Assembly (NCBI GenBank): GCA_038063455.1
Contig: JBBTVB010000002.1
Location: forward strand, 193,296 to 257,295
Direction of reading: 5' to 3'
Origin: Patescibacteria group bacterium
GTDB taxonomy: Bacteria; Patescibacteriota; Patescibacteriia; PEXW01
Length of the DNA stretch: 64,000 bases
Shown here: one piece after another, positions 1 to 64,000 of the stretch
Position numbering within the stretch: position 1 is the stretch's first letter
Layout of the letters: each line of letters begins with the position of its first letter
Program-made: the position numbers and the translations under genes
Notes under the pieces: model-generated
What the model saw: the letters and a program-made list of their open reading frames with translations, nothing else
Database searches by the model: none
Told to the model about the DNA's origin: nothing

Positions 1-29
1 CGTATATCGATGCATGTTAGTGTGTAAGC

Positions 30-374
30 ATGAATACTTCAAATACCCTCAAGGCAAATAAAATAAGCAAAGAGCTACTCAAGGGGTCCTTAGAAATTCT
101 CGTGTTGTCGATAGTAAAAGCTGTTCCGCTCTACGGCTACCTCATTGCCAAAGAGTTAAAAGGTCAAAGCCATGAGGTCTTCAATCTGGGCGAGGGGACA
201 CTGTACCCGTTGCTCCATAAACTCGAGGACGCGGGCTGGTTGGAATCCTGGTGGAAAGAAGCAGAAGGCCGGCGACGAAAGTACTACGCCTTGACCCCCA
301 AAGGTCGAAAATTTTTGGCAACCAAAGCCGCAGAATGGCAAACATTTTCTCAAGCCGTTAAACGCGTTATCTAG
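30..374 (+). CDS. PadR family transcriptional regulator
   Basis: 114-aa ORF with a PadR winged-HTH signature (LEILVLSIV..PLYGYLIAKEL..GTLYPLLHKLEDAGWLES..RRKYYALTPKGR). TAGTGT -10-like box at 18-23, 6 nt before the ATG. Confidence 0.9.
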   Translation: MNTSNTLKANKISKELLKGSLEILVLSIVKAVPLYGYLIAKELKGQSHEVFNLGEGTLYPLLHKLEDAGWLESWWKEAEGRRRKYYALTPKGRKFLATKAAEWQTFSQAVKRVI

Positions 375-375
375 C

Positions 376-1536
376 ATGCGCCGTCCCTCCAATGTCCGCC
401 AGGAATTGGAAAGCCATATTGCGGACCAAGCCGATGAGCTGGTCGAGCAGGGCATTGATCGTGAAGAAGCCCTCCGCCAGGCCCGACTGGCGTTTGGGGA
501 TATCAAAAAATGTGAGCAGGAAGTGCTAGCATTTAACGCCACTAGGCTACTCTTCACGCCAATGATATTGGCAGCCGTCGGGGCAGCGGTCGCGATCTGT
601 CTTTCTTTAGGCAGCTGGTTGCGCCAGTACCCGCTGACGGGTGTACTGCTCCAGCCGGTGCTGCTCGGTGCTGTGTACTTGGGTCTCTTTACTCTGGTGA
701 CGCGTGCACTCACCTGGCTCCTGGAATACTGGAGCATTACCTCCCGAACTGCGCTGTGGGCCAGCCTAGTGTTTGGTGTGGCGGTAAATATGTCGCTGAC
801 GTTGGTAAACGACCTGGACGATTTTTTAGTACCCTTGCACGCCCTGGCGCTCGCACTGCTCTTACTGGCGGTATTGCAACGGCATTGGCGAGCACTACCG
901 ATCTTCTACAAAAAAATATTCATCTACGGTTTCAGCATTACCGCCACGTGGTCGGCTATCCATGGTAAGGCTGTATTTGCGTTTCTCTACACCCAACCCT
1001 GCCTGTACCTGACGCGCGACACGACGCCCCTCACCGGCGCGCTCGCCGCCTGCCAGCAGGTACCACTCGCGCATCCTGTGCTCTGGCCGCTCTACGCCCT
1101 CGGGCTGGTTGCCCTGGTTGCCGGGGTGCGTTTCCTGGGGCGGTACTGGAAAAATACTGGTAGCTACCGGTCTCGAAAAGTTGCTTTGTCAGTTATTTTT
1201 GCTGCCCTGCCCCTGCTGCCACTGGCGGTTCACGATGTGAATAACTACGGCAAGGTAGACGTTATTTCCTGGAAGCCGGCAATTTTCCAAGCATACCAGG
1301 ATATCCTAGGCCGTAATCCGCAATCGAAAGACATTACATTCTACGCGCGCACCCGCGCCTACACGCAGCTGCCGCGCGTGCGAGAGGTACTGTACCAATC
1401 GGTGGAGCGCACGCTCGTGATAGAAAAGATCCATCAGAAAATTCTCGGTCGGTCGGCCAGCACGGCGGAAATAAATTTTTTCTTCGAGGGGCGGCAAACC
1501 GTCGAGGAAATCCGAACCACGCTTCGCCAGGATTAG
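376..1536 (+). CDS. PadR-associated integral membrane protein with C-terminal DUF4214-like repeats
   Basis: 386-aa ORF starting 2 nt after the PadR stop. N-terminal helical motif (ELESHIADQADELVEQGIDREEALRQARLAFGD) is typical of proteins encoded just downstream of PadR. Several hydrophobic helices. Two C-terminal ILGR(N/S) units resemble DUF4214. Confidence 0.6.
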   Translation: MRRPSNVRQELESHIADQADELVEQGIDREEALRQARLAFGDIKKCEQEVLAFNATRLLFTPMILAAVGAAVAICLSLGSWLRQYPLTGVLLQPVLLGAVYLGLFTLVTRALTWLLEYWSITSRTALWASLVFGVAVNMSLTLVNDLDDFLVPLHALALALLLLAVLQRHWRALPIFYKKIFIYGFSITATWSAIHGKAVFAFLYTQPCLYLTRDTTPLTGALAACQQVPLAHPVLWPLYALGLVALVAGVRFLGRYWKNTGSYRSRKVALSVIFAALPLLPLAVHDVNNYGKVDVISWKPAIFQAYQDILGRNPQSKDITFYARTRAYTQLPRVREVLYQSVERTLVIEKIHQKILGRSASTAEINFFFEGRQTVEEIRTTLRQD

Positions 1537-1537
1537 T

Positions 1538-2713
1538 ATGTCTCTTTTTATACCTCGATATACGATGGATAAAATCCTGATTGTCCTCCTCACCGCGGTC
1601 GGTTGCCTGCAGGTCCAACCGGTGCTGGCGGCAGCAACCGACAATTCTACGCATACGGTGGAAATGACCATCGTCGCGGCAGATATTCGAGGGGAGAAAA
1701 TATACCAGACCAAGCACCTTACGCTCGACGTGCAGACCTGGCGCGTGGAGCAGTGGAAAGAACTGCGACTGCCGGCCGAATGGGCAAACACTGGTTTGTA
1801 TGTCGAACTCTGGGATGCGACGAATCATCGCATTCCACAGTTTCGGGCGAGCCGGCTGCACGTATCGACCCTCGACCTCTCGACCCTGGATGCATCGCTC
1901 TACCCCTCATTCCGGGTCATCGTCTTCCAGGCGAAAAGTCCGGTGTCCTGGCCGGCCATGGCTGTAAGCGTTACCTACACCGAATCGCTAAATACTCGAT
2001 TAATCATCCTGCTATCGCTGATCCTCCTTGCTCTTTCCCTGTTGATTATTGGGAGTATAAAATTTCGCGTGACGCCGCACGTTATCTGGCAGACGACGGT
2101 GGCGGCCATTCGCGTACCGCTAGCTGAGGTGGGTGGGCAGCACATGGTTGGTTTGGCGTGGATGGTATGTGTCTGGTCAGCGGTATTCGCCGTACCCTTG
2201 GGGAGTTTCGCCGGCTGGCAGCAAGTCGTGTACCTTTTCATAAAAATCCCCTTTCTGTTTTTCTGCTCGTTTCTTATTTCCGGGCTGGCAAATTTCGTCC
2301 TGGCCAAGCTGATCGGCGTTACTCTATCTGTCCGCAGCTTATTTGCAAATGCAGTACAGGTCTTAAGTGTTACAGCAATAAGCCTGGCCAGCGTCAGTCC
2401 CATCCTGTGGTGGCTCTTGGCGACCAACCAAGATCATGATGCGGTCCTCATCTGGGCTGTGTTGCTTTTTGGTTGCGCCTATGTCGTGGGGGTGTTCAGG
2501 CTCTACCGACAGTACCGGTTAGCCGGATCGAAACGCCCGCTCGTGCCGGTACTTCTGTGGATGGTGCTCTACGGCGTCGTCCTGCTGCAACTCGGGTGGA
2601 TGCTGCGGCCGTGGGTCGGGGTACTGGACCCGGTCTATCACACCATCCCCTTCTCGCGCCTGTACAGCGGAAACGTCTTTGAAGAAATTCTCGCCACATT
2701 AAACCGACTCTAA
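1538..2713 (+). CDS. membrane protein, unknown function (signal-like N-terminus, extracytoplasmic domain, multi-pass C-terminal half)
   Basis: 391-aa ORF tightly coupled to the previous gene. Hydrophobic N-terminal helix, ~150-aa soluble region, then multiple TM helices. Confidence 0.6.
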   Translation: MSLFIPRYTMDKILIVLLTAVGCLQVQPVLAAATDNSTHTVEMTIVAADIRGEKIYQTKHLTLDVQTWRVEQWKELRLPAEWANTGLYVELWDATNHRIPQFRASRLHVSTLDLSTLDASLYPSFRVIVFQAKSPVSWPAMAVSVTYTESLNTRLIILLSLILLALSLLIIGSIKFRVTPHVIWQTTVAAIRVPLAEVGGQHMVGLAWMVCVWSAVFAVPLGSFAGWQQVVYLFIKIPFLFFCSFLISGLANFVLAKLIGVTLSVRSLFANAVQVLSVTAISLASVSPILWWLLATNQDHDAVLIWAVLLFGCAYVVGVFRLYRQYRLAGSKRPLVPVLLWMVLYGVVLLQLGWMLRPWVGVLDPVYHTIPFSRLYSGNVFEEILATLNRL

Positions 2714-2727
2714 CGTCGGGAAAGGAA

Positions 2728-3324
2728 ATGTCTATGTCTCACTTGGGTACGTCCCTCTTGCTGAAGAATAAAGAATCGGTGTTCGAATCGAAAGTACATT
2801 CGGTCAATTGGCAACGCTATGGAGTGGAATTTTTTATCGTAAGTATTCTGGGCATGCTCTTTTTTGGCGGGTTGGCGGCGGACAGTACGAGCTGGCACGC
2901 TGTTTGGCTGCAGGCCGTAAAGTTTGTGGCCCTCTACTGGGGTTCGATCCTGCTGTGCTTGCCTTCGCTGTTCGTTTTTAGCGCCGTGCGCGGCTCAAAA
3001 ATAACGGTTAGCGAGCTGGCCTACTATACGGTTGCGGGTATGGCAACCATTGGCGTGGTGTTACTCTCCATTGCGCCGATTACCGGCTTCTTCGCCTGGA
3101 CGACAAATACGGCGGCGACCATGCAATCGATAAACTTGCTGACGGGTGGGGTGGCCTTACTCTTTGGTTTGTACTTTATTGGTCGCGGCTACAACTTTAT
3201 ACACGAACTGCGAAAAACCAATGACACCAAGAGCCAGTCGGGCTTAGATTTCTTCGTACTCTGGTTTTTCCTCTTGATGGCGGTCATGGCACAGATGGTG
3301 AAGGTATTGAACTTGGCCAACTAG
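2728..3324 (+). CDS. multi-pass membrane protein, paralogous to the C-terminal half of 1538..2713
   Basis: 198-aa ORF with 5-6 hydrophobic helices. By-eye alignment to the preceding protein (..SIAPITGFF / ..SVSPILWW; ALLFGLYFIG / VLLFGCAYVVG). Confidence 0.6.
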   Translation: MSMSHLGTSLLLKNKESVFESKVHSVNWQRYGVEFFIVSILGMLFFGGLAADSTSWHAVWLQAVKFVALYWGSILLCLPSLFVFSAVRGSKITVSELAYYTVAGMATIGVVLLSIAPITGFFAWTTNTAATMQSINLLTGGVALLFGLYFIGRGYNFIHELRKTNDTKSQSGLDFFVLWFFLLMAVMAQMVKVLNLAN

Positions 3325-4832
3325 CCTTGGCTCCTATACTGCAAGGCTTCCGCCACATGGGCAAGCTGGATATTCTCGCTCCCGGCCAGGTCGGCAATAG
3401 TGCGGCTGACTTTAAGCACACGCACGTACCCCCGGGCCGAAAGGTGCAGCTGATCAACGGCCTGACGCAAGAGCGCATGACTCGCAGCATCAACCTGGCA
3501 GTGCTGGGTGAGCAAGGCTTGCGACATGTGCGCGTTCGTACGGTAGAGTTCATTGGCAAACCGCGATGCTTGCACCTCGCGTGCCCGCACAACGCGCGCG
3601 CGAATTGCTGCCGAAGATTCGGCCGGCTTGCCGTCTAGCCGCAGAGTGGAAAAATCTTGCCGTGGCACCTGGATGTGCAGGTCGATGCGGTCGAGCAACG
3701 GGCCAGACACCCGCCGTTCGTACCGCAACAACTGCGCCGGGCTGCACACGCAGGCGCGTTTGGGGTCGTTGCGAAATCCACACGGGCACGGGTTCTGGCT
3801 GGCAATAACCATGCACGCCGCCGGAAAACGCAAACTCTGGGCGGCGCGCGCAACCGTAACCACCCCGTCTTCCAGTGGCTGCCGCAATGCTTCCAATGCT
3901 TGGCGCGGGAATTCTGGCAGCTCGTCCAAGTACAGCACACCGTTGTGTGCGAGGGATACTTCACCGGGCCGCGGGATGGACCCGCCACCCACGAGCGCGG
4001 CGGTTGAGGTGGTGTGGTGGGGCGTACGAAACGGCCGACGCAATTGCAAAGGTGTGTCGGCTTGCAACATTCCACCAACGCTATGAATAGCAGTGACTTC
4101 AAGGGCTTCGGCGTATGCCAGCGGCGGCAGGATAGATGGCATGCTGCGGGCCAGCAGGGTTTTACCCGAACCAGGCGGGCCCACCAGCAACAGGTTATGC
4201 CCGCCGGCAGCCGCAACCTCGATTGCGCGCTTGGCTTGCTGCTGGCCGCGAACCAGTGCAAAGTCGGCTTCGTGCTGCCGGTCGAGTGCGGGAGCCGCCG
4301 CAACTACTGGTTGCAGTTTTGTAACCCCGAGTAGGTGGTGTACCAACTCTTGTATCGTTGCTGGCGCGTACACCGTAAGCCCTTCTACGAGCGCGGCTTC
4401 AACACCATTGGTTGCTGGCACCACGAGTGTGCGTAAGGGTTGCGCAACAGCCGCGCGGGCCATGGGAAGCGCACCACGCACTGGACGCAGCGACCCATCC
4501 AAGCCAAGCTCACCCACGAAGGTGATACCAGCACACACTTCAGCAGGCAGCTGCTTGGTCTGCACCAGCAGGGCCAGCGCAATGGGCAGGTCAAAACCAG
4601 GCCCGGCCTTTTTCAAATCTGCTGGCGCCAGGTTCACGGTTACGTGGCCGCGCGGAAAAGCAAAACCGGCGGCCCGGATAGCAGAACGCACCCGCTCGCG
4701 GGCCTCCTGTACCGCGGTGTCGGGCAAACCTACTACGAGAAATTTTGGCAACCCAAATTGGCTATCAGCTTCTACACTTACGGGGCAGCCATCCACGCCG
4801 AGCGTGGTAGCAGACAAAATTGTTGCAGGCAT
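3321..4832 (-). CDS. comM: YifB/ComM family Mg-chelatase-like ATPase
   Basis: Conserved N-terminus (TLGVDG..V.VE.D...GLP.F.VVGLPD.AV.E.RERVR.AI), Walker A (LLLVGPPGSGKT) and C-terminal SARGY.R.L.V.RTIADL. Start chosen at the ATG at 4832 (MPATILSA) because the longer ORF to 4964 overlaps lspA. Confidence 0.9.
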   Translation of the reverse strand: MPATILSATTLGVDGCPVSVEADSQFGLPKFLVVGLPDTAVQEARERVRSAIRAAGFAFPRGHVTVNLAPADLKKAGPGFDLPIALALLVQTKQLPAEVCAGITFVGELGLDGSLRPVRGALPMARAAVAQPLRTLVVPATNGVEAALVEGLTVYAPATIQELVHHLLGVTKLQPVVAAAPALDRQHEADFALVRGQQQAKRAIEVAAAGGHNLLLVGPPGSGKTLLARSMPSILPPLAYAEALEVTAIHSVGGMLQADTPLQLRRPFRTPHHTTSTAALVGGGSIPRPGEVSLAHNGVLYLDELPEFPRQALEALRQPLEDGVVTVARAAQSLRFPAACMVIASQNPCPCGFRNDPKRACVCSPAQLLRYERRVSGPLLDRIDLHIQVPRQDFSTLRLDGKPAESSAAIRARVVRAREVQASRFANELYRTNAHMSQALLTQHCQVDAASHALLRQAVDQLHLSARGYVRVLKVSRTIADLAGSENIQLAHVAEALQYRSQG

Positions 4833-4893
4833 GGGGGTGGACGACGTCGCGTGGTGTCTTGGCACGCGCAGCCGCCGGTATGCCCCCAAAAAA

Positions 4894-5352
4894 TTACGGG
4901 GGCGTTGAGCGAGTATGCCGTCGAGGCATAGACGCGAGAATGAGCAGGAATGTCCCGAGGACAATCATCCAGTCGCCAAGGTTTGCAGTGGTTGGCAAAA
5001 AGCTAAGCTTCAAAAAATCCCGAACGTAGCCATAGGTCAAACGGTCAAGCAGGTTAGAAACTGCGCCACTCCCAACCAACAGCGCGGCCACCCACTGTAC
5101 CTGGTTGTGATTGCGGTAGGCTTGGCGGGCAATGACTGCGACCACAATAAGGAGCATAGCAACCAGCAGCAAAGCCAACGGACCAGGCAGGGCAATCCCT
5201 AGTGCAATGCCCCTGTTCGTGGCCGGCGCACTTTGCAAAACGCCAGGAATGAGTTCGTGCGCTGGGCGTGCAAAAGCTAGCGTCCGCGTAATGCGGTCCG
5301 CCACAAACAGCACCAGGATAATCCCAGCCCACAACCAGAAGAACCGACGCAT
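4894..5352 (-). CDS. lspA: lipoprotein signal peptidase (signal peptidase II)
   Basis: Four TM helices plus LspA motifs (NRGIALGI; VSNLLDRLTYGYVRDF; NLGDWMI). Start set at the ATG at 5352 (MRRFFWLW). Confidence 0.85.
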   Translation of the reverse strand: MRRFFWLWAGIILVLFVADRITRTLAFARPAHELIPGVLQSAPATNRGIALGIALPGPLALLLVAMLLIVVAVIARQAYRNHNQVQWVAALLVGSGAVSNLLDRLTYGYVRDFLKLSFLPTTANLGDWMIVLGTFLLILASMPRRHTRSTPP

Positions 5353-5357
5353 AGCTG

Positions 5358-5762
5358 CTACGTCTGTGCTCGCGCCTTCTTCACGCACTCGATGCAAGTG
5401 GTGGCCGAGGGCACGAGTTCCAAACGTTTGGCTTCAATAGGTTTGCCGCAGGTTTGGCAAATGCCGTACGTTCCGTCGTCAACGTGTTTCAGAGCGGCTT
5501 GGACATCGTGTATGGATTGCTCCAGGTTTTTCTCCATCGAAAGCTTGTCCTGAAACTCGGAGACTTCGGCGGCATTTTCTTCTTCCTTGCTACCGTACTC
5601 GTCCCACAGGGCTTTGCCCTTATCTACAATTGTGCCGAGGCGCGACGTAAGCCGGTCATACTCTTTTAGGAGTCGATGCTTCACATCGCCTAGGAATGCC
5701 AGGCGTCCGCGGGCAGGTTGTTGGGGTGGCTGGGCCATACGCAAAAGAAACAGCTTGGACAC
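5358..5762 (-). CDS. DksA/TraR family C4-type zinc-finger protein
   Basis: C-terminal CQTCGKPIEAKRLELVPSATTCIECV (CxxC-N17-CxxC) preceded by a coiled-coil region. Start uncertain: GTG at 5762 or ATG at 5738. Confidence 0.8.
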   Translation of the reverse strand: MSKLFLLRMAQPPQQPARGRLAFLGDVKHRLLKEYDRLTSRLGTIVDKGKALWDEYGSKEEENAAEVSEFQDKLSMEKNLEQSIHDVQAALKHVDDGTYGICQTCGKPIEAKRLELVPSATTCIECVKKARAQT

Positions 5763-5838
5763 TTGGGCGTGCTCAATCTCTTGTCGAATAGACTATACCA
5801 ACCACTGTAAAAAACCGCAAGGCGCTCTCCAGCTACCG

Positions 5839-5949
5839 TTAGACACTGGGCCCAAAACTGGCAGCGAGCACCCCAGCAGTAATGGCAAAAAGCGCCAACC
5901 AGATGACGGCGATACGAATACTCTGCTGTGGAGTACGGACGGTCTGCAT
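5839..5949 (-). CDS. possible 36-aa single-pass membrane peptide
   Basis: ATG..TAA ORF below the track cutoff (MQTVRTPQQSIRIAVIWLALFAITAGVLAASFGPSV). Lies downstream of a TTGCTT-N17-TATACT promoter. No Shine-Dalgarno sequence. Confidence 0.25.
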   Translation of the reverse strand: MQTVRTPQQSIRIAVIWLALFAITAGVLAASFGPSV

Positions 5950-5983
5950 AGTTTTTTACTTTTTATTTTTACTTTCTAAACAC

Positions 5984-6012
5984 AGTATAGCGCATTTTTA
6001 AGAAAAAAGCAA
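5984..6012 (-). promoter_or_regulatory. sigma-70-type promoter (TTGCTT-N17-TATACT) for the minus-strand small ORF/dksA-lspA-comM unit
   Basis: Read directly on the minus strand: -35 at 6012-6007, -10 at 5989-5984. Confidence 0.5.
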
Positions 6013-6150
6013 GTTGTATCTTTGTAAACAGCCTTGTGCATATTTAGTACTTCTGGGGGTTTGGGGGTTCGAAAAGCGGCCCTTGGGTATACAAAATAAA
6101 GCTACCCTACCCCGGGTTGCGCGTTTGAGAACCCCCAACAGTCTTTGGGC

Positions 6151-6180
6151 GCCACCCTTTCTGCTGCCAGAAAGGGTGGC
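6151..6180 (-). terminator. perfect 13-bp stem hairpin downstream of the 583-aa cohesin-like gene
   Basis: GCCACCCTTTCTG-CTGC-CAGAAAGGGTGGC, located ~70 nt after the stop at 6250. Confidence 0.6.
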
Positions 6181-6249
6181 AAACCGTGATTGACCATGAG
6201 TAACAAACCCAATATCGTTACGTCGTCACGCAAGCATATGAGTTCTAGC

Positions 6250-8001
6250 CTACTTCCCCTTTTTCTTTTTCTTCAGCTTCTTCACTTGCTTATCCACCAG
6301 GTCGTCAATGCGCTGGCGCACCTGGGTAATGTCTTTGCGAATCTGCTCGTGGGTGGCGGCCTGCATGGAGCGCTCGGTAACGCTGGACCGAATGGCGCCG
6401 ACAATATCTTTTTCCAGGCTCGTCTGCAGCCGGTCAATTTCGTCGTTGATCTGGTCTTCTGCCGTGCTCAGGTCAAAACTCTCGGCGCGCTGCCAGTGGC
6501 GGAAACGCTGGTACAGCACGGCCAGCAGCATGATGAGCGCCGCAATGATGCCCAGCAGGAAGAGGATGAGCCCGCCCGACGGCACAAGGAACCCCAGCAC
6601 TTGCACGGTTGAACCCAGAGTGTGGAATGTGGCGGGTACGGATGCCGGACTTTCCAGGCCCTGCCGGTTCATGGCAACTGCCGTTAGGTTATGGCTGCCG
6701 GGCGCCAAGAATGGTTTAAAACTGTACCGCCAAAGCGTGAGACCATCGGGGATGAATACGCCCGGTGCAGAGTCGATGCGATACGTATCGCTAGAAAATC
6801 GCGCCAGTTCTTTCCCGTCAATAAGCAGCGCAACCGTATCGCCTTGCACGGTTAGACCTTCCACCGTGAAGTCGGCAAACAGCGTGAGCTTTTTCGGCAC
6901 GGAAGTAAGGCGCGGCGCGGGGCTGCCCTCGACGTTAAACTGGCCGATCGCCTCGCGCACGTTGCCGGCTTGGTCAGCCGCCCGCAGGGTAAACTGATGA
7001 ATGCCGGACTTTTGCGTTTCGACCAAGTGCGGGCTAGTGACCCTGGTAAAATCCTGCGTGTCCAGCGCCAGCGTGTAGTCGGCTATGCCGCTGCCGCTAT
7101 CCGTGGTCTCAAATTGTAAACGGTACGTTGGGGTGGCGGCATCTTGCACGCTGCTCACGCTGGGGGTGAATGCCGCAGGGGCTTGCGTATCAATACGAAC
7201 GCGAACGTGCGCCGTCGTAGACCAGCCAACAGCGGACTTGGCCCGCAGGTGGAAGTACCACGCGCCATCAGTAAGATCGTTGTAGGTACCGCTGCCGTTG
7301 TTATCGTCAAAGGCCTCGTCGGGTGTGGTGGTTGCACTCTGATCAAAAACAAAGCTAACCCCTTGCACGCCAGTGGGCCGGGTCCAGGTAAAAACCGGGT
7401 CGTTATTGTTGTACCACGCATTACTATTCGGGTGCGTGCTCGACTTCACTACTGGCGCCACCACGCTGGGGGTGGTGGGTTCGGCCGGGGTCTCGGGTGT
7501 GGGCGTGCTGGGCGTGGCTGCTGCAATACTGAGTGTGGTGCTACCATAGCCGGTAAGAATATTCGTACCCAAACCGTCATTCGCCAGCACCGCACCCGAC
7601 GCGTAGGTAATGGTGGCCTTCCCCGCAGCTTTGGCTTTAAAAGTAACGGTCAGCACGCTGCGGCCACTCCCTTTGTAGCCTGGGTTTGGCAAACCGCCAC
7701 CGAACGATACGGTCCCGTTGCTATTTGAGTAGCTCGGCTCGGTCGTCCAGTACGAAAATAGACTCCCTTTGCTCACCCCAGTCACTTGTAGCTTATCCGT
7801 TGGAAAATTCAACTTTCCTTGGCTAGCATTAATGGCCTGGTCCGTGCTCCGCACAACAATAGACACAGTCGTGGTTTTGCCAACGGTCAGGCTGGTGGTT
7901 GCGGCGGACAAGCTGAGCGTCGCTGCATCAGCCGGTTTGGCTAGCAGGAACGCACTGGCGAGTAGGACGAGAATGCTCGTGGGTAGCTTAGCAAAGCGCA
8001 T
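6250..8001 (-). CDS. cohesin-like domain type I membrane protein (paralog 1)
   Basis: Signal peptide, then a cohesin-like beta-sandwich (LSLSAATTSLTVGKTTTVSIVV..GKLNFPTDKLQV..GTVSFGGGLPNPGY..LTVTFKAKAAGKATITY). P/T linker, STHPN..WY..FTW..DGAWYFHLRA module, Ig-like domain, one TM helix and a charged coiled-coil tail ending in KKLKKKKKGK. Confidence 0.8.
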   Translation of the reverse strand: MRFAKLPTSILVLLASAFLLAKPADAATLSLSAATTSLTVGKTTTVSIVVRSTDQAINASQGKLNFPTDKLQVTGVSKGSLFSYWTTEPSYSNSNGTVSFGGGLPNPGYKGSGRSVLTVTFKAKAAGKATITYASGAVLANDGLGTNILTGYGSTTLSIAAATPSTPTPETPAEPTTPSVVAPVVKSSTHPNSNAWYNNNDPVFTWTRPTGVQGVSFVFDQSATTTPDEAFDDNNGSGTYNDLTDGAWYFHLRAKSAVGWSTTAHVRVRIDTQAPAAFTPSVSSVQDAATPTYRLQFETTDSGSGIADYTLALDTQDFTRVTSPHLVETQKSGIHQFTLRAADQAGNVREAIGQFNVEGSPAPRLTSVPKKLTLFADFTVEGLTVQGDTVALLIDGKELARFSSDTYRIDSAPGVFIPDGLTLWRYSFKPFLAPGSHNLTAVAMNRQGLESPASVPATFHTLGSTVQVLGFLVPSGGLILFLLGIIAALIMLLAVLYQRFRHWQRAESFDLSTAEDQINDEIDRLQTSLEKDIVGAIRSSVTERSMQAATHEQIRKDITQVRQRIDDLVDKQVKKLKKKKKGK

Positions 8002-8002
8002 A

Positions 8003-9472
8003 CTACTGCTGGGTTGGGGGTTGGTTGAGAAAGTTGGTACCAGGCACTGCTGGCTGCACCGGCGGGGTGGGCGGCTGGCTTTGCGCAGGACGGGAGAGAA
8101 TTTGGGCTTGCATGTCCGTAAGATTTTGCTGGTGCTGCACTTCGGCAGAAATGGACGTTTCGAGCGCGCGGGCGGCTTGAATAGTTTTTGCGAGTTCGGA
8201 TTCTTTCGCCAGCGTTTCCCGTTCTAGCCGTTCAATATCGTGGATGACATCGGCCGGACGGCGGCGGCGGCGCAGGATAACCCAGATAAGTAAGCCTACC
8301 ACGAGCACACCCAACCCAATGAGCGCGATGTTGGTTACCAGCGTGTTCTGCAGCAAGGGCGTGCGGCTAATAATGGAGCCGCCCGCTGGCACGGCAACCG
8401 TGAATTCCAACTTGCCATCGGTTGCGTTGCCGGCCTGGTCATAGGCCCGCACCACCACTTGGTAGCGCCCGGCGACGAGCTCGGGCAAACGCACGGGGCT
8501 GGTTTGTTCGACAAAAAACGGCGTCGCTTGATTCGGATCGTCCAAACCAATCAGCTGCATTTCATAGTGCTCAATACCCGACATGGCATCGGTCGTGAGA
8601 AACTTTAACTCCGGCCGCCGGTTTGGTTCTGGGTTGGGCGGGTCAACACTTGGCGTGAAGCCTGCCGGGGCGGTGCTGTCGATGAGTACCGCATAGTGGC
8701 TGGTGCCGCCCCAGCTGGTCACTTTGGCCCGGACGTGAAAGTACCAGCGCCCGTCTGTGTCAGCGGTCACGCTGGCCGTCCGGCTAGGCGTGGCGTCCGT
8801 GCGCTCGGGTGGGGTGGAGCGCGGATTTTGATCGAAGAGGTAACTGTACCCGGACGCGTCAATAATTTCGTCCCACGAAAATTGGGCAGTCCGATTTTGC
8901 GACCAGGCGTTTTGGTCTGGATGGGTGGAAGAAGAAACTATCGGCCCCTCGGGCGCAGCCAGCCCCAGGGTAAAATTCGCATCGCCGCGCGAGGTCAGGA
9001 TATTGGTCCCCTGCCCATCGTTGAGTAAAATTTGCGAAGTGTCGACAAAACTGAGTTTTGCTGGGCCCGGGGAGGTAGCGCGAAAGGTGATAGTGCTAAT
9101 AATACCGGCGTCGGTTTTAATCCCCGGCGTTGGCAACCCGCCCTGGAAGCTAATGGTCCCGGCGGTGTTGGAGAATGCCGGCTGGTTAACCCAAATCGAA
9201 ATGAACGACGTGCCGGCGCTGGGGTTGACCACCTGCAGCCGGTTGGCTGGGAATTTAATGTCAACCTTGGCGGCATTAATCGACTTGCCGCCAGTGTTGA
9301 CCATGATGGAAATGTTGAACGTGCCGCCAACGGTAAAGCTGCCCGACGCCGGACTAAAGAGCAGGCTTGCCCCCTCAGCGGCGCGTGCGCGCAATGGCAG
9401 CGCAGACACCAGTAGCAGCATGAACAGTGTCAGGCTAACCCAAAATTGTGGTTTGTGATGTTTAACCTCCAT
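8003..9472 (-). CDS. cohesin-like domain type I membrane protein (paralog 2)
   Basis: Same architecture as 6250..8001 (LLFSPASGSFTVGGTFNISIMV..; STHPDQNAW..DGRWYFHVRA; TM helix then RRRRRP). TATACT -10 box at 9480-9485, 7 nt before the ATG. Confidence 0.8.
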   Translation of the reverse strand: MEVKHHKPQFWVSLTLFMLLLVSALPLRARAAEGASLLFSPASGSFTVGGTFNISIMVNTGGKSINAAKVDIKFPANRLQVVNPSAGTSFISIWVNQPAFSNTAGTISFQGGLPTPGIKTDAGIISTITFRATSPGPAKLSFVDTSQILLNDGQGTNILTSRGDANFTLGLAAPEGPIVSSSTHPDQNAWSQNRTAQFSWDEIIDASGYSYLFDQNPRSTPPERTDATPSRTASVTADTDGRWYFHVRAKVTSWGGTSHYAVLIDSTAPAGFTPSVDPPNPEPNRRPELKFLTTDAMSGIEHYEMQLIGLDDPNQATPFFVEQTSPVRLPELVAGRYQVVVRAYDQAGNATDGKLEFTVAVPAGGSIISRTPLLQNTLVTNIALIGLGVLVVGLLIWVILRRRRRPADVIHDIERLERETLAKESELAKTIQAARALETSISAEVQHQQNLTDMQAQILSRPAQSQPPTPPVQPAVPGTNFLNQPPTQQ

Positions 9473-9517
9473 ACCTGCTAGTATAGCGCGTTTTAGAGAC
9501 CTCTAGATATCCAGTTA

Positions 9518-9546
9518 TTGACGAAGGTTACTCCTTCTAGTAAACT
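9518..9546 (+). promoter_or_regulatory. sigma-70-type promoter TTGACG-N17-TAAACT
   Basis: Read directly. Precedes the SD-led gene at 9590. Confidence 0.5.
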
Positions 9547-9589
9547 TTAGTGAAATCAAAAATGAACTTTCTTAACTAAGGAGTAGGAC

Positions 9590-9928
9590 GTGCAAAGAAC
9601 TTCAGATGTTAATGTTTTCGAGGTGAGGCGCAGGATTGTATTAACACTCCTGGCTTCAATGGTTCTTACTGGGTGGGATGTCCTCATTACAATAGTCCTA
9701 TCTCAACGAGGGGGGTGGTTCCCAGCAACTGTATTAATGTGGCTAGTTACCCTGCTATCTGTTTACTTTATAAGTCACCACATCTGGAATATTGAAAGTG
9801 GGCTTACTTTTATCATCGAGCCAATGGGGTACAATAAATTCATTGGCAACCCACATGTTCATACCGTGCTGCTGCGATGCCTGCCTGTGCTCTGTATAGG
9901 AATCGTTATACTCTTTGCTACAGCCTAA
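9590..9928 (+). CDS. small multi-pass membrane protein, unknown function
   Basis: 112-aa ORF with a GTG start 6 nt after AAGGAG. Three to four hydrophobic helices. Locally AT-richer than its flanks and on the strand opposite the surrounding cluster. Confidence 0.6.
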   Translation: MQRTSDVNVFEVRRRIVLTLLASMVLTGWDVLITIVLSQRGGWFPATVLMWLVTLLSVYFISHHIWNIESGLTFIIEPMGYNKFIGNPHVHTVLLRCLPVLCIGIVILFATA

Positions 9929-9945
9929 GACATGCATCTTCGGTT

Positions 9946-9982
9946 ACTCCCCGCGTAGCACACTGCGCGGGGAGTTTTTTAT
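9946..9982 (+). terminator. rho-independent terminator
   Basis: ACTCCCCGCG-N9-CGCGGGGAGT followed by a T tract (TTTTTTA). Confidence 0.7.
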
Positions 9983-10043
9983 TTGCCAAAAGCACTGTGC
10001 GCTTCGAGAGAATGTTTAAGGTAAATATTTTCCAGATTCGTAG

Positions 10044-10093
10044 GGGTCGAGCAAGCTCGACCCAAACCCTGCTGGGCAGAGCAAGCTCTGCCC
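10044..10093 (-). terminator. two tandem hairpins sharing the loop GCAAGC
   Basis: GGGTCGA-GCAAGC-TCGACCC and GGGCAGA-GCAAGC-TCTGCCC, located just downstream of the stop at 10105. Confidence 0.5.
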
Positions 10094-10104
10094 CTACACC
10101 TTTA

Positions 10105-11226
10105 TCACTTCCGCCGCCGCATGAAAAAAATTGCACCGCCGCAGAGCAGGATGAGTACCGCACCCACACCAAGGATTGGCAAATATGGTTGACGTTTCGC
10201 TGCAACATGCACGCCCGCAATTTTTGCTTGGCGTTGGTTGCCGGCAGCATCATACGCAGTTACGAGCAGGGCTTTTTGCTGCTTCTGATCTTGTAAAATA
10301 TATGGGCTCGTAGCGGGGTTGGTAACGGTGTCCCCTTCCTGCACGGTGTAGCGCACCACTGCAGACATTACGTCGGTGGCTTGAAACACCAGCACGCGTT
10401 TGCCGGGCACAACATCGCTGGTAACCACCGGTGTAAAATCTTCTGGGCTGGTGGTGTCGACCAGCACCCGACGAATTGCAACCGTACGCCAGCTATCTTT
10501 GGGCAAACGCTCACGCAACACAAAGTAGTGCGCGCCGTCGGCTACGTTGGCATAGGTTGTGGTTGCCACGGCCGTGCCAAACCGTTCATCGGGCAAGGCG
10601 CCGGGGTCGTCGGCCAGAATAAATGCGTAGCTCGCGCCGGTGGTGGGCGTCCAGGCAAGGTGCACGTCGTTGGTCGCGTACCACACCTGCTCTTGCGGGT
10701 GCGTTGTTGAGGTAAGACTAAGCGCGCTATCGTTGACTCCCACCGTTACGACGCTGGCTTCGGTGCGTAACTCGGCAGCCGTACCCAACCCGTCATTCAG
10801 CCGCACGCTGCTGGCAATGCTGTCCAGTACAAAACTGGTTGCCCCCAGCTGCTTGGGCCGGAACACCAGCGAAAGCACGCGACCGTTAATAACATAACTG
10901 CCGTTGGGCACGCCGCCCGTAAACGTTACCGTCCCGGCCACGGCGTCCACGGTCGGGCCAGCGACCCACAGGGTAAGAAACGACCCAGCCTTCGACACCT
11001 CGACAACTTCCAATGCCGCCGGGTCGTAGCTCACCTTGCCTTCGACGGCATTTACCACATCCTGCCCGCTATTTAGCCGTACTTCAACCACCGCGAGCTG
11101 GTCTTGCGGTGCAGTCATTTTTGCCGGTTGCACCGAAAGCACGGCCGCGCGCGCCACGGGCGCAGCAGCACCAAGAAGTACAAGGCCGAGAATGAACGCG
11201 CGAAATAGACGCATATGGTTAGCCAT
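10105..11226 (-). CDS. cohesin-like domain type I membrane protein (paralog 3)
   Basis: Signal peptide, cohesin-like domain (LSVQPAKMTAPQDQLAVVEVRL..GKVSYDPAALEV..GTVTFTGGVPNG), TTHPQEQVWY..DGAHYFVLRE module, and a C-terminal TM helix followed by RRRK. Confidence 0.8.
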   Translation of the reverse strand: MANHMRLFRAFILGLVLLGAAAPVARAAVLSVQPAKMTAPQDQLAVVEVRLNSGQDVVNAVEGKVSYDPAALEVVEVSKAGSFLTLWVAGPTVDAVAGTVTFTGGVPNGSYVINGRVLSLVFRPKQLGATSFVLDSIASSVRLNDGLGTAAELRTEASVVTVGVNDSALSLTSTTHPQEQVWYATNDVHLAWTPTTGASYAFILADDPGALPDERFGTAVATTTYANVADGAHYFVLRERLPKDSWRTVAIRRVLVDTTSPEDFTPVVTSDVVPGKRVLVFQATDVMSAVVRYTVQEGDTVTNPATSPYILQDQKQQKALLVTAYDAAGNQRQAKIAGVHVAAKRQPYLPILGVGAVLILLCGGAIFFMRRRK

Positions 11227-12083
11227 TACTTTGTATCGGTCCAGAAGAAAAGCATGACCGAGAAGTCGATAATGTTTACCGTGCCATCGTGGTTTATATC
11301 CGCGCGCGCATTTGCGGGCGTACGTTGCTGCCAGTAAAATAGCAGGATACTAAAGTCGATGATATCAACTTTCGTGTCTTTGTTTATATCGGCGTCAATA
11401 AACCCGGCATCTGGGTCGGTTACCGATGCCACGGTAAATGCCACCGTATTACTAAACTCGGAAATCATTCCATTTGGGTCTTCCGCTTTTGAGCGTGCGG
11501 TGTGGCTGCCCGCTTGCAAATCATCAGCAAAAAGTTGCTTGGTCCACAACCCGTCTGTGCCAGCCGTCGTGGTGTACTCACGTTCAGTTTCGGACGCAAC
11601 ATACACGTGGACTGTGCTGGTGGGGCTGGTGGCCCCAAAAACCGTGACGGTCTCGCCCAGGGTAAGGGACGTGCGGTCAGCAACGATTGTGGGCCCTAAA
11701 AATATGCCCGAGATAGTAACTGTTGTGCCAGTGGTTAGCGTTACGGTAAAGCTTGACGTCGGGCTTTGCCGGCTTACTGCATCCGCAGAAAAGATGGTAA
11801 AGGTATACGTGCCAGCAGCCAAGCTACCTACCGATACTTCAAAACGTGCTTGCGGGTCAGCAGGAACTTGCACCACCGTTACCCCATCTTTCTGGATAGT
11901 GACGGTAGACGATGGGTACGCAATGCCTTTAAAAATAACCGCAGTTGGCGGCGGTTCGGGCGGGATTGGACTGGGGACTGTGGCAGTGACCGAAATGTCT
12001 ATTGCCTGAGCAGCGGTGCTACCAAGTACAACAAAAAGTACCGCCAGGGTTGCCAATGTCCGGGACCAGCGACCGGTACGCAT
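11226..12083 (-). CDS. secreted protein with Ig-like repeats and a C-terminal type I dockerin
   Basis: Start set at the ATG at 12083 (MRTGRWSRTLATLAVLFVVLGSTAAQA signal peptide). Two dockerin F-hand segments: DINKDTKVDIIDFSILLFYW and DINHDGTVNIIDFSVMLFFW. Confidence 0.75.
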   Translation of the reverse strand: MRTGRWSRTLATLAVLFVVLGSTAAQAIDISVTATVPSPIPPEPPPTAVIFKGIAYPSSTVTIQKDGVTVVQVPADPQARFEVSVGSLAAGTYTFTIFSADAVSRQSPTSSFTVTLTTGTTVTISGIFLGPTIVADRTSLTLGETVTVFGATSPTSTVHVYVASETEREYTTTAGTDGLWTKQLFADDLQAGSHTARSKAEDPNGMISEFSNTVAFTVASVTDPDAGFIDADINKDTKVDIIDFSILLFYWQQRTPANARADINHDGTVNIIDFSVMLFFWTDTK

Positions 12084-12090
12084 GGACGAC

Positions 12091-13131
12091 CTACGCGGTT
12101 CCCTTCGGCGGATTTTGGTTTTTACCGGCCTGGGATTTTGCAACCACCCACTTGTTATACCGCTTGATAAGTACAATGAGCACAACCAGCACAATGATAA
12201 AGCCTAGGCCCCACACCAGCAGCACGTGCCAAGGGAACACAATAAACGTCGTGGTGGCATTCGTTACAACCCCGCCAGTCTGGCCAGCCGTAAGCGCTAG
12301 CGTGGCCGTGTACTTGCCAAAACCAAAGTTTGCTCGTTCGTTGCTGTATTCTTCCCAAAACTTGCCCCAAGCATTGCTGGCTGTTGCAGTAACCACGCCT
12401 TTTTCCCAAACCGCATCATAGCTGCGGGAGGTTTTTGGGAGTGTTGAACGCTTGGTTGGGTTTACGGCAATAGTGCCAACCACTTTTTTGCTCATGCCGG
12501 TAATCGTAATCTCGCCTGACGGCTTAAGGTGGATGTTGCCTGTGTTTTGATACACGGTATTAAAAGTAACCGGTAAACGGTTGGTGCGCGCAACTGTGCT
12601 AAACGCTGTAAGTGCGGCCGACTCAATAACTTCCCCTTCAATGCGCACCAGAAGCAGCGTACCAATGCCTTGGGTAATTGCGAGTTGTGGCTGGTTTGCA
12701 CCAGTGGCTGCTGGCAGCTTGGAAGAAAAGGCGACAATGCCATAGTGCCCGCCAGGTGCAGCATCAGCCGGCACATCGACGGTTATCGTTATTTCTTTGC
12801 GGCCTTGGGGTTCTAGCACAACTGGGGCGGGGTCAAGCGTAATCCAGGTGGCAATGTCTTCTTTTGGTGTGCCAAAATCATACACTGGGAGGCCTTCATC
12901 TGGGCCTGAAGAAAAAGTCGTCGCATCTACAAACAGCTCTTGTTTCGTGTCCCCTTCGTTATACAGCTTTACAACAAATTCTGCCTGGTTGCCAGGTTGC
13001 ACCGTAAATTCAATAGAAGGCGGGCTTATAGTAAGTGCCTGTGCGGGGTTGGTACCAGTAAGTAAGCCGGCAATACCTAACGCAATGGCTAGGATCCCCG
13101 ACGTTAGGTATTTATTTTGCTTAGTCTGCAT
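12091..13131 (-). CDS. DUF916/DUF3324-like (CscA/WxL-interacting-protein-like) cell-surface protein with C-terminal TM anchor
   Basis: Signal peptide. First half: LTISPPSIEFTVQPGNQAEFVVKLYNEGD..WITLDPAPVVLEPQGRKEITITVDVPADAAPGGHYGIVAF. Second beta-sandwich half: LLLVRIEGEV..VYQNTGNIHLKPSGEITI. C-terminal TM helix followed by KRYNK. Confidence 0.65.
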   Translation of the reverse strand: MQTKQNKYLTSGILAIALGIAGLLTGTNPAQALTISPPSIEFTVQPGNQAEFVVKLYNEGDTKQELFVDATTFSSGPDEGLPVYDFGTPKEDIATWITLDPAPVVLEPQGRKEITITVDVPADAAPGGHYGIVAFSSKLPAATGANQPQLAITQGIGTLLLVRIEGEVIESAALTAFSTVARTNRLPVTFNTVYQNTGNIHLKPSGEITITGMSKKVVGTIAVNPTKRSTLPKTSRSYDAVWEKGVVTATASNAWGKFWEEYSNERANFGFGKYTATLALTAGQTGGVVTNATTTFIVFPWHVLLVWGLGFIIVLVVLIVLIKRYNKWVVAKSQAGKNQNPPKGTA

Positions 13132-13265
13132 AGATATGTCTATTCAAAACTACCCCCAAACTATAGCACATTTTGACTAACCAATATACCGAACCAACAA
13201 CAAGTACCCGGAGAGCCCTGTGCGTAGGCCTTCAGGCAATGTCCATATGTACTGCGCCGGACACC

Positions 13266-14375
13266 TTAAAACGTACCGGTAGCAATGTAGGTGATGCTCG
13301 TCGAGTAGGCGCCGGCTTCGGTGGCTGCCGAAATGTTGGTAATGTAGTGCGCGTCGATGGTGGTGGAAGCAACCGGCGCGGAGGTCGAGAGCACCGGGAG
13401 GGTTGAGCTGGCAACGAACTTGAAGTTGTTCGAGTTCTCGTCGTACGCAGAGGTATCAGCAAAAGTAAAGGCCGAACCGTTGTCATCAAAACCCATGGCG
13501 AATTGTTCGGTGCCAGGGGTGCCGTCGGCATCGCCCGCAATGGTGGCCACGCTAATGGTGCCGCTGCTTGCCGTGAGGGTTGCGCCGTTGTACGTGAGCG
13601 CGACACCAGACACTGCGTTGGTCCCGAGCGAGAAGGTGTGGGCCGCTTCGCTGGTAGAATCGCAGGCTGCTGGTGGCGTACCATTGGCCCAGCACTCTTG
13701 GGTGGCATCCAGCACCCCAAAGCCAACGGCGACGTCAGAGATAGAGAAGGTCACGGATGGGTCGACCGTGGCGGTCACACTGACCGAGTCGTCGGCAATG
13801 ATTTCGACGGCCAAGCTGCCCGAGTCGCTCGCGCCAGAAGTGATGGTAATCTTTGGGTCGGTGGTGTTTTGGGCCGTCGACTGGTTGTCAATCTGGTTTG
13901 CACCGGTACCAGAGGCTGTGGCATGGGTACCAATTTCAACGGTAATAGTTTCACTACCCGTAAAGTCGCCACCGTCACCTGTACAGAGGGTGAAGGTAAC
14001 AGTCTGACCAGAGATAACCACACTCGCATCTTCTGCTGCGGTACAGTCTGCCGCTGTAGTTAACTCGCCTTCCGTGCTACCAGCAATGTCCACATCATCT
14101 TCTATAATACCGGTTAAGCTAAAACCGGTTGGGAAAGTGAGAACAATGGTTGCCGCGTTTGCAACCCCCGATGGTGACACCCAAGAAATGGTGTGGTTTG
14201 CGTTTGCGGTGGTTGCAATGGTGGACAGTGTATCTTTAAAACTGGTAACTGCTGCTGCACGTGCCGGGCTTACCGGCAGGAACATGGCAAACAGGCCAAG
14301 TATCGCAACAACCGCAACGGCTTTGCGGGCCGCTCGGTGAGTCTTTAGAGTATTGAGGGTAAAATGCATATGCAT
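13266..14375 (-). CDS. secreted protein with WxL-like C-terminal module
   Basis: Signal peptide ending in ARAAA. The last ~150 aa are homologous to the C-terminus of the giant protein. The protein ends in ..AGAYSTSITYIATGTF. Confidence 0.6.
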   Translation of the reverse strand: MHMHFTLNTLKTHRAARKAVAVVAILGLFAMFLPVSPARAAAVTSFKDTLSTIATTANANHTISWVSPSGVANAATIVLTFPTGFSLTGIIEDDVDIAGSTEGELTTAADCTAAEDASVVISGQTVTFTLCTGDGGDFTGSETITVEIGTHATASGTGANQIDNQSTAQNTTDPKITITSGASDSGSLAVEIIADDSVSVTATVDPSVTFSISDVAVGFGVLDATQECWANGTPPAACDSTSEAAHTFSLGTNAVSGVALTYNGATLTASSGTISVATIAGDADGTPGTEQFAMGFDDNGSAFTFADTSAYDENSNNFKFVASSTLPVLSTSAPVASTTIDAHYITNISAATEAGAYSTSITYIATGTF

Positions 14376-14411
14376 TGGCCTAAATAGTGAGTTTTATTTT
14401 AACTAAGAAAT

Positions 14412-14440
14412 AGTATAGCACAGAACCAGAAAATATGCAA
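14412..14440 (-). promoter_or_regulatory. sigma-70-type promoter TTGCAT-N17-TATACT
   Basis: Read on the minus strand upstream of the 369-aa gene. Confidence 0.5.
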
Positions 14441-14452
14441 ACCCACGTAATG

Positions 14453-14612
14453 AATTACCACCCCGTCTCCCGCAGTAGCGGGATCCACCCCTCCTTATTC
14501 AAGGAGGGGATGCAATACTTGACTCTGCCTCCCCTCCTCGGTTGAGGAGGGGGCCGAAGGCGGCGCGACCCATCGGGAGCGACTGGAGCCCCGAAGGGGC
14601 GGGGTGGTAATT
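14453..14612. repeat. 160-nt hairpin-rich element bounded by 13-bp perfect terminal inverted repeats
   Basis: AATTACCACCCCG (14453-14465) pairs with CGGGGTGGTAATT (14600-14612). Internal hairpins: TCCCGC/GCGGGA, CCCCTCCTT/AAGGAGGGG, CCCCTCCTC/GAGGAGGGG and GCCCC-GAAG-GGGC. Confidence 0.55.
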
Positions 14613-14613
14613 T

Positions 14614-17600
14614 TTAAAACGTCCCCGTGACAATGTACGTTACGGCAGTGGTGTACGTGCCCGGCTGGGTGATTGTGGCAATGTTACACATGTAGTACAC
14701 GCTCGCCGTTTCGGTTGTGGTTGTAGCGGTAGTTTTCGTAAGTAACGGCGTCGTGGTGCTCGGCACGAATGAATAGTTGTTACTGGCCTGCTGGTATGCC
14801 GAGGGTATGGTACCGCTGCCGCTGGTGGTAATACCCATGGCAAATTGCTTGCTGCCTGGGGTGCCGTCAGCATCGCCGGTGAACGTAGCAGCGGTTATGG
14901 TTTCGGGGCCGGTGAGCGTGGCACCATTGTATGTGAGCGCGTACCCTTCGAACGCGCTCGTCGTAATCGCCAGCGTGTGCGCCGCAACTGCACTCCCCGA
15001 ACCCGTGGCATCGGCACTTGCCCACCGCGCGGCACTGCTAGAAAGGGTGCCAAAACCTACGGCCACATCGTTTATGGCAAAGGTGAGGGTATGAATATTC
15101 CAACAGCTATTGCCGCCGATGTCGTGGCTAGTGCCGTCGCTAGCGTCAATGTCTGGCGCTTGGCCGCAGGCATTGGAGTCTTTTACTTCCGTATACGTCA
15201 CCGCTCGGGTGCCAGCCACATTCACATTCCACTGCGTGCCGCCGGTGGAGCTGCGCAACGCCACCCGCGTGCCTGTGGCTTGCCCGTTGAGCGTAAGGTG
15301 TTGCAACGTGTAGGTGCCGCTCGCCAGAAAACGCAGCTTGGTGCTGGCCGTGCTGGCATTAAAAGTGTTAGCAGTATCCGCAGCGGCAGCAAAGATAACA
15401 GAGGGCGACGAAACCGGATCCGAACCCGAAGCATTGGTAATAGTGAGGTTATAGAAACGGTCACTGGCACCAGTCAGTTGGCCATCCACCGTCTGCTGGC
15501 TCGCACCGTCCAGCGTTACCGTACCAGTGCCATCCGTAAAGTCGCCGTTGTTGGTCCAGTTGCCTGCCACGGTGAATGCTGCGGTTGACGAGGCTTGCAG
15601 TGTCGTACCCGAACCAATTGTGACGGCACCGTTGGCATCGATAATGCGGTCGTTGGTTTCATTATCCACAACCAGCGACGTGCCGCTGTTGGTGGTGGTT
15701 AACGTATTCGCGACAATCGTTTGTCCGGTGCCGGTACTATTAAAGGTAATGGTCGGCGTACCAGACGAAGCCGTAAACGTGAGATTGTAGAACGTCCAGT
15801 TGGTGGCCACGGCTACGTTGGTGCCAAAACTCTTGCTGGCAGCAACCGACTGCGTGAAAGTATTAGAGCCGGCACTGTTCATAGTAATGGTGCCGCATGA
15901 GGCGCCGCACTGTACATTGCCATTCACCGTTACGCTGGCTGTGCCCGTGGCCGTATCAAACGTCCCAGCCGTCATGGTCAGGTCGTTAGTGACGGTCATA
16001 GTGTTCGTCAGCGGTGACCACGCCCCGCCCGAGCCGTTGAAAATAACATTATAGAAACTGGAAGCTCCGTTGTTGATGGTCTTGCCCGTACCCGTGGACT
16101 TAAAATTGACCGTTGTGGTGTTGTGCGTGAACGTGCTGCTATTGGTCCAGTTGCCAAACACGTCGAACGTGGCGCTACCCGTGCCCACCAGCGTGCCGGC
16201 GTTGCTCAAGTGGTGGGTGGCAAGGGTTTCGGTCGTGCCGATGGTAAGCGTATTGCTCGCTTTCATCGTAAGCTGTTCGGTGCTGTAACCGCCGAGGCCA
16301 TCCACGGTGAGCACGCTGACATTGGCCGTGTGCATGATGTCTTCGCTCTGGTCATTGTCATACAGGCCTAGGTCCGTGAGTACCAAACTGGCGTTGTCGT
16401 CGCTGCCCACAGTGAGCACGTTCGTATCCAGCGCTAGCCCGCCGATATTCCCCGTGCCATCGTACTTCGTCACGCCAGTCGTCTCGGCCGCATCGACTGC
16501 TGATTCAACGTAGACCGTTACTTTGTCGCCCGAGCTCACGCTCACCCCGGTAATTGTCCAGGTGGCAGCGAGCGTGGTGGTCTGTGCTTGGAGCGAGCTA
16601 TTCACCGCCACCCGCACGGTGCCGCCGGAGCTATTCGAGGTACCCGCCACGTCAATACCGGTAGGAAACGTCCAGTTGGTATTATTAGCACAGTCTTTGC
16701 TGGTACCATCGGTCGCAATCACCGTATTACCGGTAGCGGTGGAATATGACACATCTACGTACGTCACCGTTTGCGTCACTGGCGCGGCCAAAGTCCACAC
16801 CGACGTTGTAGAAGATCGAAGCACTACCCGGTTACCAACGCCGCCCTGTAAATTGAGCGTTGTGGAAACGGTGACCGTAGAACCTGCCAAGAACTGCACC
16901 TTCACACCCGCCGTCGCAATATTCAGCGTCGCGGTAGTGACGCTCGCCGCGAAAATTACCCCGTACGCCGAGGGTGTGCCGCAGCTATCGTTGGTGTACG
17001 TGCCGTTGATATTCGTAATAGTCAGGACGTTAAAATCCGAACTGCCAGTCATGGTTGCGCTCAAGGTCTGCTGGCCCGTACCGTTTAACGTGACCGTGCC
17101 GCCGCTGTCTGTAAACGTACCGCTGTTCGCGTAGTCGCCTTTTAGGTTAAGCGCCCCACCGCTAGGAGCAGTTAACGTAGTGTCTGCCGCAATAGTTGTG
17201 TTGCCGCCCACGGTAAAGGTGGGGTCGTTGGTGTTCAGGTCGACAATGGTGGTGCTGGAGCCGGTGCCGCTATTGAGGAGTTCTAATTTGCCCGCCAGGG
17301 TTATGGTCTGGCTGCCAGCAGTGCCCACAGCGAGCGTACGGCCGGCCGTGGTGCTGCTGTTGTCCACTTCTACCAACTGGTAGTCGGTGCGCTGGCTCAT
17401 GGTTTGGTTGCCGCCGTTGGCGTCAAACCGCAATATAATCCCACTGGCCAGCGTGCCGCCGGTGGGGAAAGCCGTCGTGCTGCGGTAGGTATACCGACCC
17501 GGTCCGCTCAGCGTCCCACTAAGGGTGAGCGTGGTACCGGTGTGCGTGAGCGTCCGGCTGGTATCAACGATAAGATCGTCAGCAGAAGTAATACTGAGCG

Positions 17601-20600
17601 TACCGGCGACCGTGAGGTCTGATGTTTGCAAGGTAACGTTGCCGGAACCTGAAGGGGTAATGGTTAGATTGTTGAGGGTTTGACCCGCGCCAACAATAGT
17701 TTTGCCGGTTCCGCGCATCTGCACGGTTGAGGAGCCGGCGGTAATGGTGCCGCCGGTGAAATCCAAATTGCCATCAATATAGTGGTTCGCATTCGCTAGG
17801 GTAATGGAACCCGAAAGCGTGACGTTGTAGAGCGACCCGGACGAAGTAAGGGTCTTGGCACTCCCATTCATAACCAGCGTATTATTGGTACTGCCAGAGT
17901 AGCTCCCGCCGCTCAAGTCCACGTTCCCGCTCACCGTCCAGGTACCCGAGCCGCTTGCAATTGCTTCTGCCTCGGCACCCGTTCCTGTAAAATCTAGGTT
18001 GCCACCAATGGTAATCGTGGGGTTGTTTGTGGTGCCACTTAACGTTAATACCGACTCGAAATCTGGACCATCGGCAATAAGGTATAGGTGGGAGCTGGTA
18101 CCAGAAAGCGTGTACGTGCCGCTGGCCAGCGTAAAGGTGGGTGAGCTGGCGGCATTGTTGTATAGCTCTACTCTGCCGTTATAGGTTCGAGCGTCTAAGG
18201 TGGTGCTGGCAATGTTTCCAGCCGAGGCATCAAACCGAGTTACGCAACTAATTGTGCCGCCAGTGCCGGGGCCGCCTGCAGTATCGGTAAACCGCAGAGT
18301 GCCTGCATCCCCAATGGTTCCGCTATTAACAATATTTGGGCTACCCGTCACTGTAATGGTCACGCCGGTATCAATGCCAAGAAAGTCTGAGTTCGAGACT
18401 GAAAATTGATTCGAAACCGTAAAGCTACTGCCTGCGCAGTGCGCCTTGGCGCCTGGATTACTATGAAAGTCTATATTGTAAAAGGTATTACCCGCACCAT
18501 AGAAGGTTGGGCTGCTTTCAGCACAACTCGACCCATTTGCAGAGGTTTGCATCAGTAGGGTATTCCCGCTTGTTGCCGTATACGTGCCGCCCGTAAAATC
18601 TACAATACCTGACATTGTCCAGGTGCCCGTACCAGACTGAATGACTTCGGAGCTCGTGCCCGTGCCGGTAAAGTCCAAGCCGTCGCTAATGTTGATGGTT
18701 GGATTATTGGTCGTGCCGGTGAGCGTGACATTCCCCGGGCTGGCACCGTCGGCAATGACGTGGAGAGAGGAAGCGATGTCGTACGTTCCCGAAGCCAGCG
18801 TCACCGTGCGGGCCGTGGTGCTATTAGAATAGACTTCCAGCAACCCGCCATAAATGCGAGCGTCCAGCGTGGTGGAAGCGATGTTGCCGCTGGTGGCAAC
18901 GTAGCGCACGTTAGCATTGAGCGTGCCGCTGGTGCCCGGGCCGCCGGACGCATCGGTAAAGGCGAGCGTGCCAGCCCCGCTGATGGTACTGGAACTATTG
19001 CCCCAGGTGAGTGTGGCGCCGGTGTGCGTCAACGTTCGGCCTGAACCAATCGAAAGCGTATCATTGGATGCAATCGTGAGGGTGTTCGCAACGGTGAGAT
19101 CGCTGGTGCTCAACGTAATGGTGCCGGTGGAACTGGGGTCGATAGTCAAAGCGTAAATAGTGGCACCGCCACCCACCAGCGAACCAGCAGTACCGACCAT
19201 CGTAATGGTATTGCTGCCATGCGTCACCGATGCGGGCAAAGTGAGATTATTGTTTATTGTAAAATTAGAGGCAAACGTGGGTGTGCCGGACAACGTAAGG
19301 TTATAGAAGGTGGTGGAGCCGGAAACGCCGCCAATGCTGCCCGTGCCGGAAACGGTGACAGTTGGGACGCCCGAAGTAGTGGTTATGACCCCGGTACCCG
19401 CATTGGTAATGTCCCCGCCGCTTACCGTGGTGTCGGCATTAATATTGAGCGTGGCACCGGTGTCCACAATCACGTCGCGGCCAATCGCATTTGTAGCGTT
19501 TCCCAAGGTCACGGTCGCACTGTCGTCCAGGTGCAAGTCGCCGCCGGTAGCATTCGTGGTAACGGTGCCGCCAGGGTCAAAGGTGTCGCCTGTCCAAATG
19601 TGCAACTCTATGCCACTGCTAACGGTGAGAGTGCCGCTGTTTGACGTAAAGCCAATTTCCGTGTCCGTGCAGTTTGTTCCAGTGTCGTTGTCACAGCTAG
19701 ATACATTAGCGTTCGTCACCGATCCGGTATGCTCGTTACGAAAGATGGTACGGTTTTGATAAATAGATAAACCCGTACAGTTTAGGTAACCAGTACACGT
19801 ACTGCCGTACTTAAGGACGAGAGATCCATCGGCCGTCGCACCGTTAATCCATATAGTCAGTATATCCCCAACGGTTGGCACCGTTACCCCGGTAATCGAC
19901 CAGTTCCCCGAGCCATCCGTGCCATCGGCATCCGAGAACGTACTCCCTGTGGTGGAGTTGACCAGTTTGATAGAGCCACCGCTGCTATTCAGCGTAGAAC
20001 CCGACTCGTTAGTGTATGCAACCCCCGAAACCGTAATGCTGGTAAAGTAGGTAATTTCAATATACGGATCGCTACCTGTTCCAGTGAATTCCTTGGAGGC
20101 AAAGTGGTCCAGATTGTTTCCCGAAGCCACGTACCCAGAAGGATTGAACAATACAAAGTCTACAGCGCTGCCCCAAGTGAGGCCGGCAATGCTATTGGTG
20201 GCTCCCGAACCGTTGAGCGTCCAGGTATACCAAGCATCAGCTGTGCCGTTGCCTGTGAGCGCGGTGGAGTCTACAATGGTGCCGCTGTAGTCGCCACCGG
20301 CACTTGCCCAGTTATTCGTGCCATCGTACCGGTTCCAGGTAACGCCCGTTGACCCAACGGCGGTGTCACACACACTGCCTTCGGTAAACGCCTGCGTGAG
20401 TTCGTGCAGTTCGTACGATCGCGACGTTGCTGAATTGCCGCCAGAATATGTGGATACATCGTAGCGATAGAGGTACAAGTCAATGTTGGTAATGGTTCCG
20501 GAACCCGATGTCAGCGTCCAGTCCATGACCGGCCGGTAGTTGTACACTGCGTCGTCTAGAATGCGACCGGCGTGCAAGTACGTGCAGCTCCCATATCCGC

Positions 20601-23589
20601 GGGTCGGCAGCGACAAGCGCATATGGCTGTCGCGACTGTTAGTCGAGCCGGTATCGATGTCGTCAACCAACACTTGCGGATACTGCAGACCCGTCGGTAT
20701 TTGCACGTAGACTTTCGTGCCGTCCAAAACGAACTTAGAGCGTGTTATAAGTGCTTCATCAACACAGGTTTTGCGCGTGCACTCACGCATCAGTCCAGAG
20801 TCGGCATCTGGCAAACCAGTAACGATGCCATCTGGGTATACCTGGTGGATTTCTTCACTGGTCAGCTCTGCGTTCTTTACAGACAGTTTTAGAAACGGCC
20901 GACGATCGGGTTGAAAAAAGTAGGGTGTTTCAAAAAACCACAGATTCGTGCCGCGCTTGTCGGCAACATTAATTACTTGTCCGTCTGCAGACACCGAAAG
21001 CACGGCCCACTCTGGTAGCTCAACGTACAACTGCCGACCATCGGCTGGGGCGGTGCTCACGAGAATTTCACCAGGCGGTGGTATGTTTGGCAGCGGCTGG
21101 TACGCCGTACCGTCGAAGTAGTTAAGATAGTTTGCGCTCTGTACGCGAATATTTTCGTTCTCGCTCTTCCGAAAATCCACAGAATCGGCTGTTCGCTCAG
21201 TCGGGACCTCGGGCATGCGTCGGTCGCCAGAATAACGCTTGCGAAGTTCGGCGACATTTGGCTGTACCGCATCGTCAAAAGCGGCAATTTTGCCCAGCGT
21301 CGAAGTTTCAAAAATGATGGAATCACCGGTATTTGTGAACGGTACATCCAGTGGTTCCCAGGCGGTACAACTGCCGTCGGCGGCTTCGGTGGCACAAATT
21401 TTAAGCGCATTTACAAAACCATTTTTGGGCAGCTCAATGCGAGTTTGGGTCACTGTTCGGCGCGGTTCATCAATAGTTGCGGACTTCTGGTTTGGCGAAT
21501 CGGCAGGTGATGGCCGAGTGCGAAGAAGGCGGTGGTCTGCCCTGCCTTCGGTTTGCAATATGCGGGGCAGGATTTGCAAGTCATCCGACGCAATTTGCCA
21601 CTGCCGGCTTTCTTGGTAATCCTCCACCTTCGCTCCACCCTCCGTAGCAGAGCTACTGCGGAGGACGGGCAAGGCTTCAGTGGACGAAGCCACCCGCACG
21701 GGCCCAAGGCGGAACAATTCTGGACTAATATCCGGCGCATCGTATCGGTAAGTTAAGGTATGTGTGGTGCGGGCTACCCAGTCTACCTGCCAGCGAATAG
21801 TGGTGCGTTGCTGGCTCTTTATAATTTTGCCGCCATCGCTTACGTTAAGTATCTCGAAAGAGGGCGGCACGTAGTCTTCGACCACGCCAGTAAAATCTTT
21901 TTGCGGGCGCACGTCTAAGGCCATGGTGTAGGCCGCGGGCGGGTAAATGCGCATGCTGCCCCGGCGGCTTATGGCAAAGGGGATAACCGCGTCGACAACA
22001 ACCGTATCCGTAATGGTGTACTCGCCACTGGCCGTCTTGGCCGTGAGGGTTACGGCGTAGCTGCCTTCGTCAAAGGTCTCGTACTCGGCACTGTAGTCCG
22101 CTACGTCGGTCACGTTGTCTGGCCCACAGGTAGCAGAACGCTTAACGCCGTCTTTTTCCTGCTCGGTGGTTTGCACGCTCTTCGTCCCGTCGGGCGCAAC
22201 CACAGTGAGCACCAGCTTGGCATCGCACAGTGTATGGCCCTCGGGGTCCAGCACGCCCATCCCAAACTGCACAGTTTCACCGGGCCAGTACACCGAGCGG
22301 TTCATGTTAATAACCAACACGCCCCAGGTGAACTCTGTAGTCACAATGGCTAGCTTGTTGTCTTGCAACACGGTTACCTGGGCAGTGTACTTGCCGGGCT
22401 TGGTAAATTTGTCGGTATGAATGTTGAGTTTGGCGTAGGTACTGCTCCCTTCGGTAACATTCTGTACATCAAAACTTGCTACCTGCACGGTGCCTTCGGG
22501 TGTAGTTACCTGCACTTCATCAACGGTTCGCTTGGTGTCTTTGAAGCCCAAAAACTTTAGGCGGGCTTGCTTCTGCACTTCCACCTTCACCACGGGCTCT
22601 TCGTTGGTGGGTACGTCGTGCTTTTCGACCTGCACCACATTGGCAGGCAGATTGAGCGCCTCGGCCGAAACCACTTGGCGCACGGCGACATGCAAGGCCA
22701 TGCCATCGACATACGCGCGGACAGTTTTCTCCGTGGGCACGCTGGCAAACCGGACGCGTACTTGCAAGCTCGACAGATTGTCCTGGTTGAGCGCGGGGAA
22801 TGGGTACGTCCGGTACCCGCCATTGCTCGCGTTGCTGGTGTCTTCAGTGAGAAAGAACGATTCAAGCGTCGACCACTGGCTGCCGTCTAAGCTCGATTCA
22901 ATGACGAGTGCATCAACACTTTCGGCATTCCCCAGGCCGCCGAGTGAAACCTGCAGGTCAATATTTCGAACATCGACGCCAGTTGGGAAGTCATCTGGCA
23001 GGGCAAAGCCGCGGCATTTTAGGATTGGTTCGCCCACTGGTGCATCCGCACTCTTGCGGCTAGCAATGCTGGCGCTATTCGACGCACTAAAACTGCCCAC
23101 ATCGCTACTCCCAAGCAAGTCGAGGGTTGTCGCTTTGCCGGCATCTTGCCAACCCGTGCAGGCAGTGGGCGAAATGTTGTACGAACGGCTGGTACTTTGC
23201 GCGTGGCCCAAAAAACCAAAGCCGAACACCGCAACGATTGCCAGCATGCCTGCGGATTGCAGCAGCGTGCGTTGGAAAAAAAGTTTTAACGCTACCGCCG
23301 CCCTAACCTGCGCCCGATGGCGACGCAACGCCAGCATGCGTAGGGTTTGATGCTGCAGGCGCTGCGCCTGGGTCAAACGCGGACGGCTTCGTACGGCTTG
23401 CACAACACCGAAATGCTTTTGCGGAACAACTTTTTTTGGCGTGGTACTTTTTGCTCGCACGCGTGCAGACCGCAAGCCTATGGGTTTGTTCTTAGTGTAT
23501 CGTGTTGTGCCAATTTTTTTCACAAATTTTTGTGTGTCACTGTAGAAAAATCCACTATATATTATGCCAAATTTCAGCTCAAACCACAA
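14614..23589 (-). CDS. giant (2991-aa) surface protein: beta-helix-like T/S/G/N-rich repeats, DNRLRE-like segment, WxL-like C-terminal module
   Basis: Uninterrupted ~9.0 kb ORF. The first start is TTG at 23589; an alternative ATG at 23337 precedes the only N-terminal hydrophobic helix (MLAIVAVFGFGFLG). Contains VTWNRYDGTNNWASAGGDY (DNRLRE-like). The C-terminus ..TAVTYIVTGTF is homologous to that of 13266..14375. Confidence 0.85.
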   Translation of the reverse strand: MWFELKFGIIYSGFFYSDTQKFVKKIGTTRYTKNKPIGLRSARVRAKSTTPKKVVPQKHFGVVQAVRSRPRLTQAQRLQHQTLRMLALRRHRAQVRAAVALKLFFQRTLLQSAGMLAIVAVFGFGFLGHAQSTSRSYNISPTACTGWQDAGKATTLDLLGSSDVGSFSASNSASIASRKSADAPVGEPILKCRGFALPDDFPTGVDVRNIDLQVSLGGLGNAESVDALVIESSLDGSQWSTLESFFLTEDTSNASNGGYRTYPFPALNQDNLSSLQVRVRFASVPTEKTVRAYVDGMALHVAVRQVVSAEALNLPANVVQVEKHDVPTNEEPVVKVEVQKQARLKFLGFKDTKRTVDEVQVTTPEGTVQVASFDVQNVTEGSSTYAKLNIHTDKFTKPGKYTAQVTVLQDNKLAIVTTEFTWGVLVINMNRSVYWPGETVQFGMGVLDPEGHTLCDAKLVLTVVAPDGTKSVQTTEQEKDGVKRSATCGPDNVTDVADYSAEYETFDEGSYAVTLTAKTASGEYTITDTVVVDAVIPFAISRRGSMRIYPPAAYTMALDVRPQKDFTGVVEDYVPPSFEILNVSDGGKIIKSQQRTTIRWQVDWVARTTHTLTYRYDAPDISPELFRLGPVRVASSTEALPVLRSSSATEGGAKVEDYQESRQWQIASDDLQILPRILQTEGRADHRLLRTRPSPADSPNQKSATIDEPRRTVTQTRIELPKNGFVNALKICATEAADGSCTAWEPLDVPFTNTGDSIIFETSTLGKIAAFDDAVQPNVAELRKRYSGDRRMPEVPTERTADSVDFRKSENENIRVQSANYLNYFDGTAYQPLPNIPPPGEILVSTAPADGRQLYVELPEWAVLSVSADGQVINVADKRGTNLWFFETPYFFQPDRRPFLKLSVKNAELTSEEIHQVYPDGIVTGLPDADSGLMRECTRKTCVDEALITRSKFVLDGTKVYVQIPTGLQYPQVLVDDIDTGSTNSRDSHMRLSLPTRGYGSCTYLHAGRILDDAVYNYRPVMDWTLTSGSGTITNIDLYLYRYDVSTYSGGNSATSRSYELHELTQAFTEGSVCDTAVGSTGVTWNRYDGTNNWASAGGDYSGTIVDSTALTGNGTADAWYTWTLNGSGATNSIAGLTWGSAVDFVLFNPSGYVASGNNLDHFASKEFTGTGSDPYIEITYFTSITVSGVAYTNESGSTLNSSGGSIKLVNSTTGSTFSDADGTDGSGNWSITGVTVPTVGDILTIWINGATADGSLVLKYGSTCTGYLNCTGLSIYQNRTIFRNEHTGSVTNANVSSCDNDTGTNCTDTEIGFTSNSGTLTVSSGIELHIWTGDTFDPGGTVTTNATGGDLHLDDSATVTLGNATNAIGRDVIVDTGATLNINADTTVSGGDITNAGTGVITTTSGVPTVTVSGTGSIGGVSGSTTFYNLTLSGTPTFASNFTINNNLTLPASVTHGSNTITMVGTAGSLVGGGATIYALTIDPSSTGTITLSTSDLTVANTLTIASNDTLSIGSGRTLTHTGATLTWGNSSSTISGAGTLAFTDASGGPGTSGTLNANVRYVATSGNIASTTLDARIYGGLLEVYSNSTTARTVTLASGTYDIASSLHVIADGASPGNVTLTGTTNNPTINISDGLDFTGTGTSSEVIQSGTGTWTMSGIVDFTGGTYTATSGNTLLMQTSANGSSCAESSPTFYGAGNTFYNIDFHSNPGAKAHCAGSSFTVSNQFSVSNSDFLGIDTGVTITVTGSPNIVNSGTIGDAGTLRFTDTAGGPGTGGTISCVTRFDASAGNIASTTLDARTYNGRVELYNNAASSPTFTLASGTYTLSGTSSHLYLIADGPDFESVLTLSGTTNNPTITIGGNLDFTGTGAEAEAIASGSGTWTVSGNVDLSGGSYSGSTNNTLVMNGSAKTLTSSGSLYNVTLSGSITLANANHYIDGNLDFTGGTITAGSSTVQMRGTGKTIVGAGQTLNNLTITPSGSGNVTLQTSDLTVAGTLSITSADDLIVDTSRTLTHTGTTLTLSGTLSGPGRYTYRSTTAFPTGGTLASGIILRFDANGGNQTMSQRTDYQLVEVDNSSTTAGRTLAVGTAGSQTITLAGKLELLNSGTGSSTTIVDLNTNDPTFTVGGNTTIAADTTLTAPSGGALNLKGDYANSGTFTDSGGTVTLNGTGQQTLSATMTGSSDFNVLTITNINGTYTNDSCGTPSAYGVIFAASVTTATLNIATAGVKVQFLAGSTVTVSTTLNLQGGVGNRVVLRSSTTSVWTLAAPVTQTVTYVDVSYSTATGNTVIATDGTSKDCANNTNWTFPTGIDVAGTSNSSGGTVRVAVNSSLQAQTTTLAATWTITGVSVSSGDKVTVYVESAVDAAETTGVTKYDGTGNIGGLALDTNVLTVGSDDNASLVLTDLGLYDNDQSEDIMHTANVSVLTVDGLGGYSTEQLTMKASNTLTIGTTETLATHHLSNAGTLVGTGSATFDVFGNWTNSSTFTHNTTTVNFKSTGTGKTINNGASSFYNVIFNGSGGAWSPLTNTMTVTNDLTMTAGTFDTATGTASVTVNGNVQCGASCGTITMNSAGSNTFTQSVAASKSFGTNVAVATNWTFYNLTFTASSGTPTITFNSTGTGQTIVANTLTTTNSGTSLVVDNETNDRIIDANGAVTIGSGTTLQASSTAAFTVAGNWTNNGDFTDGTGTVTLDGASQQTVDGQLTGASDRFYNLTITNASGSDPVSSPSVIFAAAADTANTFNASTASTKLRFLASGTYTLQHLTLNGQATGTRVALRSSTGGTQWNVNVAGTRAVTYTEVKDSNACGQAPDIDASDGTSHDIGGNSCWNIHTLTFAINDVAVGFGTLSSSAARWASADATGSGSAVAAHTLAITTSAFEGYALTYNGATLTGPETITAATFTGDADGTPGSKQFAMGITTSGSGTIPSAYQQASNNYSFVPSTTTPLLTKTTATTTTETASVYYMCNIATITQPGTYTTAVTYIVTGTF
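17380..19160 (-). repeat. large in-frame tandem repeats inside the giant gene (~220-aa units)
   Basis: GNIASTTLDAR(I/T)Y is encoded at ~18850-18900 and again at ~18190-18240, with a degenerate third unit at ~17383-17442. The flanking units ..TSDLTVA.TL.I.S.D....RTLTHTG.TLT are repeated at ~19010-19140 and ~17521-17640. Confidence 0.6.
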
Positions 23590-23674
23590 TGGAGAAATTT
23601 ACTGCCTCGCGCGTGGTTTTCTCGTTATGCTTTTTCTATAAAAATAGGCCTCATCTGTAGATGAGACCTAAAAA

Positions 23675-23920
23675 TCATTCTTGCTCAGGCAAGCTGCACA
23701 TCATGTGCCAGCGGATAGAGGCTGCTTCCCCAATGTACGTGGGTGGAAGCAACGTTACAGGCAAGTTATGTTTGCAAACAACGGCGCGAAGCTCCTCGTC
23801 ATCCATGCATTCATACGGCTTGCCAGGCGGAATGAGCGGTATGCAATTTCTATCATGCACAGCGATTTTGTTTTTACGAGATGCATTTGAACGTTCTACT
23901 TCTTGTGCAACTTTCGACAT
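23675..23920 (-). CDS. hypothetical 81-aa protein
   Basis: ATG at 23920 is preceded by AGGAGG (GAAGGAGGAAACATG). Four Cys residues. No family recognised. Confidence 0.5.
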   Translation of the reverse strand: MSKVAQEVERSNASRKNKIAVHDRNCIPLIPPGKPYECMDDEELRAVVCKHNLPVTLLPPTYIGEAASIRWHMMCSLPEQE

Positions 23921-23990
23921 GTTTCCTCCTTCGTGAATATGCAATTGTGCTGCGTAGAGTAGCGCCGCACTCTACCCATGTCAATACCTT

Positions 23991-24019
23991 TTGCTAAAGC
24001 AGGGGTTGTGTCGTACAAT
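23991..24019 (+). promoter_or_regulatory. promoter TTGCTA-N17-TACAAT, 7 nt upstream of the recombinase ATG (leaderless)
   Basis: Read directly. Confidence 0.5.
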
Positions 24020-24026
24020 ATCGAGC

Positions 24027-24974
24027 ATGGCCACCAACCTCCCTAAGCTCCTTACCGACTTTCTGGAGTATTTGGAAATTGAAAAAAACGTCTCCCCGCT
24101 CACGGTGAAGAACTACGACTTTTACCTGCGCCGCTTTTTGCAGTGGGGCAAGCTCAAAGAACCGCAGGATATTACCACGGAAAAAGTCCGGCAGTACCGC
24201 TTGTTCCTCAACCGCCTGGTGAGCCAGAGCAAAGAACCGCTGAAGGCCAGCACGCGCAACTACCACCTCATCGCCTTGCGCGCCTTCCTCAAGTACATGG
24301 CCAAACGCGATGTGGCCTCGCTCTCATCAGAAAAAGTGGAGCTTTCAAAACAACCCGAGCGGCAAGTGAGCTTTCTGGAGGGCACGGACCTGGAGCGTTT
24401 TTTAGAAGCGCCACTCAAAATTGAGCAGCAGGACATTGTCAAAATTCGGGATAAGGCGATTCTCGAATTACTCTTCTCCACTGGCCTGCGCGTGTCCGAG
24501 CTAGCGAATCTAAAAAAGGACCAGGTGAACTTAGAAAAAGATGAATTCACGGTGCGCGGCAAAGGCAGCAAGCTCCGCGTGGTGTTTGTAAGCAATACTG
24601 CCCGGCACTGGATTGGCGAGTACCTCAAAAAACGCCGCGATGAGGAAGACTGGCTCTTCCTGCGCCACGACCGCGCCATGAAGCGTTCGGCCGAAAACTT
24701 CAAGCCGCTCACGCCCCGTTCCATCCAGCGCATTGTGCAGTACTACGCCAAAGCCGCCGGCATTACCAAGCGCATCACGCCGCACACCTTGCGGCACAGC
24801 TACGCTACTGATTTATTGATGAACGGCGCAGACATCCGCAGCGTGCAGTCCATGCTTGGTCATGCCTCTATTACCACGACGCAAATCTACACCCATGTCA
24901 CCAACCAGCAGCTGCGGGAGGTCTACAAAGCCTTTCACAATAGAAGAGGAAAAAAGAATAAAAACGAGGATTGA
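24027..24974 (+). CDS. tyrosine site-specific recombinase, XerC/XerD family
   Basis: N-terminal SAM-like domain (FLEYLEIEKNVSPLTVKNYDFYLRRF). Catalytic region ..ELLFSTGLRVSELANL..HTLRHSYATDLLMNGADIRSVQSMLGHASITTTQIYTHV. Start set at MATNL. Confidence 0.9.
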   Translation: MATNLPKLLTDFLEYLEIEKNVSPLTVKNYDFYLRRFLQWGKLKEPQDITTEKVRQYRLFLNRLVSQSKEPLKASTRNYHLIALRAFLKYMAKRDVASLSSEKVELSKQPERQVSFLEGTDLERFLEAPLKIEQQDIVKIRDKAILELLFSTGLRVSELANLKKDQVNLEKDEFTVRGKGSKLRVVFVSNTARHWIGEYLKKRRDEEDWLFLRHDRAMKRSAENFKPLTPRSIQRIVQYYAKAAGITKRITPHTLRHSYATDLLMNGADIRSVQSMLGHASITTTQIYTHVTNQQLREVYKAFHNRRGKKNKNED

Positions 24975-25012
24975 CCCCGCACCACTTTTTTAATTAAAAA
25001 AGTGGTGCGGGG
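24975..25012 (+). terminator. perfect palindromic hairpin after the recombinase stop
   Basis: CCCCGCACCACTTTTTTAATTAAAAAAGTGGTGCGGGG. Confidence 0.7.
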
Positions 25013-25041
25013 TTGACGCTCCGTAAATAAACTCGTAGAAT
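25013..25041 (+). promoter_or_regulatory. promoter TTGACG-N17-TAGAAT for the tRNA cluster
   Basis: Read directly, immediately after the hairpin. Confidence 0.55.
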
Positions 25042-25051
25042 TTTTCGCTAC

Positions 25052-25086
25052 GCCCTGGTAGTTCAACGGATAGAACAGTGGACTTC
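25052..25086 (+). other. tRNA 5'-half-like fragment (acceptor, D-arm and anticodon-stem 5' side only)
   Basis: GCCCTGGTAGTTCAACGGATAGAACAGTGGACTTC parallels the 5' half of the adjacent tRNA-Arg. No matching 3' half was found. Confidence 0.4.
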
Positions 25087-25103
25087 CCCCGCCTGCCTTG
25101 TAC

Positions 25104-25178
25104 GCCCCTGTAGCACAACGGATAGTGCAGAGGACTTCTAAGCCTAAGATGTTGGTTCGACTCCAACCAGGGGCACCA
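25104..25178 (+). tRNA. tRNA-Arg (anticodon TCT), CCA encoded
   Basis: Hand-folded. Acceptor GCCCCTG/CAGGGGC, D-arm GCAC/GTGC, loop CTTCTAA, T-arm GTTGG-TTCGACT-CCAAC. The anticodon stem has two mismatches. Confidence 0.8.
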
Positions 25179-25194
25179 AGGCGGGCGGGGCAGG

Positions 25195-25268
25195 TAAGCC
25201 CAAGATGTAGGTTCGCCCGCCCTCGGCCAAGCCGAAGGCGAGGCCGGGGATTCCTGCCGGGGGTACCA
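25195..25268 (+). other. degenerate copy of the tRNA-Arg 3' half carrying a 34-nt GC-rich insert in the T-loop
   Basis: TAAGCCCAAGATGTAGGTTCG (19/21 identical to the tRNA), then the insert CCCGCCCTCGGCCAAGCCGAAGGCGAGGCCGGGG, then ATTCCTGCCGGGGGTACCA. Confidence 0.45.
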
Positions 25269-25325
25269 GCTCGTTTCGCCGTTCGCACTGCGCACCTGTC
25301 GCGCGGGGACCCCAAATGCATACGA

Positions 25326-25402
25326 GGGCAATTAGCTCAGTTGGTTAGAGCGTCTCGTTTACACCGAGAAGGTCGTAGGTTCGAATCCTACATTGCCCAC
25401 CA
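25326..25402 (+). tRNA. tRNA-Val (anticodon TAC), CCA encoded
   Basis: Hand-folded. Acceptor GGGCAAT/ATTGCCC, anticodon arm TCTCG-TTTACAC-CGAGA, T-arm GTAGG-TTCGAAT-CCTAC. Confidence 0.9.
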
Positions 25403-25581
25403 TGAACCACTCACTCCGTTCGGGTTCATGGCGAGCCAGCAACAACTCGCCAGTTCCTGAATATCAGTAATCAATATAGGAAGTGGTTCATGCCCTGTAC
25501 CCGAGTCCATGGGACGAGTGGTTCAGGGCACACTCTAAATAAAATGCCAGCCTCGTGCAGACCTCATGCTAGAATTGCACC

Positions 25582-26223
25582 ATGCAACCGCTTGAAGGCC
25601 AATATTGTACGATGTTTATTGTTCGGCACGGCGAAACGGATTTTAATGTCCAAAAAAAGATGCAGGGTAGGTTAGATATTCCTTTAAATGCAACAGGCCA
25701 CCAGCAGGCAAAAAAGCTTGCCACGCGTTTTGCTGACCTGTACCTTGATGCAATTTATTCGTCTGACCTCATCCGGGCACGGGAAACTGCTGCGACAGTG
25801 GCAAAAATGAAAAAATTGGAAATCAAACTTTCGGAACTGCTGCGAGAAAGAAACTTTGGCGAGGCCGAAGGGAGATCTTTAGTTGAAGATGAGGAACTGA
25901 AAAAATTACTCGATGCCTTTGGGACACTTTCACCGGATACTCAATGGCACTCTCGACTTGTTTCTGATTCGGAAACCAATGCGGAAATTGTGGGGCGGAC
26001 ATTTACCTACATCCGCGCGCTCGCTTTACAACATTTGGGCCAGCATGTCCTCATCGTTACGCACGGGGGTGTTATGATGACCTTACTATCGCACCTGGGG
26101 TACGTACCCAAAGAAAAAGCACTGTTTGGCGTGCTGACGAACACCGCAATCGCGGAGTTGCAAAGTGACGGCGTTAACTTTACAGTGAAGCGCGTAGACG
26201 GTCTCAGTTTTAGAAAACCATGA
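25582..26223 (+). CDS. histidine phosphatase family protein (phosphoglycerate mutase-like)
   Basis: RHGETDFN catalytic motif, ..TGHQQA.., and a late ..VTHGGV.. His. TAGAAT -10 box at 25570-25575, 6 nt before the ATG. Confidence 0.85.
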   Translation: MQPLEGQYCTMFIVRHGETDFNVQKKMQGRLDIPLNATGHQQAKKLATRFADLYLDAIYSSDLIRARETAATVAKMKKLEIKLSELLRERNFGEAEGRSLVEDEELKKLLDAFGTLSPDTQWHSRLVSDSETNAEIVGRTFTYIRALALQHLGQHVLIVTHGGVMMTLLSHLGYVPKEKALFGVLTNTAIAELQSDGVNFTVKRVDGLSFRKP

Positions 26224-26492
26224 AATACCTCGTCGGCATTATCCTCATCGGCATTGGCTTCGTTATCATCTGGAAAGCCGACTGGCTCATGGAGAACATG
26301 GGTCGCATCGACTGGGCCGAACGCCACCTGGGCAGCGACGGCGGCACGCGAGCATTTTACAAACTCCTTGGGGTTGCTATTATTCTGCTCTCCTTCTTGC
26401 TCATGGGTGGCGGGCTTGGGAACGGATTGAAAAAGGTGTTGAACCCCAATGCGGTATCAGCACCACAGGAAGAAAATTCGGAAGCACTGTAA
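26220..26492 (+). CDS. small two-pass membrane protein
   Basis: 90-aa ORF overlapping the previous stop (ATGA). Two hydrophobic helices. Confidence 0.6.
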   Translation: MKYLVGIILIGIGFVIIWKADWLMENMGRIDWAERHLGSDGGTRAFYKLLGVAIILLSFLLMGGGLGNGLKKVLNPNAVSAPQEENSEAL

Positions 26493-26566
26493 GGGCCTGT
26501 AGCTTAGTGGCAGAGCATCCGGTTTGCATCCGGAGGATAGGGGTTCGATTCCCCTCAGGTCCACCA
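26493..26566 (+). tRNA. tRNA-Ala (anticodon TGC), CCA encoded
   Basis: Hand-folded. Acceptor GGGCCTG/CAGGTCC with a G3:U70 pair, anticodon arm TCCGG-TTTGCAT-CCGGA, T-arm AGGGG-TTCGATT-CCCCT. Confidence 0.9.
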
Positions 26567-26624
26567 TAATATAAAGGGAGGTGACCCCGCCACGGCGGGG
26601 TAGGGTCCACCCGAACAGTCGGGA

Positions 26625-26731
26625 CATCCGGAGGATAGGGACACACGAAGTGGGCGGGCGCGAGCAAGCGCAGCGCCCCGGGCCGAAGGCCGATTCCCTG
26701 CCTGACGGCAGGCAGGCCCTCAGGTCCACCA
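26625..26731 (+). other. second copy of the tRNA-Ala 3' half, interrupted by GC-rich inserts
   Basis: CATCCGGAGGATAGGG, then a ~50-nt insert containing GGCCGAAGGC, then CGATTCCC, then a ~20-nt hairpin insert (CCTGCC-TGAC-GGCAGG), then CCTCAGGTCCACCA. Confidence 0.5.
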
Positions 26732-26871
26732 ACCTAGGTAACTCATTGGCGTCACTACTAGCCACTAATCTGAAAATTGCAGGTCAGCTTTTGCGTTGGC
26801 GCTTAGGTAAACGGTTAGTGCGTACTGGCATTCAGCCCGCGCTCATAGTCCTGCTGCCACCATAATGGCCC

Positions 26872-26900
26872 TTGACATTTGCAATGGTTATTGGTATTCT
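26872..26900 (+). promoter_or_regulatory. promoter TTGACA-N17-TATTCT upstream of the GT2 gene
   Basis: Read directly. Confidence 0.5.
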
Positions 26901-26958
26901 CAGATTTCGTTTTTTGGTCAGCGTTCGGTTCGTACGCGCGCCATATTTTATTACCTAG

Positions 26959-29235
26959 ATGCCAACCTTACATACCAAGCTTGCCCGCAAGCGACAATGG
27001 GGATCGGAAAAGAACACCGCTCCATTGTCGGCAATGCATGAAATTCCATCAACGAAAAAAATAACCTACAGCCGAACCGCAATTGTCGTCACGGTGTTTT
27101 TTTGGTTGCTGTACGTCATCGATACTGTCATACGTCAATTTTTTGATGGACCGCACACCTTTCAATTCACGACCCAAGCGATAAGCTATTTGGCGGTCGT
27201 AACCCTATTGACCGTTTCCGCGCTCATGTACCTGATTGCCCGACAAGGCGCGTACCAACGGTTTAGTCGTCATGTACGGGTCCCGCGTGCAAAATTGGAT
27301 AACCACTTTTCCGCACACCAACCTGCGCTCACGGTGCTCATCCCGTCGTACGACGAAGAAGTCGCGGTTATTCGAAAGACCATCATTTCCGCCTTGCTCC
27401 AAGAATACCCACATAAGCGCATTGTCCTGCTGATCGACGATAACCCGGTGCAAGCTTCCGTCAGCGGCCGTAAGAAACTTGCCCACACGCGCGAGCTCGG
27501 TCAACAACTCATGCTGCAATTTGCTGAACCGAGAAAGCGTTTTGGCCACGCTCGGTTTCTTGACGGCATTGGCAAATCTCAGGAAACAATCTCACAGCAA
27601 CAAAAGTTTGTCATGGCAGAGTACCGCTGGGCGGTGGCGTGGTTACTGCAGTTCGCTCAACAGGAAAAACTCGAAGACCATGTCGATGCATTTTTTTCTG
27701 AGCACATTCTTCGAGCACTAGCAGAAGAGCTAGAGTTAACCGCGAAAGCGCTGGAAGCCTCTTTACAGGATAAAGAGTACCTATCTTTGCCTCGGTTGCA
27801 GCAGGTGGCCCAGCGTTTGCGTTGGATTTTTAGCGGTGAGATTACAAGTTTTGAACGCAAGACCTACATTTCTTTGTCGCACGAAGCGAACAAGGCAATG
27901 AACCTTAACTCCTATATTGGGCTCATGGGTGGATCGTACCAGGTTGCTTCGACGCCGGACGGAAATGTACTAGTGCCCACTCGTGACGGATCAAAGCAAG
28001 CGGATGTGGTTATTCCAAATAGCGAGTTTATTTTAACGCTCGATGCCGACTCCATGCTCCTGCGTGAGTACTGTTTACGCTTGGTCTATATTCTGCAACA
28101 ACCAGATAATCAAAGGGTTGCGGTCGTGCAAACACCGTACTCGGCCTTTCGCGGTGCGCCGACACGTTTGGAACGCTTAGCTGGCGCCACTACGGATATC
28201 CAGCACATTCAGCACCAGGGTATGACGCAGTACGGTGCGACCTTTTGGGTTGGTGCAAATGCGATTATTCGAAAGAAAGCATTAGAAGATGTAGAGCAGC
28301 ACGAGTCGGTCGGTGGTTTTACCATAAAGCGTTACATTCAAGACTGGACGGTTATCGAAGATACCGAATCGAGCATCGACTTAGCTGCCCACGGCTGGAA
28401 ACTTTACAACTACCCGGAACGGTTAAGTTACAGCGCCACCCCACCAGACTTCGGTTCGCTCATTGTGCAGCGCCGACGGTGGGCCAACGGTGGGTTACTC
28501 ATTTTGCCCAAGCTGTTCGCGCTCTCCGTTGCGGCAAAGCGAAAAAACGAACCGGTCTCCGCGACCACCACCTTCTTGCGCATCAACTACATGGCCTCGA
28601 TTGCGTGGGCCAGTTTTGGTCTCATTTTCATGCTGGCCTACCCGTACGATGGTAGATTATTGAGCCCCTTAGTGGTCTTGGCGGCATTGCCCTATTTTAT
28701 CGCAATGGCCAGCGACCTAAAGTACTCTGGGTACAAGCGGTCAGACGTCATTGGCATCTACGGCTTCAATTTAATTTTATTGCCGGTAAACCTAGCTGGT
28801 GTGCTTAAATCTCTGCAACAGGCGCTGACCAGCAAAAAAATTCCGTTCGCGCGAACGCCGAAAATCAAGAATCGAACGGTCACGCCAACCTTGTACCTGA
28901 TTGCGCCGATGCTTATCGTCGGCTTCTCAATCCTGACGTTCTACCGCAGCTACCTGGCAGACAACTGGGGCAATGCCGCCTTCGCCGCCCTTAACGCGGT
29001 GCTCGCCATCTGGGCCATCGTCGCCTACATTGGGGTTGGCGCCGCCGTTACCGACCTTTGGACCAGCCTCAAAAATTGGCTATTTGTCGAAACGGTTCGC
29101 CCACGTACCGTGAAGCAAAAAAATACTCCGGCGTTCGACTGGCGCGCGGCACTGTACCACGGTGATGACAAAGGAAAAATTCCGGTGCCCCATATTTCTG
29201 AACCGGCAAAAACCACAGGGGGTCCGGATGTCTAA
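26959..29235 (+). CDS. processive family-2 glycosyltransferase (cellulose/chitin-synthase-like), multi-pass membrane protein
   Basis: VLIPSYDEE..LLIDDNP; LTLDADS; VQTPYSAF; IEDTESSIDL; QRRRWANG (D,D,D,QxxRW signature). TM helices at both ends. Confidence 0.85.
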   Translation: MPTLHTKLARKRQWGSEKNTAPLSAMHEIPSTKKITYSRTAIVVTVFFWLLYVIDTVIRQFFDGPHTFQFTTQAISYLAVVTLLTVSALMYLIARQGAYQRFSRHVRVPRAKLDNHFSAHQPALTVLIPSYDEEVAVIRKTIISALLQEYPHKRIVLLIDDNPVQASVSGRKKLAHTRELGQQLMLQFAEPRKRFGHARFLDGIGKSQETISQQQKFVMAEYRWAVAWLLQFAQQEKLEDHVDAFFSEHILRALAEELELTAKALEASLQDKEYLSLPRLQQVAQRLRWIFSGEITSFERKTYISLSHEANKAMNLNSYIGLMGGSYQVASTPDGNVLVPTRDGSKQADVVIPNSEFILTLDADSMLLREYCLRLVYILQQPDNQRVAVVQTPYSAFRGAPTRLERLAGATTDIQHIQHQGMTQYGATFWVGANAIIRKKALEDVEQHESVGGFTIKRYIQDWTVIEDTESSIDLAAHGWKLYNYPERLSYSATPPDFGSLIVQRRRWANGGLLILPKLFALSVAAKRKNEPVSATTTFLRINYMASIAWASFGLIFMLAYPYDGRLLSPLVVLAALPYFIAMASDLKYSGYKRSDVIGIYGFNLILLPVNLAGVLKSLQQALTSKKIPFARTPKIKNRTVTPTLYLIAPMLIVGFSILTFYRSYLADNWGNAAFAALNAVLAIWAIVAYIGVGAAVTDLWTSLKNWLFVETVRPRTVKQKNTPAFDWRAALYHGDDKGKIPVPHISEPAKTTGGPDV

Positions 29236-30784
29236 CCACACGGACATGGTCATAAAGCGCACGTTGTCGATTCCGCGGCTAGCACTACTGGTGGGTGTCG
29301 TCGCATGTGTGGCGCTTGGATTGTGGTATGGCAAATCAAGCTTTGTGAACAGCCCGAATGCCCGCCCGTGGTTTGCCGCCTACGTCGACGCCACGTTGAC
29401 ACCGGCTTTCTCTTTTCAAACCCTCGGGGGCGAGACCGCGGCGAATGCCGTCCTTTCATTTATTGTAGCCACCCCCAACGCTCCGTGTGTGCCGGCCTGG
29501 GGCGCCGCCTACAGCCTCGACCAAGCCAATGCGTCATTGAGTCTTGACGCTCGGCTCGCTCGACTGAAACAACGCGGGGGCGAAGCGATTGTTTCTTTTG
29601 GCGGGCGCGATAATCAGGAATTGTCCGTCGGCTGTACGGACGAAAGCAAGCTGTATGACGCCTACAATGGCGTTGTGGAACGGTACGATAGCACGACCAT
29701 CGATCTCGATCTTGAGGGCTCGACACTGGCAGACAAAGATGCCGGCGAGCGCCGGGCGCGGGTCATGGCAAAACTCCAAGCCGATCGGCGAGCATCGGGA
29801 AAGGCATTCGCTGTCTGGCTAACCTTACCGGCCACCCCGCAAGGATTGTCGGAACCCGGAACGCAGATGGTTGAAATATTTCTAAACGCCAAGGTAGACC
29901 TAGCCGGGGTAAATGTCATGACCATGAATTACGGCGAAAGCTTACAGGGCATGTCGATGGTGGAAGGTTCCGTACAGGCTTTAACCAACACGCATCGGCA
30001 ACTCAAAATCCTCTACGAGCGGACCGGCGTTTCGCTTAGTAATGCAACGCTCTGGTCAAAAATTGGCGCGACGCCCATGATCGGCCAGAATGACTTGGCT
30101 GGAGAAATTGTGACCGTGCAAGGCGCTGAAGCCCTGAATGCTTTTGCTGTGCAGGCTGGGATCGGGCGGATGTCGATGTGGTCTGCAAACCGCGATATTG
30201 CCTGTGGCAGTAACTACGTCAACCTAACCAGGGTTTCGAACTCCTGCAGCGGGGTGCCGCAAGAGCGGGAAGAATTTATGCGCGTGTTGAGCGCTGGGTT
30301 CGACGGCACTATTTCCAGCAGTTCCGAGCTCGTTACCGCGCCGGATGCGAAGGCAGAAAAAACCACGGAGATTATTGACGACCCGGCCCAAAGTCCGTAT
30401 CAGATTTGGACCGCCACCGGCGTCTACCTGGAGGGGGAAAAAATCGTATGGAAGAAAAATGTCTACCAAGCAAAGTGGTGGACGCAGGGTGAGGTTCCGG
30501 ATAATCCGGTCTTGCAGTCTTGGGAAACGCCGTGGGAACTCATCGGTCCGGTCTTGCCGGGCGATAAACCCATACCGCAAGCGACCCTGCCCGCCGGGAA
30601 GTACCCCGAATGGAGCGGAACGGCAACGTACAATGCTGGCCAGCGGGTTGTCTTGGGCGGCGTGCCATATCAAGCAAAGTGGTGGACGCAGGGCGATAGC
30701 CCAGCCGCGACAGCGGTTGATCCGAATAGTTCACCCTGGGTGCCGTTAACGCAGGCGCAGATTAATGAGCTTTTGAAAAAGTAG
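29228..30784 (+). CDS. membrane-anchored GH18 chitinase-like protein with two CBM5/12-type carbohydrate-binding modules
   Basis: Start ATG at 29228 overlaps the GT2 stop by 8 nt. N-terminal anchor helix. GH18-like SFGG..TIDLDLEG..MTMNYG. Two repeats: Y.IWTATGVYLEGEKIVWKKNVYQAKWWTQG and Y.EWSGTATYNAGQRVVLGGVPYQAKWWTQG. Confidence 0.8.
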   Translation: MSNHTDMVIKRTLSIPRLALLVGVVACVALGLWYGKSSFVNSPNARPWFAAYVDATLTPAFSFQTLGGETAANAVLSFIVATPNAPCVPAWGAAYSLDQANASLSLDARLARLKQRGGEAIVSFGGRDNQELSVGCTDESKLYDAYNGVVERYDSTTIDLDLEGSTLADKDAGERRARVMAKLQADRRASGKAFAVWLTLPATPQGLSEPGTQMVEIFLNAKVDLAGVNVMTMNYGESLQGMSMVEGSVQALTNTHRQLKILYERTGVSLSNATLWSKIGATPMIGQNDLAGEIVTVQGAEALNAFAVQAGIGRMSMWSANRDIACGSNYVNLTRVSNSCSGVPQEREEFMRVLSAGFDGTISSSSELVTAPDAKAEKTTEIIDDPAQSPYQIWTATGVYLEGEKIVWKKNVYQAKWWTQGEVPDNPVLQSWETPWELIGPVLPGDKPIPQATLPAGKYPEWSGTATYNAGQRVVLGGVPYQAKWWTQGDSPAATAVDPNSSPWVPLTQAQINELLKK

Positions 30785-30824
30785 TGTATTGCAATACCGA
30801 GCTCGTACTTGCTACTATCGTGCT

Positions 30825-30902
30825 ATGACTAACGAGATGATCGCCTACAACCGTAGCCAAGCAAAAAATGCCAAGCGCATATGCGAGGCCTGCGGAGGGT
30901 AA
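30825..30902 (+). pseudogene. 25-codon remnant of a DUF1801-family gene N-terminus
   Basis: MTNEMIAYNRSQAKNAKRICEA.. parallels MTNDITIYNRAQSKKEERICDA.. of the gene at 31233, then terminates. Confidence 0.45.
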
Positions 30903-30980
30903 ATGTTAAGACCGCCGGCGGAGTGAAAGAAAAAATATTTACCACCAAAGAAAAGAATCTAACTCTAATTAGTAACTACT

Positions 30981-31166
30981 ATGAAAACACTCAAATGTGA
31001 TATGTGCGAAATTACTGCTCAGGGAGAAACTTTCGAAGACTGGATGAGCGCACTCAAGACACATTACATGACGGCCCACCCCGAGGTGATGTCCGATACC
31101 AGCAAAACGATGGATGATATGCAAAAGTGGATGGTTGAGAACCAGACAAGATTCAACGCGGCATAA
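30981..31166 (+). CDS. DUF1059-like small protein
   Basis: 61 aa. MKTLKCDMCEITAQGETFEDWMSALKTHYMTAHPE pattern. Confidence 0.65.
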   Translation: MKTLKCDMCEITAQGETFEDWMSALKTHYMTAHPEVMSDTSKTMDDMQKWMVENQTRFNAA

Positions 31167-31232
31167 AAAAGACCTCAATAGTCTAATAGCTTACGTTCGA
31201 ATTACTGGAGAATTTTCTCGATAAACCCCACC

Positions 31233-31637
31233 ATGCAAATGACTAACGACATCACAATCTACAACCGCGCGCAATCAAAAAAAGAGGAAAGGATTTGTGA
31301 TGCGTTGCGGCGAGTGATTGATGCCGCTTTGCCAAAGGCCGAGAGCAAAATGTGGCACGGCGGGCCGGTGTGGTTTTTGGCGGGCAACCCGATTGTTGGC
31401 TACTCGTTGCGGAAGCAGGGTGTGCAGCTGCTATTCTGGAGCGGCATGTCGTTTGCCGAACCTGGCCTGTTGCCGATTGGCAACGTCAAAAAGTTCAAAG
31501 CCGCAGGCATTACCTACACGGACAGCAAACAATTGAAGCTTGCCGACATCAAGCGCTGGCTGCGAAAAGCTAAAACCATCCAGTGGGATTACAAGAACAT
31601 TATCAAACGCAGAGGAAAGTTGATTCGGTTGAAGTAA
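31233..31637 (+). CDS. DUF1801 (YdhG-like) domain protein
   Basis: 134 aa. ..KMWHGGPVWFLAGNPIVGYSLRKQGVQLLFWSG.. Confidence 0.7.
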   Translation: MQMTNDITIYNRAQSKKEERICDALRRVIDAALPKAESKMWHGGPVWFLAGNPIVGYSLRKQGVQLLFWSGMSFAEPGLLPIGNVKKFKAAGITYTDSKQLKLADIKRWLRKAKTIQWDYKNIIKRRGKLIRLK

Positions 31638-31643
31638 CGCGGG

Positions 31644-32078
31644 TTAGCTGACCGCCTTCTTCAAGAGCGCGCTGATTTTTGCTTCTTCCGCAGCGCCTAA
31701 TTTTTTCAACGCAAAGGCCGTTGACCACATGGCCCCGTCGTCGAGCTTGGCCGTGTCGCTAAAACCGAGCGAAGCGTAACGTGTCTTGAACTTTTTCGCG
31801 GCTTGGAAAAAGCAGACGACCTTTTCGCCCTTGGCATAGGCGGGCATGCTGTACCAAGTTTTCGGCATCAGGCTTGGCGCGCTCTTTTTGATAAGCGCAT
31901 GGAGCTTTTTTGCCATTGATTTGTCCGGCTCCACCATCTTGGCAATAGCCGCGAGGACGTCCTTTTCGCCTTGCGCCCGATTCTTGCCCGCCCGCGCTTC
32001 CGCGAGTAGCTCTTTGGCGCGGTTCTGCATGGCTTCGCGTTCAAAGTCCGAAAAACCGGTGAATTTCTTTTTTGGCAT
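31644..32078 (-). CDS. DUF1801 (YdhG-like) domain protein
   Basis: 144 aa. ..[35 protein letters not shown].. Confidence 0.7.
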
Positions 32079-32233
32079 AGGGTTGATAAAAAATAGAGTG
32101 CCTTACGTACGTAGTATATACATTAGCCATAATCCCGCCACAACGGCGCAGGACCACTGGAGCAAACACCTTTCGACTTGTAGCAGAAGGTCTGCTAGAA
32201 TGGACGGACTCAATTGCATATTGTATTTGGCCC

Positions 32234-33190
32234 ATGACCCCCGCCATCTCCACCACCAATCTCCAGAAGTCTTTTGGGGACAACCACGTCCTCAAAGGGA
32301 TTAATCTCTCTATCCCCGCAGGCAGCGTCTTTGCCTTGCTCGGCCCTAATGGTGCAGGTAAGACGACCATTGTTCGCATCCTCTCTACCCTGCTCCAATT
32401 GGATGGCGGCACGGCAACCGTCGGCGGGTTTGATGTGAAATCGCAAGCGCAGGATGTCCGCGGCATCATTGGCCTGACCGGCCAGTTCGCGGCGGTGGAT
32501 GAAAAACTGACCGGGCGAGAAAACCTCGAAATTATCGGCCGGCTCTACCACATCAGTGCGGCCGACGCCAAACGTCGCGCGCAGGAACTGCTGGAACGGT
32601 TTGAACTGGTGGATGCCGCGGGCCGGGCCGTGAAGAAGTATTCGGGTGGTATGCGCCGGCGCCTGGACTTGGCGGCCAGCTTAATTGTAACGCCGCCGAT
32701 TATTTTCCTAGACGAGCCAACGACGGGCCTGGACCCGCACAGCCGCAACACCATGTGGACGATTATTCAAGAACTCGTAAAAGAAGGCACGACTATACTT
32801 TTGACCACGCAGTATTTGGAAGAAGCTGACCAGCTGGCCGATTCCATTGCTGTCATCGACAACGGCGTGGTTATTGCCATGGGCACGGCTGACGAGCTCA
32901 AAGACAAAGTGGGCCGCGAGCAGCTAGCCGTGGAAATGGAAAATGACGCGGACTTTACCAAGGCCGTGACCGAACTCGGCAAGCAGGCTGTCCAACAAAA
33001 TGCTGCCACGCGGATAATGAAATTTCCGGTGGAGCACGGTGTGCACCAGCTCCGCGCCATTCTGGACCAATTTGACGAAGCGCACATTAACGTAAAGAGC
33101 ATTGCCACGCAACGCCCGACACTGGATGACGTATTCCTCAAGCTGACTGGCCACGAAGCCGAGATAAAAACCGAGGAGAAAAAATCATGA
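32234..33190 (+). CDS. ABC transporter ATP-binding protein (DrrA/ABC-2 type)
   Basis: Walker A LLGPNGAGKTT, signature YSGGMRRRLDLA, Walker B IIFLDEPTTGLD. Confidence 0.9.
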   Translation: MTPAISTTNLQKSFGDNHVLKGINLSIPAGSVFALLGPNGAGKTTIVRILSTLLQLDGGTATVGGFDVKSQAQDVRGIIGLTGQFAAVDEKLTGRENLEIIGRLYHISAADAKRRAQELLERFELVDAAGRAVKKYSGGMRRRLDLAASLIVTPPIIFLDEPTTGLDPHSRNTMWTIIQELVKEGTTILLTTQYLEEADQLADSIAVIDNGVVIAMGTADELKDKVGREQLAVEMENDADFTKAVTELGKQAVQQNAATRIMKFPVEHGVHQLRAILDQFDEAHINVKSIATQRPTLDDVFLKLTGHEAEIKTEEKKS

Positions 33191-33996
33191 GTACGACTAC
33201 GACAAGTAAAATTCCGCAACTCAAACACTCTGGACTAGTCTGGTACTTCATTGACAGCTGGGTCATGGTCAAGCGCAGCTTGCTGCAAATTCGACAGGAC
33301 CCAGAGCAACTCCTGGGCATAACCATCCAGCCGATTATGTTCGTGGTGCTGTTCCGCTACGTCTTTGGCGGGGCTATTGATACGGGCGGCGTGAGCTACA
33401 TCAACTTCCTCATGGCCGGCATTTTCGTACAAACCGCTGCTTTCGGCTCGACTATCTCGAGTTACAGCGTGGCCATTGATTTGGAAAAAGGCATTATGGA
33501 CCGCTTCCGGTCTTTGCCCATGGTCAAGAGCGCGGTGCTCACCGGCCACGTGGTAGCCGACTTGTTCCGCAATCTGCTGGCCACCGCGGTGATGATTGGC
33601 GCTGGCTTAGCTGTTGGCTTTCGGCCCGAGGCGAGCGCGGGCGAGTGGGTGCTGGCCATTGCGCTGCTACTATTCTTCTCGTTCGCGCTCTCGTGGCTAT
33701 TCGTCATCGTGGCCCTGGTGGGAAAGTCCATCCAGTTCGTGCAGCAGTTCGGCTTCATCCTCATCTTCCCGCTCACCTTTGTGAGCAGCGCCTTCGTGCC
33801 GGTGGACACCATGCCGTCGTGGCTGCGCGTTTTTGCCGAGAACCAGCCGCTGACGCACCTCATCGAGGCCATCCGCGCGCTGCTGGTAAACACCCCAGTA
33901 GGTAATCACGTCTGGTGGACGGTGGTATGGAGCTTTATCATTTTAATTGTTGGCCTTACCACCACAACCACGATTTTCCGACGGCAGGCGAAGTGA
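33187..33996 (+). CDS. ABC-2 type transporter permease
   Basis: 269 aa with six hydrophobic helices. Its start overlaps the ATPase stop (ATGA). Confidence 0.85.
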   Translation: MSTTTTSKIPQLKHSGLVWYFIDSWVMVKRSLLQIRQDPEQLLGITIQPIMFVVLFRYVFGGAIDTGGVSYINFLMAGIFVQTAAFGSTISSYSVAIDLEKGIMDRFRSLPMVKSAVLTGHVVADLFRNLLATAVMIGAGLAVGFRPEASAGEWVLAIALLLFFSFALSWLFVIVALVGKSIQFVQQFGFILIFPLTFVSSAFVPVDTMPSWLRVFAENQPLTHLIEAIRALLVNTPVGNHVWWTVVWSFIILIVGLTTTTTIFRRQAK

Positions 33997-34004
33997 CACG
34001 CAGT

Positions 34005-34034
34005 GTCATCCTGAGACCAGCAGGCCGAAGGATC
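34005..34034. repeat. REP-like hairpin unit GTCATCCTGAG..GGCCGAAGGATC
   Basis: ATCCT..AGGAT stem containing the GCCGAAGG core that is also seen at 14543, 25230 and 26684. Confidence 0.5.
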
Positions 34035-34229
34035 TTTTTACCTACCCATTGCCTGTTACCATGGGCGTCTTTTATCGTTGTCTAGTGCACGAATCCACCT
34101 TGGAAACTCCCGTCAGAAAACTTGACCCTAGTGTTTGCGGGGTTGTATCCCTGCTGCAGACCGGATAGAAAAACGGGGGGCTTGAAAAAAATAACGCCTC
34201 GTTGTAGGTTGGGATGCAAATACAAAAAC

Positions 34230-34781
34230 ATGGAAGTGAGAGGCAAAATGAGAACTTTACCATTAGCAGAGTATCTGCACCCAGCAATTACCAAGCGTTG
34301 GGTACCAGAAATCCAAGGCTGGGGCCTTTTTACAACGCACCCTCTGCCAGCAGGGGAAATACTTATGCGGGATGATGGACTACTCATCACCCCCGAGGAA
34401 TTTCACCAATTACCACCAGAACACCAAGAATATCCGTACAACGTTACGGATGGGCTACTGCTCGCACCGGAGAATTTATATTGCCCCAGTGATAACTGGC
34501 GCATGAATCACTCGTGCGAGCCAACAGCTGGGTACCAGCATCCGTTCATCTGGGTAGCCTTACGAAACATTGCGGCCGGGGAAGAGGTTACTTTCGACTA
34601 TGCAATAGCGTGGACCGAAGTCGGCTTACAAGAGCCAATACGCTGCACGTGTCGTTCTCGGCATTGTCGAGGGCTCATTACCAGCAGCGACTGGAAGATA
34701 CCGTTGGTGCAAAAGAAATATCGGGGGTTCTTTACTCCCGATGTTGAAGCAAAGATCCTTCATGTATATGGTCAGCCTTAG
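34230..34781 (+). CDS. SET-domain protein (putative protein lysine methyltransferase)
   Basis: GWGLFTTHPLPAGEIL..; NHSCEPT; EEVTFDY; post-SET-like CTCRSRHCRG. Start uncertain: ATG at 34230 or 34248. Confidence 0.75.
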   Translation: MEVRGKMRTLPLAEYLHPAITKRWVPEIQGWGLFTTHPLPAGEILMRDDGLLITPEEFHQLPPEHQEYPYNVTDGLLLAPENLYCPSDNWRMNHSCEPTAGYQHPFIWVALRNIAAGEEVTFDYAIAWTEVGLQEPIRCTCRSRHCRGLITSSDWKIPLVQKKYRGFFTPDVEAKILHVYGQP

Positions 34782-34866
34782 TGCTGACCATTTTTTTATG
34801 CGTGTTACCTTTCCTTGGCTGCTTCGTTGTATAGTACAAGAAGCTTCTTCCTGAAAATCTGACCGC

Positions 34867-35397
34867 ATGACTCCAGAAAACCCCACCGGCTTTGCCGAGG
34901 TGTACGACGCGTACGTCCAGAAGATCTACGCCTTCGTCTACTACCGCGTGAGCCACCGGGAAATTGCCGAAGACCTGACGAGTACTACCTTCCTAAAAGC
35001 CCTGGATAAATTCCACAGCTTCCGGAGTGGGAACCTGCAAGCCTGGCTCTACCGCATTGCCCGGAATACCGTAACAGACCACTACCGCACGCACCGACCA
35101 CCCGCGGATCTCGAGACCGCGCAGGATGTACGGAGCGCGAGTAACCCGGCCAATGATGCAGAAAATCGACTGCAGCTGGAACGCGTGCGGGTAGAGCTCG
35201 ACAAATTACCCGAGAAGCAGCGCGATATCATCATCATGCGCGTGTGGGACGGACTGACCCACGCAGAGATTGCTGAAGTACTAGGCAAGTCCGAAGCGAG
35301 CGTAAAAATGCAATTCTCCCGCAGTGTGCGAGCTCTACAATCAAAAATCCCGTTGGCTGCGCTTCTCCTCTTCCTAACTTTCCGTGCTCATGCCTAA
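34867..35397 (+). CDS. ECF-type RNA polymerase sigma-70 family factor
   Basis: Region 2 (AEDLTSTTFLKAL..QAWLYRIARNTVTDHYR) and region 4 (LPEKQRDIIIMRVWDGLTHAEIAEVLGKSEASVKMQFSRS). Confidence 0.9.
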   Translation: MTPENPTGFAEVYDAYVQKIYAFVYYRVSHREIAEDLTSTTFLKALDKFHSFRSGNLQAWLYRIARNTVTDHYRTHRPPADLETAQDVRSASNPANDAENRLQLERVRVELDKLPEKQRDIIIMRVWDGLTHAEIAEVLGKSEASVKMQFSRSVRALQSKIPLAALLLFLTFRAHA

Positions 35398-36853
35398 CCA
35401 CCTGCAAGATATACTCACAGACCTCTACGCCGTGGAGCCGACGCTGCAGCAACGCGAAGCTGAACTTGTACCCATTATCCAAAAACTCCTGGCAGCCAAA
35501 CCCGATGCCCAGGTTGATCCGGCCTTCCGGGAAAAACTTCGCTTGCAACTTTTACAAAAAACTTCACAACCTTCAACTGTAACTTTTTTTACTATGCGTA
35601 AATTCTCCTATGCGCTCTTCGCCGTGTTTGTGGTGGCTATAGCCGGGGTGGGCACCTACGCCGTGCTCAAGCGCAGCCCGGCCGCGCCTGCGGATAGTAC
35701 CCTTGCCCATGTGAGCATTACCCAGCGGGCTGCGGCCGCGTTTGGCGCGCTCGGCACCGGCACCAGCACGGCCGAAACCGCCAAGCTGCAAACCGGCAGC
35801 ACTACGCCCACCAGCGCCCCGGCCGCAGATCGCTCGGCCGCCACCTCGCTGATTGCGCCGGACATCTCCACTCTGTACACCGTGTACGAGTATGTCTACA
35901 CCGGCGGGCCGCTAACAATGCCGGACGCGCCCGTACTCAAACACGTTACCGGCGGTCTCGTGGAAGAACTACAAAGCAGCATACTAGGCGCCAAACTGGG
36001 CTTGCTAGACCTGGGGAGCTTTACCAACCTGGAGCTGCAAAGCTTTACAATGAGCCAGACCATTGAAAACGGCTATGCCTTTACCGTGGACGCCGTAAAC
36101 GGCACGGCCAGCATTTATACCAGCTGGCCACAGTACGGCGACATTACCCAGCTGCAGGAAGCCGGCCAAGCTGCCAGCACGGCCAGCCAAACCCTGCCGC
36201 TCGACAGCGAGCTCATTGCCGCAGCGAACGCCTTTGTGGCCGACCACGACATTGCCCGCAGCGCATACGGCGCGCCGGTGGTAAACAAAACCTTCCTGCC
36301 CTACAACGCCACCAGCCTGCCCTTGCGGCTGGGCTACCAACCAACCCTGGAAGTTGTGTACCCCTTGCTTATTAACGACCGGCCGGTGGTCAACGACAAT
36401 GGCGCGCCCAGCGGCTTAAGCGTATTTGTAGACGCGGCGAGCAAAAAGGTGACGGGCGTGAACAATTTGACCACGCTTACCTACGAGGCCTCCACCTACC
36501 CGCTGGCCACCGACACAACGGCTATTCTGGACGTGCTGCGTCGCGGCGGCGTGTATGGCAACGCAGATGTGCCTGGCGCCAAAAAAGTCCGCATCGAGGT
36601 AGGTGCGCCCTCGCTCGGCTACCTGTCGTCCCGCTACCAGGTAGACCAGACGGCGGCCGAGTACTTGGTGCCCGCCTATATTTTCCCCATCACCAATGCG
36701 CCGACCGGCGAACCACTCTACCGCACGGCCGTGGTGGTGCCGCTGGTACAGCAAGTGCTGGACCAGCAGGTTAAAGCCAGGCCGGCAGTAGACGCTGCGC
36801 TGCCGAGCGGGGCTGGGGGCAGCGAACCCACGCCAGACGACGCCCAGCGTTAA
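35390..36853 (+). CDS. putative anti-sigma factor: single-pass membrane protein with a large extracytoplasmic domain
   Basis: Overlaps the sigma-factor stop. A ~70-aa cytoplasmic N-terminus, one TM helix (YALFAVFVVAIAGVGTYAVL), then ~390 aa outside the membrane. Confidence 0.55.
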   Translation: MPNHLQDILTDLYAVEPTLQQREAELVPIIQKLLAAKPDAQVDPAFREKLRLQLLQKTSQPSTVTFFTMRKFSYALFAVFVVAIAGVGTYAVLKRSPAAPADSTLAHVSITQRAAAAFGALGTGTSTAETAKLQTGSTTPTSAPAADRSAATSLIAPDISTLYTVYEYVYTGGPLTMPDAPVLKHVTGGLVEELQSSILGAKLGLLDLGSFTNLELQSFTMSQTIENGYAFTVDAVNGTASIYTSWPQYGDITQLQEAGQAASTASQTLPLDSELIAAANAFVADHDIARSAYGAPVVNKTFLPYNATSLPLRLGYQPTLEVVYPLLINDRPVVNDNGAPSGLSVFVDAASKKVTGVNNLTTLTYEASTYPLATDTTAILDVLRRGGVYGNADVPGAKKVRIEVGAPSLGYLSSRYQVDQTAAEYLVPAYIFPITNAPTGEPLYRTAVVVPLVQQVLDQQVKARPAVDAALPSGAGGSEPTPDDAQR

Positions 36854-36860
36854 GACAAGA

Positions 36861-36892
36861 AAAAACCGCCTCCACATATGGGGGCGGTTTTA
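36861..36892. terminator. bidirectional hairpin between convergent genes
   Basis: AAACCGCC..GGCGGTTT stem flanked by A and T tracts. Overlaps the rpoD-like stop. Confidence 0.65.
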
Positions 36893-37756
36893 AGGTTTTT
36901 CTAGAAATGTTCGAAGGCGTCTGCTGCGCGATGCGTGTCGAAGTCGACGTATAGCTTTTTCTTTTATCTGTCGAACGCGTTCTCGAGTGAGGCTAAAACG
37001 TGAACCGATTTCTTCAAGAGTAAGCGCTCGTTTACCATACAGGCCAAAGTATAAAGAAATAACTTCGGCTTCTCTGGCCGTAAGGCTATCCAGAGCCTTT
37101 TGAACCTCTTGCTGAAGCGATGCGCGAATCATTTCTTCATCAGGCGATGGCTGGCCCTCATCCTCGAGAATATCGAGAAGAGAATTCTGCTCGTCCTGCG
37201 AGAAGGGCGCGTCCAGCGACAGGTGTGAGTTGAAAATTGTCAGCGTTTCAGTAACTTCCGCTTCGGAAAGTTGTATATCCGCAGCAATTTCCCCTGGTGA
37301 GGGTTGGCGACCGAGATGCTGCTCCAGCCTGGCAGAAGATTTGCCGATCTTGTGCAGCGTGCCGACGCGATTCAAGGGCAGTCGAACAATTCGGCTCTGC
37401 TCCGCAAGTGCTTGGAGAATTGCCTGCCGGGTCCACCACACAGCGTAACTAATGAACTTGAAGCCGCGGGTTTCATCAAAACGCCTAGCGGCTTTGATGA
37501 GGCCAACGTTGCCCTCGTTTATCAAGTCAGCGAGCGATAAGCCTTGATTCTGATATTGCTTCGCTATGGAAACCACAAAGCGCAAGTTCGCTTTCGTTAA
37601 TTTCTCTAGCGCTCGCTTATCGCCAAGCTTAATCCTACGGGCCAGGCGAACCTCTTCATCGGCTGTAATCAAAGGTGTCTCGCCAATCTCCCGTAAATAC
37701 AAATCTAGCGACCGGTCTTCGTCGCGGTATTTTATATTCTTCTTAGCCACGTGCAC
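36890..37756 (-). CDS. rpoD: RNA polymerase sigma-70 factor, RpoD/SigA-like (short, no region 1.1)
   Basis: [23 protein letters not shown]..; [54 protein letters not shown]; region 4 [31 protein letters not shown] start. Confidence 0.85.
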
Positions 37757-37799
37757 CTGCTTCCAAGTTGTTAAAGGTATGTTTATGTTCTAGCGTTGG

Positions 37800-37828
37800 A
37801 CATTACCAATGTCCGGTAAGACTGTCAA
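37800..37828 (-). promoter_or_regulatory. promoter TTGACA-N17-TAATGT for the rpoD-like gene
   Basis: Read on the minus strand. Confidence 0.55.
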
Positions 37829-37865
37829 TGTAGGTACCATGCGTTGACGAGAGTCGCCGTTCTTA

Positions 37866-39563
37866 CTAGAATGGCCCAGCGTTAACCTTATGCTGGGCTA
37901 TTTGAAAAACCGTCGTAGCGGGGTGGCCATAGCTCAATGGTAGAGCACTGGTTTGTGGTACCAGTGGTTGTGGGTTCGAGTCCCATTGGCCACCCCAGGA
38001 GGCACTTAATTGATCTTTATGGTTAATTACGTACTTCCTGGGGTGACGACCACCCCCGTGCGCAGAAGCCCGTCCCAAAAGGACGGGTTTGTGCGTTTTA
38101 TGGGCAGCAGACTGTTGTAGGAGGGCTCTAAAAAGGCGGCTGGGTATTGCTGTCGAGATGTTATACCCATCCACCTCAAAACGCTCCCAAAAGAGCGCTA
38201 GGAGGTGCTTCTTCCTATCTGACGAGGCATTACGGTATGCAAGAGCAACATTCCTAGATAACTCAAGCGATTGGCATACTACATCCAGGGAATTATCCCT
38301 CACTCGCTCTAACTTACTGATGTGCTGTTCATTTTTTTCAAGTTCTAGACGCAAGCTATTCCTAATACGCTGAAAATCATCGTCATCAATAAGCCCGTCT
38401 AAAAGTTTACGTTCTAAAGTGTCTCGTTTTCGCTTTAACTCTGCTTGTTGTGCATGCAGTCCTATCCGTTCGTTTTCAATGATCTGCTTTTTTGAATCAA
38501 AGTATCTCTTTGCCTTGGTCGTTACTCTGCCAATAAACGCCTCGGTAAACTGAACTTGCTCAAATAACCTTCCAACTTCAGTCTCAAGATCAAGAGTGCC
38601 TGCATACTTTTTGCTTGGACAAAATCCTCGTTTGGCACAATGATAGTATGCTGCGTGTTTTCTAGCGTGTTTCTCTGCAACTAAACGATGACTACAAGTC
38701 GCACAATAAAGTACCCCGCGAAGCAGAAAATCATGTTTACGACGCCGATTAGCAAAACGGTTGTGTACAGCCATGACATTCTGGACTTGATCAAAAGTCA
38801 TGCTATCAATCAGTGCTGGATGTCCTCCATTCTTAAGATGGATACTGCCCCACCGAAGCTCACCTAGATAAAATCTATTCTTCAAAAGCTCATTGAGTCT
38901 ACTGTGCTGAAGTTTTTTTCCAGTTCTAGAGCGAAGGTTCTGGTCATAAAGCAAATCCCTTAAGTAAGCTACGGAGTAACGACCTGTAGCATAAAGTCGG
39001 AAGGCTTCGCGAATCCTTGTAGCAACTGGTTCATCTAATGAAACTACCCGGTCGCCTTGATTGTTAGTATGATTTTTATACCCTAAAGGTGCTTTCCCAG
39101 GTAGCCAACCTTTCCGAGCCTTTTCTTCCATACCCTTAAGTGTCTTGCGCGCAGTGATGTCTGATTGAAATTGGTTAACACTGGCAACGATGGTATCAAT
39201 CATCTGTCCTTCGGGAGTATCGTCGATAGTCGGCTGTGATGCAGAAATAAGCTGAACTTTGTGTTTTTTTAATATCGCTCGTATTGCTAGATGATCTTGT
39301 GTATTGCGTGCTAGACGATCTGTATCTTGAACCACAACAGCGGTAACTGTCAGATCTTTCTGGCATAACTCTATCATCTCTTGGAGCGCAGCTCTTTTCA
39401 TTGAAGATGCGCTTTTACCTGCATCTTCAAAGACTCGCATTACATGGTATCCCAAATCAGTTGCCAGCTTAGAACAAATCGATTTCTGTGCAGCCAACGA
39501 ATGGTGTCCTTCACCAGCTTGCTCGTCAGTTGAAACGCGAATGTAAATGACCGCATTTTTCAT
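37866..39563 (-). CDS. large serine recombinase (integrase)
   Basis: Resolvase/invertase catalytic domain (VIYIRVSTDEQ..DRLARN), recombinase domain, zinc ribbon (CATCSHRL..YYHCAKRGFC) and coiled coil. The last ~95 codons run antisense through the tRNA-His terminator and tRNA (..WDSNPQPLVPQTSALPLSYGHP..) and are probably read-through. Confidence 0.9.
   Translation of the reverse strand: MKNAVIYIRVSTDEQAGEGHHSLAAQKSICSKLATDLGYHVMRVFEDAGKSASSMKRAALQEMIELCQKDLTVTAVVVQDTDRLARNTQDHLAIRAILKKHKVQLISASQPTIDDTPEGQMIDTIVASVNQFQSDITARKTLKGMEEKARKGWLPGKAPLGYKNHTNNQGDRVVSLDEPVATRIREAFRLYATGRYSVAYLRDLLYDQNLRSRTGKKLQHSRLNELLKNRFYLGELRWGSIHLKNGGHPALIDSMTFDQVQNVMAVHNRFANRRRKHDFLLRGVLYCATCSHRLVAEKHARKHAAYYHCAKRGFCPSKKYAGTLDLETEVGRLFEQVQFTEAFIGRVTTKAKRYFDSKKQIIENERIGLHAQQAELKRKRDTLERKLLDGLIDDDDFQRIRNSLRLELEKNEQHISKLERVRDNSLDVVCQSLELSRNVALAYRNASSDRKKHLLALFWERFEVDGYNISTAIPSRLFRALLQQSAAHKTHKPVLLGRASAHGGGRHPRKYVINHKDQLSASWGGQWDSNPQPLVPQTSALPLSYGHPATTVFQIAQHKVNAGPF
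37922..37997 (+). tRNA. tRNA-His (anticodon GTG) with encoded G-1 and CCA
   Basis: Hand-folded. G-1 plus acceptor GTGGCCA/TGGCCAC, anticodon arm CTGGT-TTGTGGT-ACCAG, T-arm GTGGG-TTCGAGT-CCCAT, discriminator C. Confidence 0.9.
38069..38100 (+). terminator. hairpin plus T-rich tract downstream of tRNA-His
   Basis: CCCGTCC-CAAAA-GGACGGG followed by TTTGTGCGTTTTA. Confidence 0.5.
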
Positions 39564-39733
39564 ATCTTCTTTGCCTTTTGAATAAAATCCTCGAGATCAT
39601 TTCGATCCACCCGCCATTGGCCAATTTTTGCAGCCATGAGCCGCTTACCTTGTATGTATCTTAATATCGTCCTTTGGCTTACTCGAAGGGTTTCTGCAAC
39701 TTCTTCAATGGTGAGAAATCTGCTCTTATTTTT
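39560..39733 (-). CDS. excisionase/MerR-like HTH protein (start codon unclear)
   Basis: The open frame encodes ..FLTIEEVAETLRVSQRTILRYIQGKRLMAAKIGQWRVDRNDLEDFIQKAKKI. Its stop overlaps the recombinase ATG (ATATGA). The only upstream ATG (39737) is in another frame. Confidence 0.45.
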   Translation of the reverse strand, partial: KNKSRFLTIEEVAETLRVSQRTILRYIQGKRLMAAKIGQWRVDRNDLEDFIQKAKKI

Positions 39734-39767
39734 CATAGTTTTTATAATACTGGGCTATACAGATATG

Positions 39768-40133
39768 TCAATTTTTGTCATGTTTTGGCAATAGACCTTG
39801 AAGAGTCTTAGGCATTTTCCCCATGATGAACCTAGGAGCATTGGTCAACGAGTGAGGCAACTTACGTCCCTGAATTAAGTCTTCTTCGGCAATAAGCCTT
39901 TCGACCGCTTCATGGCTAACCCGACGAATGATCTTATTGGCAAGATTTTTCCCTACCCCCAATTGCCGGCCCATTTCGATACAAGTAATTTTTCGGTTTA
40001 CTTGCATAATTTGCGATGCAACTAGCTTAAGTTCATCGAGTTTTTTTATAGGAAGCTTGGGCATAGGCATCGTTATATGTACCTCATTATCCTTCTTGTC
40101 CCTCTTTAAGCGCATCATATTTTTCCAAACCAT
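39768..40133 (-). CDS. hypothetical protein with HTH-like segment
   Basis: ..ITCIEMGRQLGVGKNLANKIIRRV.. Start uncertain (40133, 40115 or 40070). AT-rich. Confidence 0.5.
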   Translation of the reverse strand: MVWKNMMRLKRDKKDNEVHITMPMPKLPIKKLDELKLVASQIMQVNRKITCIEMGRQLGVGKNLANKIIRRVSHEAVERLIAEEDLIQGRKLPHSLTNAPRFIMGKMPKTLQGLLPKHDKN

Positions 40134-40560
40134 TAAGCATTTGTTTACGCGCTAGGCTTATTGAATTAGATTTTATTTCATTACCTTTAGTCGACGTCTG
40201 GTTGGCATCTGGTTGCGGAATGGTTGTCATGGGAGCGGGAATGTAGCTCGTTTTCCTGCGGTCTGAACGTATTATCTGGTACTTCATCCAATTGGGGTGG
40301 AATCCATATCGCTCACCATCTACTTCATAAAGCGTTATCAGGGCTGATTTTTCAATCACGTTTATCATTTTTTGTACGCGAGTAATACCATACTTTTCCC
40401 TTGGAAAAACATTTGCTCGGATCAATGATGGATCAGCTCTGAACCTACCATCATCATCGGCAAAAGTTATCAAGCCGATATATAGTAGTCGTTCTTGCGG
40501 TCTTAGATCGGTAACCTTTTTAGACTGCCAAATCGTTGTGTGGATCATTCTTCTAGTCAT
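40087..40560 (-). CDS. phage/plasmid replication-organizer-like protein (DUF4373/DnaD-like N-terminus)
   Basis: IWQSKKVTDLRPQERLLYIGLITFADDDGRFRADPSLIRANVFP resembles the N-terminal domain of phage replisome organizers. Assignment from memory only. Confidence 0.45.
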   Translation of the reverse strand: MTRRMIHTTIWQSKKVTDLRPQERLLYIGLITFADDDGRFRADPSLIRANVFPREKYGITRVQKMINVIEKSALITLYEVDGERYGFHPNWMKYQIIRSDRRKTSYIPAPMTTIPQPDANQTSTKGNEIKSNSISLARKQMLNGLEKYDALKEGQEG

Positions 40561-40563
40561 ATT

Positions 40564-40809
40564 TTATAAGTTATCCATATATAACTTTGCCTTAAGTTCA
40601 CGCAGAATAAGGGCATATTTTCTTGCATCTACCATTGCAGTCTGACCAAAATTGTAGTTTTGAACTAGCCCCTCACGCTCTTGCCTATCAATAAAAACAA
40701 ATAGCGCCCGTTTAGGGTTCGTGCGGTCAATGTTCACAAGCTCAAGGCCTTCATTTAGAAGATAGGCCGTCAGGTAAAAGCTACTTGTTTTGTAATGTTT
40801 TTCGCTCAT
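40564..40809 (-). CDS. DUF5659-like small protein
   Basis: 81 aa. TSSFYLTAYLLNEGLELVNIDRTNPKRALFVFIDRQERE pattern. Confidence 0.6.
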   Translation of the reverse strand: MSEKHYKTSSFYLTAYLLNEGLELVNIDRTNPKRALFVFIDRQEREGLVQNYNFGQTAMVDARKYALILRELKAKLYMDNL

Positions 40810-40989
40810 ATATATCCTTATCTTGAAGTTGCTCGGTCACTTGATCGATAAAAAACTCTGCCAGCAGTTGTGCTGCGTTTTCTAAAATATCTTCGTTTTC
40901 TTCTGATTTTCCAGGCATTCTTATTCAAATAAAAAATCTACGATAAATCGTAGAGTCCTGGAGTGTTTTTTTATGTTCTAAATTGTTTT

Positions 40990-41604
40990 TTACGAAGAGT
41001 CGGCACCTTTATAGCGAACCTGCTTCCCTTTATACTCAAAAAGTTCTTTATCAATTTTGAAATCTTTTTTTATCTTGCTATTAAGCCTATAAACAATTTG
41101 ACGAACATCTGCTACTTGTTTTTTAGTTGGCTCGCCTCCCTTGATTGAGGTCCATACTTCATCAGCATTTTGAGAATTGCTGATGCCATTATCAATGATA
41201 AACTTTGCAAGCTGATAAATGTCCGTATCTTGGTCAAACTCACTTTCAAACATTCCCAGTTTCAACAAACCTGGTCTTTTAATTTGGAGCATTCCCCCAT
41301 ACTTTTTTAAAGCATACCGATGTGCTCTTGCCTCGTTAGCTGATTTAAAAACTTCATATTCTTTTTTAAAAATGTCTGCTCTTAAGAATTGAATGTTAAA
41401 GCCCAGACCCTCAATCTTTCGTAGCACTTTTATCACCCTCCGATTTTTAAGACTTCTGATATGTGTATCGACAAAATCTGGTTGAACCCTAAAACTTTTA
41501 TACCCAACAAAAATATCTGCATCATCAGGGGATGCTTCCTTTAGCTCTTGCAAAACATAATAAACCTGCCATTTCTTTTCTATCGGGTCCATATTCTTAT
41601 TCAA
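40990..41604 (-). CDS. hypothetical protein (possible C-terminal winged-helix)
   Basis: 204-aa AT-rich ORF. ..KKQVADVRQIVYRLNSKIKK.. resembles OmpR-type recognition-helix regions. No family assigned. Confidence 0.5.
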   Translation of the reverse strand: MNKNMDPIEKKWQVYYVLQELKEASPDDADIFVGYKSFRVQPDFVDTHIRSLKNRRVIKVLRKIEGLGFNIQFLRADIFKKEYEVFKSANEARAHRYALKKYGGMLQIKRPGLLKLGMFESEFDQDTDIYQLAKFIIDNGISNSQNADEVWTSIKGGEPTKKQVADVRQIVYRLNSKIKKDFKIDKELFEYKGKQVRYKGADSS

Positions 41605-41637
41605 AGAATTACTTAATATACTTTAGCCTTTTATGGA

Positions 41638-43422
41638 TTGCTAAACAACAAGCCAGGGAGTAGAATCTATCAGAATATGGATACTCAAATACTTCAACAA
41701 GCAACAAGTACCACGAATGAAATCCTTAGTAACTGTCTGGCAGGCCTATCAATGGTCAAGCTATGCCATTATGACCCTAGTAACCCAACGGTTTACTTTA
41801 GTCTAGGAGAGGGAATCGCTGCATTGGGGCTGATCTTTGCCGCTTTCCAGCTACGCAAGCCGATTTGGAATATGACTCTTGACATAAGAGGTCGTGCCTT
41901 AAGAAATCTCCATTGGCTTTTTGTGGTACTTGGTCTTTTATCTGTATTGGTTGCAGCGCTTTTACCTCAATTTTTGATTCTTCATCCAACTATCTTTCAA
42001 TACCCAATTTTCTGGGAGATGATAGCGTTAGTATCATTTGCTGCCGGCGCTTTTTCTTTTTATTGGTTTGGAACACATCGGAAAGGACTACTTACTAGAA
42101 AAAACGCTGAAAGATTCTTCCAGGTACTCCTACATGGGGCTGCTGTTACACGAGAAAACAATGCGGAAGATGTAGTGAAGTTAACGGGGGCTAATCTCAA
42201 AAAAATCATTCAATTTGCATCTGAAGTTCCAAGGTTTCCTAATGACAGCTGGAATGCTAAAGAAGAGGCTGGCAGTTACTGCTTATCAATTCTAAGTGTC
42301 GTTCTTACTGAACCAGAAATCATTAAACATATCGCAACATCACGGATTGACTTTCTTTTGCATTTAATTGGGGCTATAAGAGAGGGGAAACTTACCCACC
42401 CAGACACTCGTATATTGTTTCGTGAGATTTCAAAGGAGCTATTTGTAAATCCATCATCTTACTTATATCGACAGCTTCAATATGCTGGCCTGGGTTACGA
42501 AAAACCAGTCTATACCGCCTTGTTTCGAGATCAGATTGTATTAGATAACTATCGCCCGCTACAAGAATGGTATTACTGGAAAAAAGATGTTATTGATCGA
42601 AAGTATCTTGAGGTATATCTACAGGCATTGGAAACGGCTATTGAGGGTTACTGGTTTGATGAGAACGCTGGCCTTGATCATAGTTTATTCGCCTCAGCAT
42701 TTAGGCAACTTTCCGATGCCGCACAGAGCGTAGCTACGGCGGGAAGAAAAGAAGGTGTCCTACCTGGTACTGATACTTTCTGGTTATTACACGACATCAG
42801 TTCCTTCTTTGGACGCACTTTCCCACTGGCATACAATAACGCGGTAGAAAAAGGGAAGGTGAAAAAGACCGATATCAATGTTCAGGTAAGTCGAGATGGA
42901 GATAGTGACTCAATTACAGCCTATTTTATTGATGGCCTATTTGGATATTTTGAAGCCCTAAGTTACATAGATGACAAAGATGATGAGGTCAGATCACTCG
43001 CTATAGACGCAACAAACGCTGTAATAGATAAGTTTTCAGGAGATCATCAGGGCTATGCCAATATGGAGCAAAGACTGCTTAAGCTTTTTTGGGAACGCTT
43101 CGAGGAAAACGTAGCTGGCGGTTACGCGCCAATGATTAGAGTTTACATATCGTTGATTCTTTTCCCCATAGGAACCTACTCGCCCGAACAACAGCTTGAA
43201 AGAAATAGACTGATTAGATTCTTGTACGAAAAGGTGGGGCCGATTCTTAGAGCCGACCCTTCAAAAACAAGCAGATTCTTACCAATTTTTGTTGTATTCA
43301 ATAAGAAAACGAAAAAGTTTGAATGGGTAATGCATGGTGGTGGCAAGGTTGCATTGATTGAGGGGACTACAGCAACAGTTAAACCGCCTCGCCAAGCGCT
43401 CCACCGCCCAATTAAAAGATAA
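41638..43422 (+). CDS. hypothetical membrane protein (about 4 N-terminal TM helices plus ~430-aa helical soluble domain)
   Basis: 594-aa ORF with a TTG start at 41638 or an ATG at 41677. No motif recognised. Confidence 0.6.
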   Translation: MLNNKPGSRIYQNMDTQILQQATSTTNEILSNCLAGLSMVKLCHYDPSNPTVYFSLGEGIAALGLIFAAFQLRKPIWNMTLDIRGRALRNLHWLFVVLGLLSVLVAALLPQFLILHPTIFQYPIFWEMIALVSFAAGAFSFYWFGTHRKGLLTRKNAERFFQVLLHGAAVTRENNAEDVVKLTGANLKKIIQFASEVPRFPNDSWNAKEEAGSYCLSILSVVLTEPEIIKHIATSRIDFLLHLIGAIREGKLTHPDTRILFREISKELFVNPSSYLYRQLQYAGLGYEKPVYTALFRDQIVLDNYRPLQEWYYWKKDVIDRKYLEVYLQALETAIEGYWFDENAGLDHSLFASAFRQLSDAAQSVATAGRKEGVLPGTDTFWLLHDISSFFGRTFPLAYNNAVEKGKVKKTDINVQVSRDGDSDSITAYFIDGLFGYFEALSYIDDKDDEVRSLAIDATNAVIDKFSGDHQGYANMEQRLLKLFWERFEENVAGGYAPMIRVYISLILFPIGTYSPEQQLERNRLIRFLYEKVGPILRADPSKTSRFLPIFVVFNKKTKKFEWVMHGGGKVALIEGTTATVKPPRQALHRPIKR

Positions 43423-43539
43423 AATATGGGTCGTTACATTTGATTGTAGCCTGTCTTTACCTTAGAATTACTTAAGATTCAACCTTTAAGGAAGTAACCG
43501 ATCAACACACTCTAACCTACACCAATCTAGCTTTGCCTA

Positions 43540-43680
43540 AACTCCGCTCTGCGGAGCATGGCATAAAACCCCAGTACAGGAACGACAGCTCGTCGTTCAG
43601 CTACCTGTACTGGGTCATACCCCGAAAGGGATATGGGCGGCCGAAAGGTTGCCGTGCTGGCGGCGAGCTTTTGTGTTTAG
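43540..43680 (+). ncRNA. candidate structured RNA (four consecutive hairpins, two with GAAA tetraloops)
   Basis: CTCCGC-TCT-GCGGAG; CCCAGTACAGG[AACGAC-AGCTC-GTCGTT]..CCTGTACTGGG; CATACCC-GAAA-GGGATATG; GGCGGCC-GAAA-GGTTGCC; then a T-rich tract. Confidence 0.3.
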
Positions 43681-43733
43681 AAGTTGCTCATCAAACTCAC
43701 TCACAATTCACTCATTAAACAAGGAGATTTTAT

Positions 43734-44393
43734 ATGGAAGGACAAGTATCGGGCCTAAAAAAGTTTTCCTCAACTAGGGCGGGCAAGTGGTCAATTGGTG
43801 CGGCAATTCTTTTTATCTTTGCATTGATTGGGAGCTTGTCAGGAAAAAACAATAACTCATCATCTACCCAGTCGAGTAGCCCACAAAATATCAACGTTAC
43901 ACAAACTAACGGGGCAAGCCAGCAGCCAGTAGAAACCCCTAAACAAATACTCGAGCAAAGACTCACGGCCGCAATAAAGCGTACTGGGAGCACAGATGTT
44001 AGTTACGGTGGCCTAAAAATTGAAAAATCTGATGTTGACAGGCCAGCAGATACGCAGATGATTACAGTGAACGTAGATATATCAAGTTTTTACAATAAAA
44101 ATGGTCTACTCAAAGACACGGGAAAATTGTCGTCTTCAATCTTCAGTCTTGTTTATGCAATCCCTAATATCAAAGCCTACGATGTTTTTGTAAATTACAA
44201 TGGTGAGATAACGGATAAATATGGGAACAAAAAAAATGACACGATTCTTGTGTACGCAATTGATCAGGCGACCTATAAGAAAGTAAATTGGCAAAACTTC
44301 GACCAATCTACTCTTTGTGATTTCCTAAACAACGAATCAAAGGGAACGGGAACATTCAATACAGCATGTAATGTCCTTACAAATATCCAATGA
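43734..44393 (+). CDS. membrane-anchored/secreted hypothetical protein
   Basis: AAGGAG lies 8 nt before the ATG. N-terminal hydrophobic helix, S/N/Q-rich linker and ~130-aa domain. AT-rich. Confidence 0.65.
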   Translation: MEGQVSGLKKFSSTRAGKWSIGAAILFIFALIGSLSGKNNNSSSTQSSSPQNINVTQTNGASQQPVETPKQILEQRLTAAIKRTGSTDVSYGGLKIEKSDVDRPADTQMITVNVDISSFYNKNGLLKDTGKLSSSIFSLVYAIPNIKAYDVFVNYNGEITDKYGNKKNDTILVYAIDQATYKKVNWQNFDQSTLCDFLNNESKGTGTFNTACNVLTNIQ

Positions 44394-44539
44394 CGATTGA
44401 GGAATGCAGAAAAGTAGACCCCAGTCTAAATAACCTACCAGATGAAGAGCTAGGTCGGATTATCGATAACCTCTACGGCCTAGCGGAGCTAGCGCTTGAT
44501 GTTTGGCTTATTGAGAAGTATAAAACTCCCCCTAGGTAG
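44390..44539 (+). CDS. possible 49-aa protein
   Basis: ATGA overlap with the previous stop. MTIEECRKVDPSLNNLPDEELGRIIDNLYGLAELALDVWLIEKYKTPPR. Below the track cutoff. Confidence 0.3.
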   Translation: MTIEECRKVDPSLNNLPDEELGRIIDNLYGLAELALDVWLIEKYKTPPR

Positions 44540-44700
44540 CTAGTGTATATCGCCCCCTCCAACTTGCCCCACAGTAGGCCGGATCAGAACGTCAACCAAG
44601 CTCCTAACTTGGCTTAAATAGGCCGAATCTTGTAATGCTTCGAGGAGAAGGGTCATATTGCTTCTGGAACTGCGACCCCACTGTGATGGTTGTACATATG

Positions 44701-44723
44701 ACGCGCCTAATCGGCGCGTTTTT
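44701..44723 (+). terminator. rho-independent terminator
   Basis: ACGCGCC-TAATC-GGCGCGT followed by TTTT. Confidence 0.6.
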
Positions 44724-44737
44724 GCTATCATACCTGC

Positions 44738-46339
44738 ATGTCTGAATTTGCCGTCCTACCACCGAGCGTCCGCAAGTTGCTCGCCACGCACCTAGAACCG
44801 CTGCCCAACCTGGAAGCGCTGCCGGGCGTGCCGCGCATCAAACTGAATGAGGCCATTGGTCGCATGGGCTATTTCTACGAAAAAATTCGCAACTCCATTG
44901 ACTTCCGCGACGAGCACCTGCTGCGCCGCTACGCCATTGAACGCATTTTACGTCGCCGGTATTTGGTAGAGAGCCGCACGCTTATTGATGCGCGGCTGCT
45001 GATTAACGAGCTCATCCGTGGCCGTTACTTGCCAAACGATGCGCTGCCTGCGTCCATTGTGGCCGTGGTGCAAAATTACATTGACCGCTACGTGGCGCTC
45101 ATGGACCACCTGCACCTAACCCGCACGTCTCCGGATGATCGACGAACCATTGGCTGGATAATAAGCGTGGCCTCGGCCGATGTGGAAGAACACCTGAGTC
45201 CGAGCACCCGCGAGGATGCATTGGTGGAAGTTATGTACGGCACGCTGCGTAACGACCTGATCCTGCCCGAGAATATTCCCTCTGGGCAAGAACAGGATAT
45301 TTTGGTCTACCTGGCAATCCACCGGGCAATCGTTAAAAGCGATGATGCCACCCTGCGCTACCACCTTTTCCGCTGGGCCTACCCGCAATGGCAGCACCCG
45401 AACCATGCTATTACCGAAGAAATTCGGGCGCACTTCCCGGCGCTGATGACACAAATTGAAGAGCGCATCCAGCACCCGCTCACCGAGCGGCTCCTGGGCA
45501 TTGCCCGCCGCTACGCCGTGCCCTTCCTGGCCTTGTCTGACGTGCTGAAAAAGCACGACGGGGATATTCGCGGGCTAATTGCGAATACCGCGCTTATGGA
45601 CGAGGCGGTGGAAGAGGCCATGAAGGTGCGTATCAAAAAGGCCAAAACCCGCCTGCGCCGCACCACTGTGCGCAGTGTCATTTACATCTTCATTACCAAA
45701 ATGATGCTAGCACTAGCCATTGAGTTGCCATACGAAGTGTTCGTGCTCAAGCTCAACCACTACACGCCCGTGCTGGTCAATGCCATTTTCCACCCAGTGC
45801 TCATGGTCTTTATTGGTGTGACGGCAATAGTGCCCGGCAAAGAGAACACGGCCAAAGTTGTGGAAGCAGTGAAAGAAATTCTCAACCCCCAGGCACCGCG
45901 CCAAGTGTTTGGAAAAAAATTGAAACCCCGCCCGCGCACCAACACGCGCTCGTTCTTCTTCAATTTCTTCTACTTTGTCTCTTTCGTCACCGTGTTCGGT
46001 GCGCTCATTTTGCTGCTCTCGAGCTTCGACTTTAATTGGCTCTCAATCACGCTCTTCCTCTTCTTCCTGTCGGTCATTAGCTTCTTCGGCATGCGCGTGC
46101 GCAACGTGATTCGGGAATTGACCATCATGGAGCGGCGCGAAAATATCTTCCTGCTCCTCTTGAGTTTCGTCTCCACGCCTATCCTGCGCGTGGGCCAGTG
46201 GTTTAGCAAAAAAGTACCTAAGGTCAACCTGTTCATCTTCCTGCTCGATTTTATTATCGAAGCCCCCTTCAAAATCTTCGTGGAAGTGGTGGAAGAGTGG
46301 TTTAGCTTCCTTAAAGAGAAGCGCGAAGAAATTAGCTAG
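44738..46339 (+). CDS. membrane protein, unknown function (long helical N-terminal region plus 4-5 C-terminal TM helices)
   Basis: 533 aa. ..GYFYEKIRNSIDFRDEHLLRRYAIERILRRR.. TATCAT -10 box 6 nt before the ATG. The architecture is reminiscent of transmembrane proteins annotated as 'site-specific recombinase', but this is unverified. Confidence 0.65.
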   Translation: MSEFAVLPPSVRKLLATHLEPLPNLEALPGVPRIKLNEAIGRMGYFYEKIRNSIDFRDEHLLRRYAIERILRRRYLVESRTLIDARLLINELIRGRYLPNDALPASIVAVVQNYIDRYVALMDHLHLTRTSPDDRRTIGWIISVASADVEEHLSPSTREDALVEVMYGTLRNDLILPENIPSGQEQDILVYLAIHRAIVKSDDATLRYHLFRWAYPQWQHPNHAITEEIRAHFPALMTQIEERIQHPLTERLLGIARRYAVPFLALSDVLKKHDGDIRGLIANTALMDEAVEEAMKVRIKKAKTRLRRTTVRSVIYIFITKMMLALAIELPYEVFVLKLNHYTPVLVNAIFHPVLMVFIGVTAIVPGKENTAKVVEAVKEILNPQAPRQVFGKKLKPRPRTNTRSFFFNFFYFVSFVTVFGALILLLSSFDFNWLSITLFLFFLSVISFFGMRVRNVIRELTIMERRENIFLLLLSFVSTPILRVGQWFSKKVPKVNLFIFLLDFIIEAPFKIFVEVVEEWFSFLKEKREEIS

Positions 46340-46353
46340 AGAAACCAGGCGAT

Positions 46354-46383
46354 TTGCGACGTGCAGCGGGTCTTTGCTATACT
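46354..46383 (+). promoter_or_regulatory. promoter TTGCGA-N18-TATACT
   Basis: Read directly upstream of the gene at 46412. Confidence 0.45.
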
Positions 46384-46411
46384 CCGCTGACCTCGCTCTA
46401 ACGCACACTCT

Positions 46412-47578
46412 ATGCGCAAAGCAACAGTTTCTCTCGGCCTCGGCGCACTTGCGCTGTCGGCGCTTATTGGCTTTGGCCAACCCGCCCACGCCGAAACAGT
46501 TTCAACCTCTGGCACCAGCTTTGTAACGGGGACGCTGACCGCCATGAGCGGCACCACCGTACCCGCAATTCTCACGGTGACGGCCGGGGCCACCACCTAC
46601 ACCGTGAATGTTGCCGCCGACACCAAGATTGTGCGGAAATATAACGGCCTTTCGGACCTGGGCGAATTCCTCGTCGGTGATACACTGGAAGTCCGCGGGG
46701 TCCTCTCCAATGACATTGCGAATACGCTGGCAGCGACGCGCATAAAAGATGTGTCTATCCAACGCGCTGGTGGCACGTTCAAGGGAAAAGTTGTTGCCAA
46801 AAACTGCGATGCAAATTACTTCACCTACAAACCGGACGGCCGCAGCCAGCAAACTGTGTACTTTACTACTGCCACCAAGTTTACTCGCGGCGGTGAAAAA
46901 ATCGGCTGCACCAGCTTGGTCGTCAACGAACGCGCCAAGGTCATTGGCCTGTGGCGCAAAGCCAGCAGCCGCATTGACGCCGACCGGGTTATTGTGGATA
47001 TGCGAACCGTAAGCGGCACAATCTCCGCCATCACGCTTACCGAAGGCGGGCTGCCGGCAACTATTACCATTGACCGCAAGGTAAAAGTGAAGGCAGCGGG
47101 TTTCCGCATGAGCACGTCGGAGAGCGAATCGCTGACCACAACCGAAACCTGGACCATTAACGTAACCAGTGCCACCAAGCTCTTCCGCCACTATCTTAAA
47201 GCCGCCACCATTGATGAGTTCCTGGTGGGTGACAAGCTGGAAGCGCGCGGCACCCTGGCCGGTGACAACACCTTGAATGCCAAGTGGGTGCGTAATTCCT
47301 CGCTCACCATTAAGTACGGTGATTTCCAGGGGACGGTGGTTTCGGTGGATGCCACCGCCAAAACGTTCGTCTTTCGAATTAACGGCAAGGTCAGCGGCAA
47401 GCACTTTGGCGATGTGACCGTAAACGTCACCGATGCCACGAAATACGTAGATGAAAATGGCCTCCGCGCATTCACGGATGTGAGTGCGGGCGACAAACTC
47501 AAAGTATTAGGAACCTACACCACCAACACCAAGAAGCTAGCTGCCACGCGCATCTTCTTCAAAGAGGCGCAAGAGTAA
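46412..47578 (+). CDS. secreted protein built from DUF5666-like repeats
   Basis: Signal peptide ending in ..PAHAE. Recurrent units: T(K/R)..R......L.EFLVGD.LEVRG.. (DLGEFLVGDTLEVRG; IDEFLVGDKLEARG; DVSAGDKLKVLG; VVNERAKVIG). Confidence 0.7.
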   Translation: MRKATVSLGLGALALSALIGFGQPAHAETVSTSGTSFVTGTLTAMSGTTVPAILTVTAGATTYTVNVAADTKIVRKYNGLSDLGEFLVGDTLEVRGVLSNDIANTLAATRIKDVSIQRAGGTFKGKVVAKNCDANYFTYKPDGRSQQTVYFTTATKFTRGGEKIGCTSLVVNERAKVIGLWRKASSRIDADRVIVDMRTVSGTISAITLTEGGLPATITIDRKVKVKAAGFRMSTSESESLTTTETWTINVTSATKLFRHYLKAATIDEFLVGDKLEARGTLAGDNTLNAKWVRNSSLTIKYGDFQGTVVSVDATAKTFVFRINGKVSGKHFGDVTVNVTDATKYVDENGLRAFTDVSAGDKLKVLGTYTTNTKKLAATRIFFKEAQE

Positions 47579-47848
47579 AATTGCTGTTCGAGTTGCAGTT
47601 AAAGAGCGGCTCATTGTGAGCTGCTCTTTACAATTATCCAAGTTGACAAAAACCCAAGATATTCTAAGGTAGGGTACCTGTCTACGGTTAACCCGGGAAG
47701 ATGGTACCTGCTCATTAACAACGAAATAAAGAACGTGTATAACCTTACGGGCCGCCCTGCCCAACATGCTTACTCTGAATAAGAGTAGGAAGTCAGCTAA
47801 CGCTGGCCGAGCAGGGTGGGCATAACACCCCTGGCTCGAGGAGGACTC

Positions 47849-50617
47849 ATGGCAAATACATACTTGCCTATTTCGCAGTATCGAGAAGAGATAGTGGCTA
47901 CGGTAAAAGAAAATCCAGTGGTCATTATTACCGCCGCAACTGGTGCGGGAAAGTCCACTCAAGTACCACAATTCTTACTAGCAAGTGGCCATACCATTCT
48001 GGTAACGGAACCACGGCGACTTGCCGCCAGGACTGTAGCCCAACGTGTTGCTGAAGAATACAACGTACAGCTAGGAACCAATGTAGGATACCGAACTTCA
48101 TTAGAACGACAAGACGGCCCGGCAACACAGTGTCTATTCTGTACTGATGGACTAGCCCTTGTGCGTGAGCTCATGGGCTATGGGAATCGAGATATTCTTG
48201 TGATTGATGAAGCACACGAATGGAACATGAATATCGAGATACTGGTGGCGTGGTCGAGATGGCAAATCGCAAAAGGCGCAAAATTCAAAGTCATCATCAT
48301 GAGCGCCACAATGGATACAGCGCGTTTATCAGAATACTTTGAAGGTGCGCCGATTATTGTTGTGCCGGGAAAACAGTTCGTTACCGAAGAAGAAAACGCA
48401 TACACGTCACTAAATGAGGATGTACGTCGTTTGCTTATACAAGGACGAAACGTATTGGTATTTCAACCTGGCAAGGCAGAGATTAGAGAAACCGTCGACT
48501 ACGTTGGCGCCTTAGCTGATGTATCGGCCGTAGTTTTGCCGCTTCATGGAGACCTTTCGCCACAAGAGCAAGCACTATGCTTTGCTCGGTATACCCAACC
48601 AAAGTGTATTGTTGCAACCAATGTAGCGCAAACCAGCATAACCATTGATGACATTGATGCAGTTGTCGATTCTGGCCTAGAACGTCGGACCGAGTGGGTG
48701 AATGGTGTAGAAGGCCTCTACCTACGACCCATCTCACTAGCGGACCGTGAGCAAAGAAAAGGACGAGCCGGCCGAACCCGGCCCGGCGTGTACATTGACC
48801 ACTGCTCCGCGCAAACTCGCCCAGCCTATCCCGTGCCAGAAATCATGCGAAGCCGTCTTGATCAAACAGTACTCCGGTTGTTACGAGTCGGTATTGACAT
48901 AGAAGAACTGGAGTGTTTTCACCAACCACCTAAGAAAGAAATTCAGGAAGCCAAACGTATGCTGCGGGCGCTCGGTTGCCTTGGCGAGCGAGACGAAGTG
49001 ACTGCCATTGGCGAGCGAGTAGCTTTCCTATCGGTATCCGTACCCTATGCACGGATGATTATTGAGGCGGAGAGCCTGGGCGTCGTAGATGACATCATCA
49101 CCATTGCAGCCATACTCGAGGAGGGAGGTATGATTACTCGTGGAACTGGGCGTGGTTGGCGGTCGGCCTGGAGTAACGCCATACGTGCTGATAGCGAATC
49201 GGACCTACTAGCACAGTTGAGCATTTTTAAAAAAGCTCACAACTACGATGTGGACCAATTAAAAATGCGTCATATCCGAATACAATCATACAGGCGTGTG
49301 CAAGAAATACGGCGTCGGCTATGTGCCTCCTTGAAAAACTCTCTTGGCACTCTTAGCTCCACCGGGAATAAAACGAATATCATTCGAGCAATCTGTGCAG
49401 GGATGGTAGATCACCTCTACTTTCGTGAATCACAGAGATTCTTTGTGGATAGTGATGGGCAACGACGAGAGCTAGCCCATGAGAGCCTCTTGATGCGTGA
49501 GAGCCCCGAGTGGATCGTGGGTTTACCGAAAGACATTGAACCAAGAAATGGCCCAAGGTCTTCGGTGCGGCGCATAATCCAGCTAGCTACCAAAGTCGAT
49601 CCAATGGTGCTCATGGATGTAGCGCCGCAGCTTATTCGAAGAACGCAGAATGACCACCCAGTGTACGATCCGCAGCATGATGCCACGATTCTACAAAGCC
49701 TTGTTCACTTTAATGACCAACTCATTAGCACAGAGGTCAAGTTGGAACGAGATCATCCTGATGGAACAGCCACACTGGCGACCTGGTTAGCGCAGGTTAC
49801 CATGGGGGGCGAAAAAACCTTGTGTACGGTGTCACGGCCATCCCTGCAAGCTGTTCTTGCGGCTAACCAGGATTGTCATCGTTTAGCCATTAGGTTCATT
49901 GCTGGCTCCCCCACGCGCCCGGTCATTGTTCCATACACTCATCGTCAGTGGAAAGCCTGGTACGAGTACTGTTTAAAAGGTGCTAGCCGCCTAGCCGAAG
50001 TCGCTAGCTATAAGCTGCTGCGATATGAGTATGATCACCAAGAATTAGAGCAGCCTAGCGACAAGCATACTGTCGAGTACACGCGAACAGCAATCAGCAC
50101 GCTGTTGCAAAGTTCTAATGATCAAGAAAAAGGCGCTAACGCTTTTGCAGTGCATGCATTGGAGCAGCTTCAAAAACGAACGCAATCAAATCCAACGTAT
50201 TCACCAAGCGAAGCGTTGTGTTGGCTAGCGGTTGTTGGGAAAACAGTAACAAGACGCCATAGCAATGGTCGCGGTGAACCATCAGAGTGGCACATCACGC
50301 TCCTTGCAGGTGAGGACACGCAGAGTTGGCGCTTGTCTCTTGCCTCATCGGCAAAGGCTTGCCGAAAAAACACAGATGAAGCGCTCATAAGTCTTCTACC
50401 AGCAGCTATACATGCCGCATGTGCAATACCGAAACAAAACCCATGGTGGATTTTGTTAAACGCTGAACTATGGATTCTTAGCGTTGAAGGACTAGCTCTA
50501 AAGAAAAAAATTGAAGAATTAAAAAAGGAGAGTGTGTTTAAGCTAAATATCCGTAACGTTCGAGAGCGTCTTGCCAACATTATGCAAGCAACGGCTACGT
50601 ACGGTTACGCTGACTAG
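47849..50617 (+). CDS. DEAH-box helicase, HrpA/HrpB-like, with a ~450-aa C-terminal region of unknown function
   Basis: GAGGAGGA SD before the ATG at 47849. Motif I TGAGKST, motif II VIDEAHEW, motif III MSATMD, motif VI QRKGRAGRTRPG. Confidence 0.85.
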   Translation: MANTYLPISQYREEIVATVKENPVVIITAATGAGKSTQVPQFLLASGHTILVTEPRRLAARTVAQRVAEEYNVQLGTNVGYRTSLERQDGPATQCLFCTDGLALVRELMGYGNRDILVIDEAHEWNMNIEILVAWSRWQIAKGAKFKVIIMSATMDTARLSEYFEGAPIIVVPGKQFVTEEENAYTSLNEDVRRLLIQGRNVLVFQPGKAEIRETVDYVGALADVSAVVLPLHGDLSPQEQALCFARYTQPKCIVATNVAQTSITIDDIDAVVDSGLERRTEWVNGVEGLYLRPISLADREQRKGRAGRTRPGVYIDHCSAQTRPAYPVPEIMRSRLDQTVLRLLRVGIDIEELECFHQPPKKEIQEAKRMLRALGCLGERDEVTAIGERVAFLSVSVPYARMIIEAESLGVVDDIITIAAILEEGGMITRGTGRGWRSAWSNAIRADSESDLLAQLSIFKKAHNYDVDQLKMRHIRIQSYRRVQEIRRRLCASLKNSLGTLSSTGNKTNIIRAICAGMVDHLYFRESQRFFVDSDGQRRELAHESLLMRESPEWIVGLPKDIEPRNGPRSSVRRIIQLATKVDPMVLMDVAPQLIRRTQNDHPVYDPQHDATILQSLVHFNDQLISTEVKLERDHPDGTATLATWLAQVTMGGEKTLCTVSRPSLQAVLAANQDCHRLAIRFIAGSPTRPVIVPYTHRQWKAWYEYCLKGASRLAEVASYKLLRYEYDHQELEQPSDKHTVEYTRTAISTLLQSSNDQEKGANAFAVHALEQLQKRTQSNPTYSPSEALCWLAVVGKTVTRRHSNGRGEPSEWHITLLAGEDTQSWRLSLASSAKACRKNTDEALISLLPAAIHAACAIPKQNPWWILLNAELWILSVEGLALKKKIEELKKESVFKLNIRNVRERLANIMQATATYGYAD

Positions 50618-50845
50618 TCACATTAAAATACACAATGTACTACAAACAAGGCAGTGGAATATAACCACTGTCTTTTTATTTTGTTGCCACTAAAACACCA
50701 AGAGGTGGCTGTCAACAGTCGCTTCTTTGCTTACAGGCTAGAATTGCAAAAAAGACACTACTGACGTGTTTAGAACTCCCACACAAAAAATGCGGACAGA
50801 GCATAGGCTACTGTCCGCAATGCATCTGATTTTCGGGTGAGGGAG

Positions 50846-50992
50846 CTATTTCGGGTCGACTGGCGTAACTCTGCGAGTTTTTTGATTGCCCTTGTGATTC
50901 AAGGGTATTTTCGGAGCATTACCGAAGTGAACAGCAAGGATGCTCTCGACAACTGACAAGTTAATTTTTGGTTTTTTGCTTTTGACCGACAT
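50846..50992 (-). CDS. possible 48-aa basic protein
   Basis: AGGAGG lies 6 nt before the ATG. MSVKSKKPKINLSVVESILAVHFGNAPKIPLNHKGNQKTRRVTPVDPK. Below the track cutoff. Confidence 0.4.
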   Translation of the reverse strand: MSVKSKKPKINLSVVESILAVHFGNAPKIPLNHKGNQKTRRVTPVDPK

Positions 50993-51070
50993 GTTTACCT
51001 CCTTTCTATTACTAGTACATCAGACAATCTCTTCACGGTCAAGCAACGTACCGGCCGCTTACCATAAACA

Positions 51071-51100
51071 GGCTAAGCGCGCCCTAGGACACGCTTAGCC
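51071..51100 (-). terminator. 9-bp stem hairpin downstream of the 1031-aa gene
   Basis: GGCTAAGCG-N12-CGCTTAGCC. Confidence 0.5.
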
Positions 51101-51144
51101 AATCAAGTCCACTACATTTTACAAATCGGGATAGGCGGGAATGT

Positions 51145-54100
51145 TTACCGCGGAATCAGCCGCACCACACTGGCGCCCAACACCCGGCCTTTGCTGTAAA
51201 TAATTTTTTTGATGGTCTGGCGGCCGTCACCGTTGGTAATGGTCATGTCATAGCCGGCATTCTTAAGCTTGCTCGTCGGTACGGTAACAAGCAGGCTCTT
51301 GGCACTCTTGACCTGCACCTTCGTAGCACCCACGGTACCGACTTTCGCGGTCACTTTCCCGCTAAAATTGGTTCCCGTTACTTCCAGCACCATGCTGCTA
51401 CCGGATTTGCTCTTGTACTTTACGCTGCTTACCGTCGGCTTTTTCTTGGCAGTGCCGGTAACGGAAAACTTCGTAAGGTGCGTGGTGGTGAGCGTAGCGG
51501 TGTTGTCTTTCACATCGACCAAGCCAGTGGCGCCGTCGGTAGACCAGGTTTCGGTCTGCGGGTCCCAAAACTTGGTGGCCAAACCCTTTTCGCGCAAACC
51601 GCTATTGACTACCGACGCATCGGAATAGGGCAAAGTTATGGTTGCAGGTTGATCCAAATTCTTTTTCTCGCGGCCATCAGGGTCGATTGCTTTCACTTCA
51701 TAGGCCAGCGAGGCCGGCCGGTCCAAAGAGGTTGGGTCGATATCCACCGTGGGGGTAACCGTAACCGAAACGTTCCCGCTAATGCCCAGGGCGAAAGGAG
51801 GAATCGACACGCTCGTCCCATCGGCCAAACCAATCGTCAGGCTGTCATCTGCGCTGGCAGACTTGGTAACCGGGCCAGGAATGGTTATGCCGGTGTCTTT
51901 CAGGGTCAAGTTGACGGTGTTGCTGCCAGCTTTGGGGGTTACTTCGGTGGTTTCGCTAGAAGTGAGTTTTGCGCCAGAAATATCGGTCACGACCACATTC
52001 CACTTTTCTCCGCTGGTAACGCTCAGGCTGTAGGTGCCGTTTGCAGCAACGGCGCCAGTCACTTGCGAGCCGTCATTAGAATAGGCTGTTACGGTGCCGC
52101 CTTTTTCGGTTTTGGTTCCAAACTTTACCGTACCTTTGAGGGTGGCGTTCGTGGCTTCAAATTTGAAGTTGGCGGTTGTGCTGGTGCTGCCAGAAATTTT
52201 GACCGACTTCCCGTCTGGCGGCAGCTGGGTTTCGGCCACCGACGGCGTTTCGCCCACGGTCACCAAGAAGGTACCGTCCGGAACCTTGGCGGTGTACACG
52301 CCGCTCGCATTGGTTTCTACGGTCACGGTAACAATGTCGTTCGGATTTGTGGCTGCAGTGTTTTCTAGAGTCGAACGGTTGTCCAGGGTAACGAGCGCCT
52401 GCTGCACTGCGGTACCGGCGGCATTCGTGACCGTGCCGGTAACCGTATTGTTGCCCTTCAAGACGGTAATATTCTTACTCACGGTTTGGCCAGCCGCAAC
52501 CGTCACACTGTTTTGGCCAGCCGGGCGGTTGAGCAGTGCAGCGGTGAGTTCGGGGTTTTCAATATCATAGTCATAGAGCCACGTACCGGCCGCCAAGGGC
52601 AGGCTGTACGTGCCATCTGCCGCTACCGTGGTGCTCGTAAAGTTGCCATCGGCATCCAGGGCAACCACTTGCACATCGGAACCGGGACTGGTAACAGTTG
52701 TGCCATCTTTAAGCTTCAGCGCACCGCTCATGACAGCATCGTAGGCCCGCAAGGTCAAATTTTGCGTAGCTGTGCTCCCAGTAATGGTTACCTGCTTTTC
52801 CGCGCCACCGGCGAAGTCTGCGCCGGGTGCAGCTTGGGCCCCCACAATAACTTTCGTGCCGGTGAGTTCTGCCGAGGAATATTCAATGGTAAATGCGCCG
52901 TCCACCACGGGGGCCGAAACACGCACTTTATTGTTCGACGTGCGAACATACGCACTGCCCACAAAGTCGGTCACTTTGGTGCCGCTGCTATTTACCACAT
53001 TGCCGGTAATGGTGCGGTCTATAGTCTTCATCTGGATATTCAAACCGCTCACGGTTTGACCATTGGTCACCGTGGCGGTGGCCGGCATCACCTGCGAGTA
53101 CTGCGATTTGCCGCTCGGTGCGTTCAAGCCAATGGCCCACGTGCCGGCACCCACAGTAAAGTCAAAATTGCCACTCGGATCGGTATTGCCAGTAACCCGT
53201 TCGCTCCCGCCTTCCCGCACGGCGAGCAATGAAACATTACCGAGTGCTGCGCCAGCGGTGTTCGTGACTTTACCTTTCAGGTGCCCGCTGTTCACTTGCG
53301 CCTGTACGGTGCCCAAATCTACCACGCCATTTTCCGTCATGACAAAAGTGGTTGCCGCCGGGTCGAAAGATTTGCCGTTGAGGTCGCTATGGAATGCGGA
53401 AATGGAATAAATGCCCGGCGTTAAGTACACGCTCAAACCGGAATCGGCTTGGCGCACTTTGCGCATGGTGCCTACCCCATCGGTCCGACGGAAATTAATG
53501 TCGGCCACAAAATTGCTGCTGGTGAGTTTGCTCCCATCGCTGTTCAGCAGAATGACGCTCACCTTCCCGGTAGCACGCGTAACCACGAAGTCCAACGTTT
53601 GCGATTCGACTGTCGTGTCGTTTGCAAAGTCGACGCGCGTCGGCGGGACTTCGGATATCCAGGTGGGGGTGTATTCGGAAAGATTTACTACAGGCTGCGC
53701 AAACCACGTGCCGCCAACCATGGTGGCGGTGTACACGCCACTGCCATTGGTGCGGACATTGGAGAGTCGGCTGGCGCCCGTAATGTTGTACGGATCGATG
53801 TTAATGTCCGCATCGGTAATAAGATTGCCCAGATTATCCCGCACGGTGCCAGTTATGGTCTTGGTAGTTTGCACGAACTGAAAATTGACCGCGGTTTGAG
53901 ACACGCCGGCATAGGTAAAGTTGACCGACCCGTTGCCGGACCGATTGTATCCGTTTGGGGTGCGCGCTTCGACAACGTAGGGCGTACCATTGATGAGGTC
54001 ATTATCAAAGTGGTACGTACCATCTGCTGTTGTGGTCGTGCTGAAACTAGTGTTGCCGTCGGGGGTGTGCAATTCCATAGAGACACCGCTCAACGGGGTG

Positions 54101-54240
54101 TTCGCGGTAGTAGTGACCGTACCAGTAACCACGTTAACCACCGCACGCGCGGGGCTAATAACTCCCGGGAACGACAAAACCAGTATTGCAAGAGTGGAGC
54201 TCGCAACGATACGGAGCAGGGGCCGCCGAACTTGTCGCAT
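51145..54240 (-). CDS. large secreted protein with many carboxypeptidase-regulatory-like/Cna-B-like beta-sandwich repeats and a C-terminal IPT/TIG-like domain
   Basis: Signal peptide. Repeated G.V.N..G..(L/V)..V.V......T.T...G.Y units. C-terminus PTVSSVKYKSKSGSSMVLEVTGTNFSGKVTAKVG..VTVPTSKLKNAGYDMTITNGDG. Confidence 0.8.
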   Translation of the reverse strand: MRQVRRPLLRIVASSTLAILVLSFPGVISPARAVVNVVTGTVTTTANTPLSGVSMELHTPDGNTSFSTTTTADGTYHFDNDLINGTPYVVEARTPNGYNRSGNGSVNFTYAGVSQTAVNFQFVQTTKTITGTVRDNLGNLITDADINIDPYNITGASRLSNVRTNGSGVYTATMVGGTWFAQPVVNLSEYTPTWISEVPPTRVDFANDTTVESQTLDFVVTRATGKVSVILLNSDGSKLTSSNFVADINFRRTDGVGTMRKVRQADSGLSVYLTPGIYSISAFHSDLNGKSFDPAATTFVMTENGVVDLGTVQAQVNSGHLKGKVTNTAGAALGNVSLLAVREGGSERVTGNTDPSGNFDFTVGAGTWAIGLNAPSGKSQYSQVMPATATVTNGQTVSGLNIQMKTIDRTITGNVVNSSGTKVTDFVGSAYVRTSNNKVRVSAPVVDGAFTIEYSSAELTGTKVIVGAQAAPGADFAGGAEKQVTITGSTATQNLTLRAYDAVMSGALKLKDGTTVTSPGSDVQVVALDADGNFTSTTVAADGTYSLPLAAGTWLYDYDIENPELTAALLNRPAGQNSVTVAAGQTVSKNITVLKGNNTVTGTVTNAAGTAVQQALVTLDNRSTLENTAATNPNDIVTVTVETNASGVYTAKVPDGTFLVTVGETPSVAETQLPPDGKSVKISGSTSTTANFKFEATNATLKGTVKFGTKTEKGGTVTAYSNDGSQVTGAVAANGTYSLSVTSGEKWNVVVTDISGAKLTSSETTEVTPKAGSNTVNLTLKDTGITIPGPVTKSASADDSLTIGLADGTSVSIPPFALGISGNVSVTVTPTVDIDPTSLDRPASLAYEVKAIDPDGREKKNLDQPATITLPYSDASVVNSGLREKGLATKFWDPQTETWSTDGATGLVDVKDNTATLTTTHLTKFSVTGTAKKKPTVSSVKYKSKSGSSMVLEVTGTNFSGKVTAKVGTVGATKVQVKSAKSLLVTVPTSKLKNAGYDMTITNGDGRQTIKKIIYSKGRVLGASVVRLIPR

Positions 54241-54336
54241 ACGCGTATATGGTTAGGGAGAATTTGTCTTGCTATTACTATGCCATATTTGCGACCGAGC
54301 GTCCATAAATATTGGAAATACGGTATACTGTAAGCC

Positions 54337-56520
54337 ATGCGCACGCCGGAGGGCACAACGCTTATCGAAGCACTCGTTGGGATTACCATCCTAGGCGCGG
54401 TGTTTACTTTTATTACCGGCACGTTCGTGCTAAGTGCTAATGGTTTGTCGCGTTCAAAATTCCGCGTGCTGGCGACCGCATTGGCTAACGAGCACATCGA
54501 AACGTTGCGCAACCTGCCCTACGACCAATTGGGCACGTCGACGGGTGTGCCGAGCGGGAGCATTGATGCAACGCAAACGGTTACTCGTTCCAACATTGCT
54601 TTTACTTTGGCTACCCGCATCGACTGGGTAGACGACCCCTTCGATGGCAACGCGGCCGGGACGATTGTGGGCAAACCCGTAGACACCGCCCCCACCGACT
54701 ATAAAAAAATGCAAGTAACGGTGAGCTGGAATAACGGCTCGGGCTACGAAGTCCGCCTCACCTCGACGGTTTCTCCCAAAGGCCTGGAGTCGCCCAGCAA
54801 TACTGGCTCGCTGCTGATTACCGTCTTCGATGCCAACGGCCAACCTGTGCCCGAAGCCGATGTGACCGTGACGAATACGAACTTAATTCCGAATGTGAAC
54901 ATTGCTACCACGACGGATATCTACGGCAACCTCCAGCTGTTGGGCCTAAGCCCCGACCTCAACAAGTATCACGTGCAAGTGAGTAAGGCCGGGTACACAA
55001 CGGATACGACCCTGGCAGTTTCAGGCGGCAATCCCAATCCCGTCAAACCTGATCTCTCAATAATTGCCGGAGCCATAACCAATAGTAGTTTTAGTGTGGA
55101 CCGCGTCAGTAGCTTGGCGGTGAGCGCCAAAGATGCGCTGTGCGCTGCGGTGCCGAGCATTAGCTTTAACCTGAAAGGTCAGGAGCTTACTGGCAACCCG
55201 CCGCCCAACCCCGTGCTGGCCTACGACGTGGACCACACCACCAACGGTGCGGGCACGCTCGCTATCCCCAACTTGCACTGGGACAACTACTCGCTCACGC
55301 TCAACGGCGCGGCGCGGAATATTATTGGCATTATTCCGCCAACCAGTTTGAACGTGCAGCCCAACACCAATGCCGACCTGACGCTGGTAGTCTCGGACAC
55401 GTACTCCAACCACAGCTTGCTCGCCAGCGTGAAAGACGCCAACACCGGGCTGGCCATTAGCGGCGCAACCGTGCGACTGGTTCTTGGGGGGTACGACGAG
55501 TCACGGACCACCGGCCAAGGCGCGTGGAGCCAGACCAATTGGGCGGGCGGTGCTGGGCAGGAGAATGTTGGCGATCTGACAAAGTACCAGTCGGACGATT
55601 CGAACGTTGATGTAACTGATACGCCCGGCCAAGTATCGCTGGAAAAAACTACGAGCACACCCAATATTTCGGACACGTTTACCGACACCACCAACCGCGA
55701 TGCCGCCGCGACCACGGCCGTGTGGGATACCGGTGCGGGCGAATTGCGGCTGCCCCAAACCAGCGGGGACTACGATCCGACGGCCGAAGCACAAACCATA
55801 AAACTCAACACGCTTGACGGCAAGGTAACCCAAGCTACGCTCACGGTCTCTGATCAAGCAAACGGCCAAACCATTGCCTACGCACTTTCCGCCGATGGTG
55901 CCAATTTTGAAAATGTCACTCCCGGCAGCCCGCATACCTTTGCCCAAACCGGCAGTGACTTACGCCTGCGCGTGGACTTGGCCAGCACGGATGTAAGTGT
56001 AACCCCGCAAGTATTCGATGTTACAGTAAACTACACCATCGAAGCCTACGCTGGCAGCGCGGAACTCACATCGTCAACCTTTGACACGGGCTCCGCCAGC
56101 ACGTTTATCTCGCTTGTCTGGAACCCGACCGCCCAGGCCGCGGGTGCTGGCAGCGACCCGGTACGTTTTCAAATTGCCACCAACGATGACGATGCCACCT
56201 GGAACTACCTGGGGCCGGACGGCACAGCTGGAACCTACTACACCACGAGCGGCACACCCATTGCCACTGCCAACCAAAACCTTCGCTACGTGCGCTACCG
56301 CATGTTCCTGCGCACCGACGATGCGCAATTTACGCCCAATGTTTCGGACGTTGCCATTGGCTACACCTCCGGCTGCACCGCGCCCGGCCAAGGTTTCTTC
56401 GGCAGCTTGAGCAATAGCACGTACCAAATTACGATTAGCAAGGTAGGCTACACCACGCTCGACACTGCGGTGAGTGTGAATGGAAATTTGTGGAACAACT
56501 ACCAGCTCACCCCCCTATGA
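54337..56520 (+). CDS. very large prepilin-type N-terminal domain protein (PilV/minor-pilin-like, 727 aa)
   Basis: Class III signal MRTPEG/TTLIEALVGITILGAV with Glu at +5. Followed by beta-sandwich repeats. TATACT -10 box 7 nt before the ATG. Confidence 0.75.
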   Translation: MRTPEGTTLIEALVGITILGAVFTFITGTFVLSANGLSRSKFRVLATALANEHIETLRNLPYDQLGTSTGVPSGSIDATQTVTRSNIAFTLATRIDWVDDPFDGNAAGTIVGKPVDTAPTDYKKMQVTVSWNNGSGYEVRLTSTVSPKGLESPSNTGSLLITVFDANGQPVPEADVTVTNTNLIPNVNIATTTDIYGNLQLLGLSPDLNKYHVQVSKAGYTTDTTLAVSGGNPNPVKPDLSIIAGAITNSSFSVDRVSSLAVSAKDALCAAVPSISFNLKGQELTGNPPPNPVLAYDVDHTTNGAGTLAIPNLHWDNYSLTLNGAARNIIGIIPPTSLNVQPNTNADLTLVVSDTYSNHSLLASVKDANTGLAISGATVRLVLGGYDESRTTGQGAWSQTNWAGGAGQENVGDLTKYQSDDSNVDVTDTPGQVSLEKTTSTPNISDTFTDTTNRDAAATTAVWDTGAGELRLPQTSGDYDPTAEAQTIKLNTLDGKVTQATLTVSDQANGQTIAYALSADGANFENVTPGSPHTFAQTGSDLRLRVDLASTDVSVTPQVFDVTVNYTIEAYAGSAELTSSTFDTGSASTFISLVWNPTAQAAGAGSDPVRFQIATNDDDATWNYLGPDGTAGTYYTTSGTPIATANQNLRYVRYRMFLRTDDAQFTPNVSDVAIGYTSGCTAPGQGFFGSLSNSTYQITISKVGYTTLDTAVSVNGNLWNNYQLTPL

Positions 56521-57179
56521 TGTTCCGCCGCGCAAAAAAAGGTTTTATCCAGCTCCACTTTAAGCTAAAAAACCATACCCAAAGTGGTGCTGGATTTACT
56601 TTGCTGGAAGTGGTTATTACCGCCGGCATTCTGGCTGCGATTGGCACGCTGGTCGGCACGCTGGCCAGCACCGGCTTGCGAAGTTGGAGCCAGAACCAGG
56701 AACAAGTTGAGGTGCAAGAAACCGCACGCACGGCCCTCACCCGCATCACCCGCCTGGTGCGCGAGGCGCAACCCGCAGATAACGGCAGCTACACCATTGC
56801 TGCCGCGGCGGCACAGTCGTTGACCTTCTACGCCGATAGCGACAATGACGGCGGCAACGAACAATTCCGTATTTTTTTACAGGGCACCGACCTCAAGCTC
56901 GGTACTATCAAACCTACCGGCGCGCCTGTCACCTATCCTGCGGGCAGCGAAACTGTGCAAACCTTGGTGCGCAATGTGCGCAACGGTGCCAGCGCGGTCT
57001 TCGGCTACTATGACGGCAACTTCACTGGCAGCCAAGCGGCCTTAACCTTCCCGGTAAATATTCAGAACATTCGACTGGTCCACGTGACGCTGACCATCGA
57101 CGTGGACCCAAACAAAGTACCTAGCGCGCTCACGCTCGAGACAAACATGGCCTTCCGAAACTTGAAAGATAATTTATAG
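56517..57179 (+). CDS. prepilin-type N-terminal cleavage/methylation domain protein (minor pilin/pseudopilin)
   Basis: ..TQSGAG/FTLLEVVITAGILAAIG with Glu at +5. ATGA overlap with the previous gene. Confidence 0.8.
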   Translation: MMFRRAKKGFIQLHFKLKNHTQSGAGFTLLEVVITAGILAAIGTLVGTLASTGLRSWSQNQEQVEVQETARTALTRITRLVREAQPADNGSYTIAAAAAQSLTFYADSDNDGGNEQFRIFLQGTDLKLGTIKPTGAPVTYPAGSETVQTLVRNVRNGASAVFGYYDGNFTGSQAALTFPVNIQNIRLVHVTLTIDVDPNKVPSALTLETNMAFRNLKDNL

Positions 57180-57227
57180 TTACGAATGACAAATAGCATG
57201 CTACGAATATCCAAAGTACGAATAGGT

Positions 57228-59327
57228 ATGCATCGCCCTCGCCCCTTGCGGGAGAGGGGGTCACTCTTGATTAGCGTGCTTATTATTACCAGCTTGCTCG
57301 CGACGCTTGGGCTACTGGGCCTGAACTTGCTCATCAGCCAGAATGCCGCTACGAATTTCCGCGTGGACCGCGAAAAAGCTTTTGAAATCGCCGAAGCGGG
57401 CGTGGAGTATTACCGCTGGCACTTGGCCCACGTGCCCAGCGACTACCAGGATGGGACGGGCGGGCCTGGGCCGTACGTCCACCAGTATACCGATGCGGTT
57501 GGTAACGTCTTGGGCTCGTACAGCCTGACCATCACGCCACCCCCATCCGGCTCAACCATTGTCACTATTAGCTCTACCGGCACGGTTACCAACAAACCCT
57601 CCAGCAGCCGCACGGTCACGGTCAAACAGGGTATCCCATCGTTTACCCGCTACGCGGTGGTGGCAGATGCGGACATCCGCTTTGGCGTTGGCACGGAAGT
57701 CTTCGGACCCATCCACAGCAACGGCGGCATCCGCTTCGACGGCTTGGCGCATAATTTAATTACGTCCCTGCAAGGCACATACGACGACCCAGACCACAGC
57801 GGCGGCGATGAGTTTGGCGTGCACACGCACGTTGCCCCAACCGACCCGTTGCCGCCTGCGGCAGTCCCCTCCCGCACTGATGTTTTCCAGGTGGGCCGGC
57901 AATTCCCTGTGGCGCAAGTAGACTTTGATTCGATAACTGCGGACCTGGCGGGAATTTCCACCAAGGCGCAAGCCAGTGGCATCTACCTGGCGCCGTCTGC
58001 AGGCCAGGGCTACCACCTGACCCTGCGGACAGATGGCAAAGTGGACATGCGCGTGGTGAACGTGCAGCTTTCCTGCCAGTACAACAACGGTGGCTTCCGC
58101 GACTACGGCTACTGTTCGAACAATGCAAACCAAGCGTGCACGCAGGACAGTACGTGTAGCGGCAGCGGCGGTGTATGCCTGAAAGCCAGCCACTCCATTG
58201 GCACGCGGGTGAATGATGAAACCTCGTTTACCTACCAGAGCGCATCGTCGCTGGGCGTCATGCTGCCGGCGAACGGCCTCATCTACGCCGAGGATGACTT
58301 GTGGATTGACGGGCAGGTGGACGGCGCACGTCTGACTATTGTGGCTACTTCATCGTCGGCTGACCCCATTCGCCGGCCCGGCAATATCTACATTAACAAC
58401 GACCTCACCTACAGCAACTACGACGGCTCCGATGCGGTTGGCCTGATTGCGGAAAAAGATATTCTCGTGGGCTACTTTAGCGAGGATAACTTGCGGGTCG
58501 ACGCCGCGCTCATAGCTCAAAACGGCCACGTCGGGCGGCCCTACTACGGCACCAACTTCACCACCTCCACCAGCAATGCAAACTTCAAGCTCTACCCAGA
58601 CACGGGCGTCTGCACGTTGAACACATCTCGTGCATGTACGAGCAACGGGCAGTGTACCGACTATTGCACCACCAACGAATCTCGCACCTGTACCACCAAT
58701 GGGCAGTGCAACAACTACTGCGTAGCCAACACCAGTAAGACCTGCAACAACAATGGCGAGTGCAACAACTACTGCCAAGCTGAAACTACTCGAGCGTGTA
58801 CTACTGGTGCTGACTGCCGCTATTGCCAGGGCGACCCCACTCGCACATGTGCCAGCGGTGGTGGCAGCACTGCCAACCAAAAATGTGATGGCCGATGCAC
58901 TGGCAATCCTAATAAAGGATGCTGGAATAACAGTGATTGTACAGGTTTTGGGACGTGCGATCGTAATGCGCCCAACGTAGGCCCGTGTTCGCCATCGGTA
59001 GGTCCATGCGTAACTGGCGACAGCTGCAAACTTGGTGACACCTGCGTCTCCAACGGCGATAGTTGCTCGCTTAGTGAAAATCCTGCGGGCGGCAGCACCT
59101 GCCAGGAATACCGCTCGCGCAATACCATAACCACCTTTGGCTCGCTGGCCACCAACCAACGCTACGGCTTTGCCTGGGTCGGTACGTTGTTCAACTGTGC
59201 AGTTGGCACGAATGACTCGGGCTACTGCACGCGCAATTTAAACTTCGACTCCAACCTCACCTTTGCCCCGCCGCCCGACTTCCCCACCACCGGCGAGTAC
59301 CAGACAATTAGCTGGGAGGAGGAGTAG
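57228..59327 (+). CDS. PilX-like pilus-associated protein with C-terminal cysteine-rich repeat region
   Basis: N-terminus ..RERGSLLISVLIITSLLATLGLLGLNLL (PilX-type, no Glu at +5). The ORF opens at 57186; the ATG at 57228 is preferred. About 25 Cys in the last ~165 aa before the C-terminal segment. Confidence 0.65.
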   Translation: MHRPRPLRERGSLLISVLIITSLLATLGLLGLNLLISQNAATNFRVDREKAFEIAEAGVEYYRWHLAHVPSDYQDGTGGPGPYVHQYTDAVGNVLGSYSLTITPPPSGSTIVTISSTGTVTNKPSSSRTVTVKQGIPSFTRYAVVADADIRFGVGTEVFGPIHSNGGIRFDGLAHNLITSLQGTYDDPDHSGGDEFGVHTHVAPTDPLPPAAVPSRTDVFQVGRQFPVAQVDFDSITADLAGISTKAQASGIYLAPSAGQGYHLTLRTDGKVDMRVVNVQLSCQYNNGGFRDYGYCSNNANQACTQDSTCSGSGGVCLKASHSIGTRVNDETSFTYQSASSLGVMLPANGLIYAEDDLWIDGQVDGARLTIVATSSSADPIRRPGNIYINNDLTYSNYDGSDAVGLIAEKDILVGYFSEDNLRVDAALIAQNGHVGRPYYGTNFTTSTSNANFKLYPDTGVCTLNTSRACTSNGQCTDYCTTNESRTCTTNGQCNNYCVANTSKTCNNNGECNNYCQAETTRACTTGADCRYCQGDPTRTCASGGGSTANQKCDGRCTGNPNKGCWNNSDCTGFGTCDRNAPNVGPCSPSVGPCVTGDSCKLGDTCVSNGDSCSLSENPAGGSTCQEYRSRNTITTFGSLATNQRYGFAWVGTLFNCAVGTNDSGYCTRNLNFDSNLTFAPPPDFPTTGEYQTISWEEE
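58608..58865 (+). repeat. in-frame tandem ~20-aa cysteine repeat (x.N.S(R/K).C..NG(Q/E)C..YC), 4-5 copies
   Basis: CTLNTSRACTSNGQCTDYC / TTNESRTCTTNGQCNNYC / VANTSKTCNNNGECNNYC / QAETTRACTTGADCRYC / QGDPTRTC.. Confidence 0.7.
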
Positions 59328-59365
59328 GTCGTACAGTGCGTCATTTTTATATCCCCTCTCCCTAA

Positions 59366-59398
59366 CCCTCTCCCGCAACGGGGAGAGGGAGTTATTTT
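59366..59398 (+). terminator. hairpin CCCTCTCCC-GCAACG-GGGAGAGGG plus T-rich tail
   Basis: Lies directly after the stop at 59327. A related sequence occurs inside the coding region at 57233-57260. Confidence 0.6.
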
Positions 59399-59574
59399 AA
59401 ACCATAGCACTGTCCTTCAAGGGCCCTGCACAGTCCCGGCAGCAGGCGGGACGGAGCAGTCGTGGCCGGGGTAGGGGGTACCGGGGGCCTAGGGGGTGGC
59501 CTTCGAAACTCTGAACCCCCTGGCCCCTGGTGGAAAAACGTGATTAGCCTACCGCACCGAAGAAACATGACTTC

Positions 59575-59619
59575 GTCGTCACGTAGGAATGCGAGATTCC
59601 TCCCTACGGTCGGAATGAC
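59575..59619. repeat. REP-like nested hairpin (GTCGTCACGTAGGAAT-GCGAG-ATTCCTCCCTACGGTCGGAATGAC)
   Basis: Perfect AGGAAT/ATTCCT stem inside an outer CGTAGG/CCTACG stem. It produces the spurious ORF 59392..59670. Confidence 0.5.
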
Positions 59620-59664
59620 AATTGGGTCGGGGTGACAAAGTAAATATGCTATTATGCGGAAACG

Positions 59665-60579
59665 ATGCATTATAAACTCCTCATTATCGGTTCCGGCCCA
59701 GCAGGATTATCAGCCGCTATCTACGGCAGCCGAGCAGAACTAAAGCCCGTGGTCATTAGTGGCCATGTCCCGGGCGGGCAGCTAACCCAAACCTCGGACG
59801 TCGAAAACTACCCCGGCTTTCCCAGCATCCAGGGGCCGGAACTCATGCAAAAAATGCGCGAGCATGCCGAGCACTTTGGCACGCAGTTTATTGACGCCAG
59901 CGTAACGAAGGTGGATTTTTCTAGCCGCCCTTTCAAACTCTGGGTGGGTGAGGATGTGCACGAGGCTGATACCGTGATTGCGGCAACGGGTGCATCGGCC
60001 ATGTGGCTAGGTTTACCGAACGAAACCCGCCTGCAAGGCAAAGGCGTTTCGGCCTGCGCCACCTGCGATGGTTTTTTCTTTAAGAACAAACATGTTGTAG
60101 TTGTTGGCGGCGGCGACACGGCCTTGGAAGAAGTCACTTTTCTAACGAAGTTCTGCAGCCAGGTCACCATGCTCCATAGGCGTGATGCTTTCCGCGGCAG
60201 CAAAATTATGCAGGAGCGGGCTTTAAAGAACCCAAAAATTTCCATTCGTTGGAATAGCCAGGTGGTAGACGTGTTGGGCGAAGAACATGTTACTGGCGTG
60301 CGTGTGAAAGATACACAAACTGGTGTGGAAGAAAACATGGACTGCCAAGGTTTATTCGTGGCTATTGGCCACAAACCCGCAACCACTATTTTCCAAGGTC
60401 AACTAGAGTTGGATGCCAAAGGCTATGTCGTTGTCCATGACGTGACACGGACGTCGGTGGAAGGCGTCTTTGCCGCGGGCGACGTGCAAGACCCGCGCTA
60501 CCGCCAAGCCGTCACCTCGGCCGGCACGGGCGTCATGGCTCTACTCGACGCGGAAAAATTCCTAGCTGAGCACGAATAA
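59665..60579 (+). CDS. trxB: thioredoxin-disulfide reductase
   Basis: GSGPAGLSAAIY FAD motif, redox-active CATCDG, and VVGGGDTALEE NADPH motif. TATTAT -10 box 9 nt before the ATG. Confidence 0.92.
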   Translation: MHYKLLIIGSGPAGLSAAIYGSRAELKPVVISGHVPGGQLTQTSDVENYPGFPSIQGPELMQKMREHAEHFGTQFIDASVTKVDFSSRPFKLWVGEDVHEADTVIAATGASAMWLGLPNETRLQGKGVSACATCDGFFFKNKHVVVVGGGDTALEEVTFLTKFCSQVTMLHRRDAFRGSKIMQERALKNPKISIRWNSQVVDVLGEEHVTGVRVKDTQTGVEENMDCQGLFVAIGHKPATTIFQGQLELDAKGYVVVHDVTRTSVEGVFAAGDVQDPRYRQAVTSAGTGVMALLDAEKFLAEHE

Positions 60580-60591
60580 AAGACCGCCCTC

Positions 60592-61146
60592 TCATGGAGA
60601 AGGCGGATTTTTTGGTTTAGACGCATACGGCGCATGAAGTTGTGTTTCAAAAAGCCGTCGAGAGAATGCGAGGCGCAGAGCTTGTACATTCTGTTTCCAC
60701 GCTTTGCTATTGGGGTGGATATCCATGCGCGGAAAAGCAACTACCGAATGACGCATATTACCCAGCACCCGCGCAGCAATGACTTTCATCTTCCAGCGGC
60801 GAACTGTATCACAATATATTGTTACCTCGGTCGGTCTAGAGCGACGTAGAACTTTAAGCGCAAAGGCGATGTTCTGAACTGCGTTGCTGCTCTCCTCTTC
60901 CAATAGCAAGTCAAGCATCGTTGTATTCAGTTTCTTGTCTTGGATCGCATTGTAGACGCTCTGCGCCTCGGAAAGACAAGGCTTCAGCGGGTTTGTATAG
61001 CCACCGCAGAGAACTACTTCAATTATATTTTCGCCTTGCAGGTGACAAAAACATTCTTGGTAATAATCATAGAGTCCAGCTAATTCCCTTGGGCTTCTAA
61101 GGGATACGTCCCACAGACCATAGCCACAAATTATTGCAACGTGCAT
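60592..61146 (-). CDS. DUF218/YdcF-like protein
   Basis: Start at the ATG at 61146 (MHVAIICGYG..), preceded by AAGGAG. ..VVLCGGYTN..SEAQSVYN.. The longer ORF to 61338 overlaps the promoter and the upstream gene. Confidence 0.65.
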   Translation of the reverse strand: MHVAIICGYGLWDVSLRSPRELAGLYDYYQECFCHLQGENIIEVVLCGGYTNPLKPCLSEAQSVYNAIQDKKLNTTMLDLLLEEESSNAVQNIAFALKVLRRSRPTEVTIYCDTVRRWKMKVIAARVLGNMRHSVVAFPRMDIHPNSKAWKQNVQALRLAFSRRLFETQLHAPYASKPKNPPSP

Positions 61147-61183
61147 TTTTACACTCCTTTTTCTAATTTTTGTACTTCCTAGC

Positions 61184-61212
61184 AGCCTACCCCCTCGACC
61201 GGGCGGCGTCAA
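61184..61212 (-). promoter_or_regulatory. promoter/operator box TTGACGCCGCCCGGTCGAGGGGGTAGGCT (copy 1)
   Basis: 27/29 identical to the box at 62534-62562. Fits -35 TTGACG, N17, -10 TAGGCT. Confidence 0.5.
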
Positions 61213-61264
61213 GGCAAGAAAAAGCCGCCCAGAAAAATCTGAGCGGCGATGTGTAAACAACGTA

Positions 61265-62488
61265 CTACATGCGCACAATTCTGGCAGCCCAACTGAGACC
61301 ACCGCCATATGCGGCGACCAGCACAACCGCCCCGGCACGTATCAGCCCGGCATCTCGAGCTTCATGAAACGCCGTGGGCACGCTTGCCGAAGTCATGTTG
61401 CCATACCGTTCGATGTTGCAAAAAACCCAAACAATGGGTTTTCCGTTAGGCGTAGCGAATGGTGATGCGCCCTCCAGGTTTGCCAGCGTTACCACGCGCA
61501 CTTCAACCTCAGGATGTTCTTTCTGTAAGCTTTTCGCGATGTTGTCCGTAATACGCTGATTGGCTTGATGCAGGATAATGACGTTAATGTCGGCAAGGGT
61601 AAGCCCAGCTTTCTCAAGTATTGCTGGAATGATGGTCTTTGGCACCAATGGGCTCACGATCTCGAAGACCTTTTTGCCATCCATCCGCATCAGGTGTGCG
61701 TCTACCAGCGGGTCGGTATCCCCGGGTTGCAATGGCTGCGCAGAGCCACCCGCCTGGTTCACAATGAGCTTTTCGTACATACCCGACGGACCACCATCGC
61801 CGGCTCCCAAACATTCTTGGGGCCGAAACTGCGAAACTTCTGGGTGCGTTGCTTCCAGGGCGAATGCACTCGCTCCATCACCAAGGATGATAAAGGGCGA
61901 ACGTCGATGCCGGCTCATCACACTGCTCATGCGGTCTGCACCAATCACCAACCCTCGCGTGCACCGGCCCGTTTCAACAAGCATGCAGCCATATTCCAAG
62001 GCCACCATAAAACTGGTACAGGCCAACGTCACATCTGCAAGGAAGCAGGGCCAAATTTTTTCCTGGTCATCGTTGTGCGCACCCATCAGCTTAAGCGCTT
62101 TTGGAACGCTCATCTTGCGGTGCACAATAACCGACGTTGGCGGCGTAGTGTTATGGTCCGGGCTCACCGTCGCCACAATGATGAACTCTGGAAAAATGCC
62201 TGCGGCCTCACCGTACGCATCGGTCCAAGCATCATGAGCAGCTTGTACCGCGAGATCACTCGTAGCCACGGAATTGTCTGGCGGACAAAAATACCGCTGC
62301 TGCACGCCCGTACGTTCACGAATCCAGTCATCAGAGGTCTCGAACTCTTTTTCCTGATCTGCTGGAACGACAATACCTTGAACTCTCAGCCGCTCACGTT
62401 CATCAACGAGAAGTTGAACGAGACCATCATTCGTTACGCACCAATCCGGCAGGACGCTCCCCATGCCAGCAATCCGAACACCTTGCAT
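61265..62488 (-). CDS. 3-oxoacyl-ACP synthase III (FabH/KAS III) family protein
   Basis: Active-site contexts TLACTSFMVAL (Cys), ILHQANQRI (His) and NIERYGNMTSASVP (Asn); ..AAYGGGLSWAA.. Start at the ATG at 62488 (MQGVRIAG), preceded by AAGGAGAG. Confidence 0.75.
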   Translation of the reverse strand: MQGVRIAGMGSVLPDWCVTNDGLVQLLVDERERLRVQGIVVPADQEKEFETSDDWIRERTGVQQRYFCPPDNSVATSDLAVQAAHDAWTDAYGEAAGIFPEFIIVATVSPDHNTTPPTSVIVHRKMSVPKALKLMGAHNDDQEKIWPCFLADVTLACTSFMVALEYGCMLVETGRCTRGLVIGADRMSSVMSRHRRSPFIILGDGASAFALEATHPEVSQFRPQECLGAGDGGPSGMYEKLIVNQAGGSAQPLQPGDTDPLVDAHLMRMDGKKVFEIVSPLVPKTIIPAILEKAGLTLADINVIILHQANQRITDNIAKSLQKEHPEVEVRVVTLANLEGASPFATPNGKPIVWVFCNIERYGNMTSASVPTAFHEARDAGLIRAGAVVLVAAYGGGLSWAARIVRM

Positions 62489-62533
62489 AGTACTCTCCTT
62501 TTTTGTCAAAGATTTTTTAGTTTTCTTCACCCC

Positions 62534-62562
62534 ACCCTACCGCCTCGACCGGGCGGCGTCAA
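62534..62562 (-). promoter_or_regulatory. promoter/operator box TTGACGCCGCCCGGTCGAGGCGGTAGGGT (copy 2)
   Basis: See copy 1. It overlaps a divergent + strand TAGGCT -10 box (62568-62573) lying 6 nt before the VKOR ATG. Confidence 0.5.
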
Positions 62563-62579
62563 CTTGCTAGGCTACCAGC

Positions 62580-63041
62580 ATGCGTAAAAAACTATGGTTC
62601 ATCTTCATACTCTCCCTCCTCGGCATAGCCGCCTCTGCCTACGCGGTTCACCTGCACTACAGCGTCGACGCCTCCAGCTTCTGCAATTTTAGCGGGACGT
62701 TTAACTGCGACATCGTTAACAAAAGTTGGGCCAGCGAAATTATCGGTATCCCGGTCGCAACTATTGGGCTGGTCGGGTACGCGCTGCTCGCACTCGGGAG
62801 TCTGTGGTTGATCTGCACGCAAAAACTCCGCACCGCCACGTGGGGGGCGATGGCACTAGCAAGCTTGGGTGGATTAGGTTTTGCGTTCTTCCTCACTGGC
62901 GTCGAAATCTTTAGCTTGCACACGCTTTGCATTGTATGCGTAGCCTCGCAGCTTATTATCCTGGCGCTGACAATGCTTGTGTGGCGATTCCCCGAAGCGC
63001 GTCAGGGTGTGCGGTCCTGGTTTTTTTCCTCAGCTTCCTGA
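62580..63041 (+). CDS. vitamin K epoxide reductase (VKOR) family protein
   Basis: Four TM helices. Loop cysteines FCNFSGTFNCD and active-site-like LCIVCV in the last helix. Confidence 0.8.
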   Translation: MRKKLWFIFILSLLGIAASAYAVHLHYSVDASSFCNFSGTFNCDIVNKSWASEIIGIPVATIGLVGYALLALGSLWLICTQKLRTATWGAMALASLGGLGFAFFLTGVEIFSLHTLCIVCVASQLIILALTMLVWRFPEARQGVRSWFFSSAS

Positions 63042-63256
63042 CTCTGCATTTTGGCTAACCGCATGGTTATCCAAACCACGACCACGGTGACGATGACGGC
63101 GTAGGCAAACTTTGCGGCCAGTCCACTGGCTTCGCCAAAAATTTGCGTGAAAAGCGATTTGACGGCTTCGTTCCAGGCCAACGCAGCAATAAGCCCGAGC
63201 GCCCCGGTAAGCAGCGTGACAATTTGCGCAGAAACTTCACGTTTGAGTTTGTTCAT
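63002..63256 (-). CDS. small two-pass membrane protein (DUF5654-like)
   Basis: Start at the ATG at 63256 (MNKLKREVSAQIVTLLTGALGLIAALAWNEAVKSLF..). TATACT -10 box 6 nt before the ATG. Confidence 0.6.
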   Translation of the reverse strand: MNKLKREVSAQIVTLLTGALGLIAALAWNEAVKSLFTQIFGEASGLAAKFAYAVIVTVVVVWITMRLAKMQSQEAEEKNQDRTP

Positions 63257-63287
63257 GTGGAGAGTATAGCAAGTTATAGAGAGTTTG

Positions 63288-63390
63288 ACCCAGCACCACT
63301 TTGCACGAACCTCTGGTGTTCCAGGATGCTGCGAGCGCCAGACATCTACGAATAATACCTTCGCGAAAGGAATCCAAAGTGGTGCTGGGT
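63288..63390. repeat. 16-bp perfect inverted repeat (ACCCAGCACCACTTTG ... CAAAGTGGTGCTGGGT) separated by 71 nt
   Basis: Arms at 63288-63303 and 63375-63390. The 15-mer CCAAAGTGGTGCTGG also occurs at 56579-56593 in the pilin leader coding region. Confidence 0.7.
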
Positions 63391-63418
63391 TGACGGAAAG
63401 CAAAAAAAGTGCTAGACT
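63390..63418 (+). promoter_or_regulatory. promoter TTGACG-N17-TAGACT upstream of pilT
   Basis: Read directly. The -35 box abuts the right arm of the inverted repeat. Confidence 0.5.
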
Positions 63419-63621
63419 ATAGACAGTTCAAACAAAAAGAAAAACCATGAAAAAAATTTCACCCGCGTTCCCCCAGGGACAAATTAGTCTGGTCATGCTG
63501 GGTCAAACTATGTACTACGCCAAATCATCACAGGGGTTGGGCCAGCGACTGGCTCAGCGTATTTCGCATATCTTCCGGCGTCCAACGCGTCGCCGGTAAT
63601 TTCGCTTTGGAGGGGAATACT

Positions 63622-64000
63622 TATGATCAAGATTGACGACCTGTTTAAGATCGCCGTTGACCGCCGCGCGTCTGACGTCCACATTGTGGCCAACAAGCCG
63701 CCGATTTTGCGCGTGGATGGTGTGCTCACCGAAGTGGATGGCGTACCCCCGCTAGCACCTAAGGACACGCAGGCGTTGATTTTCTCAATAATGAACGACA
63801 AGCAGAAGCAGCTCTTCATTACCGACCGCGAGCTGGACATGGGCTACGAGACCCCAGGCGGCGCCCGCTTCCGCGTCAACTGCCACTGGGAACGAAATAA
63901 TGCAGGATTGGTGGCGCGCATCATTTCCAGCCAAATTCCCAACATGGAAGACCTGATGCTGCCGCAAGTAGTGTACGATCTGCTTCGTATGAAACAAGGC
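63622..64000 (+). CDS. pilT: type IV pilus retraction ATPase PilT (5' part, runs off the window)
   Basis: GGAGGGG SD. MIKIDDLFKIAVDRRASDVHIVANKPPILRVDGVL..GARFRVNCHWERNNAGLVARIISSQIPNMEDLMLP matches the PilT N-terminal domain pattern. Confidence 0.85.

What the first reader, a model, noticed from the sequence alone, without database searches (positions are those of the whole stretch)
13266..15090. Shared C-terminal module ending in the invariant ..TYI(A/V)TGTF-COOH in two otherwise unrelated secreted proteins
The last ~150 residues of the 369-aa protein are ..FSISDVAVGFGVLDAT..HTFSLGTNAVSGVALTYNGATLT..IAGDADGTPGTEQFAMGF..NFKFVASSTLPVL..AGAYSTSITYIATGTF. Those of the giant protein are ..FAINDVAVGFGTLSSS..HTLAITTSAFEGYALTYNGATLT..FTGDADGTPGSKQFAMGI..NYSFVPSTTTPLL..PGTYTTAVTYIVTGTF. 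The two are colinear. Both end at exactly the same alternating beta-strand motif at the very C-terminus. A conserved free C-terminal strand suggests one of three roles. It could be a sorting or anchoring signal, a donor strand for polymerisation, or the binding epitope for the adjacent DUF916-like protein. The pattern (G.Y.T.(I/V)TY..T) parallels the second WxL motif, but with Y-I in place of W-x-L.
Basis: seen in the sequence. Interest (0 to 1): 0.55.

Follow-up and report, generated by a model that had tools for sequence, protein, structure and literature searches.

The report
Pam pilus pilin and tip adhesin
The shared tail of the two proteins is the subunit-joining domain of the Pam pilus, described in 2026 in ultra-small CPR bacteria: the small protein looks like the shaft subunit and the giant one like an adhesin at the pilus tip, in an operon with a new way of anchoring the pilus.

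Summary
The 369-aa and 2991-aa proteins share a 164-residue C-terminal module (46% identity, E 1e-28), and both end in TYI(A/V)TGTF-stop.

The module is not an orphan. It matches NCBIfam NF058581, the C-terminal domain of Pam pilus pilins. A 2026 preprint showed by cryo-EM that this truncated Ig-like domain accepts a donor strand from the neighbouring subunit.

In 279 of 280 relatives the module ends at the last residue. In 73 of 77 related loci a DUF916-like membrane-anchored protein (the chaperone) follows directly. The other four contigs end too soon to tell.

The 369-aa protein has the full pilin layout: signal peptide, N-terminal sandwich, conserved linker ADDSVSVTATVDPS and C-terminal domain. 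The giant protein has only the acceptor domain and no linker, so it can accept a strand but not donate one. I read it as a FimH/PapG-style tip adhesin.

Two points go beyond the published description:
- A downstream protein starts, once mature, with the same strand (IDISVTATVPSP) and ends in a dockerin. Three membrane cohesin proteins follow it, which suggests cohesin-dockerin anchoring of the pilus base.
- The chaperone family is homologous to the WxL-interacting protein of Firmicutes.

The parts
13266..14375 (-). Pam-type major pilin, 369 aa: signal peptide (res 1-40, cleavage after ..PARA), N-terminal beta-sandwich (about 41-189), linker, C-terminal acceptor domain
   Evidence: NF058581 CPR_Pam_pilin_C 69.8 bits, above the 55-bit cutoff, E 2.6e-19. 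AF2 mean pLDDT 92.5, two beta domains. 210 homologues, nearly all 345-390 aa.
13755..13808 (-). Linker and candidate donor strand of the pilin (res 190-207, VEIIADDSVSVTATVDPS)
   Evidence: Among the most conserved stretches of the pilin. Coil, not self-paired, in the monomer AF2 model. Covered by the module profile in 194 of 202 pilin-sized relatives but in few of the large ones. The role follows the cryo-EM PamA/PamB description in the preprint.
13269..13754 (-). Shared module, copy 1: C-terminal acceptor domain of the pilin (res 208-369), ending in the near-invariant strand SITYIATGTF (13269-13298)
   Evidence: BLASTP E 1e-28 to copy 2. NF058581. Conservation profile.
14614..23589 (-). Giant secreted protein, listed ORF 2991 aa. 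The real start is probably ATG at 23337 or 23247, ahead of the hydrophobic segment MLAIVAVFGFGFLGHAQS. Proposed tip adhesin.
   Evidence: Thr/Gly/Ser-rich. The only Pfam hit is an MG2 domain at res 429-480. It carries the module but no linker. Large linker-less module proteins lie upstream of the pilin in 18 related loci.
14617..15090 (-). Shared module, copy 2: C-terminal acceptor domain of the giant protein (res 2834-2991), preceded by the junction NACGQAPDIDASDGTSHDIGGNSCWNIH instead of a linker
   Evidence: Family profile E 4.2e-60, profile positions 32-193 only. NF058581 E 3.2e-11, 43.5 bits, below the 55-bit cutoff. AF2 pLDDT 94.1, pTM 0.88. The best Foldseek PDB hit is the PapGII pilin domain bound to PapD, 2wmp_B.
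12091..13131 (-). Membrane-anchored DUF916-like protein, 346 aa; proposed PamC/PamD-type chaperone. Signal peptide, two beta domains, C-terminal TM helix (12148-12240), basic tail.
   Evidence: PF06030 E 3.9e-4 for this protein; 41 of 88 homologues hit PF06030. The best PDB sequence match of the family profile is EfmWxLIP1, 9i25_C and 9i1y_A, E 7e-4. It lies immediately downstream of the pilin in 73 of 77 loci. The TM tail is conserved.
11226..12083 (-). Proposed pilus terminator and adaptor (listed ORF runs to 12194; likely start M38 at 12083): signal peptide, mature N-terminus IDISVTATVPSP (11967-12002), Pro-rich spacer, two Ig-like domains, C-terminal dockerin
   Evidence: Big_13 E 8.4e-10, Dockerin_1 E 3.6e-8. 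The only dockerin in the window. Homologues follow the chaperone in 38 of 61 loci. 42 of 45 carry V-[ST]-[IV]-[ST]-A-x-V at the mature N-terminus, against 2 of 550 background ORFs.
10105..11226 (-). Cohesin-domain membrane protein 1 (373 aa, C-terminal TM and RRRK tail); proposed docking site
   Evidence: Cohesin PF00963 E 2e-4. Paralogous to the next two proteins. Conserved downstream of the dockerin protein.
8003..9472 (-). Cohesin-domain membrane protein 2 (489 aa, TM helix and a cytoplasmic tail of about 90 aa)
   Evidence: Cohesin E 2.8e-6, above Pfam's threshold.
6250..8001 (-). Cohesin-domain membrane protein 3 (583 aa, TM helix and a charged cytoplasmic tail)
   Evidence: Cohesin E 2e-8, above threshold. 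OmpL47-type domain 46 bits.

Best explanation
The shared module is the C-terminal domain of Pam-type pilins of CPR/Patescibacteria. It is an incomplete Ig-like domain whose groove is filled by a beta strand from another protein (donor-strand complementation and exchange).

Proposed mechanism:
1. All components are exported by Sec (seen in the sequences: each has a signal peptide).
2. The membrane-anchored DUF916-like protein (346 aa) holds newly exported subunits by inserting a strand into the module's groove (inferred from the Pam preprint and from WxLIP-WxL predictions).
3. The 2991-aa protein has the acceptor module but no donor linker. It can only be the first, distal subunit, a giant tip adhesin comparable to FimH or PapG (shown: the linker is absent; inferred: the tip position).
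4. Copies of the 369-aa pilin insert their linker strand (ADDSVSVTATVDPS) into the module of the preceding subunit and offer their own module to the next one, building the shaft (inferred by homology to the PamA/PamB cryo-EM structures).
5. The 322-aa protein caps the last module with its mature N-terminal strand (IDISVTATVPSP). It ties the fibre to the cell by binding its C-terminal dockerin to the cohesin domains of three membrane proteins encoded next (inferred from motif identity, position and conserved synteny).

The near-invariant C-terminal strand ..G-x-Y-x-T-x-(I/V)-T-Y-I-A-T-G-T-F is most likely an edge strand of the acceptor groove. It would pair first with the chaperone strand and then with the donor strand. 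That would explain why it is the most conserved piece of the protein and why it must end the protein (inferred).
For: Family assignment:
- The small protein scores 69.8 bits against NF058581 CPR_Pam_pilin_C, above the 55-bit cutoff.
- All 19 module sequences match NF058581, including the giant's module scanned alone. The giant's module gives E 3.2e-11.
- The preprint 10.64898/2026.03.03.709456 gives cryo-EM structures of PamA and PamB. [quoted passage not shown] Its PamT is the C-terminal domain alone at the tip. PamC and PamD are PapD-like chaperones with a C-terminal TM helix. PamR is a terminator with an extra N-terminal strand and a TM helix.

Structure:
- AF2 of the pilin has pLDDT 92.5, with two beta domains and an unpaired linker.
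- AF2 of the giant's module has pLDDT 94.1.
- Its best PDB Foldseek hit is the PapGII pilin domain in complex with PapD (probability 0.98). About half of the top 50 hits are chaperone-usher pilin domains: Csu, Caf1, FimA, PapA, CfaB, SafA, PapE, FimG.

Family behaviour:
- The profile finds 1728 cluster representatives.
- The module ends at the last residue in 279 of 280 proteins. The profile match reaches profile position 12 or earlier (upstream of and through the linker) in 194 of 202 pilin-sized proteins. In 30 of 40 large proteins (455-3574 aa) it starts only at position 20 or later, and inspection shows a different junction sequence in place of the linker.

Synteny in 77 loci:
- The gene order is large linker-less protein, then pilin(s), then chaperone.
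- The chaperone is present in 73 of 77 loci; the other four stop at a contig end.

Conservation: the C-terminal strand, the first strand of the C-terminal domain and the linker are among the most conserved segments, as the preprint reports for the donated linker and its binding site.

Terminator:
- The N-terminal strand motif is present in 42 of 45 dockerin-protein homologues, against 2 of 550 background ORFs.
- It occurs only four times in window ORFs of at least 150 aa.
- The dockerin and cohesin genes follow in 37 of 61 loci.
- Two loci without a dockerin gene have instead a 225-aa protein with the same N-terminal strand and a C-terminal TM helix, like PamR.
Against: - The open groove, the pairing of the C-terminal strand with a donor strand, and the chaperone interaction are therefore inferred, not seen.
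- The Foldseek matches to chaperone-usher pilin domains are individually weak (E >= 0.011, TM 0.3-0.5).
- The giant's module scores below NCBIfam's curated cutoff (43.5 against 55 bits).
- The chaperone gives no NCBIfam hit, and its PapD-like fold was not tested here.
- In 5 of 40 large module proteins the match reaches profile position 12 or earlier, so they may keep a linker. Large size alone does not mean tip.
- The Pam assembly order rests on AlphaFold predictions in a preprint.
- Cohesin-dockerin pairing within this operon is assumed from co-occurrence only.
Confidence: 0.8

Rival explanations
1. WxL-like display without polymerisation. The module is a distant WxL-type domain. Both proteins are held singly on the cell surface, non-covalently on the wall or on the DUF916-like protein, as proposed for small and large WxL proteins with WxLIP in Firmicutes. 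No fibre forms.
For: - The layout matches WxL clusters: a small protein, a large protein with the module at its C-terminus, and a DUF916-type protein with a TM helix (PMC10599100).
- The chaperone family hits PF06030 (41 of 88) and EfmWxLIP1 in the PDB (E 7e-4).
- AF2 in that paper predicts that a WxLIP strand completes the WxL sandwich.
Against: - No PF13731 (WxL) hit in 74 family members at E <= 10, and no W-x-L motifs.
- The small protein passes the curated Pam pilin model.
- Homologous Pam pilins were seen as filaments by cryo-EM.
- The strongly conserved linker strand, repeated at the mature N-terminus of the dockerin protein, has no role in this scheme.
- No DUF3324 hit in the chaperones.
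Confidence: 0.1
2. The giant protein is not part of the fibre. It uses the same module only to dock on the membrane-anchored chaperone, as a stand-alone surface adhesin. The pilus is built from the 369-aa pilin alone.
For: - The giant's module is more divergent (43.5 bits).
- A chaperone-bound end state is what the WxLIP-WxL model proposes.
- No PamT-like gene (C-terminal domain only) is needed for this.
Against: - A fibre needs a first subunit, and the giant is the only linker-less module protein in the window.
- Large linker-less proteins sit directly upstream of pilin genes in 18 loci.
- Its groove-lining segments are conserved with the pilin's.
Confidence: 0.07
3. The C-terminal motif is a sorting signal, recognised and perhaps cleaved by a dedicated secretion or attachment enzyme, as with LPXTG, PEP-CTERM or type IX C-terminal domains.
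For: Strict location at the extreme C-terminus in 279 of 280 proteins and near-invariance of the last 8 residues.
Against: - The motif is the last beta strand of a confidently folded domain.
- No hydrophobic helix or basic tail follows it.
- No sortase, exosortase or protease gene lies in the conserved operon.
- The domain matches a pilin domain seen intact in cryo-EM filaments.
Confidence: 0.03

Closest known systems
Pam pili of CPR bacteria (PamA, PamB, PamE, PamT, PamC/D, PamR of Ca. Mycosynbacter amalyticus; preprint 10.64898/2026.03.03.709456; NCBIfam NF058581 and NF058579)
   Same: - C-terminal pilin domain (curated model hit).
- Pilin layout: signal peptide, N-terminal sandwich, linker, C-terminal domain.
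- Paired cysteines in the pilin: C111/C131 and C228/C238.
- An adjacent chaperone-like protein with a C-terminal TM helix.
- A subunit carrying only the acceptor domain, for the tip.
- A terminator with an extra N-terminal strand.
- Restriction to CPR.
   Different: - The linker-less subunit is a protein of about 2900 aa with a huge N-terminal region, not the 241-aa PamT.
- There is one pilin gene rather than PamA, PamB and PamE, and one chaperone rather than two.
- The terminator ends in a dockerin instead of a TM helix and is followed by three cohesin membrane proteins.
- The preprint does not mention cohesin, dockerin, adhesin, DUF916 or WxL.
- Related loci come from Kerfeld-, Doudna-, Nomura-, Moranii- and Niyogibacteria and Paceibacterota MAGs as well as Saccharibacteria. 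The preprint stresses Saccharimonadia and Microgenomatia.
Chaperone-usher pili of Gram-negative bacteria (type 1/Fim, P/Pap, Caf1, Csu), especially the two-domain tip adhesins FimH and PapG
   Same: - An incomplete Ig-like pilin domain completed by a donated strand.
- The best PDB fold matches are chaperone-usher pilin domains, led by the PapG pilin domain with PapD.
- The tip adhesin logic: a binding region followed by a pilin domain without its own donor strand.
- An invariant Gly 14 residues before the C-terminus (G355) and a terminal aromatic residue. From my memory, chaperone-usher subunits have a similar conserved C-terminal motif; I did not check this here.
   Different: - No usher gene in the operon, and no outer membrane expected.
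- The chaperone is membrane-anchored.
- The donor strand is an internal linker between two domains, not an N-terminal extension (except in the terminator).
- No detectable sequence similarity.
WxL clusters of Firmicutes (small WxL, large WxL, WxLIP = DUF916-DUF3324-TM; PMC10599100, PMC9772566)
   Same: - The same three-part gene logic, with the module at the extreme C-terminus of a small and a large protein.
- The partner protein is homologous in its DUF916 domain and has a C-terminal TM helix.
- A strand of the partner is predicted to complete the module's sandwich.
- A similar C-terminal strand pattern, G-x-Y-x-x-x-(I/L)-T-(Y/W)-x-(A/L).
   Different: - No W-x-L motifs and no PF13731 match.
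- No DUF3324 match in the chaperone.
- WxL proteins are described as peptidoglycan-bound, not polymerised.
- No linker donor strand is known in them.
- Different phylum.
Cellulosome-type cohesin-dockerin anchoring (scaffoldins of Clostridia)
   Same: A type I dockerin (PF00404, E 3.6e-8) on a secreted protein, and cohesin domains (PF00963) on cell-anchored proteins encoded together.
   Different: - No glycoside hydrolases.
- The cohesin proteins are anchored by a TM helix, not by SLH domains or sortase.
- The dockerin protein carries a pilin-type donor strand, so the cargo would be a pilus.
- Binding was not tested.

Membership tests
Pam pilus pilin C-terminal domain (NCBIfam NF058581 CPR_Pam_pilin_C) | Score above the curated cutoff (55 bits) of the family model | tested here: met
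   369-aa protein: 69.8 bits, E 2.6e-19, profile positions 15-148 of 148, ending at the last residue. Module alone: 73.4 bits.
Pam pilus pilin C-terminal domain (NCBIfam NF058581 CPR_Pam_pilin_C) | The same, for the giant protein's module | tested here: inconclusive
   E 3.2e-11 but 43.5 bits, below the 55-bit cutoff. The full-length protein gave no hit. Homology to the small protein's module is clear (BLASTP 1e-28; family profile 4.2e-60).
Pam pilin (PamA/PamB type) | [quoted passage not shown] | tested here: met
   AF2 pLDDT 92.5: helix 14-31 (signal peptide), about 10 strands at 44-189, coil at 190-207, 7 strands at 208-367. The fold of this domain type was tested on the giant's homologous module, whose best matches are chaperone-usher pilin domains. 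The open groove itself could not be inspected because no coordinates were available.
Pam pilin (PamA/PamB type) | Assembles into filaments by donor-strand exchange | not testable with these tools
   No multimer prediction was available. Inferred from homology and from conservation of the linker and groove segments.
Pam operon | Adjacent PapD/FimC-like chaperone with a C-terminal TM helix | tested here: inconclusive
   An adjacent protein with a C-terminal TM helix is present in 73 of 77 loci. Its PapD-like fold was not modelled here. It is homologous to DUF916/WxLIP. No NCBIfam chaperone model matched.
Pam operon | Tip subunit with an acceptor domain and no linker (PamT) | tested here: met
   The giant protein matches profile positions 32-193 only, with an unrelated junction in place of the linker. 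It is about 2900 aa rather than 241 aa, so it is not a PamT equivalog: NF058579 gives 19 bits against a cutoff of 240.
Pam operon | Terminator with an N-terminal strand and a membrane anchor (PamR) | tested here: inconclusive
   The N-terminal strand motif is present. The TM helix is replaced by a dockerin, with cohesin-TM proteins downstream. A form with a TM helix occurs in L066 and L068. RbmA-like fold not tested.
Pam operon | Restricted to CPR/Patescibacteria | tested here: met
   The window protein is identical to a protein of a 'Patescibacteria group bacterium' MAG. The 77 genome loci are CPR MAGs, plus a few bins with implausible names.
WxL domain (Pfam PF13731) | Match to the WxL model and two Trp-x-Leu motifs | tested here: not met
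   0 of 74 family members hit PF13731 at E <= 10. The module has Y-I-A where the second W-x-L would be, and no W-x-L elsewhere (sequence).
WxL cluster | Partner protein of the form DUF916 + DUF3324 + TM helix | tested here: inconclusive
   DUF916 in 41 of 88 homologues, best E 3.1e-8. DUF3324 in 0 of 88. TM helix present. PDB EfmWxLIP1 E 7e-4 over the first domain only.
Chaperone-usher pilins (Fim/Pap) | Ig-like pilin fold lacking the last strand | tested here: inconclusive
Chaperone-usher pilins (Fim/Pap) | Outer-membrane usher and periplasmic soluble chaperone | tested here: not met
   No usher-like gene among the operon's seven genes. The chaperone-like protein has a TM anchor.
C-terminal sorting signals (LPXTG, PEP-CTERM and similar) | Signature motif followed by a hydrophobic helix and a basic tail | tested here: not met
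   Both proteins end in a polar beta strand..TYIATGTF-stop, with no helix or tail.

The most novel reading that the evidence does not exclude
In many non-Saccharibacteria CPR lineages the Pam pilus would be a three-part device not yet described. It would have a giant tip adhesin (up to about 3500 aa) fused to the acceptor domain and a shaft of one pilin. A terminator subunit would plug the last pilin with an N-terminal donor strand and fix the fibre to the cell through a dockerin bound to membrane cohesin proteins. In addition, the Pam chaperone and the WxL-interacting protein (DUF916) of Firmicutes and Actinobacteria would share ancestry. WxL clusters of lactobacilli, enterococci and Listeria would then work by the same strand-complementation principle and might even polymerise.
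Probability: 0.35. Interest if true: 0.7.

Novelty: new variant of a known kind. Interest (0 to 1): 0.5.

Why it matters
CPR bacteria are thought to live attached to other microbes, yet how they recognise and hold a host is largely unknown. Pam pili were identified only in 2026, and no receptor-binding component was named for them.

- If the giant proteins are tip adhesins, they are the obvious candidates for host specificity. They would also explain why such large genes sit in these tiny genomes.
- A cohesin-dockerin joint at the pilus base would be a new use of a module known mainly from cellulosomes. It would also be a new solution to anchoring a fibre in a cell without an outer membrane or sortase.
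- The homology between the chaperone and WxLIP gives a testable mechanism (strand complementation by a membrane-anchored chaperone) for the poorly understood WxL surface proteins of enterococci, Listeria and lactobacilli.
- For annotation, NCBIfam's cutoff misses the giant members. The C-terminal signature [TY]-Y-I-A-T-[GA]-x-F-stop, together with presence or absence of the DDSVxVTATVDP linker, separates shaft pilins from tip proteins.

Tried and rejected
- Sequence searches of the PDB with the pilin, the module profile and the full pilin profile gave nothing meaningful. The Pam cryo-EM chains did not appear as sequence hits in that copy.
- Foldseek with the full two-domain pilin model returned only tandem-Ig adhesins (ClfA, SdrG, CNA, integrins) at TM about 0.2 and rmsd of 16-32 A. 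I treated this as uninformative.
- A Pfam scan of 74 family members at E <= 10 found no WxL hit. The scattered weak hits (Inhibitor_I42, DUF2808 and others) are noise.
- I looked for WxL-type neighbours of DUF916 genes on plasmids. tblastn found DUF916 proteins in Clavibacter, Streptomyces, Arthrobacter and Deinococcus. The small secreted protein beside the Clavibacter one ends ..AGDYSSTITLSLFE, but hhalign against the module profile aligned only those 12 residues (probability 0.9%). This is not evidence of homology.
- Self-BLAST of the giant protein gave no repeat pairs at E <= 1e-5. Pfam on 600-aa pieces found only MG2. Its binding region remains uncharacterised.
- NCBIfam has no match for the chaperone family.
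- I considered a sorting-signal reading and rejected it (see rival explanations).

Full report
**1. The observation**

The region holds two minus-strand genes, 13266..14375 (369 aa) and 14614..23589 (2991 aa as listed). BLASTP aligns the last 163 residues of the small protein with the last 158 of the giant one: 46% identity, 66% positives, E = 1e-28. All other local alignments between them have E >= 0.029. A tblastn search and a profile search of all six frames find only these two copies in the 64-kb window. Both copies run to the stop codon and end in SITYIATGTF and AVTYIVTGTF.

**2. What the module is**

Pfam has no model for the module, but NCBIfam does. The small protein scores 69.8 bits against NF058581, 'CPR_Pam_pilin_C, Pam pilus system pilin subunit' (cutoff 55; E 2.6e-19). 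The match runs to the last position of both model and protein. The giant's module, scanned on its own, matches the same model at E 3.2e-11. At 43.5 bits it falls under the curated cutoff, and the full-length protein is missed altogether.

The model's source is a 2026 preprint (10.64898/2026.03.03.709456). It reports cryo-EM of filaments from the CPR bacterium Ca. Mycosynbacter amalyticus and identifies two pilins, PamA and PamB. [quoted passage not shown] The operon also encodes:
- PamT, the C-terminal domain only, proposed to sit at the tip;
- PamC and PamD, PapD/FimC-like chaperones with a C-terminal transmembrane helix;
- PamR, with an N-terminal strand and a TM helix, proposed as terminator and anchor.

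**3. Behaviour of the family**

A profile of the module (alignment A1) finds 1728 cluster representatives at E <= 1e-3 among 1.84 billion proteins. For the 280 family proteins I hold:
- The module ends at the very last residue in 279.
- All 136 homologues from the first two searches end in TYIATGTF or a near variant.
- Across 117 full-length pilins the C-terminal nonamer is the most conserved window of the protein. Next come TYNGATLT, ISDxxxGFG and the linker ATVDPS. This agrees with the preprint's statement that the donated linker and its binding site are the most conserved parts.

The family splits in two.
- In 194 of 202 pilin-sized proteins (<= 420 aa) the profile match reaches position 12 or earlier. 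That stretch includes the conserved segment SDSGSLAVEIIADDSVxVTATVDPS just before the C-terminal domain.
- In 30 of 40 large proteins (455-3574 aa) the match starts only at profile position 20 or later. These carry a different junction, often NACGQAPDIDASDGTNxDxxNNxCWxF.

The window's giant protein belongs to the second group (profile positions 32-193).

**4. Structure**

AlphaFold2 models the 369-aa protein with mean pLDDT 92.5. It has a signal-peptide helix, a sandwich of about ten strands (44-189), an unpaired segment at 190-207 and a seven-strand C-terminal domain whose last strand is 361-367. The giant's module folds the same way (pLDDT 94.1, pTM 0.88).

Foldseek of that domain against the PDB puts the pilin domain of the PapGII tip adhesin bound to PapD first (2wmp_B, probability 0.98, E 0.011, TM 0.50). 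It then lists Csu, Caf1, FimA, PapA, CfaB, SafA, PapE and FimG subunits. About half of the top 50 hits are chaperone-usher pilin domains, though each match is weak on its own.

**5. Gene context**

A scan of one genome per species returned 77 loci, essentially all CPR MAGs.
- In 73 of them a homologue of the 346-aa neighbour lies immediately downstream of the pilin on the same strand. The other four contigs end there.
- 44 loci have two or more module genes.
- 18 loci have a module ORF longer than 600 codons; in the loci listed it lies upstream of a pilin gene.
- The order is: large linker-less protein, then pilin(s), then chaperone(s).

The 346-aa protein has a signal peptide, two beta domains and a conserved C-terminal TM helix with a basic tail. 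The best PDB sequence match of the family profile is EfmWxLIP1 (9i25_C and 9i1y_A, E 7e-4).

**6. The rest of the operon**

The next gene (11226..12194) encodes a protein whose mature N-terminus, right after the cleavage site ..TAAQA, reads IDISVTATVPSP. This is the same strand as the pilin linker DDSVSVTATVDPS. A Pro-rich spacer, two Ig-like domains and a type I dockerin follow.
- Homologues lie directly after the chaperone, and 42 of 45 carry V-[ST]-[IV]-[ST]-A-x-V at the mature N-terminus. Only 2 of 550 other ORFs do.
- In the window the motif occurs only four times in ORFs of at least 150 aa.
- Three paralogous proteins with an N-terminal cohesin domain and a C-terminal TM helix follow. 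They are the only cohesins in the window, and the dockerin is the only dockerin.
- The dockerin-plus-cohesin arrangement is present in 37 of 61 loci with enough downstream sequence.
- Two loci without it have a 225-aa protein with the same N-terminal strand and a TM tail, like PamR.

**7. Mechanism I consider most likely (confidence about 0.8 for the core)**

The module is the acceptor domain of a donor-strand-exchange pilus.
- The giant protein can accept a strand but cannot donate one, so it starts the fibre and ends up at the tip as the adhesin.
- The 369-aa pilin builds the shaft.
- The DUF916-like protein is the membrane-anchored chaperone that occupies the groove before exchange.
- The dockerin protein caps the last groove and ties the fibre to the membrane cohesins.
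- The near-invariant C-terminal strand is best explained as the edge of the groove that pairs with the chaperone strand and then with the donor strand.

Shown here: homology, architecture, presence or absence of the linker, synteny and motif statistics. Inferred: all the physical contacts.

**8. Comparison with known systems**

The small protein is a member of the Pam pilin family because it meets the curated model. The giant protein is a homologous but sub-threshold carrier of the same domain in a new architecture. The system works like chaperone-usher pili but is not one: there is no usher, the chaperone is membrane-anchored, and the donor strand is internal.

It is not a WxL system either: there is no PF13731 match in 74 members, no W-x-L motif and no DUF3324. 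The parallel is still striking. WxL clusters hold a small WxL protein, a large protein with a C-terminal WxL domain, and a DUF916-DUF3324-TM protein. AlphaFold predicts that a strand of that protein inserts in parallel into a gap of the WxL sandwich (PMC10599100). In the held library, the only paper containing both 'donor strand' and 'WxL' is a 2013 general review of bacterial surface-colonisation proteins, which I did not open. The Pam preprint does not mention WxL, DUF916, cohesin, dockerin or adhesin.

**9. Verdict**

The finding is real and well explained by a system published in 2026, so the module itself is not new. Three things are new relative to that description: the giant linker-less carriers, the dockerin/cohesin anchoring module, and the homology of the chaperone with WxLIP. 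I rate it a new variant of a known kind, with interest 0.5.

Noticed in passing
window 6250-12194 (-): A dockerin-bearing protein (322 aa) starts, once mature, with the pilin linker motif. Three cohesin + TM proteins follow it. The arrangement is conserved in 37 of 61 related loci, which suggests a cohesin-dockerin anchor for the pilus base.
   Followed up: yes
L066:6149-6835 and L068:4016-4690: In loci without the dockerin gene, a ~225-aa protein after the chaperone has the same N-terminal strand (SVNITAQV / SVNVTAIV), a Pro-rich spacer and a hydrophobic segment plus basic residues at the C-terminus (the automatic TM test flagged only L068). It resembles the published PamR.
   Followed up: partly
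PDB entries 9i1y and 9i25 (chain C): Solved structures named EfmWxLIP1 exist and are the best PDB sequence match of the chaperone family (E 7e-4). I found no paper for them in the library. The other chains of 9i25 might include a bound WxL protein.
   Followed up: partly
L078:6098-7912 (Clavibacter phaseoli plasmid pCCh) and L079 (Deinococcus plasmid): DUF916 proteins outside Firmicutes and CPR match the CPR chaperone (tblastn E 1e-4 to 1e-5). In Clavibacter a small secreted protein sits next to it and ends ..AGDYSSTITLSLFE, a similar C-terminal strand pattern. hhalign found no significant homology.
   Followed up: partly
window 37866-44000: A low-GC island (0.38-0.43 against about 0.54) starts at a tRNA gene (37923-37994) and a large serine recombinase (37866..39563, -). 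It is probably an integrated mobile element.
   Followed up: no
window 43534-43653 (+): A full-length match to the Rfam family LOOT RNA (RF03000, 86.7 bits, gathering score 46.4), at the edge of the low-GC island.
   Followed up: no
window 51145-54240 (-): A second large surface-type protein (1031 aa) with SpaA/SdrD_B and CarboxypepD_reg domains. It does not carry the Pam module.
   Followed up: no
window 23991-24974 (+), 25104-25399: An XerC/D-like tyrosine recombinase is transcribed divergently from the giant gene, followed by two tRNA genes.
   Followed up: no
loci L001, L004, L019, L021-L023, L037, L057, L007: Contigs carrying this CPR-type operon belong to MAGs named 'uncultured Gammaproteobacteria bacterium', 'Candidatus Methylomirabilis sp.' or 'candidate division FCPU426'. 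These are probably mislabelled or contaminated bins.
   Followed up: no
window 14614-23589 (-), residues 2294-2308 and 2815-2832: The junction preceding the module (DG-T-x-D...N-x-W-x-F/I) occurs twice in the giant protein. It is also conserved before the module in many giant homologues, so it may mark the end of a repeated beta-helix-like unit.
   Followed up: partly

Follow-up and report, generated by a model that had tools for sequence, protein, structure and literature searches.

Large serine recombinases (LSRs), also called serine integrases and carried by temperate phages and ICEs (A118/LI, TP901-1, phiC31 and Bxb1 Int, CcrAB and XisF), invite comparison with the locus described here. 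The attP sites of those LSRs that have been characterised form imperfect palindromes. Two other kinds of integrative system also bear on it. Tyrosine-integrase islands and prophages of the Islander/TIGER type occupy tRNA genes and duplicate tens of bases of the 3′ part of the tRNA. The SSV-type integrases are archaeal tyrosine recombinases, and the split of their gene is reported to leave two inactive pseudogene halves (PMC7253208).

Here we describe a 64,000-nucleotide stretch of a Patescibacteria (Kerfeldbacteria-like) chromosome, referred to as the window. Positions 37998–44680 are best explained as a whole as a mobile element whose own LSR placed it precisely at the CCA terminus of the tRNA-His gene, a reading to which we assign a probability of about 0.8. 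The junctions and the host features surrounding them are as follows.

37844–37872, plus strand: promoter-like site of tRNA-His (TTGACG-17-TAGAAT), host DNA outside the element
37923–37997, plus strand: tRNA-His(gtg) (ARAGORN), host gene intact through its encoded CCA
37992–37997: attL core ACCCCA, made up of the final bases of the acceptor strand, then discriminator C73 and CCA (comparison with L007, L008 and L009)
37998–44680: integrative element of 6,683 bp (junction comparison with L007, L008 and L009)
44675–44680: attR core ACCCCA, followed by the B′ arm (CTGTGATGG...), which is host DNA from 44681 on
44700–44720, plus strand: intrinsic-terminator-like hairpin (terminator scan), host DNA and native terminator of tRNA-His

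The AT-richer element beside tRNA-His proposed in the initial annotation stands out clearly, with a GC content of 0.413 compared to 0.543 for the remaining window, where every other 6,683-bp stretch reaches at least 0.51. It sits between tRNA-His and a 533-aa host gene. In three relatives, L007, L008 and L009, tRNA-His lies directly upstream of the homologue of this gene (89, 75 and 66% identity, respectively) without the 6.7-kb insert, and the genes of the element are missing from this locus in all three; on the opposite flank, synteny extends to the sigma-70 gene in L007 and L008. The DNA match to L007 (97.9% identity over the tRNA-His region) ends exactly at 37997 and host similarity picks up again at 44681 (CTGTGATGG in the window, CTGTGACGG in L007), which sets the left junction at 37997/37998 and the right junction at 44680/44681. 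The only sequence common to both junctions is the 6-bp ACCCCA core, within which the predicted crossover falls, and the L002 element has the same core (TGGGGT) at its two junctions. The boundaries initially proposed thus need revision: 37866 is merely the stop codon of the integrase ORF, with host tRNA and promoter filling 37866–37997, the right edge placed at ~44725 moves to 44680/44681, and the att direct repeats reported as missing are present as ACCCCA at each junction.

It could be argued that no insertion took place and that the AT-rich block is ancestral and was lost in the relatives, or that it is an assembly chimera. The contigs that carry it are indeed all identical and probably come from the same data (L001, L005 and L006 are 100% identical in DNA and hence not independent), neither an excised circle nor a same-species empty site was observed, and the attP junction 23-mer was absent from the JGI metagenomes. 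This view is effectively refuted by the lack of the block at the syntenic site in three relatives with 66–89% protein identity, by base-exact junctions with a common core, by the in-frame integrase tail encoded at the far junction and by a like architecture in the unrelated samples L002, L003, L004 and L015.

The mature tRNA-His sequence is unaltered, its Rfam tRNA score of 70.2 bits equals that of the L007 tRNA, and its 3′ part makes up the B arm of attB/attL. The promoter hexamers are identical in L007, and the stop codon of the integrase ORF (37866–37868) falls inside this promoter-like site. The terminator thought to close the plus-strand arm of the element at 44701–44723 does exist, but its stem (GACGCGCC/GGCGCGT, 44700–44720) is kept at the same place in the insert-free L007 and is host property that now stands behind the plus-strand genes of the element. 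Behind tRNA-His, L007 and L009 bear att scars in the form of 30–44-bp repeats, indicative of hot-spot behaviour.

The integrase gene is represented at both ends of the element.

37866–39563, minus strand: LSR ORF in its integrated state, 565 aa (Pfam and PDB matches)
44540–44674, minus strand: displaced 3′ end of the integrase gene, the P arm of attP, 44 codons and stop (tail profile, reconstruction)

The 565-aa ORF encodes the sole recombinase within the element and matches the Pfam families Resolvase (1e-32), Recombinase (5e-12) and, weakly, Zn_ribbon_recom (5e-4), as well as the PDB entries of the TP901-1 Int NTD (1e-13) and the A118 Int CTD (4e-6). Residues 1–524 derive from the element; in 525–565 the frame runs on through tRNA-His and its promoter in antisense. 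A profile of intact tails matched a single one of the 1,705 six-frame pieces of the window, 44755–44543 on the minus strand (E 2e-4; next best E > 2), beginning at the W of the core, and the displaced tail at 44540–44674 shares 44% identity with its displaced counterpart in L002 (E 1e-10). In the reconstructed excised circle, with the junction ...GGAACTGCG-ACCCCA-GGAGGCAC..., the displaced codons follow W523–G524 in frame to yield a 568-aa Int, the W-G codons (TGGGGT) being the antisense of the ACCCCA core. The predicted attP falls within the int ORF at its 3′ end, and integration, as reconstructed, relocates the last 44 Int codons to the opposite edge of the element and puts 41 antisense-tRNA read-through residues in their place. 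The displaced in-frame tail at the opposite junction therefore ties the LSR to the insertion and, along with the Resolvase and Recombinase domains, bears out the earlier suggestion that this enzyme drives the element.

The same design recurs in the integrase family. Among the 120 closest Int homologues, 75 have an intact tail, 36 are split at the W and nine are of other kinds. L002 is an independent second case, with an element of ~8.6 kb and a displaced tail behind CGCAC-TGGGGT-CGCAAT. The int 3′ end overlaps tRNA-His in antisense in L003, L004 and L015, and in L021, where the contig breaks off within a different tRNA-like sequence, only the 3′ fragment of that sequence (T-arm, acceptor strand and CCA) is present and the int 3′ end overlaps its CCA end. 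An AlphaFold2 model of an intact homologue, P0021, has residues 541–570 in helical conformation (pLDDT 84–93) behind a pre-core linker at 491–535 with pLDDT 37–46; the modelled tail is a real structural element, and the circular-form Int of 568 aa is predicted to possess a conserved helical C-terminal tail.

Three inverted repeats on the tRNA-sense strand lie antisense to the int tail.

37992–38044, plus strand: H3, 21–22-bp hairpin or palindrome, ACCCCA...TGGGGT (inverted repeat, RNAalifold), with the crossover core at its 5′ edge
38040–38056, plus strand: H2, GGGGTG-N5-CACCCC (invariant alignment columns)
38060–38100, plus strand: H1, G+C-rich hairpin followed by TTTGTGCGTTTT, intrinsic-terminator-like, behind tRNA-His (terminator scan)

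H3 is encoded opposite Int residues ~508–524 (HP...SASWG) and H1 opposite the codons for HKPVLLGRA. In eight homologues the H3 helix is 93.5% paired with seven pairs changed on both sides (RNAalifold and pair counts), and H1 has a conserved 15-pair helix that is 90.8% paired; the terminator scan flags 38066–38090 of H1, with 10 pairs. Taken together, and with the proviso that the covariation comes from only eight sequences of ~6 lineages, 92.6% of the cells are paired, compared to 29–45% when the partners are slid, and the 12 pairs changed on both sides were reached in 0/500 shuffles. The third-codon-position identity in the int tail is 0.5–0.78 against a gene mean of 0.38. On the evidence of these alignments, the constraint on the ~35 Int residues that precede the core lies in the nucleotide sequence and not in the protein, and the tRNA-sense strand of the int tail is predicted to form two covarying hairpins, H3, starting from the core, and the terminator-like H1. 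H2 is kept in seven of the eight aligned tails, L002 having a longer spacer and CACCC; since GGGGTG belongs to both H2 and the 3′ arm of H3, their pairings are alternatives.

We consider it unlikely that these palindromes act as double-stranded DNA sites, for accessory or regulatory binding of Int, the 58-aa HTH protein or a repressor, instead of as RNA hairpins. The size and outer-motif layout of H3 resemble an LSR attP (~53 bp, ACCCCA...TGGGGT), H2 is conserved with fixed spacing and does not covary, and extra sites might be needed with a recombination core that has no dyad symmetry: about ACCCCA in the reconstructed attP/attB at most 9/24 positions match (null 6.1 ± 2.1), and the only attP-sized palindrome, H3, is off-centre with the crossover at its edge. 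The stems nevertheless covary with pairing maintained, and a duplex DNA site should show no strand bias, whereas the cells that depart from Watson–Crick pairing comprise 39 G:U (G:T in DNA) on the tRNA-sense strand and only three on the int-sense strand (A:C on the former). Furthermore, the tRNA-sense strand of 37986–38106 folds at −68 kcal/mol (z −8.8) and the other strand at −56 kcal/mol (z −6.1), a difference of 12 kcal/mol.

As RNA hairpins, H3 and H1 could serve in both states of the element. In the integrated state they would supply tRNA-His with a substitute structured trailer and terminator, a replacement proposed because the native terminator has been pushed 6.7 kb away, to 44700–44720. 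In the circular state they may halt transcription of the convergent plus-strand arm (the 594-aa gene, LOOT RNA and the 219-aa and 49-aa genes), and in both states termination at the hairpins would shield int from antisense transcription. The terminator function of H1 is not assured because its U-tracts are weak in several homologues.

The remaining features of the element are listed below.

39560–39736, minus strand: 58-aa excisionase-family HTH protein (HTH_17, PF12728 2.8e-15; TIGR01764 41.9 bits, above the cutoff of 28.8)
39744–39771, minus strand: near-consensus promoter of sigma-70 type preceding hth58 and int, TTGACA-16-TATTAT, 11/12 (consensus match only)
39768–40133, minus strand: 121-aa ORF, sharing 47 nt with the 157-aa ORF at the 3′ end of the latter
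40087–40560, minus strand: 157-aa protein (phrog_1408 3.1e-24, profile positions 5–135 of 302)
40564–40809, minus strand: 81-aa DUF5659 protein (PF18903 3.8e-11)
40781–40918, minus strand: 45-aa ORF, weak homologue beside DUF5659 in L003 (37% identity, E 2e-4)
40990–41604, minus strand: 204-aa ORF (ORF list)
41638–43422, plus strand: 594-aa orphan membrane protein (581 aa if the start is the ATG at 41677)
43534–43653, plus strand: LOOT RNA (RF03000), full length, scoring 86.7 bits (gathering score 46.4)
43734–44393, plus strand: 219-aa protein bearing a hydrophobic signal or anchor at its N-terminus (phrog_8263, unknown function, 2e-8)
44390–44539, plus strand: 49-aa ORF (ORF list)

All ORFs named in the initial annotation are present. 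The Xis-like ORF, which also matches the excisionases phrog_66 and phrog_2907, has a stop codon that overlaps the int start codon and a homologue upstream of int in L002; it is likely a recombination directionality factor or regulator. The replication-organizer-like protein is recognisable, covering only the N-terminal half of phage replication-initiation or replisome-organizer proteins, which makes autonomous replication doubtful. The DUF5659 assignment is sound, with tblastn matches in the related elements L003 (57% identity) and L004 (47%), and so is that of the 594-aa membrane protein, with N-terminal hydrophobic segments at residues 52–70 and 91–109 and only four homologues in 5.8e9 proteins, all devoid of Pfam domains. 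The supposedly secreted 219-aa protein does possess a single N-terminal hydrophobic segment. Family searches returned no match for the 204-aa ORF or for the 121-aa ORF, so that the 'HTH protein' label of the latter is not confirmed. Strong AGGAG-type ribosome binding sites are likewise not general: AGGAG precedes only the 219-aa gene (1/10), AGGA the DUF5659 gene, and neither is found at 8/10 element genes.

The structured-RNA candidate on the plus strand proved to be LOOT, an RNA motif (Weinberg et al. 2017, PMC5737381) that Rfam 14 places among 'metagenomic-based RNAs' (PMC7779021) and whose function or carrier was not found in the literature searched. It is followed by a conserved terminator-like hairpin (43648–43666) and also occurs in L002, L004 and L020, which are related elements or phage contigs.

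No element ORF matched terminase, capsid, tail or relaxase families. As packaging, virion and transfer genes were not found, and int, DUF5659 and LOOT modules and the tRNA-His site are held in common with temperate Patescibacteria phages, we infer a miniature relative of such phages that is a remnant of recent origin or else a satellite-like hitchhiker. It is possible, though rather doubtful, that the element is an immobile prophage remnant, LSR-inserted and now a fixed island after the loss of packaging, virion and replication genes. The missing phage families would fit, as would a Rep-like protein that spans just the N-terminal half of the phage profile, with its gene overlapping the 121-aa ORF, and the terminase and ParB-methylase genes of relatives with int/DUF5659 (L003) or LOOT (L020). 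Decay is harder to reconcile with tightly packed ORFs that are all intact, intact cores at both junctions, another small element built along the same lines (L002, ~8.6 kb) and a displaced 44-codon tail that, although untranslatable within Int when integrated, is open, in frame and matched by the family motif. A phage satellite or integrative mobilisable element, limited to genes for integration and regulation plus a few accessory ones and dependent for packaging on an L003/L020-type phage of Patescibacteria as helper, is an improbable alternative in its strict form. Its length of only 6.7 kb (L002, 8.6 kb), its int, Xis-like and Rep-like genes without structural genes, and the DUF5659, 45-aa ORF and LOOT shared with phage-like contigs speak for it; against it, the cargo proteins are orphans, no packaging-redirection, capsid-remodelling or cos/pac feature is recognisable and no helper phage was seen within the 64-kb window.

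How does the LSR-inserted element compare with known systems? Full-length LOOT motifs score above the gathering threshold in the window, L002, L004 and L020; here they are carried by LSR elements that integrate at tRNA-His and by a viral contig with a terminase gene, all assigned to Patescibacteria or related to them, and in the element LOOT lies on the strand opposite to int, with its own terminator-like hairpin and unrelated ORFs downstream. With Islander/TIGER-type islands the element shares insertion at a tRNA 3′ end that leaves the tRNA intact, atypical composition, absence from relatives and hot-spot behaviour (the scars in L007 and L009). Such islands duplicate part of the tRNA, as in the L007/L009 repeats, whereas here only 6 bp are common and no tRNA segment is duplicated. 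The 'suicidal' tyrosine integrases of the SSV type, from viruses and plasmids of archaea, resemble it in a recombination site within the integrase ORF, a tRNA gene target and an integrase gene partitioned on integration (PMC7253208, PMC8371274). In contrast, the enzyme here is a bacterial serine recombinase whose recognised domains (residues 1–524) are all intact, only the C-terminal helical tail being detached. Several features are shared with the LSRs themselves: a Resolvase catalytic domain with the RVSTxxQ serine, a recombinase domain, a Cys-rich zinc ribbon and a long coiled coil, an int gene at the element edge adjoining the att site, few bp common to the junctions and a small HTH gene next to int. 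Unlike these systems, the Int described here is at most ~30% identical to any integrase in 50,697 GenBank phage records, targets the CCA end of a tRNA gene through a core without dyad symmetry and has its attP within its own ORF, so that the C-terminal 44 residues are exchanged at integration, while its ~35-residue pre-core linker is dual-coded with antisense RNA hairpins.

The DNA behind the host tRNA-His gene is visibly AT-richer than its surroundings, as the initial annotation had claimed: GC content is 0.413 in 37998-44680 and 0.543 in the remaining window, and every other 6,683-bp stretch of the window reaches at least 0.51. On its far side the block is flanked by a host gene for a 533-aa protein, for which look-up returned no exact record and which has relatives in four species-representative genomes. 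In the three closest, a Patescibacteria MAG (L007, homologue with 89% identity), Candidatus Kerfeldbacteria (L008, 75%) and L009 (66%), the site is uninterrupted, with tRNA-His directly upstream of the 533-aa homologue at a distance of 68-352 bp and no 6.7-kb insert; the sigma-70 gene on the other flank keeps its synteny in L007 and L008. DNA similarity between the host and L007 extends to 37997 and ends there. The tRNA-His 3' end in the window reads ...TTGGCCACCCCA, followed by GGAGGCACTT, and the far junction joins ...GGAACTGCGACCCCA to CTGTGATGGTTG..., while L007 carries CTGTGACGGTTA directly after tRNA-His. From this comparison of the junctions the element therefore occupies 37998-44680 (6,683 bp). 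The features referred to below are as follows.

Features of the element and its junctions (window positions)
37923-37997, plus strand: tRNA-His(gtg), host gene
37992-37997 and 44675-44680: ACCCCA core, one copy at each junction
37992-38044, plus strand: hairpin H3, 21-22 pairs
38040-38056, plus strand: motif H2, GGGGTG-N5-CACCCC
38060-38100, plus strand: hairpin H1, 15 pairs, G+C-rich
39768-40560, minus strand: 157-aa replication-like ORF and 121-aa ORF, overlapping by 47 nt
41638-43422, plus strand: gene of a 594-aa membrane protein
43534-43653, plus strand: LOOT RNA (Rfam RF03000)
44674-44540, minus strand: displaced tail coding of the integrase
44700-44720: hairpin in host DNA

An integrated element driven by a large serine recombinase is thus supported, with corrected boundaries. 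The left edge had been placed at 37866, yet 37866-37997 is host DNA comprising tRNA-His and its promoter, and the direct repeat that had escaped the initial annotation is the ACCCCA core. The hairpin at 44700-44720 had been read as the closing terminator of the element; we reject this since it is conserved in the insert-free L007 (GACGCGCC...GGCGCGT), and it is the predicted native host terminator of tRNA-His. The mature tRNA-His sequence is unaltered by the insertion. Position at a tRNA 3' end, absence from the syntenic site of relatives, an own integrase at the edge (abutting attL), a junction repeat and deviant composition are all found, as in genomic islands. The other contigs bearing the element carry identical DNA; a 23-mer spanning the attP junction had no match in the JGI metagenomes, a collection without this organism and hence uninformative on this point.

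In the insert-free relatives the same tRNA gene is followed by att scars. L007 contains at 4978-5113 a remnant of about 105 bp behind tRNA-His, with a 30-bp repeat (tRNA 3' end and downstream sequence) on either side, and in L009 the 3' part of tRNA-His recurs in two further incomplete copies of 44 bp and 23 bp at 1292-1556. Repeats of such length look like sites of tyrosine-integrase type, so that in this lineage tRNA-His is a hot spot where elements of more than one kind integrate.

The integrase (Int) is encoded by a 565-aa ORF whose residues 4-152 match PF00239 (Resolvase, 1e-32). The catalytic S11 lies within YIRVSTDEQ, and R9, D82, R83 and R86 are invariant across 12 homologues, which is the resolvase-type catalytic domain of a large serine recombinase. 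The recombinase domain is represented by a match to PF07508 (5e-12). Zn_ribbon_recom scores 20.8 bits in the window Int, under the 25.3 cutoff; it is a precomputed annotation in nearly all homologues, and C287, C290 and C309 are invariant. A structure model of a homologue has long helices at 338-418, as expected for a coiled coil embedded in the zinc-ribbon domain. The closest solved structures are the N-terminal domain of TP901-1 Int (1e-13) and the C-terminal domain of A118 Int (4kis), which aligns to residues 199-430. GenBank phages contain no integrase above about 30% identity to the window Int, and alignment against IMG/VR found one true relative, L015. Int is predicted to carry out attP x attB integration, and excision together with a directionality factor (RDF). 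A candidate for the latter is the product of hth58, a 58-aa excisionase-family HTH protein (PF12728; TIGR01764 above its cutoff) whose stop codon overlaps the int start codon. Just upstream of the hth58-int pair lies a near-consensus sigma-70-type promoter (39744-39771, minus strand, TTGACA-16-TATTAT, 11/12).

An unusual property of this integrase lies at its C-terminus. The ORF has no stop codon before 37866, so that its last 41 codons are the antisense of tRNA-His and its promoter. In an alignment of the 12 homologues (43-64% identity) the common tail ends in an invariant W-G, and the codons for this pair, TGGGGT, are the reverse complement of the ACCCCA core. When the element ends are joined as a circle, the int ORF runs in frame over the core into 44674-44540 on the minus strand, and the reconstructed circular-form Int has 568 aa and ends in WG-RSSRSNMTLLLEALQDSAYLSQVRSLVDVLIRPTVGQVGGGDIH. 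The reconstructed attP reads ...CATATTGCTTCTGGAACTGCGACCCCAGGAGGCACTTAATTGATC... and the reconstructed attB ...GAGTCCCATTGGCCACCCCACTGTGATGGTTGTACATATG.... All 1,705 six-frame pieces of the window were compared with a profile of intact tails, which drew on 53 homologues and left out the window's own sequence; the sole match is the displaced piece from the W onward (E 2e-4; next best E > 2). The closest relative, L002 (62% identity, from an unrelated sample, element size about 8.6 kb), has an identical layout: its displaced tail WGRNTRDKLTPLLTILEDTAYLQELQALLTTL sits behind CGCAC-TGGGGT-CGCAAT and shares 44% identity with that of the window (E 1e-10). A tRNA T-arm/acceptor-like fragment (GGAGTTCGATTCCCGCCTGGGGGTAGCC) occurs in the L002 host flank at 2590-2617 (plus strand), just outside attR; ARAGORN makes no tRNA call there.

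This arrangement extends beyond two elements. The 3' end of int also runs antisense into tRNA-His in L003, L004 and L015. In L021 the W codon is again antisense of CCA, and int overlaps at its 3' end the 3' fragment of another tRNA-like sequence, truncated at the contig end. Of the 120 best homologues, 75 have an intact tail and 36 are cut at the W, of which 21 stop within six residues and 15 continue into antisense-tRNA-like sequence (...DSNP/DSNL/ELNP); nine are neither clearly intact nor cut at the W. The intact-tail members inspected reside in contexts that resemble plasmids or ICEs, and no tRNA lies at the 3' end of their int genes. An Int that targets the CCA end of tRNA genes and holds attP within its own ORF therefore appears to be a property of the clade. 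In an AlphaFold2 model of the intact homologue P0021 the tail after the W (residues 541-570) forms confident helices (pLDDT 84-93), and the approximately 45 residues before it are disordered (pLDDT 37-46).

Some relatives carry additional material around the core. L019 (4400-6938) has an integrase with an intact tail and, 2.2 kb further downstream, another TGGGGT with P arm and tail coding; an AIRS-domain gene lies enclosed between the two TGGGGT copies. L011 and L012 share a nearly identical backbone with different defence cargo downstream of int (KAP NTPase and OLD versus SMODS and TIR). This pattern looks like insertion or exchange of cassettes at the attP core.

The shared att core of 6 bp fits the short core expected of serine integrases. 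The attP of characterised enzymes of this kind is an imperfect palindrome about the crossover, so the missing dyad symmetry at the core is unusual: the reconstructed attP and attB have at most 9/24 matches about any core dinucleotide (null 6.1 +/- 2.1). A half-site similarity between 38100-38160 and 44540-44735, which had been proposed as a check, does not bear on the sites as the junctions lie elsewhere and the real core has no dyad symmetry. The only attP-sized palindrome is H3, which could be taken for an attP with a central crossover; this we reject because all integrated copies retain a whole H3, and ACCCCA at attR is directly adjoined by host CTGTGATGG. The sites that this clade recognises may be unusually asymmetric, or the reaction may involve accessory DNA sites, which stands as a rival reading.

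H3 and its neighbours point to a second layer of information within the int tail. At third codon positions, nine integrase genes share an identity of 0.25-0.45 (mean 0.38), even in stretches with an amino-acid identity of 0.9; at window residues of about 488-523 it rises to 0.5-0.78 with an amino-acid identity of only 0.35-0.6, so here the constraint acts on the nucleotides. Eight tails read in the tRNA-sense orientation fold into two helices, H3, whose first six bases are the ACCCCA core and pair with TGGGGT about 45 nt downstream, and H1, which in the window is followed by TTTGTGCGTTTT and is terminator-like by scan (38066-38090). Paired cells amount to 92.6% (29-45% with slid partners) and two-sided pair changes to 12 (1-3 for slid partners; reached by 0/500 shuffles), in a set that represents about six lineages. 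The non-Watson-Crick cells comprise 39 G:U on the tRNA-sense strand versus 3 on the int-sense strand, and the window folds with -68 kcal/mol (z -8.8) in the tRNA sense versus -56 kcal/mol (z -6.1) in the int sense; this strand bias points to an RNA structure antisense to int. H2 is conserved in 7/8 integrase tails and shares GGGGTG with the 3' arm of H3, resulting in alternative, competing pairings. Its first six pairs equal the acceptor helix of precursor tRNA-His including G-1:C73. As a DNA pattern the conserved H1 had no match in IMG/VR, and its only metagenome match is one of the contigs compared here. In the integrated state the hairpin RNA is the 3' trailer of tRNA-His. The insertion would cut tRNA-His from its own terminator, and the element would bring along a substitute embedded in the disordered linker of Int; when the element is circular, these hairpins might stop the convergent plus-strand arm. 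U-tracts are weak in several of the homologues.

The structured-RNA candidate noticed on the plus strand turned out to be a full-length LOOT RNA, scoring 86.7 bits against a gathering threshold of 46.4 over model positions 1-121 of 121. LOOT is among the RNAs that Rfam 14 describes as metagenome-based (PMC7779021). It is encoded opposite to int in the window, L002 and L004, and a conserved terminator-like hairpin stands between it and the unrelated ORFs downstream. This fits a putative small RNA that the elements carry as a stand-alone unit. A second, independent assembly of the genome (Logan contig L001/L006) ends at window position 43487, between the 594-aa gene and LOOT; the break may be there because LOOT is common to related elements in the sample.

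All ORFs listed in the initial annotation are present in the element and most of their labels hold, among them the serine recombinase, the Xis-like HTH protein, the replication-like protein and the DUF5659 protein. The proposed switch to AGGAG-type ribosome-binding sites did not survive: AGGAG occurs only at the 219-aa gene and AGGA at the DUF5659 gene, and 8/10 element genes have no Shine-Dalgarno match. The 157-aa ORF matches phage replication initiators (phrog_1408, 3e-24) over their N-terminal half only. No evidence favours a single frameshifted Rep gene made up of this and the 121-aa ORF, as no family matches the 121-aa ORF and homologues of both ORFs are lacking in related loci; the pair may be a split gene, a frameshifted gene or two genes. 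The 594-aa protein has N-terminal hydrophobic helices and four unannotated homologues (32-57% identity) among 5.8 billion proteins, the 219-aa protein has one N-terminal hydrophobic segment, and the cargo proteins match nothing in PADLOC or NCBIfam.

What kind of element this is follows from its genes and its relatives. No element ORF matches terminase, capsid, tail or lysis genes in Pfam, PHROGs or NCBIfam, and at only 6.7 kb the element is not a complete prophage; the same databases gave no match to relaxase or transfer-protein genes of the kind that mark an integrative conjugative or mobilisable element. Defence models likewise matched no element ORF. The gene content (int with replication and regulation genes) is compatible with a phage satellite in the broad PICI/P4-like sense, which a helper phage would package. 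Related integrases at tRNA-His are accompanied by DUF5659, ParB-methylase and terminase in L003 and by DUF5659, a small-terminase-like HTH and LOOT in L004, and in the IMG/VR contig L020 LOOT stands beside terminase and ParB-methylase. These relatives suggest that the element is a small-scale member of a group of temperate phages or elements in Patescibacteria, being a satellite-like hitchhiker or else a young remnant. Old decay is made less likely by its intact ORFs and cores and by the displaced tail, which is still open.

Taken by itself, this small integrative element beside a tRNA gene is ordinary, a fresh member of a familiar class; what is new is the tail swap through an attP inside int, together with the dual-coded antisense hairpins and the association with LOOT. 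The reading that joins them, a clade of CCA-targeting large serine recombinases with attP inside int (mainly in uncultured bacteria including Patescibacteria), a tail switch, dual-coded hairpins and LOOT as a small RNA of CPR mobile elements and phages, is tentative, and we put its probability at about 0.3. Integration would trade a conserved helical C-terminal tail for junk or an early stop, and the exchange would leave in the enzyme a built-in record of the element's state, free or integrated. Acting as a self-encoded switch beside or instead of a separate RDF, this record could bias directionality or stability. The disordered linker would be dual-coded with antisense hairpins that take over the trailer and terminator role for an essential tRNA and that, through the tRNA promoter, may also put int under antisense control in the integrated state.

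Directionality is the central practical problem for serine integrases as genome-engineering tools, and if the tail swap affects activity, it would offer a new way of controlling it. With att sites known to single-base precision, this idea can be tested directly. More broadly, an unstudied serine-integrase clade combines precise targeting of tRNA CCA ends, a C-terminal tail swap and coding shared with antisense hairpins; the orphan LOOT gains a genomic home in mobile elements and phages of Patescibacteria, which narrows the search for its function; and active-looking mobile DNA and an integration hot spot are documented in the small genomes of the candidate phyla radiation.

In the literature searched we found no description of serine integrases with attP inside int. 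The closest precedent is provided by the SSV-type tyrosine integrases of archaea, which on integration are split into inactive halves (PMC7253208). As in that system, the recombination site lies within the integrase ORF and the gene is partitioned on integration. The tyrosine fold and the inactive halves have no equivalent here: Int residues 1-524, with all recognised domains, stay one ORF after integration. Unlike the SSV-type enzymes, Int is a serine recombinase in a bacterial host, and only its C-terminal tail is detached.
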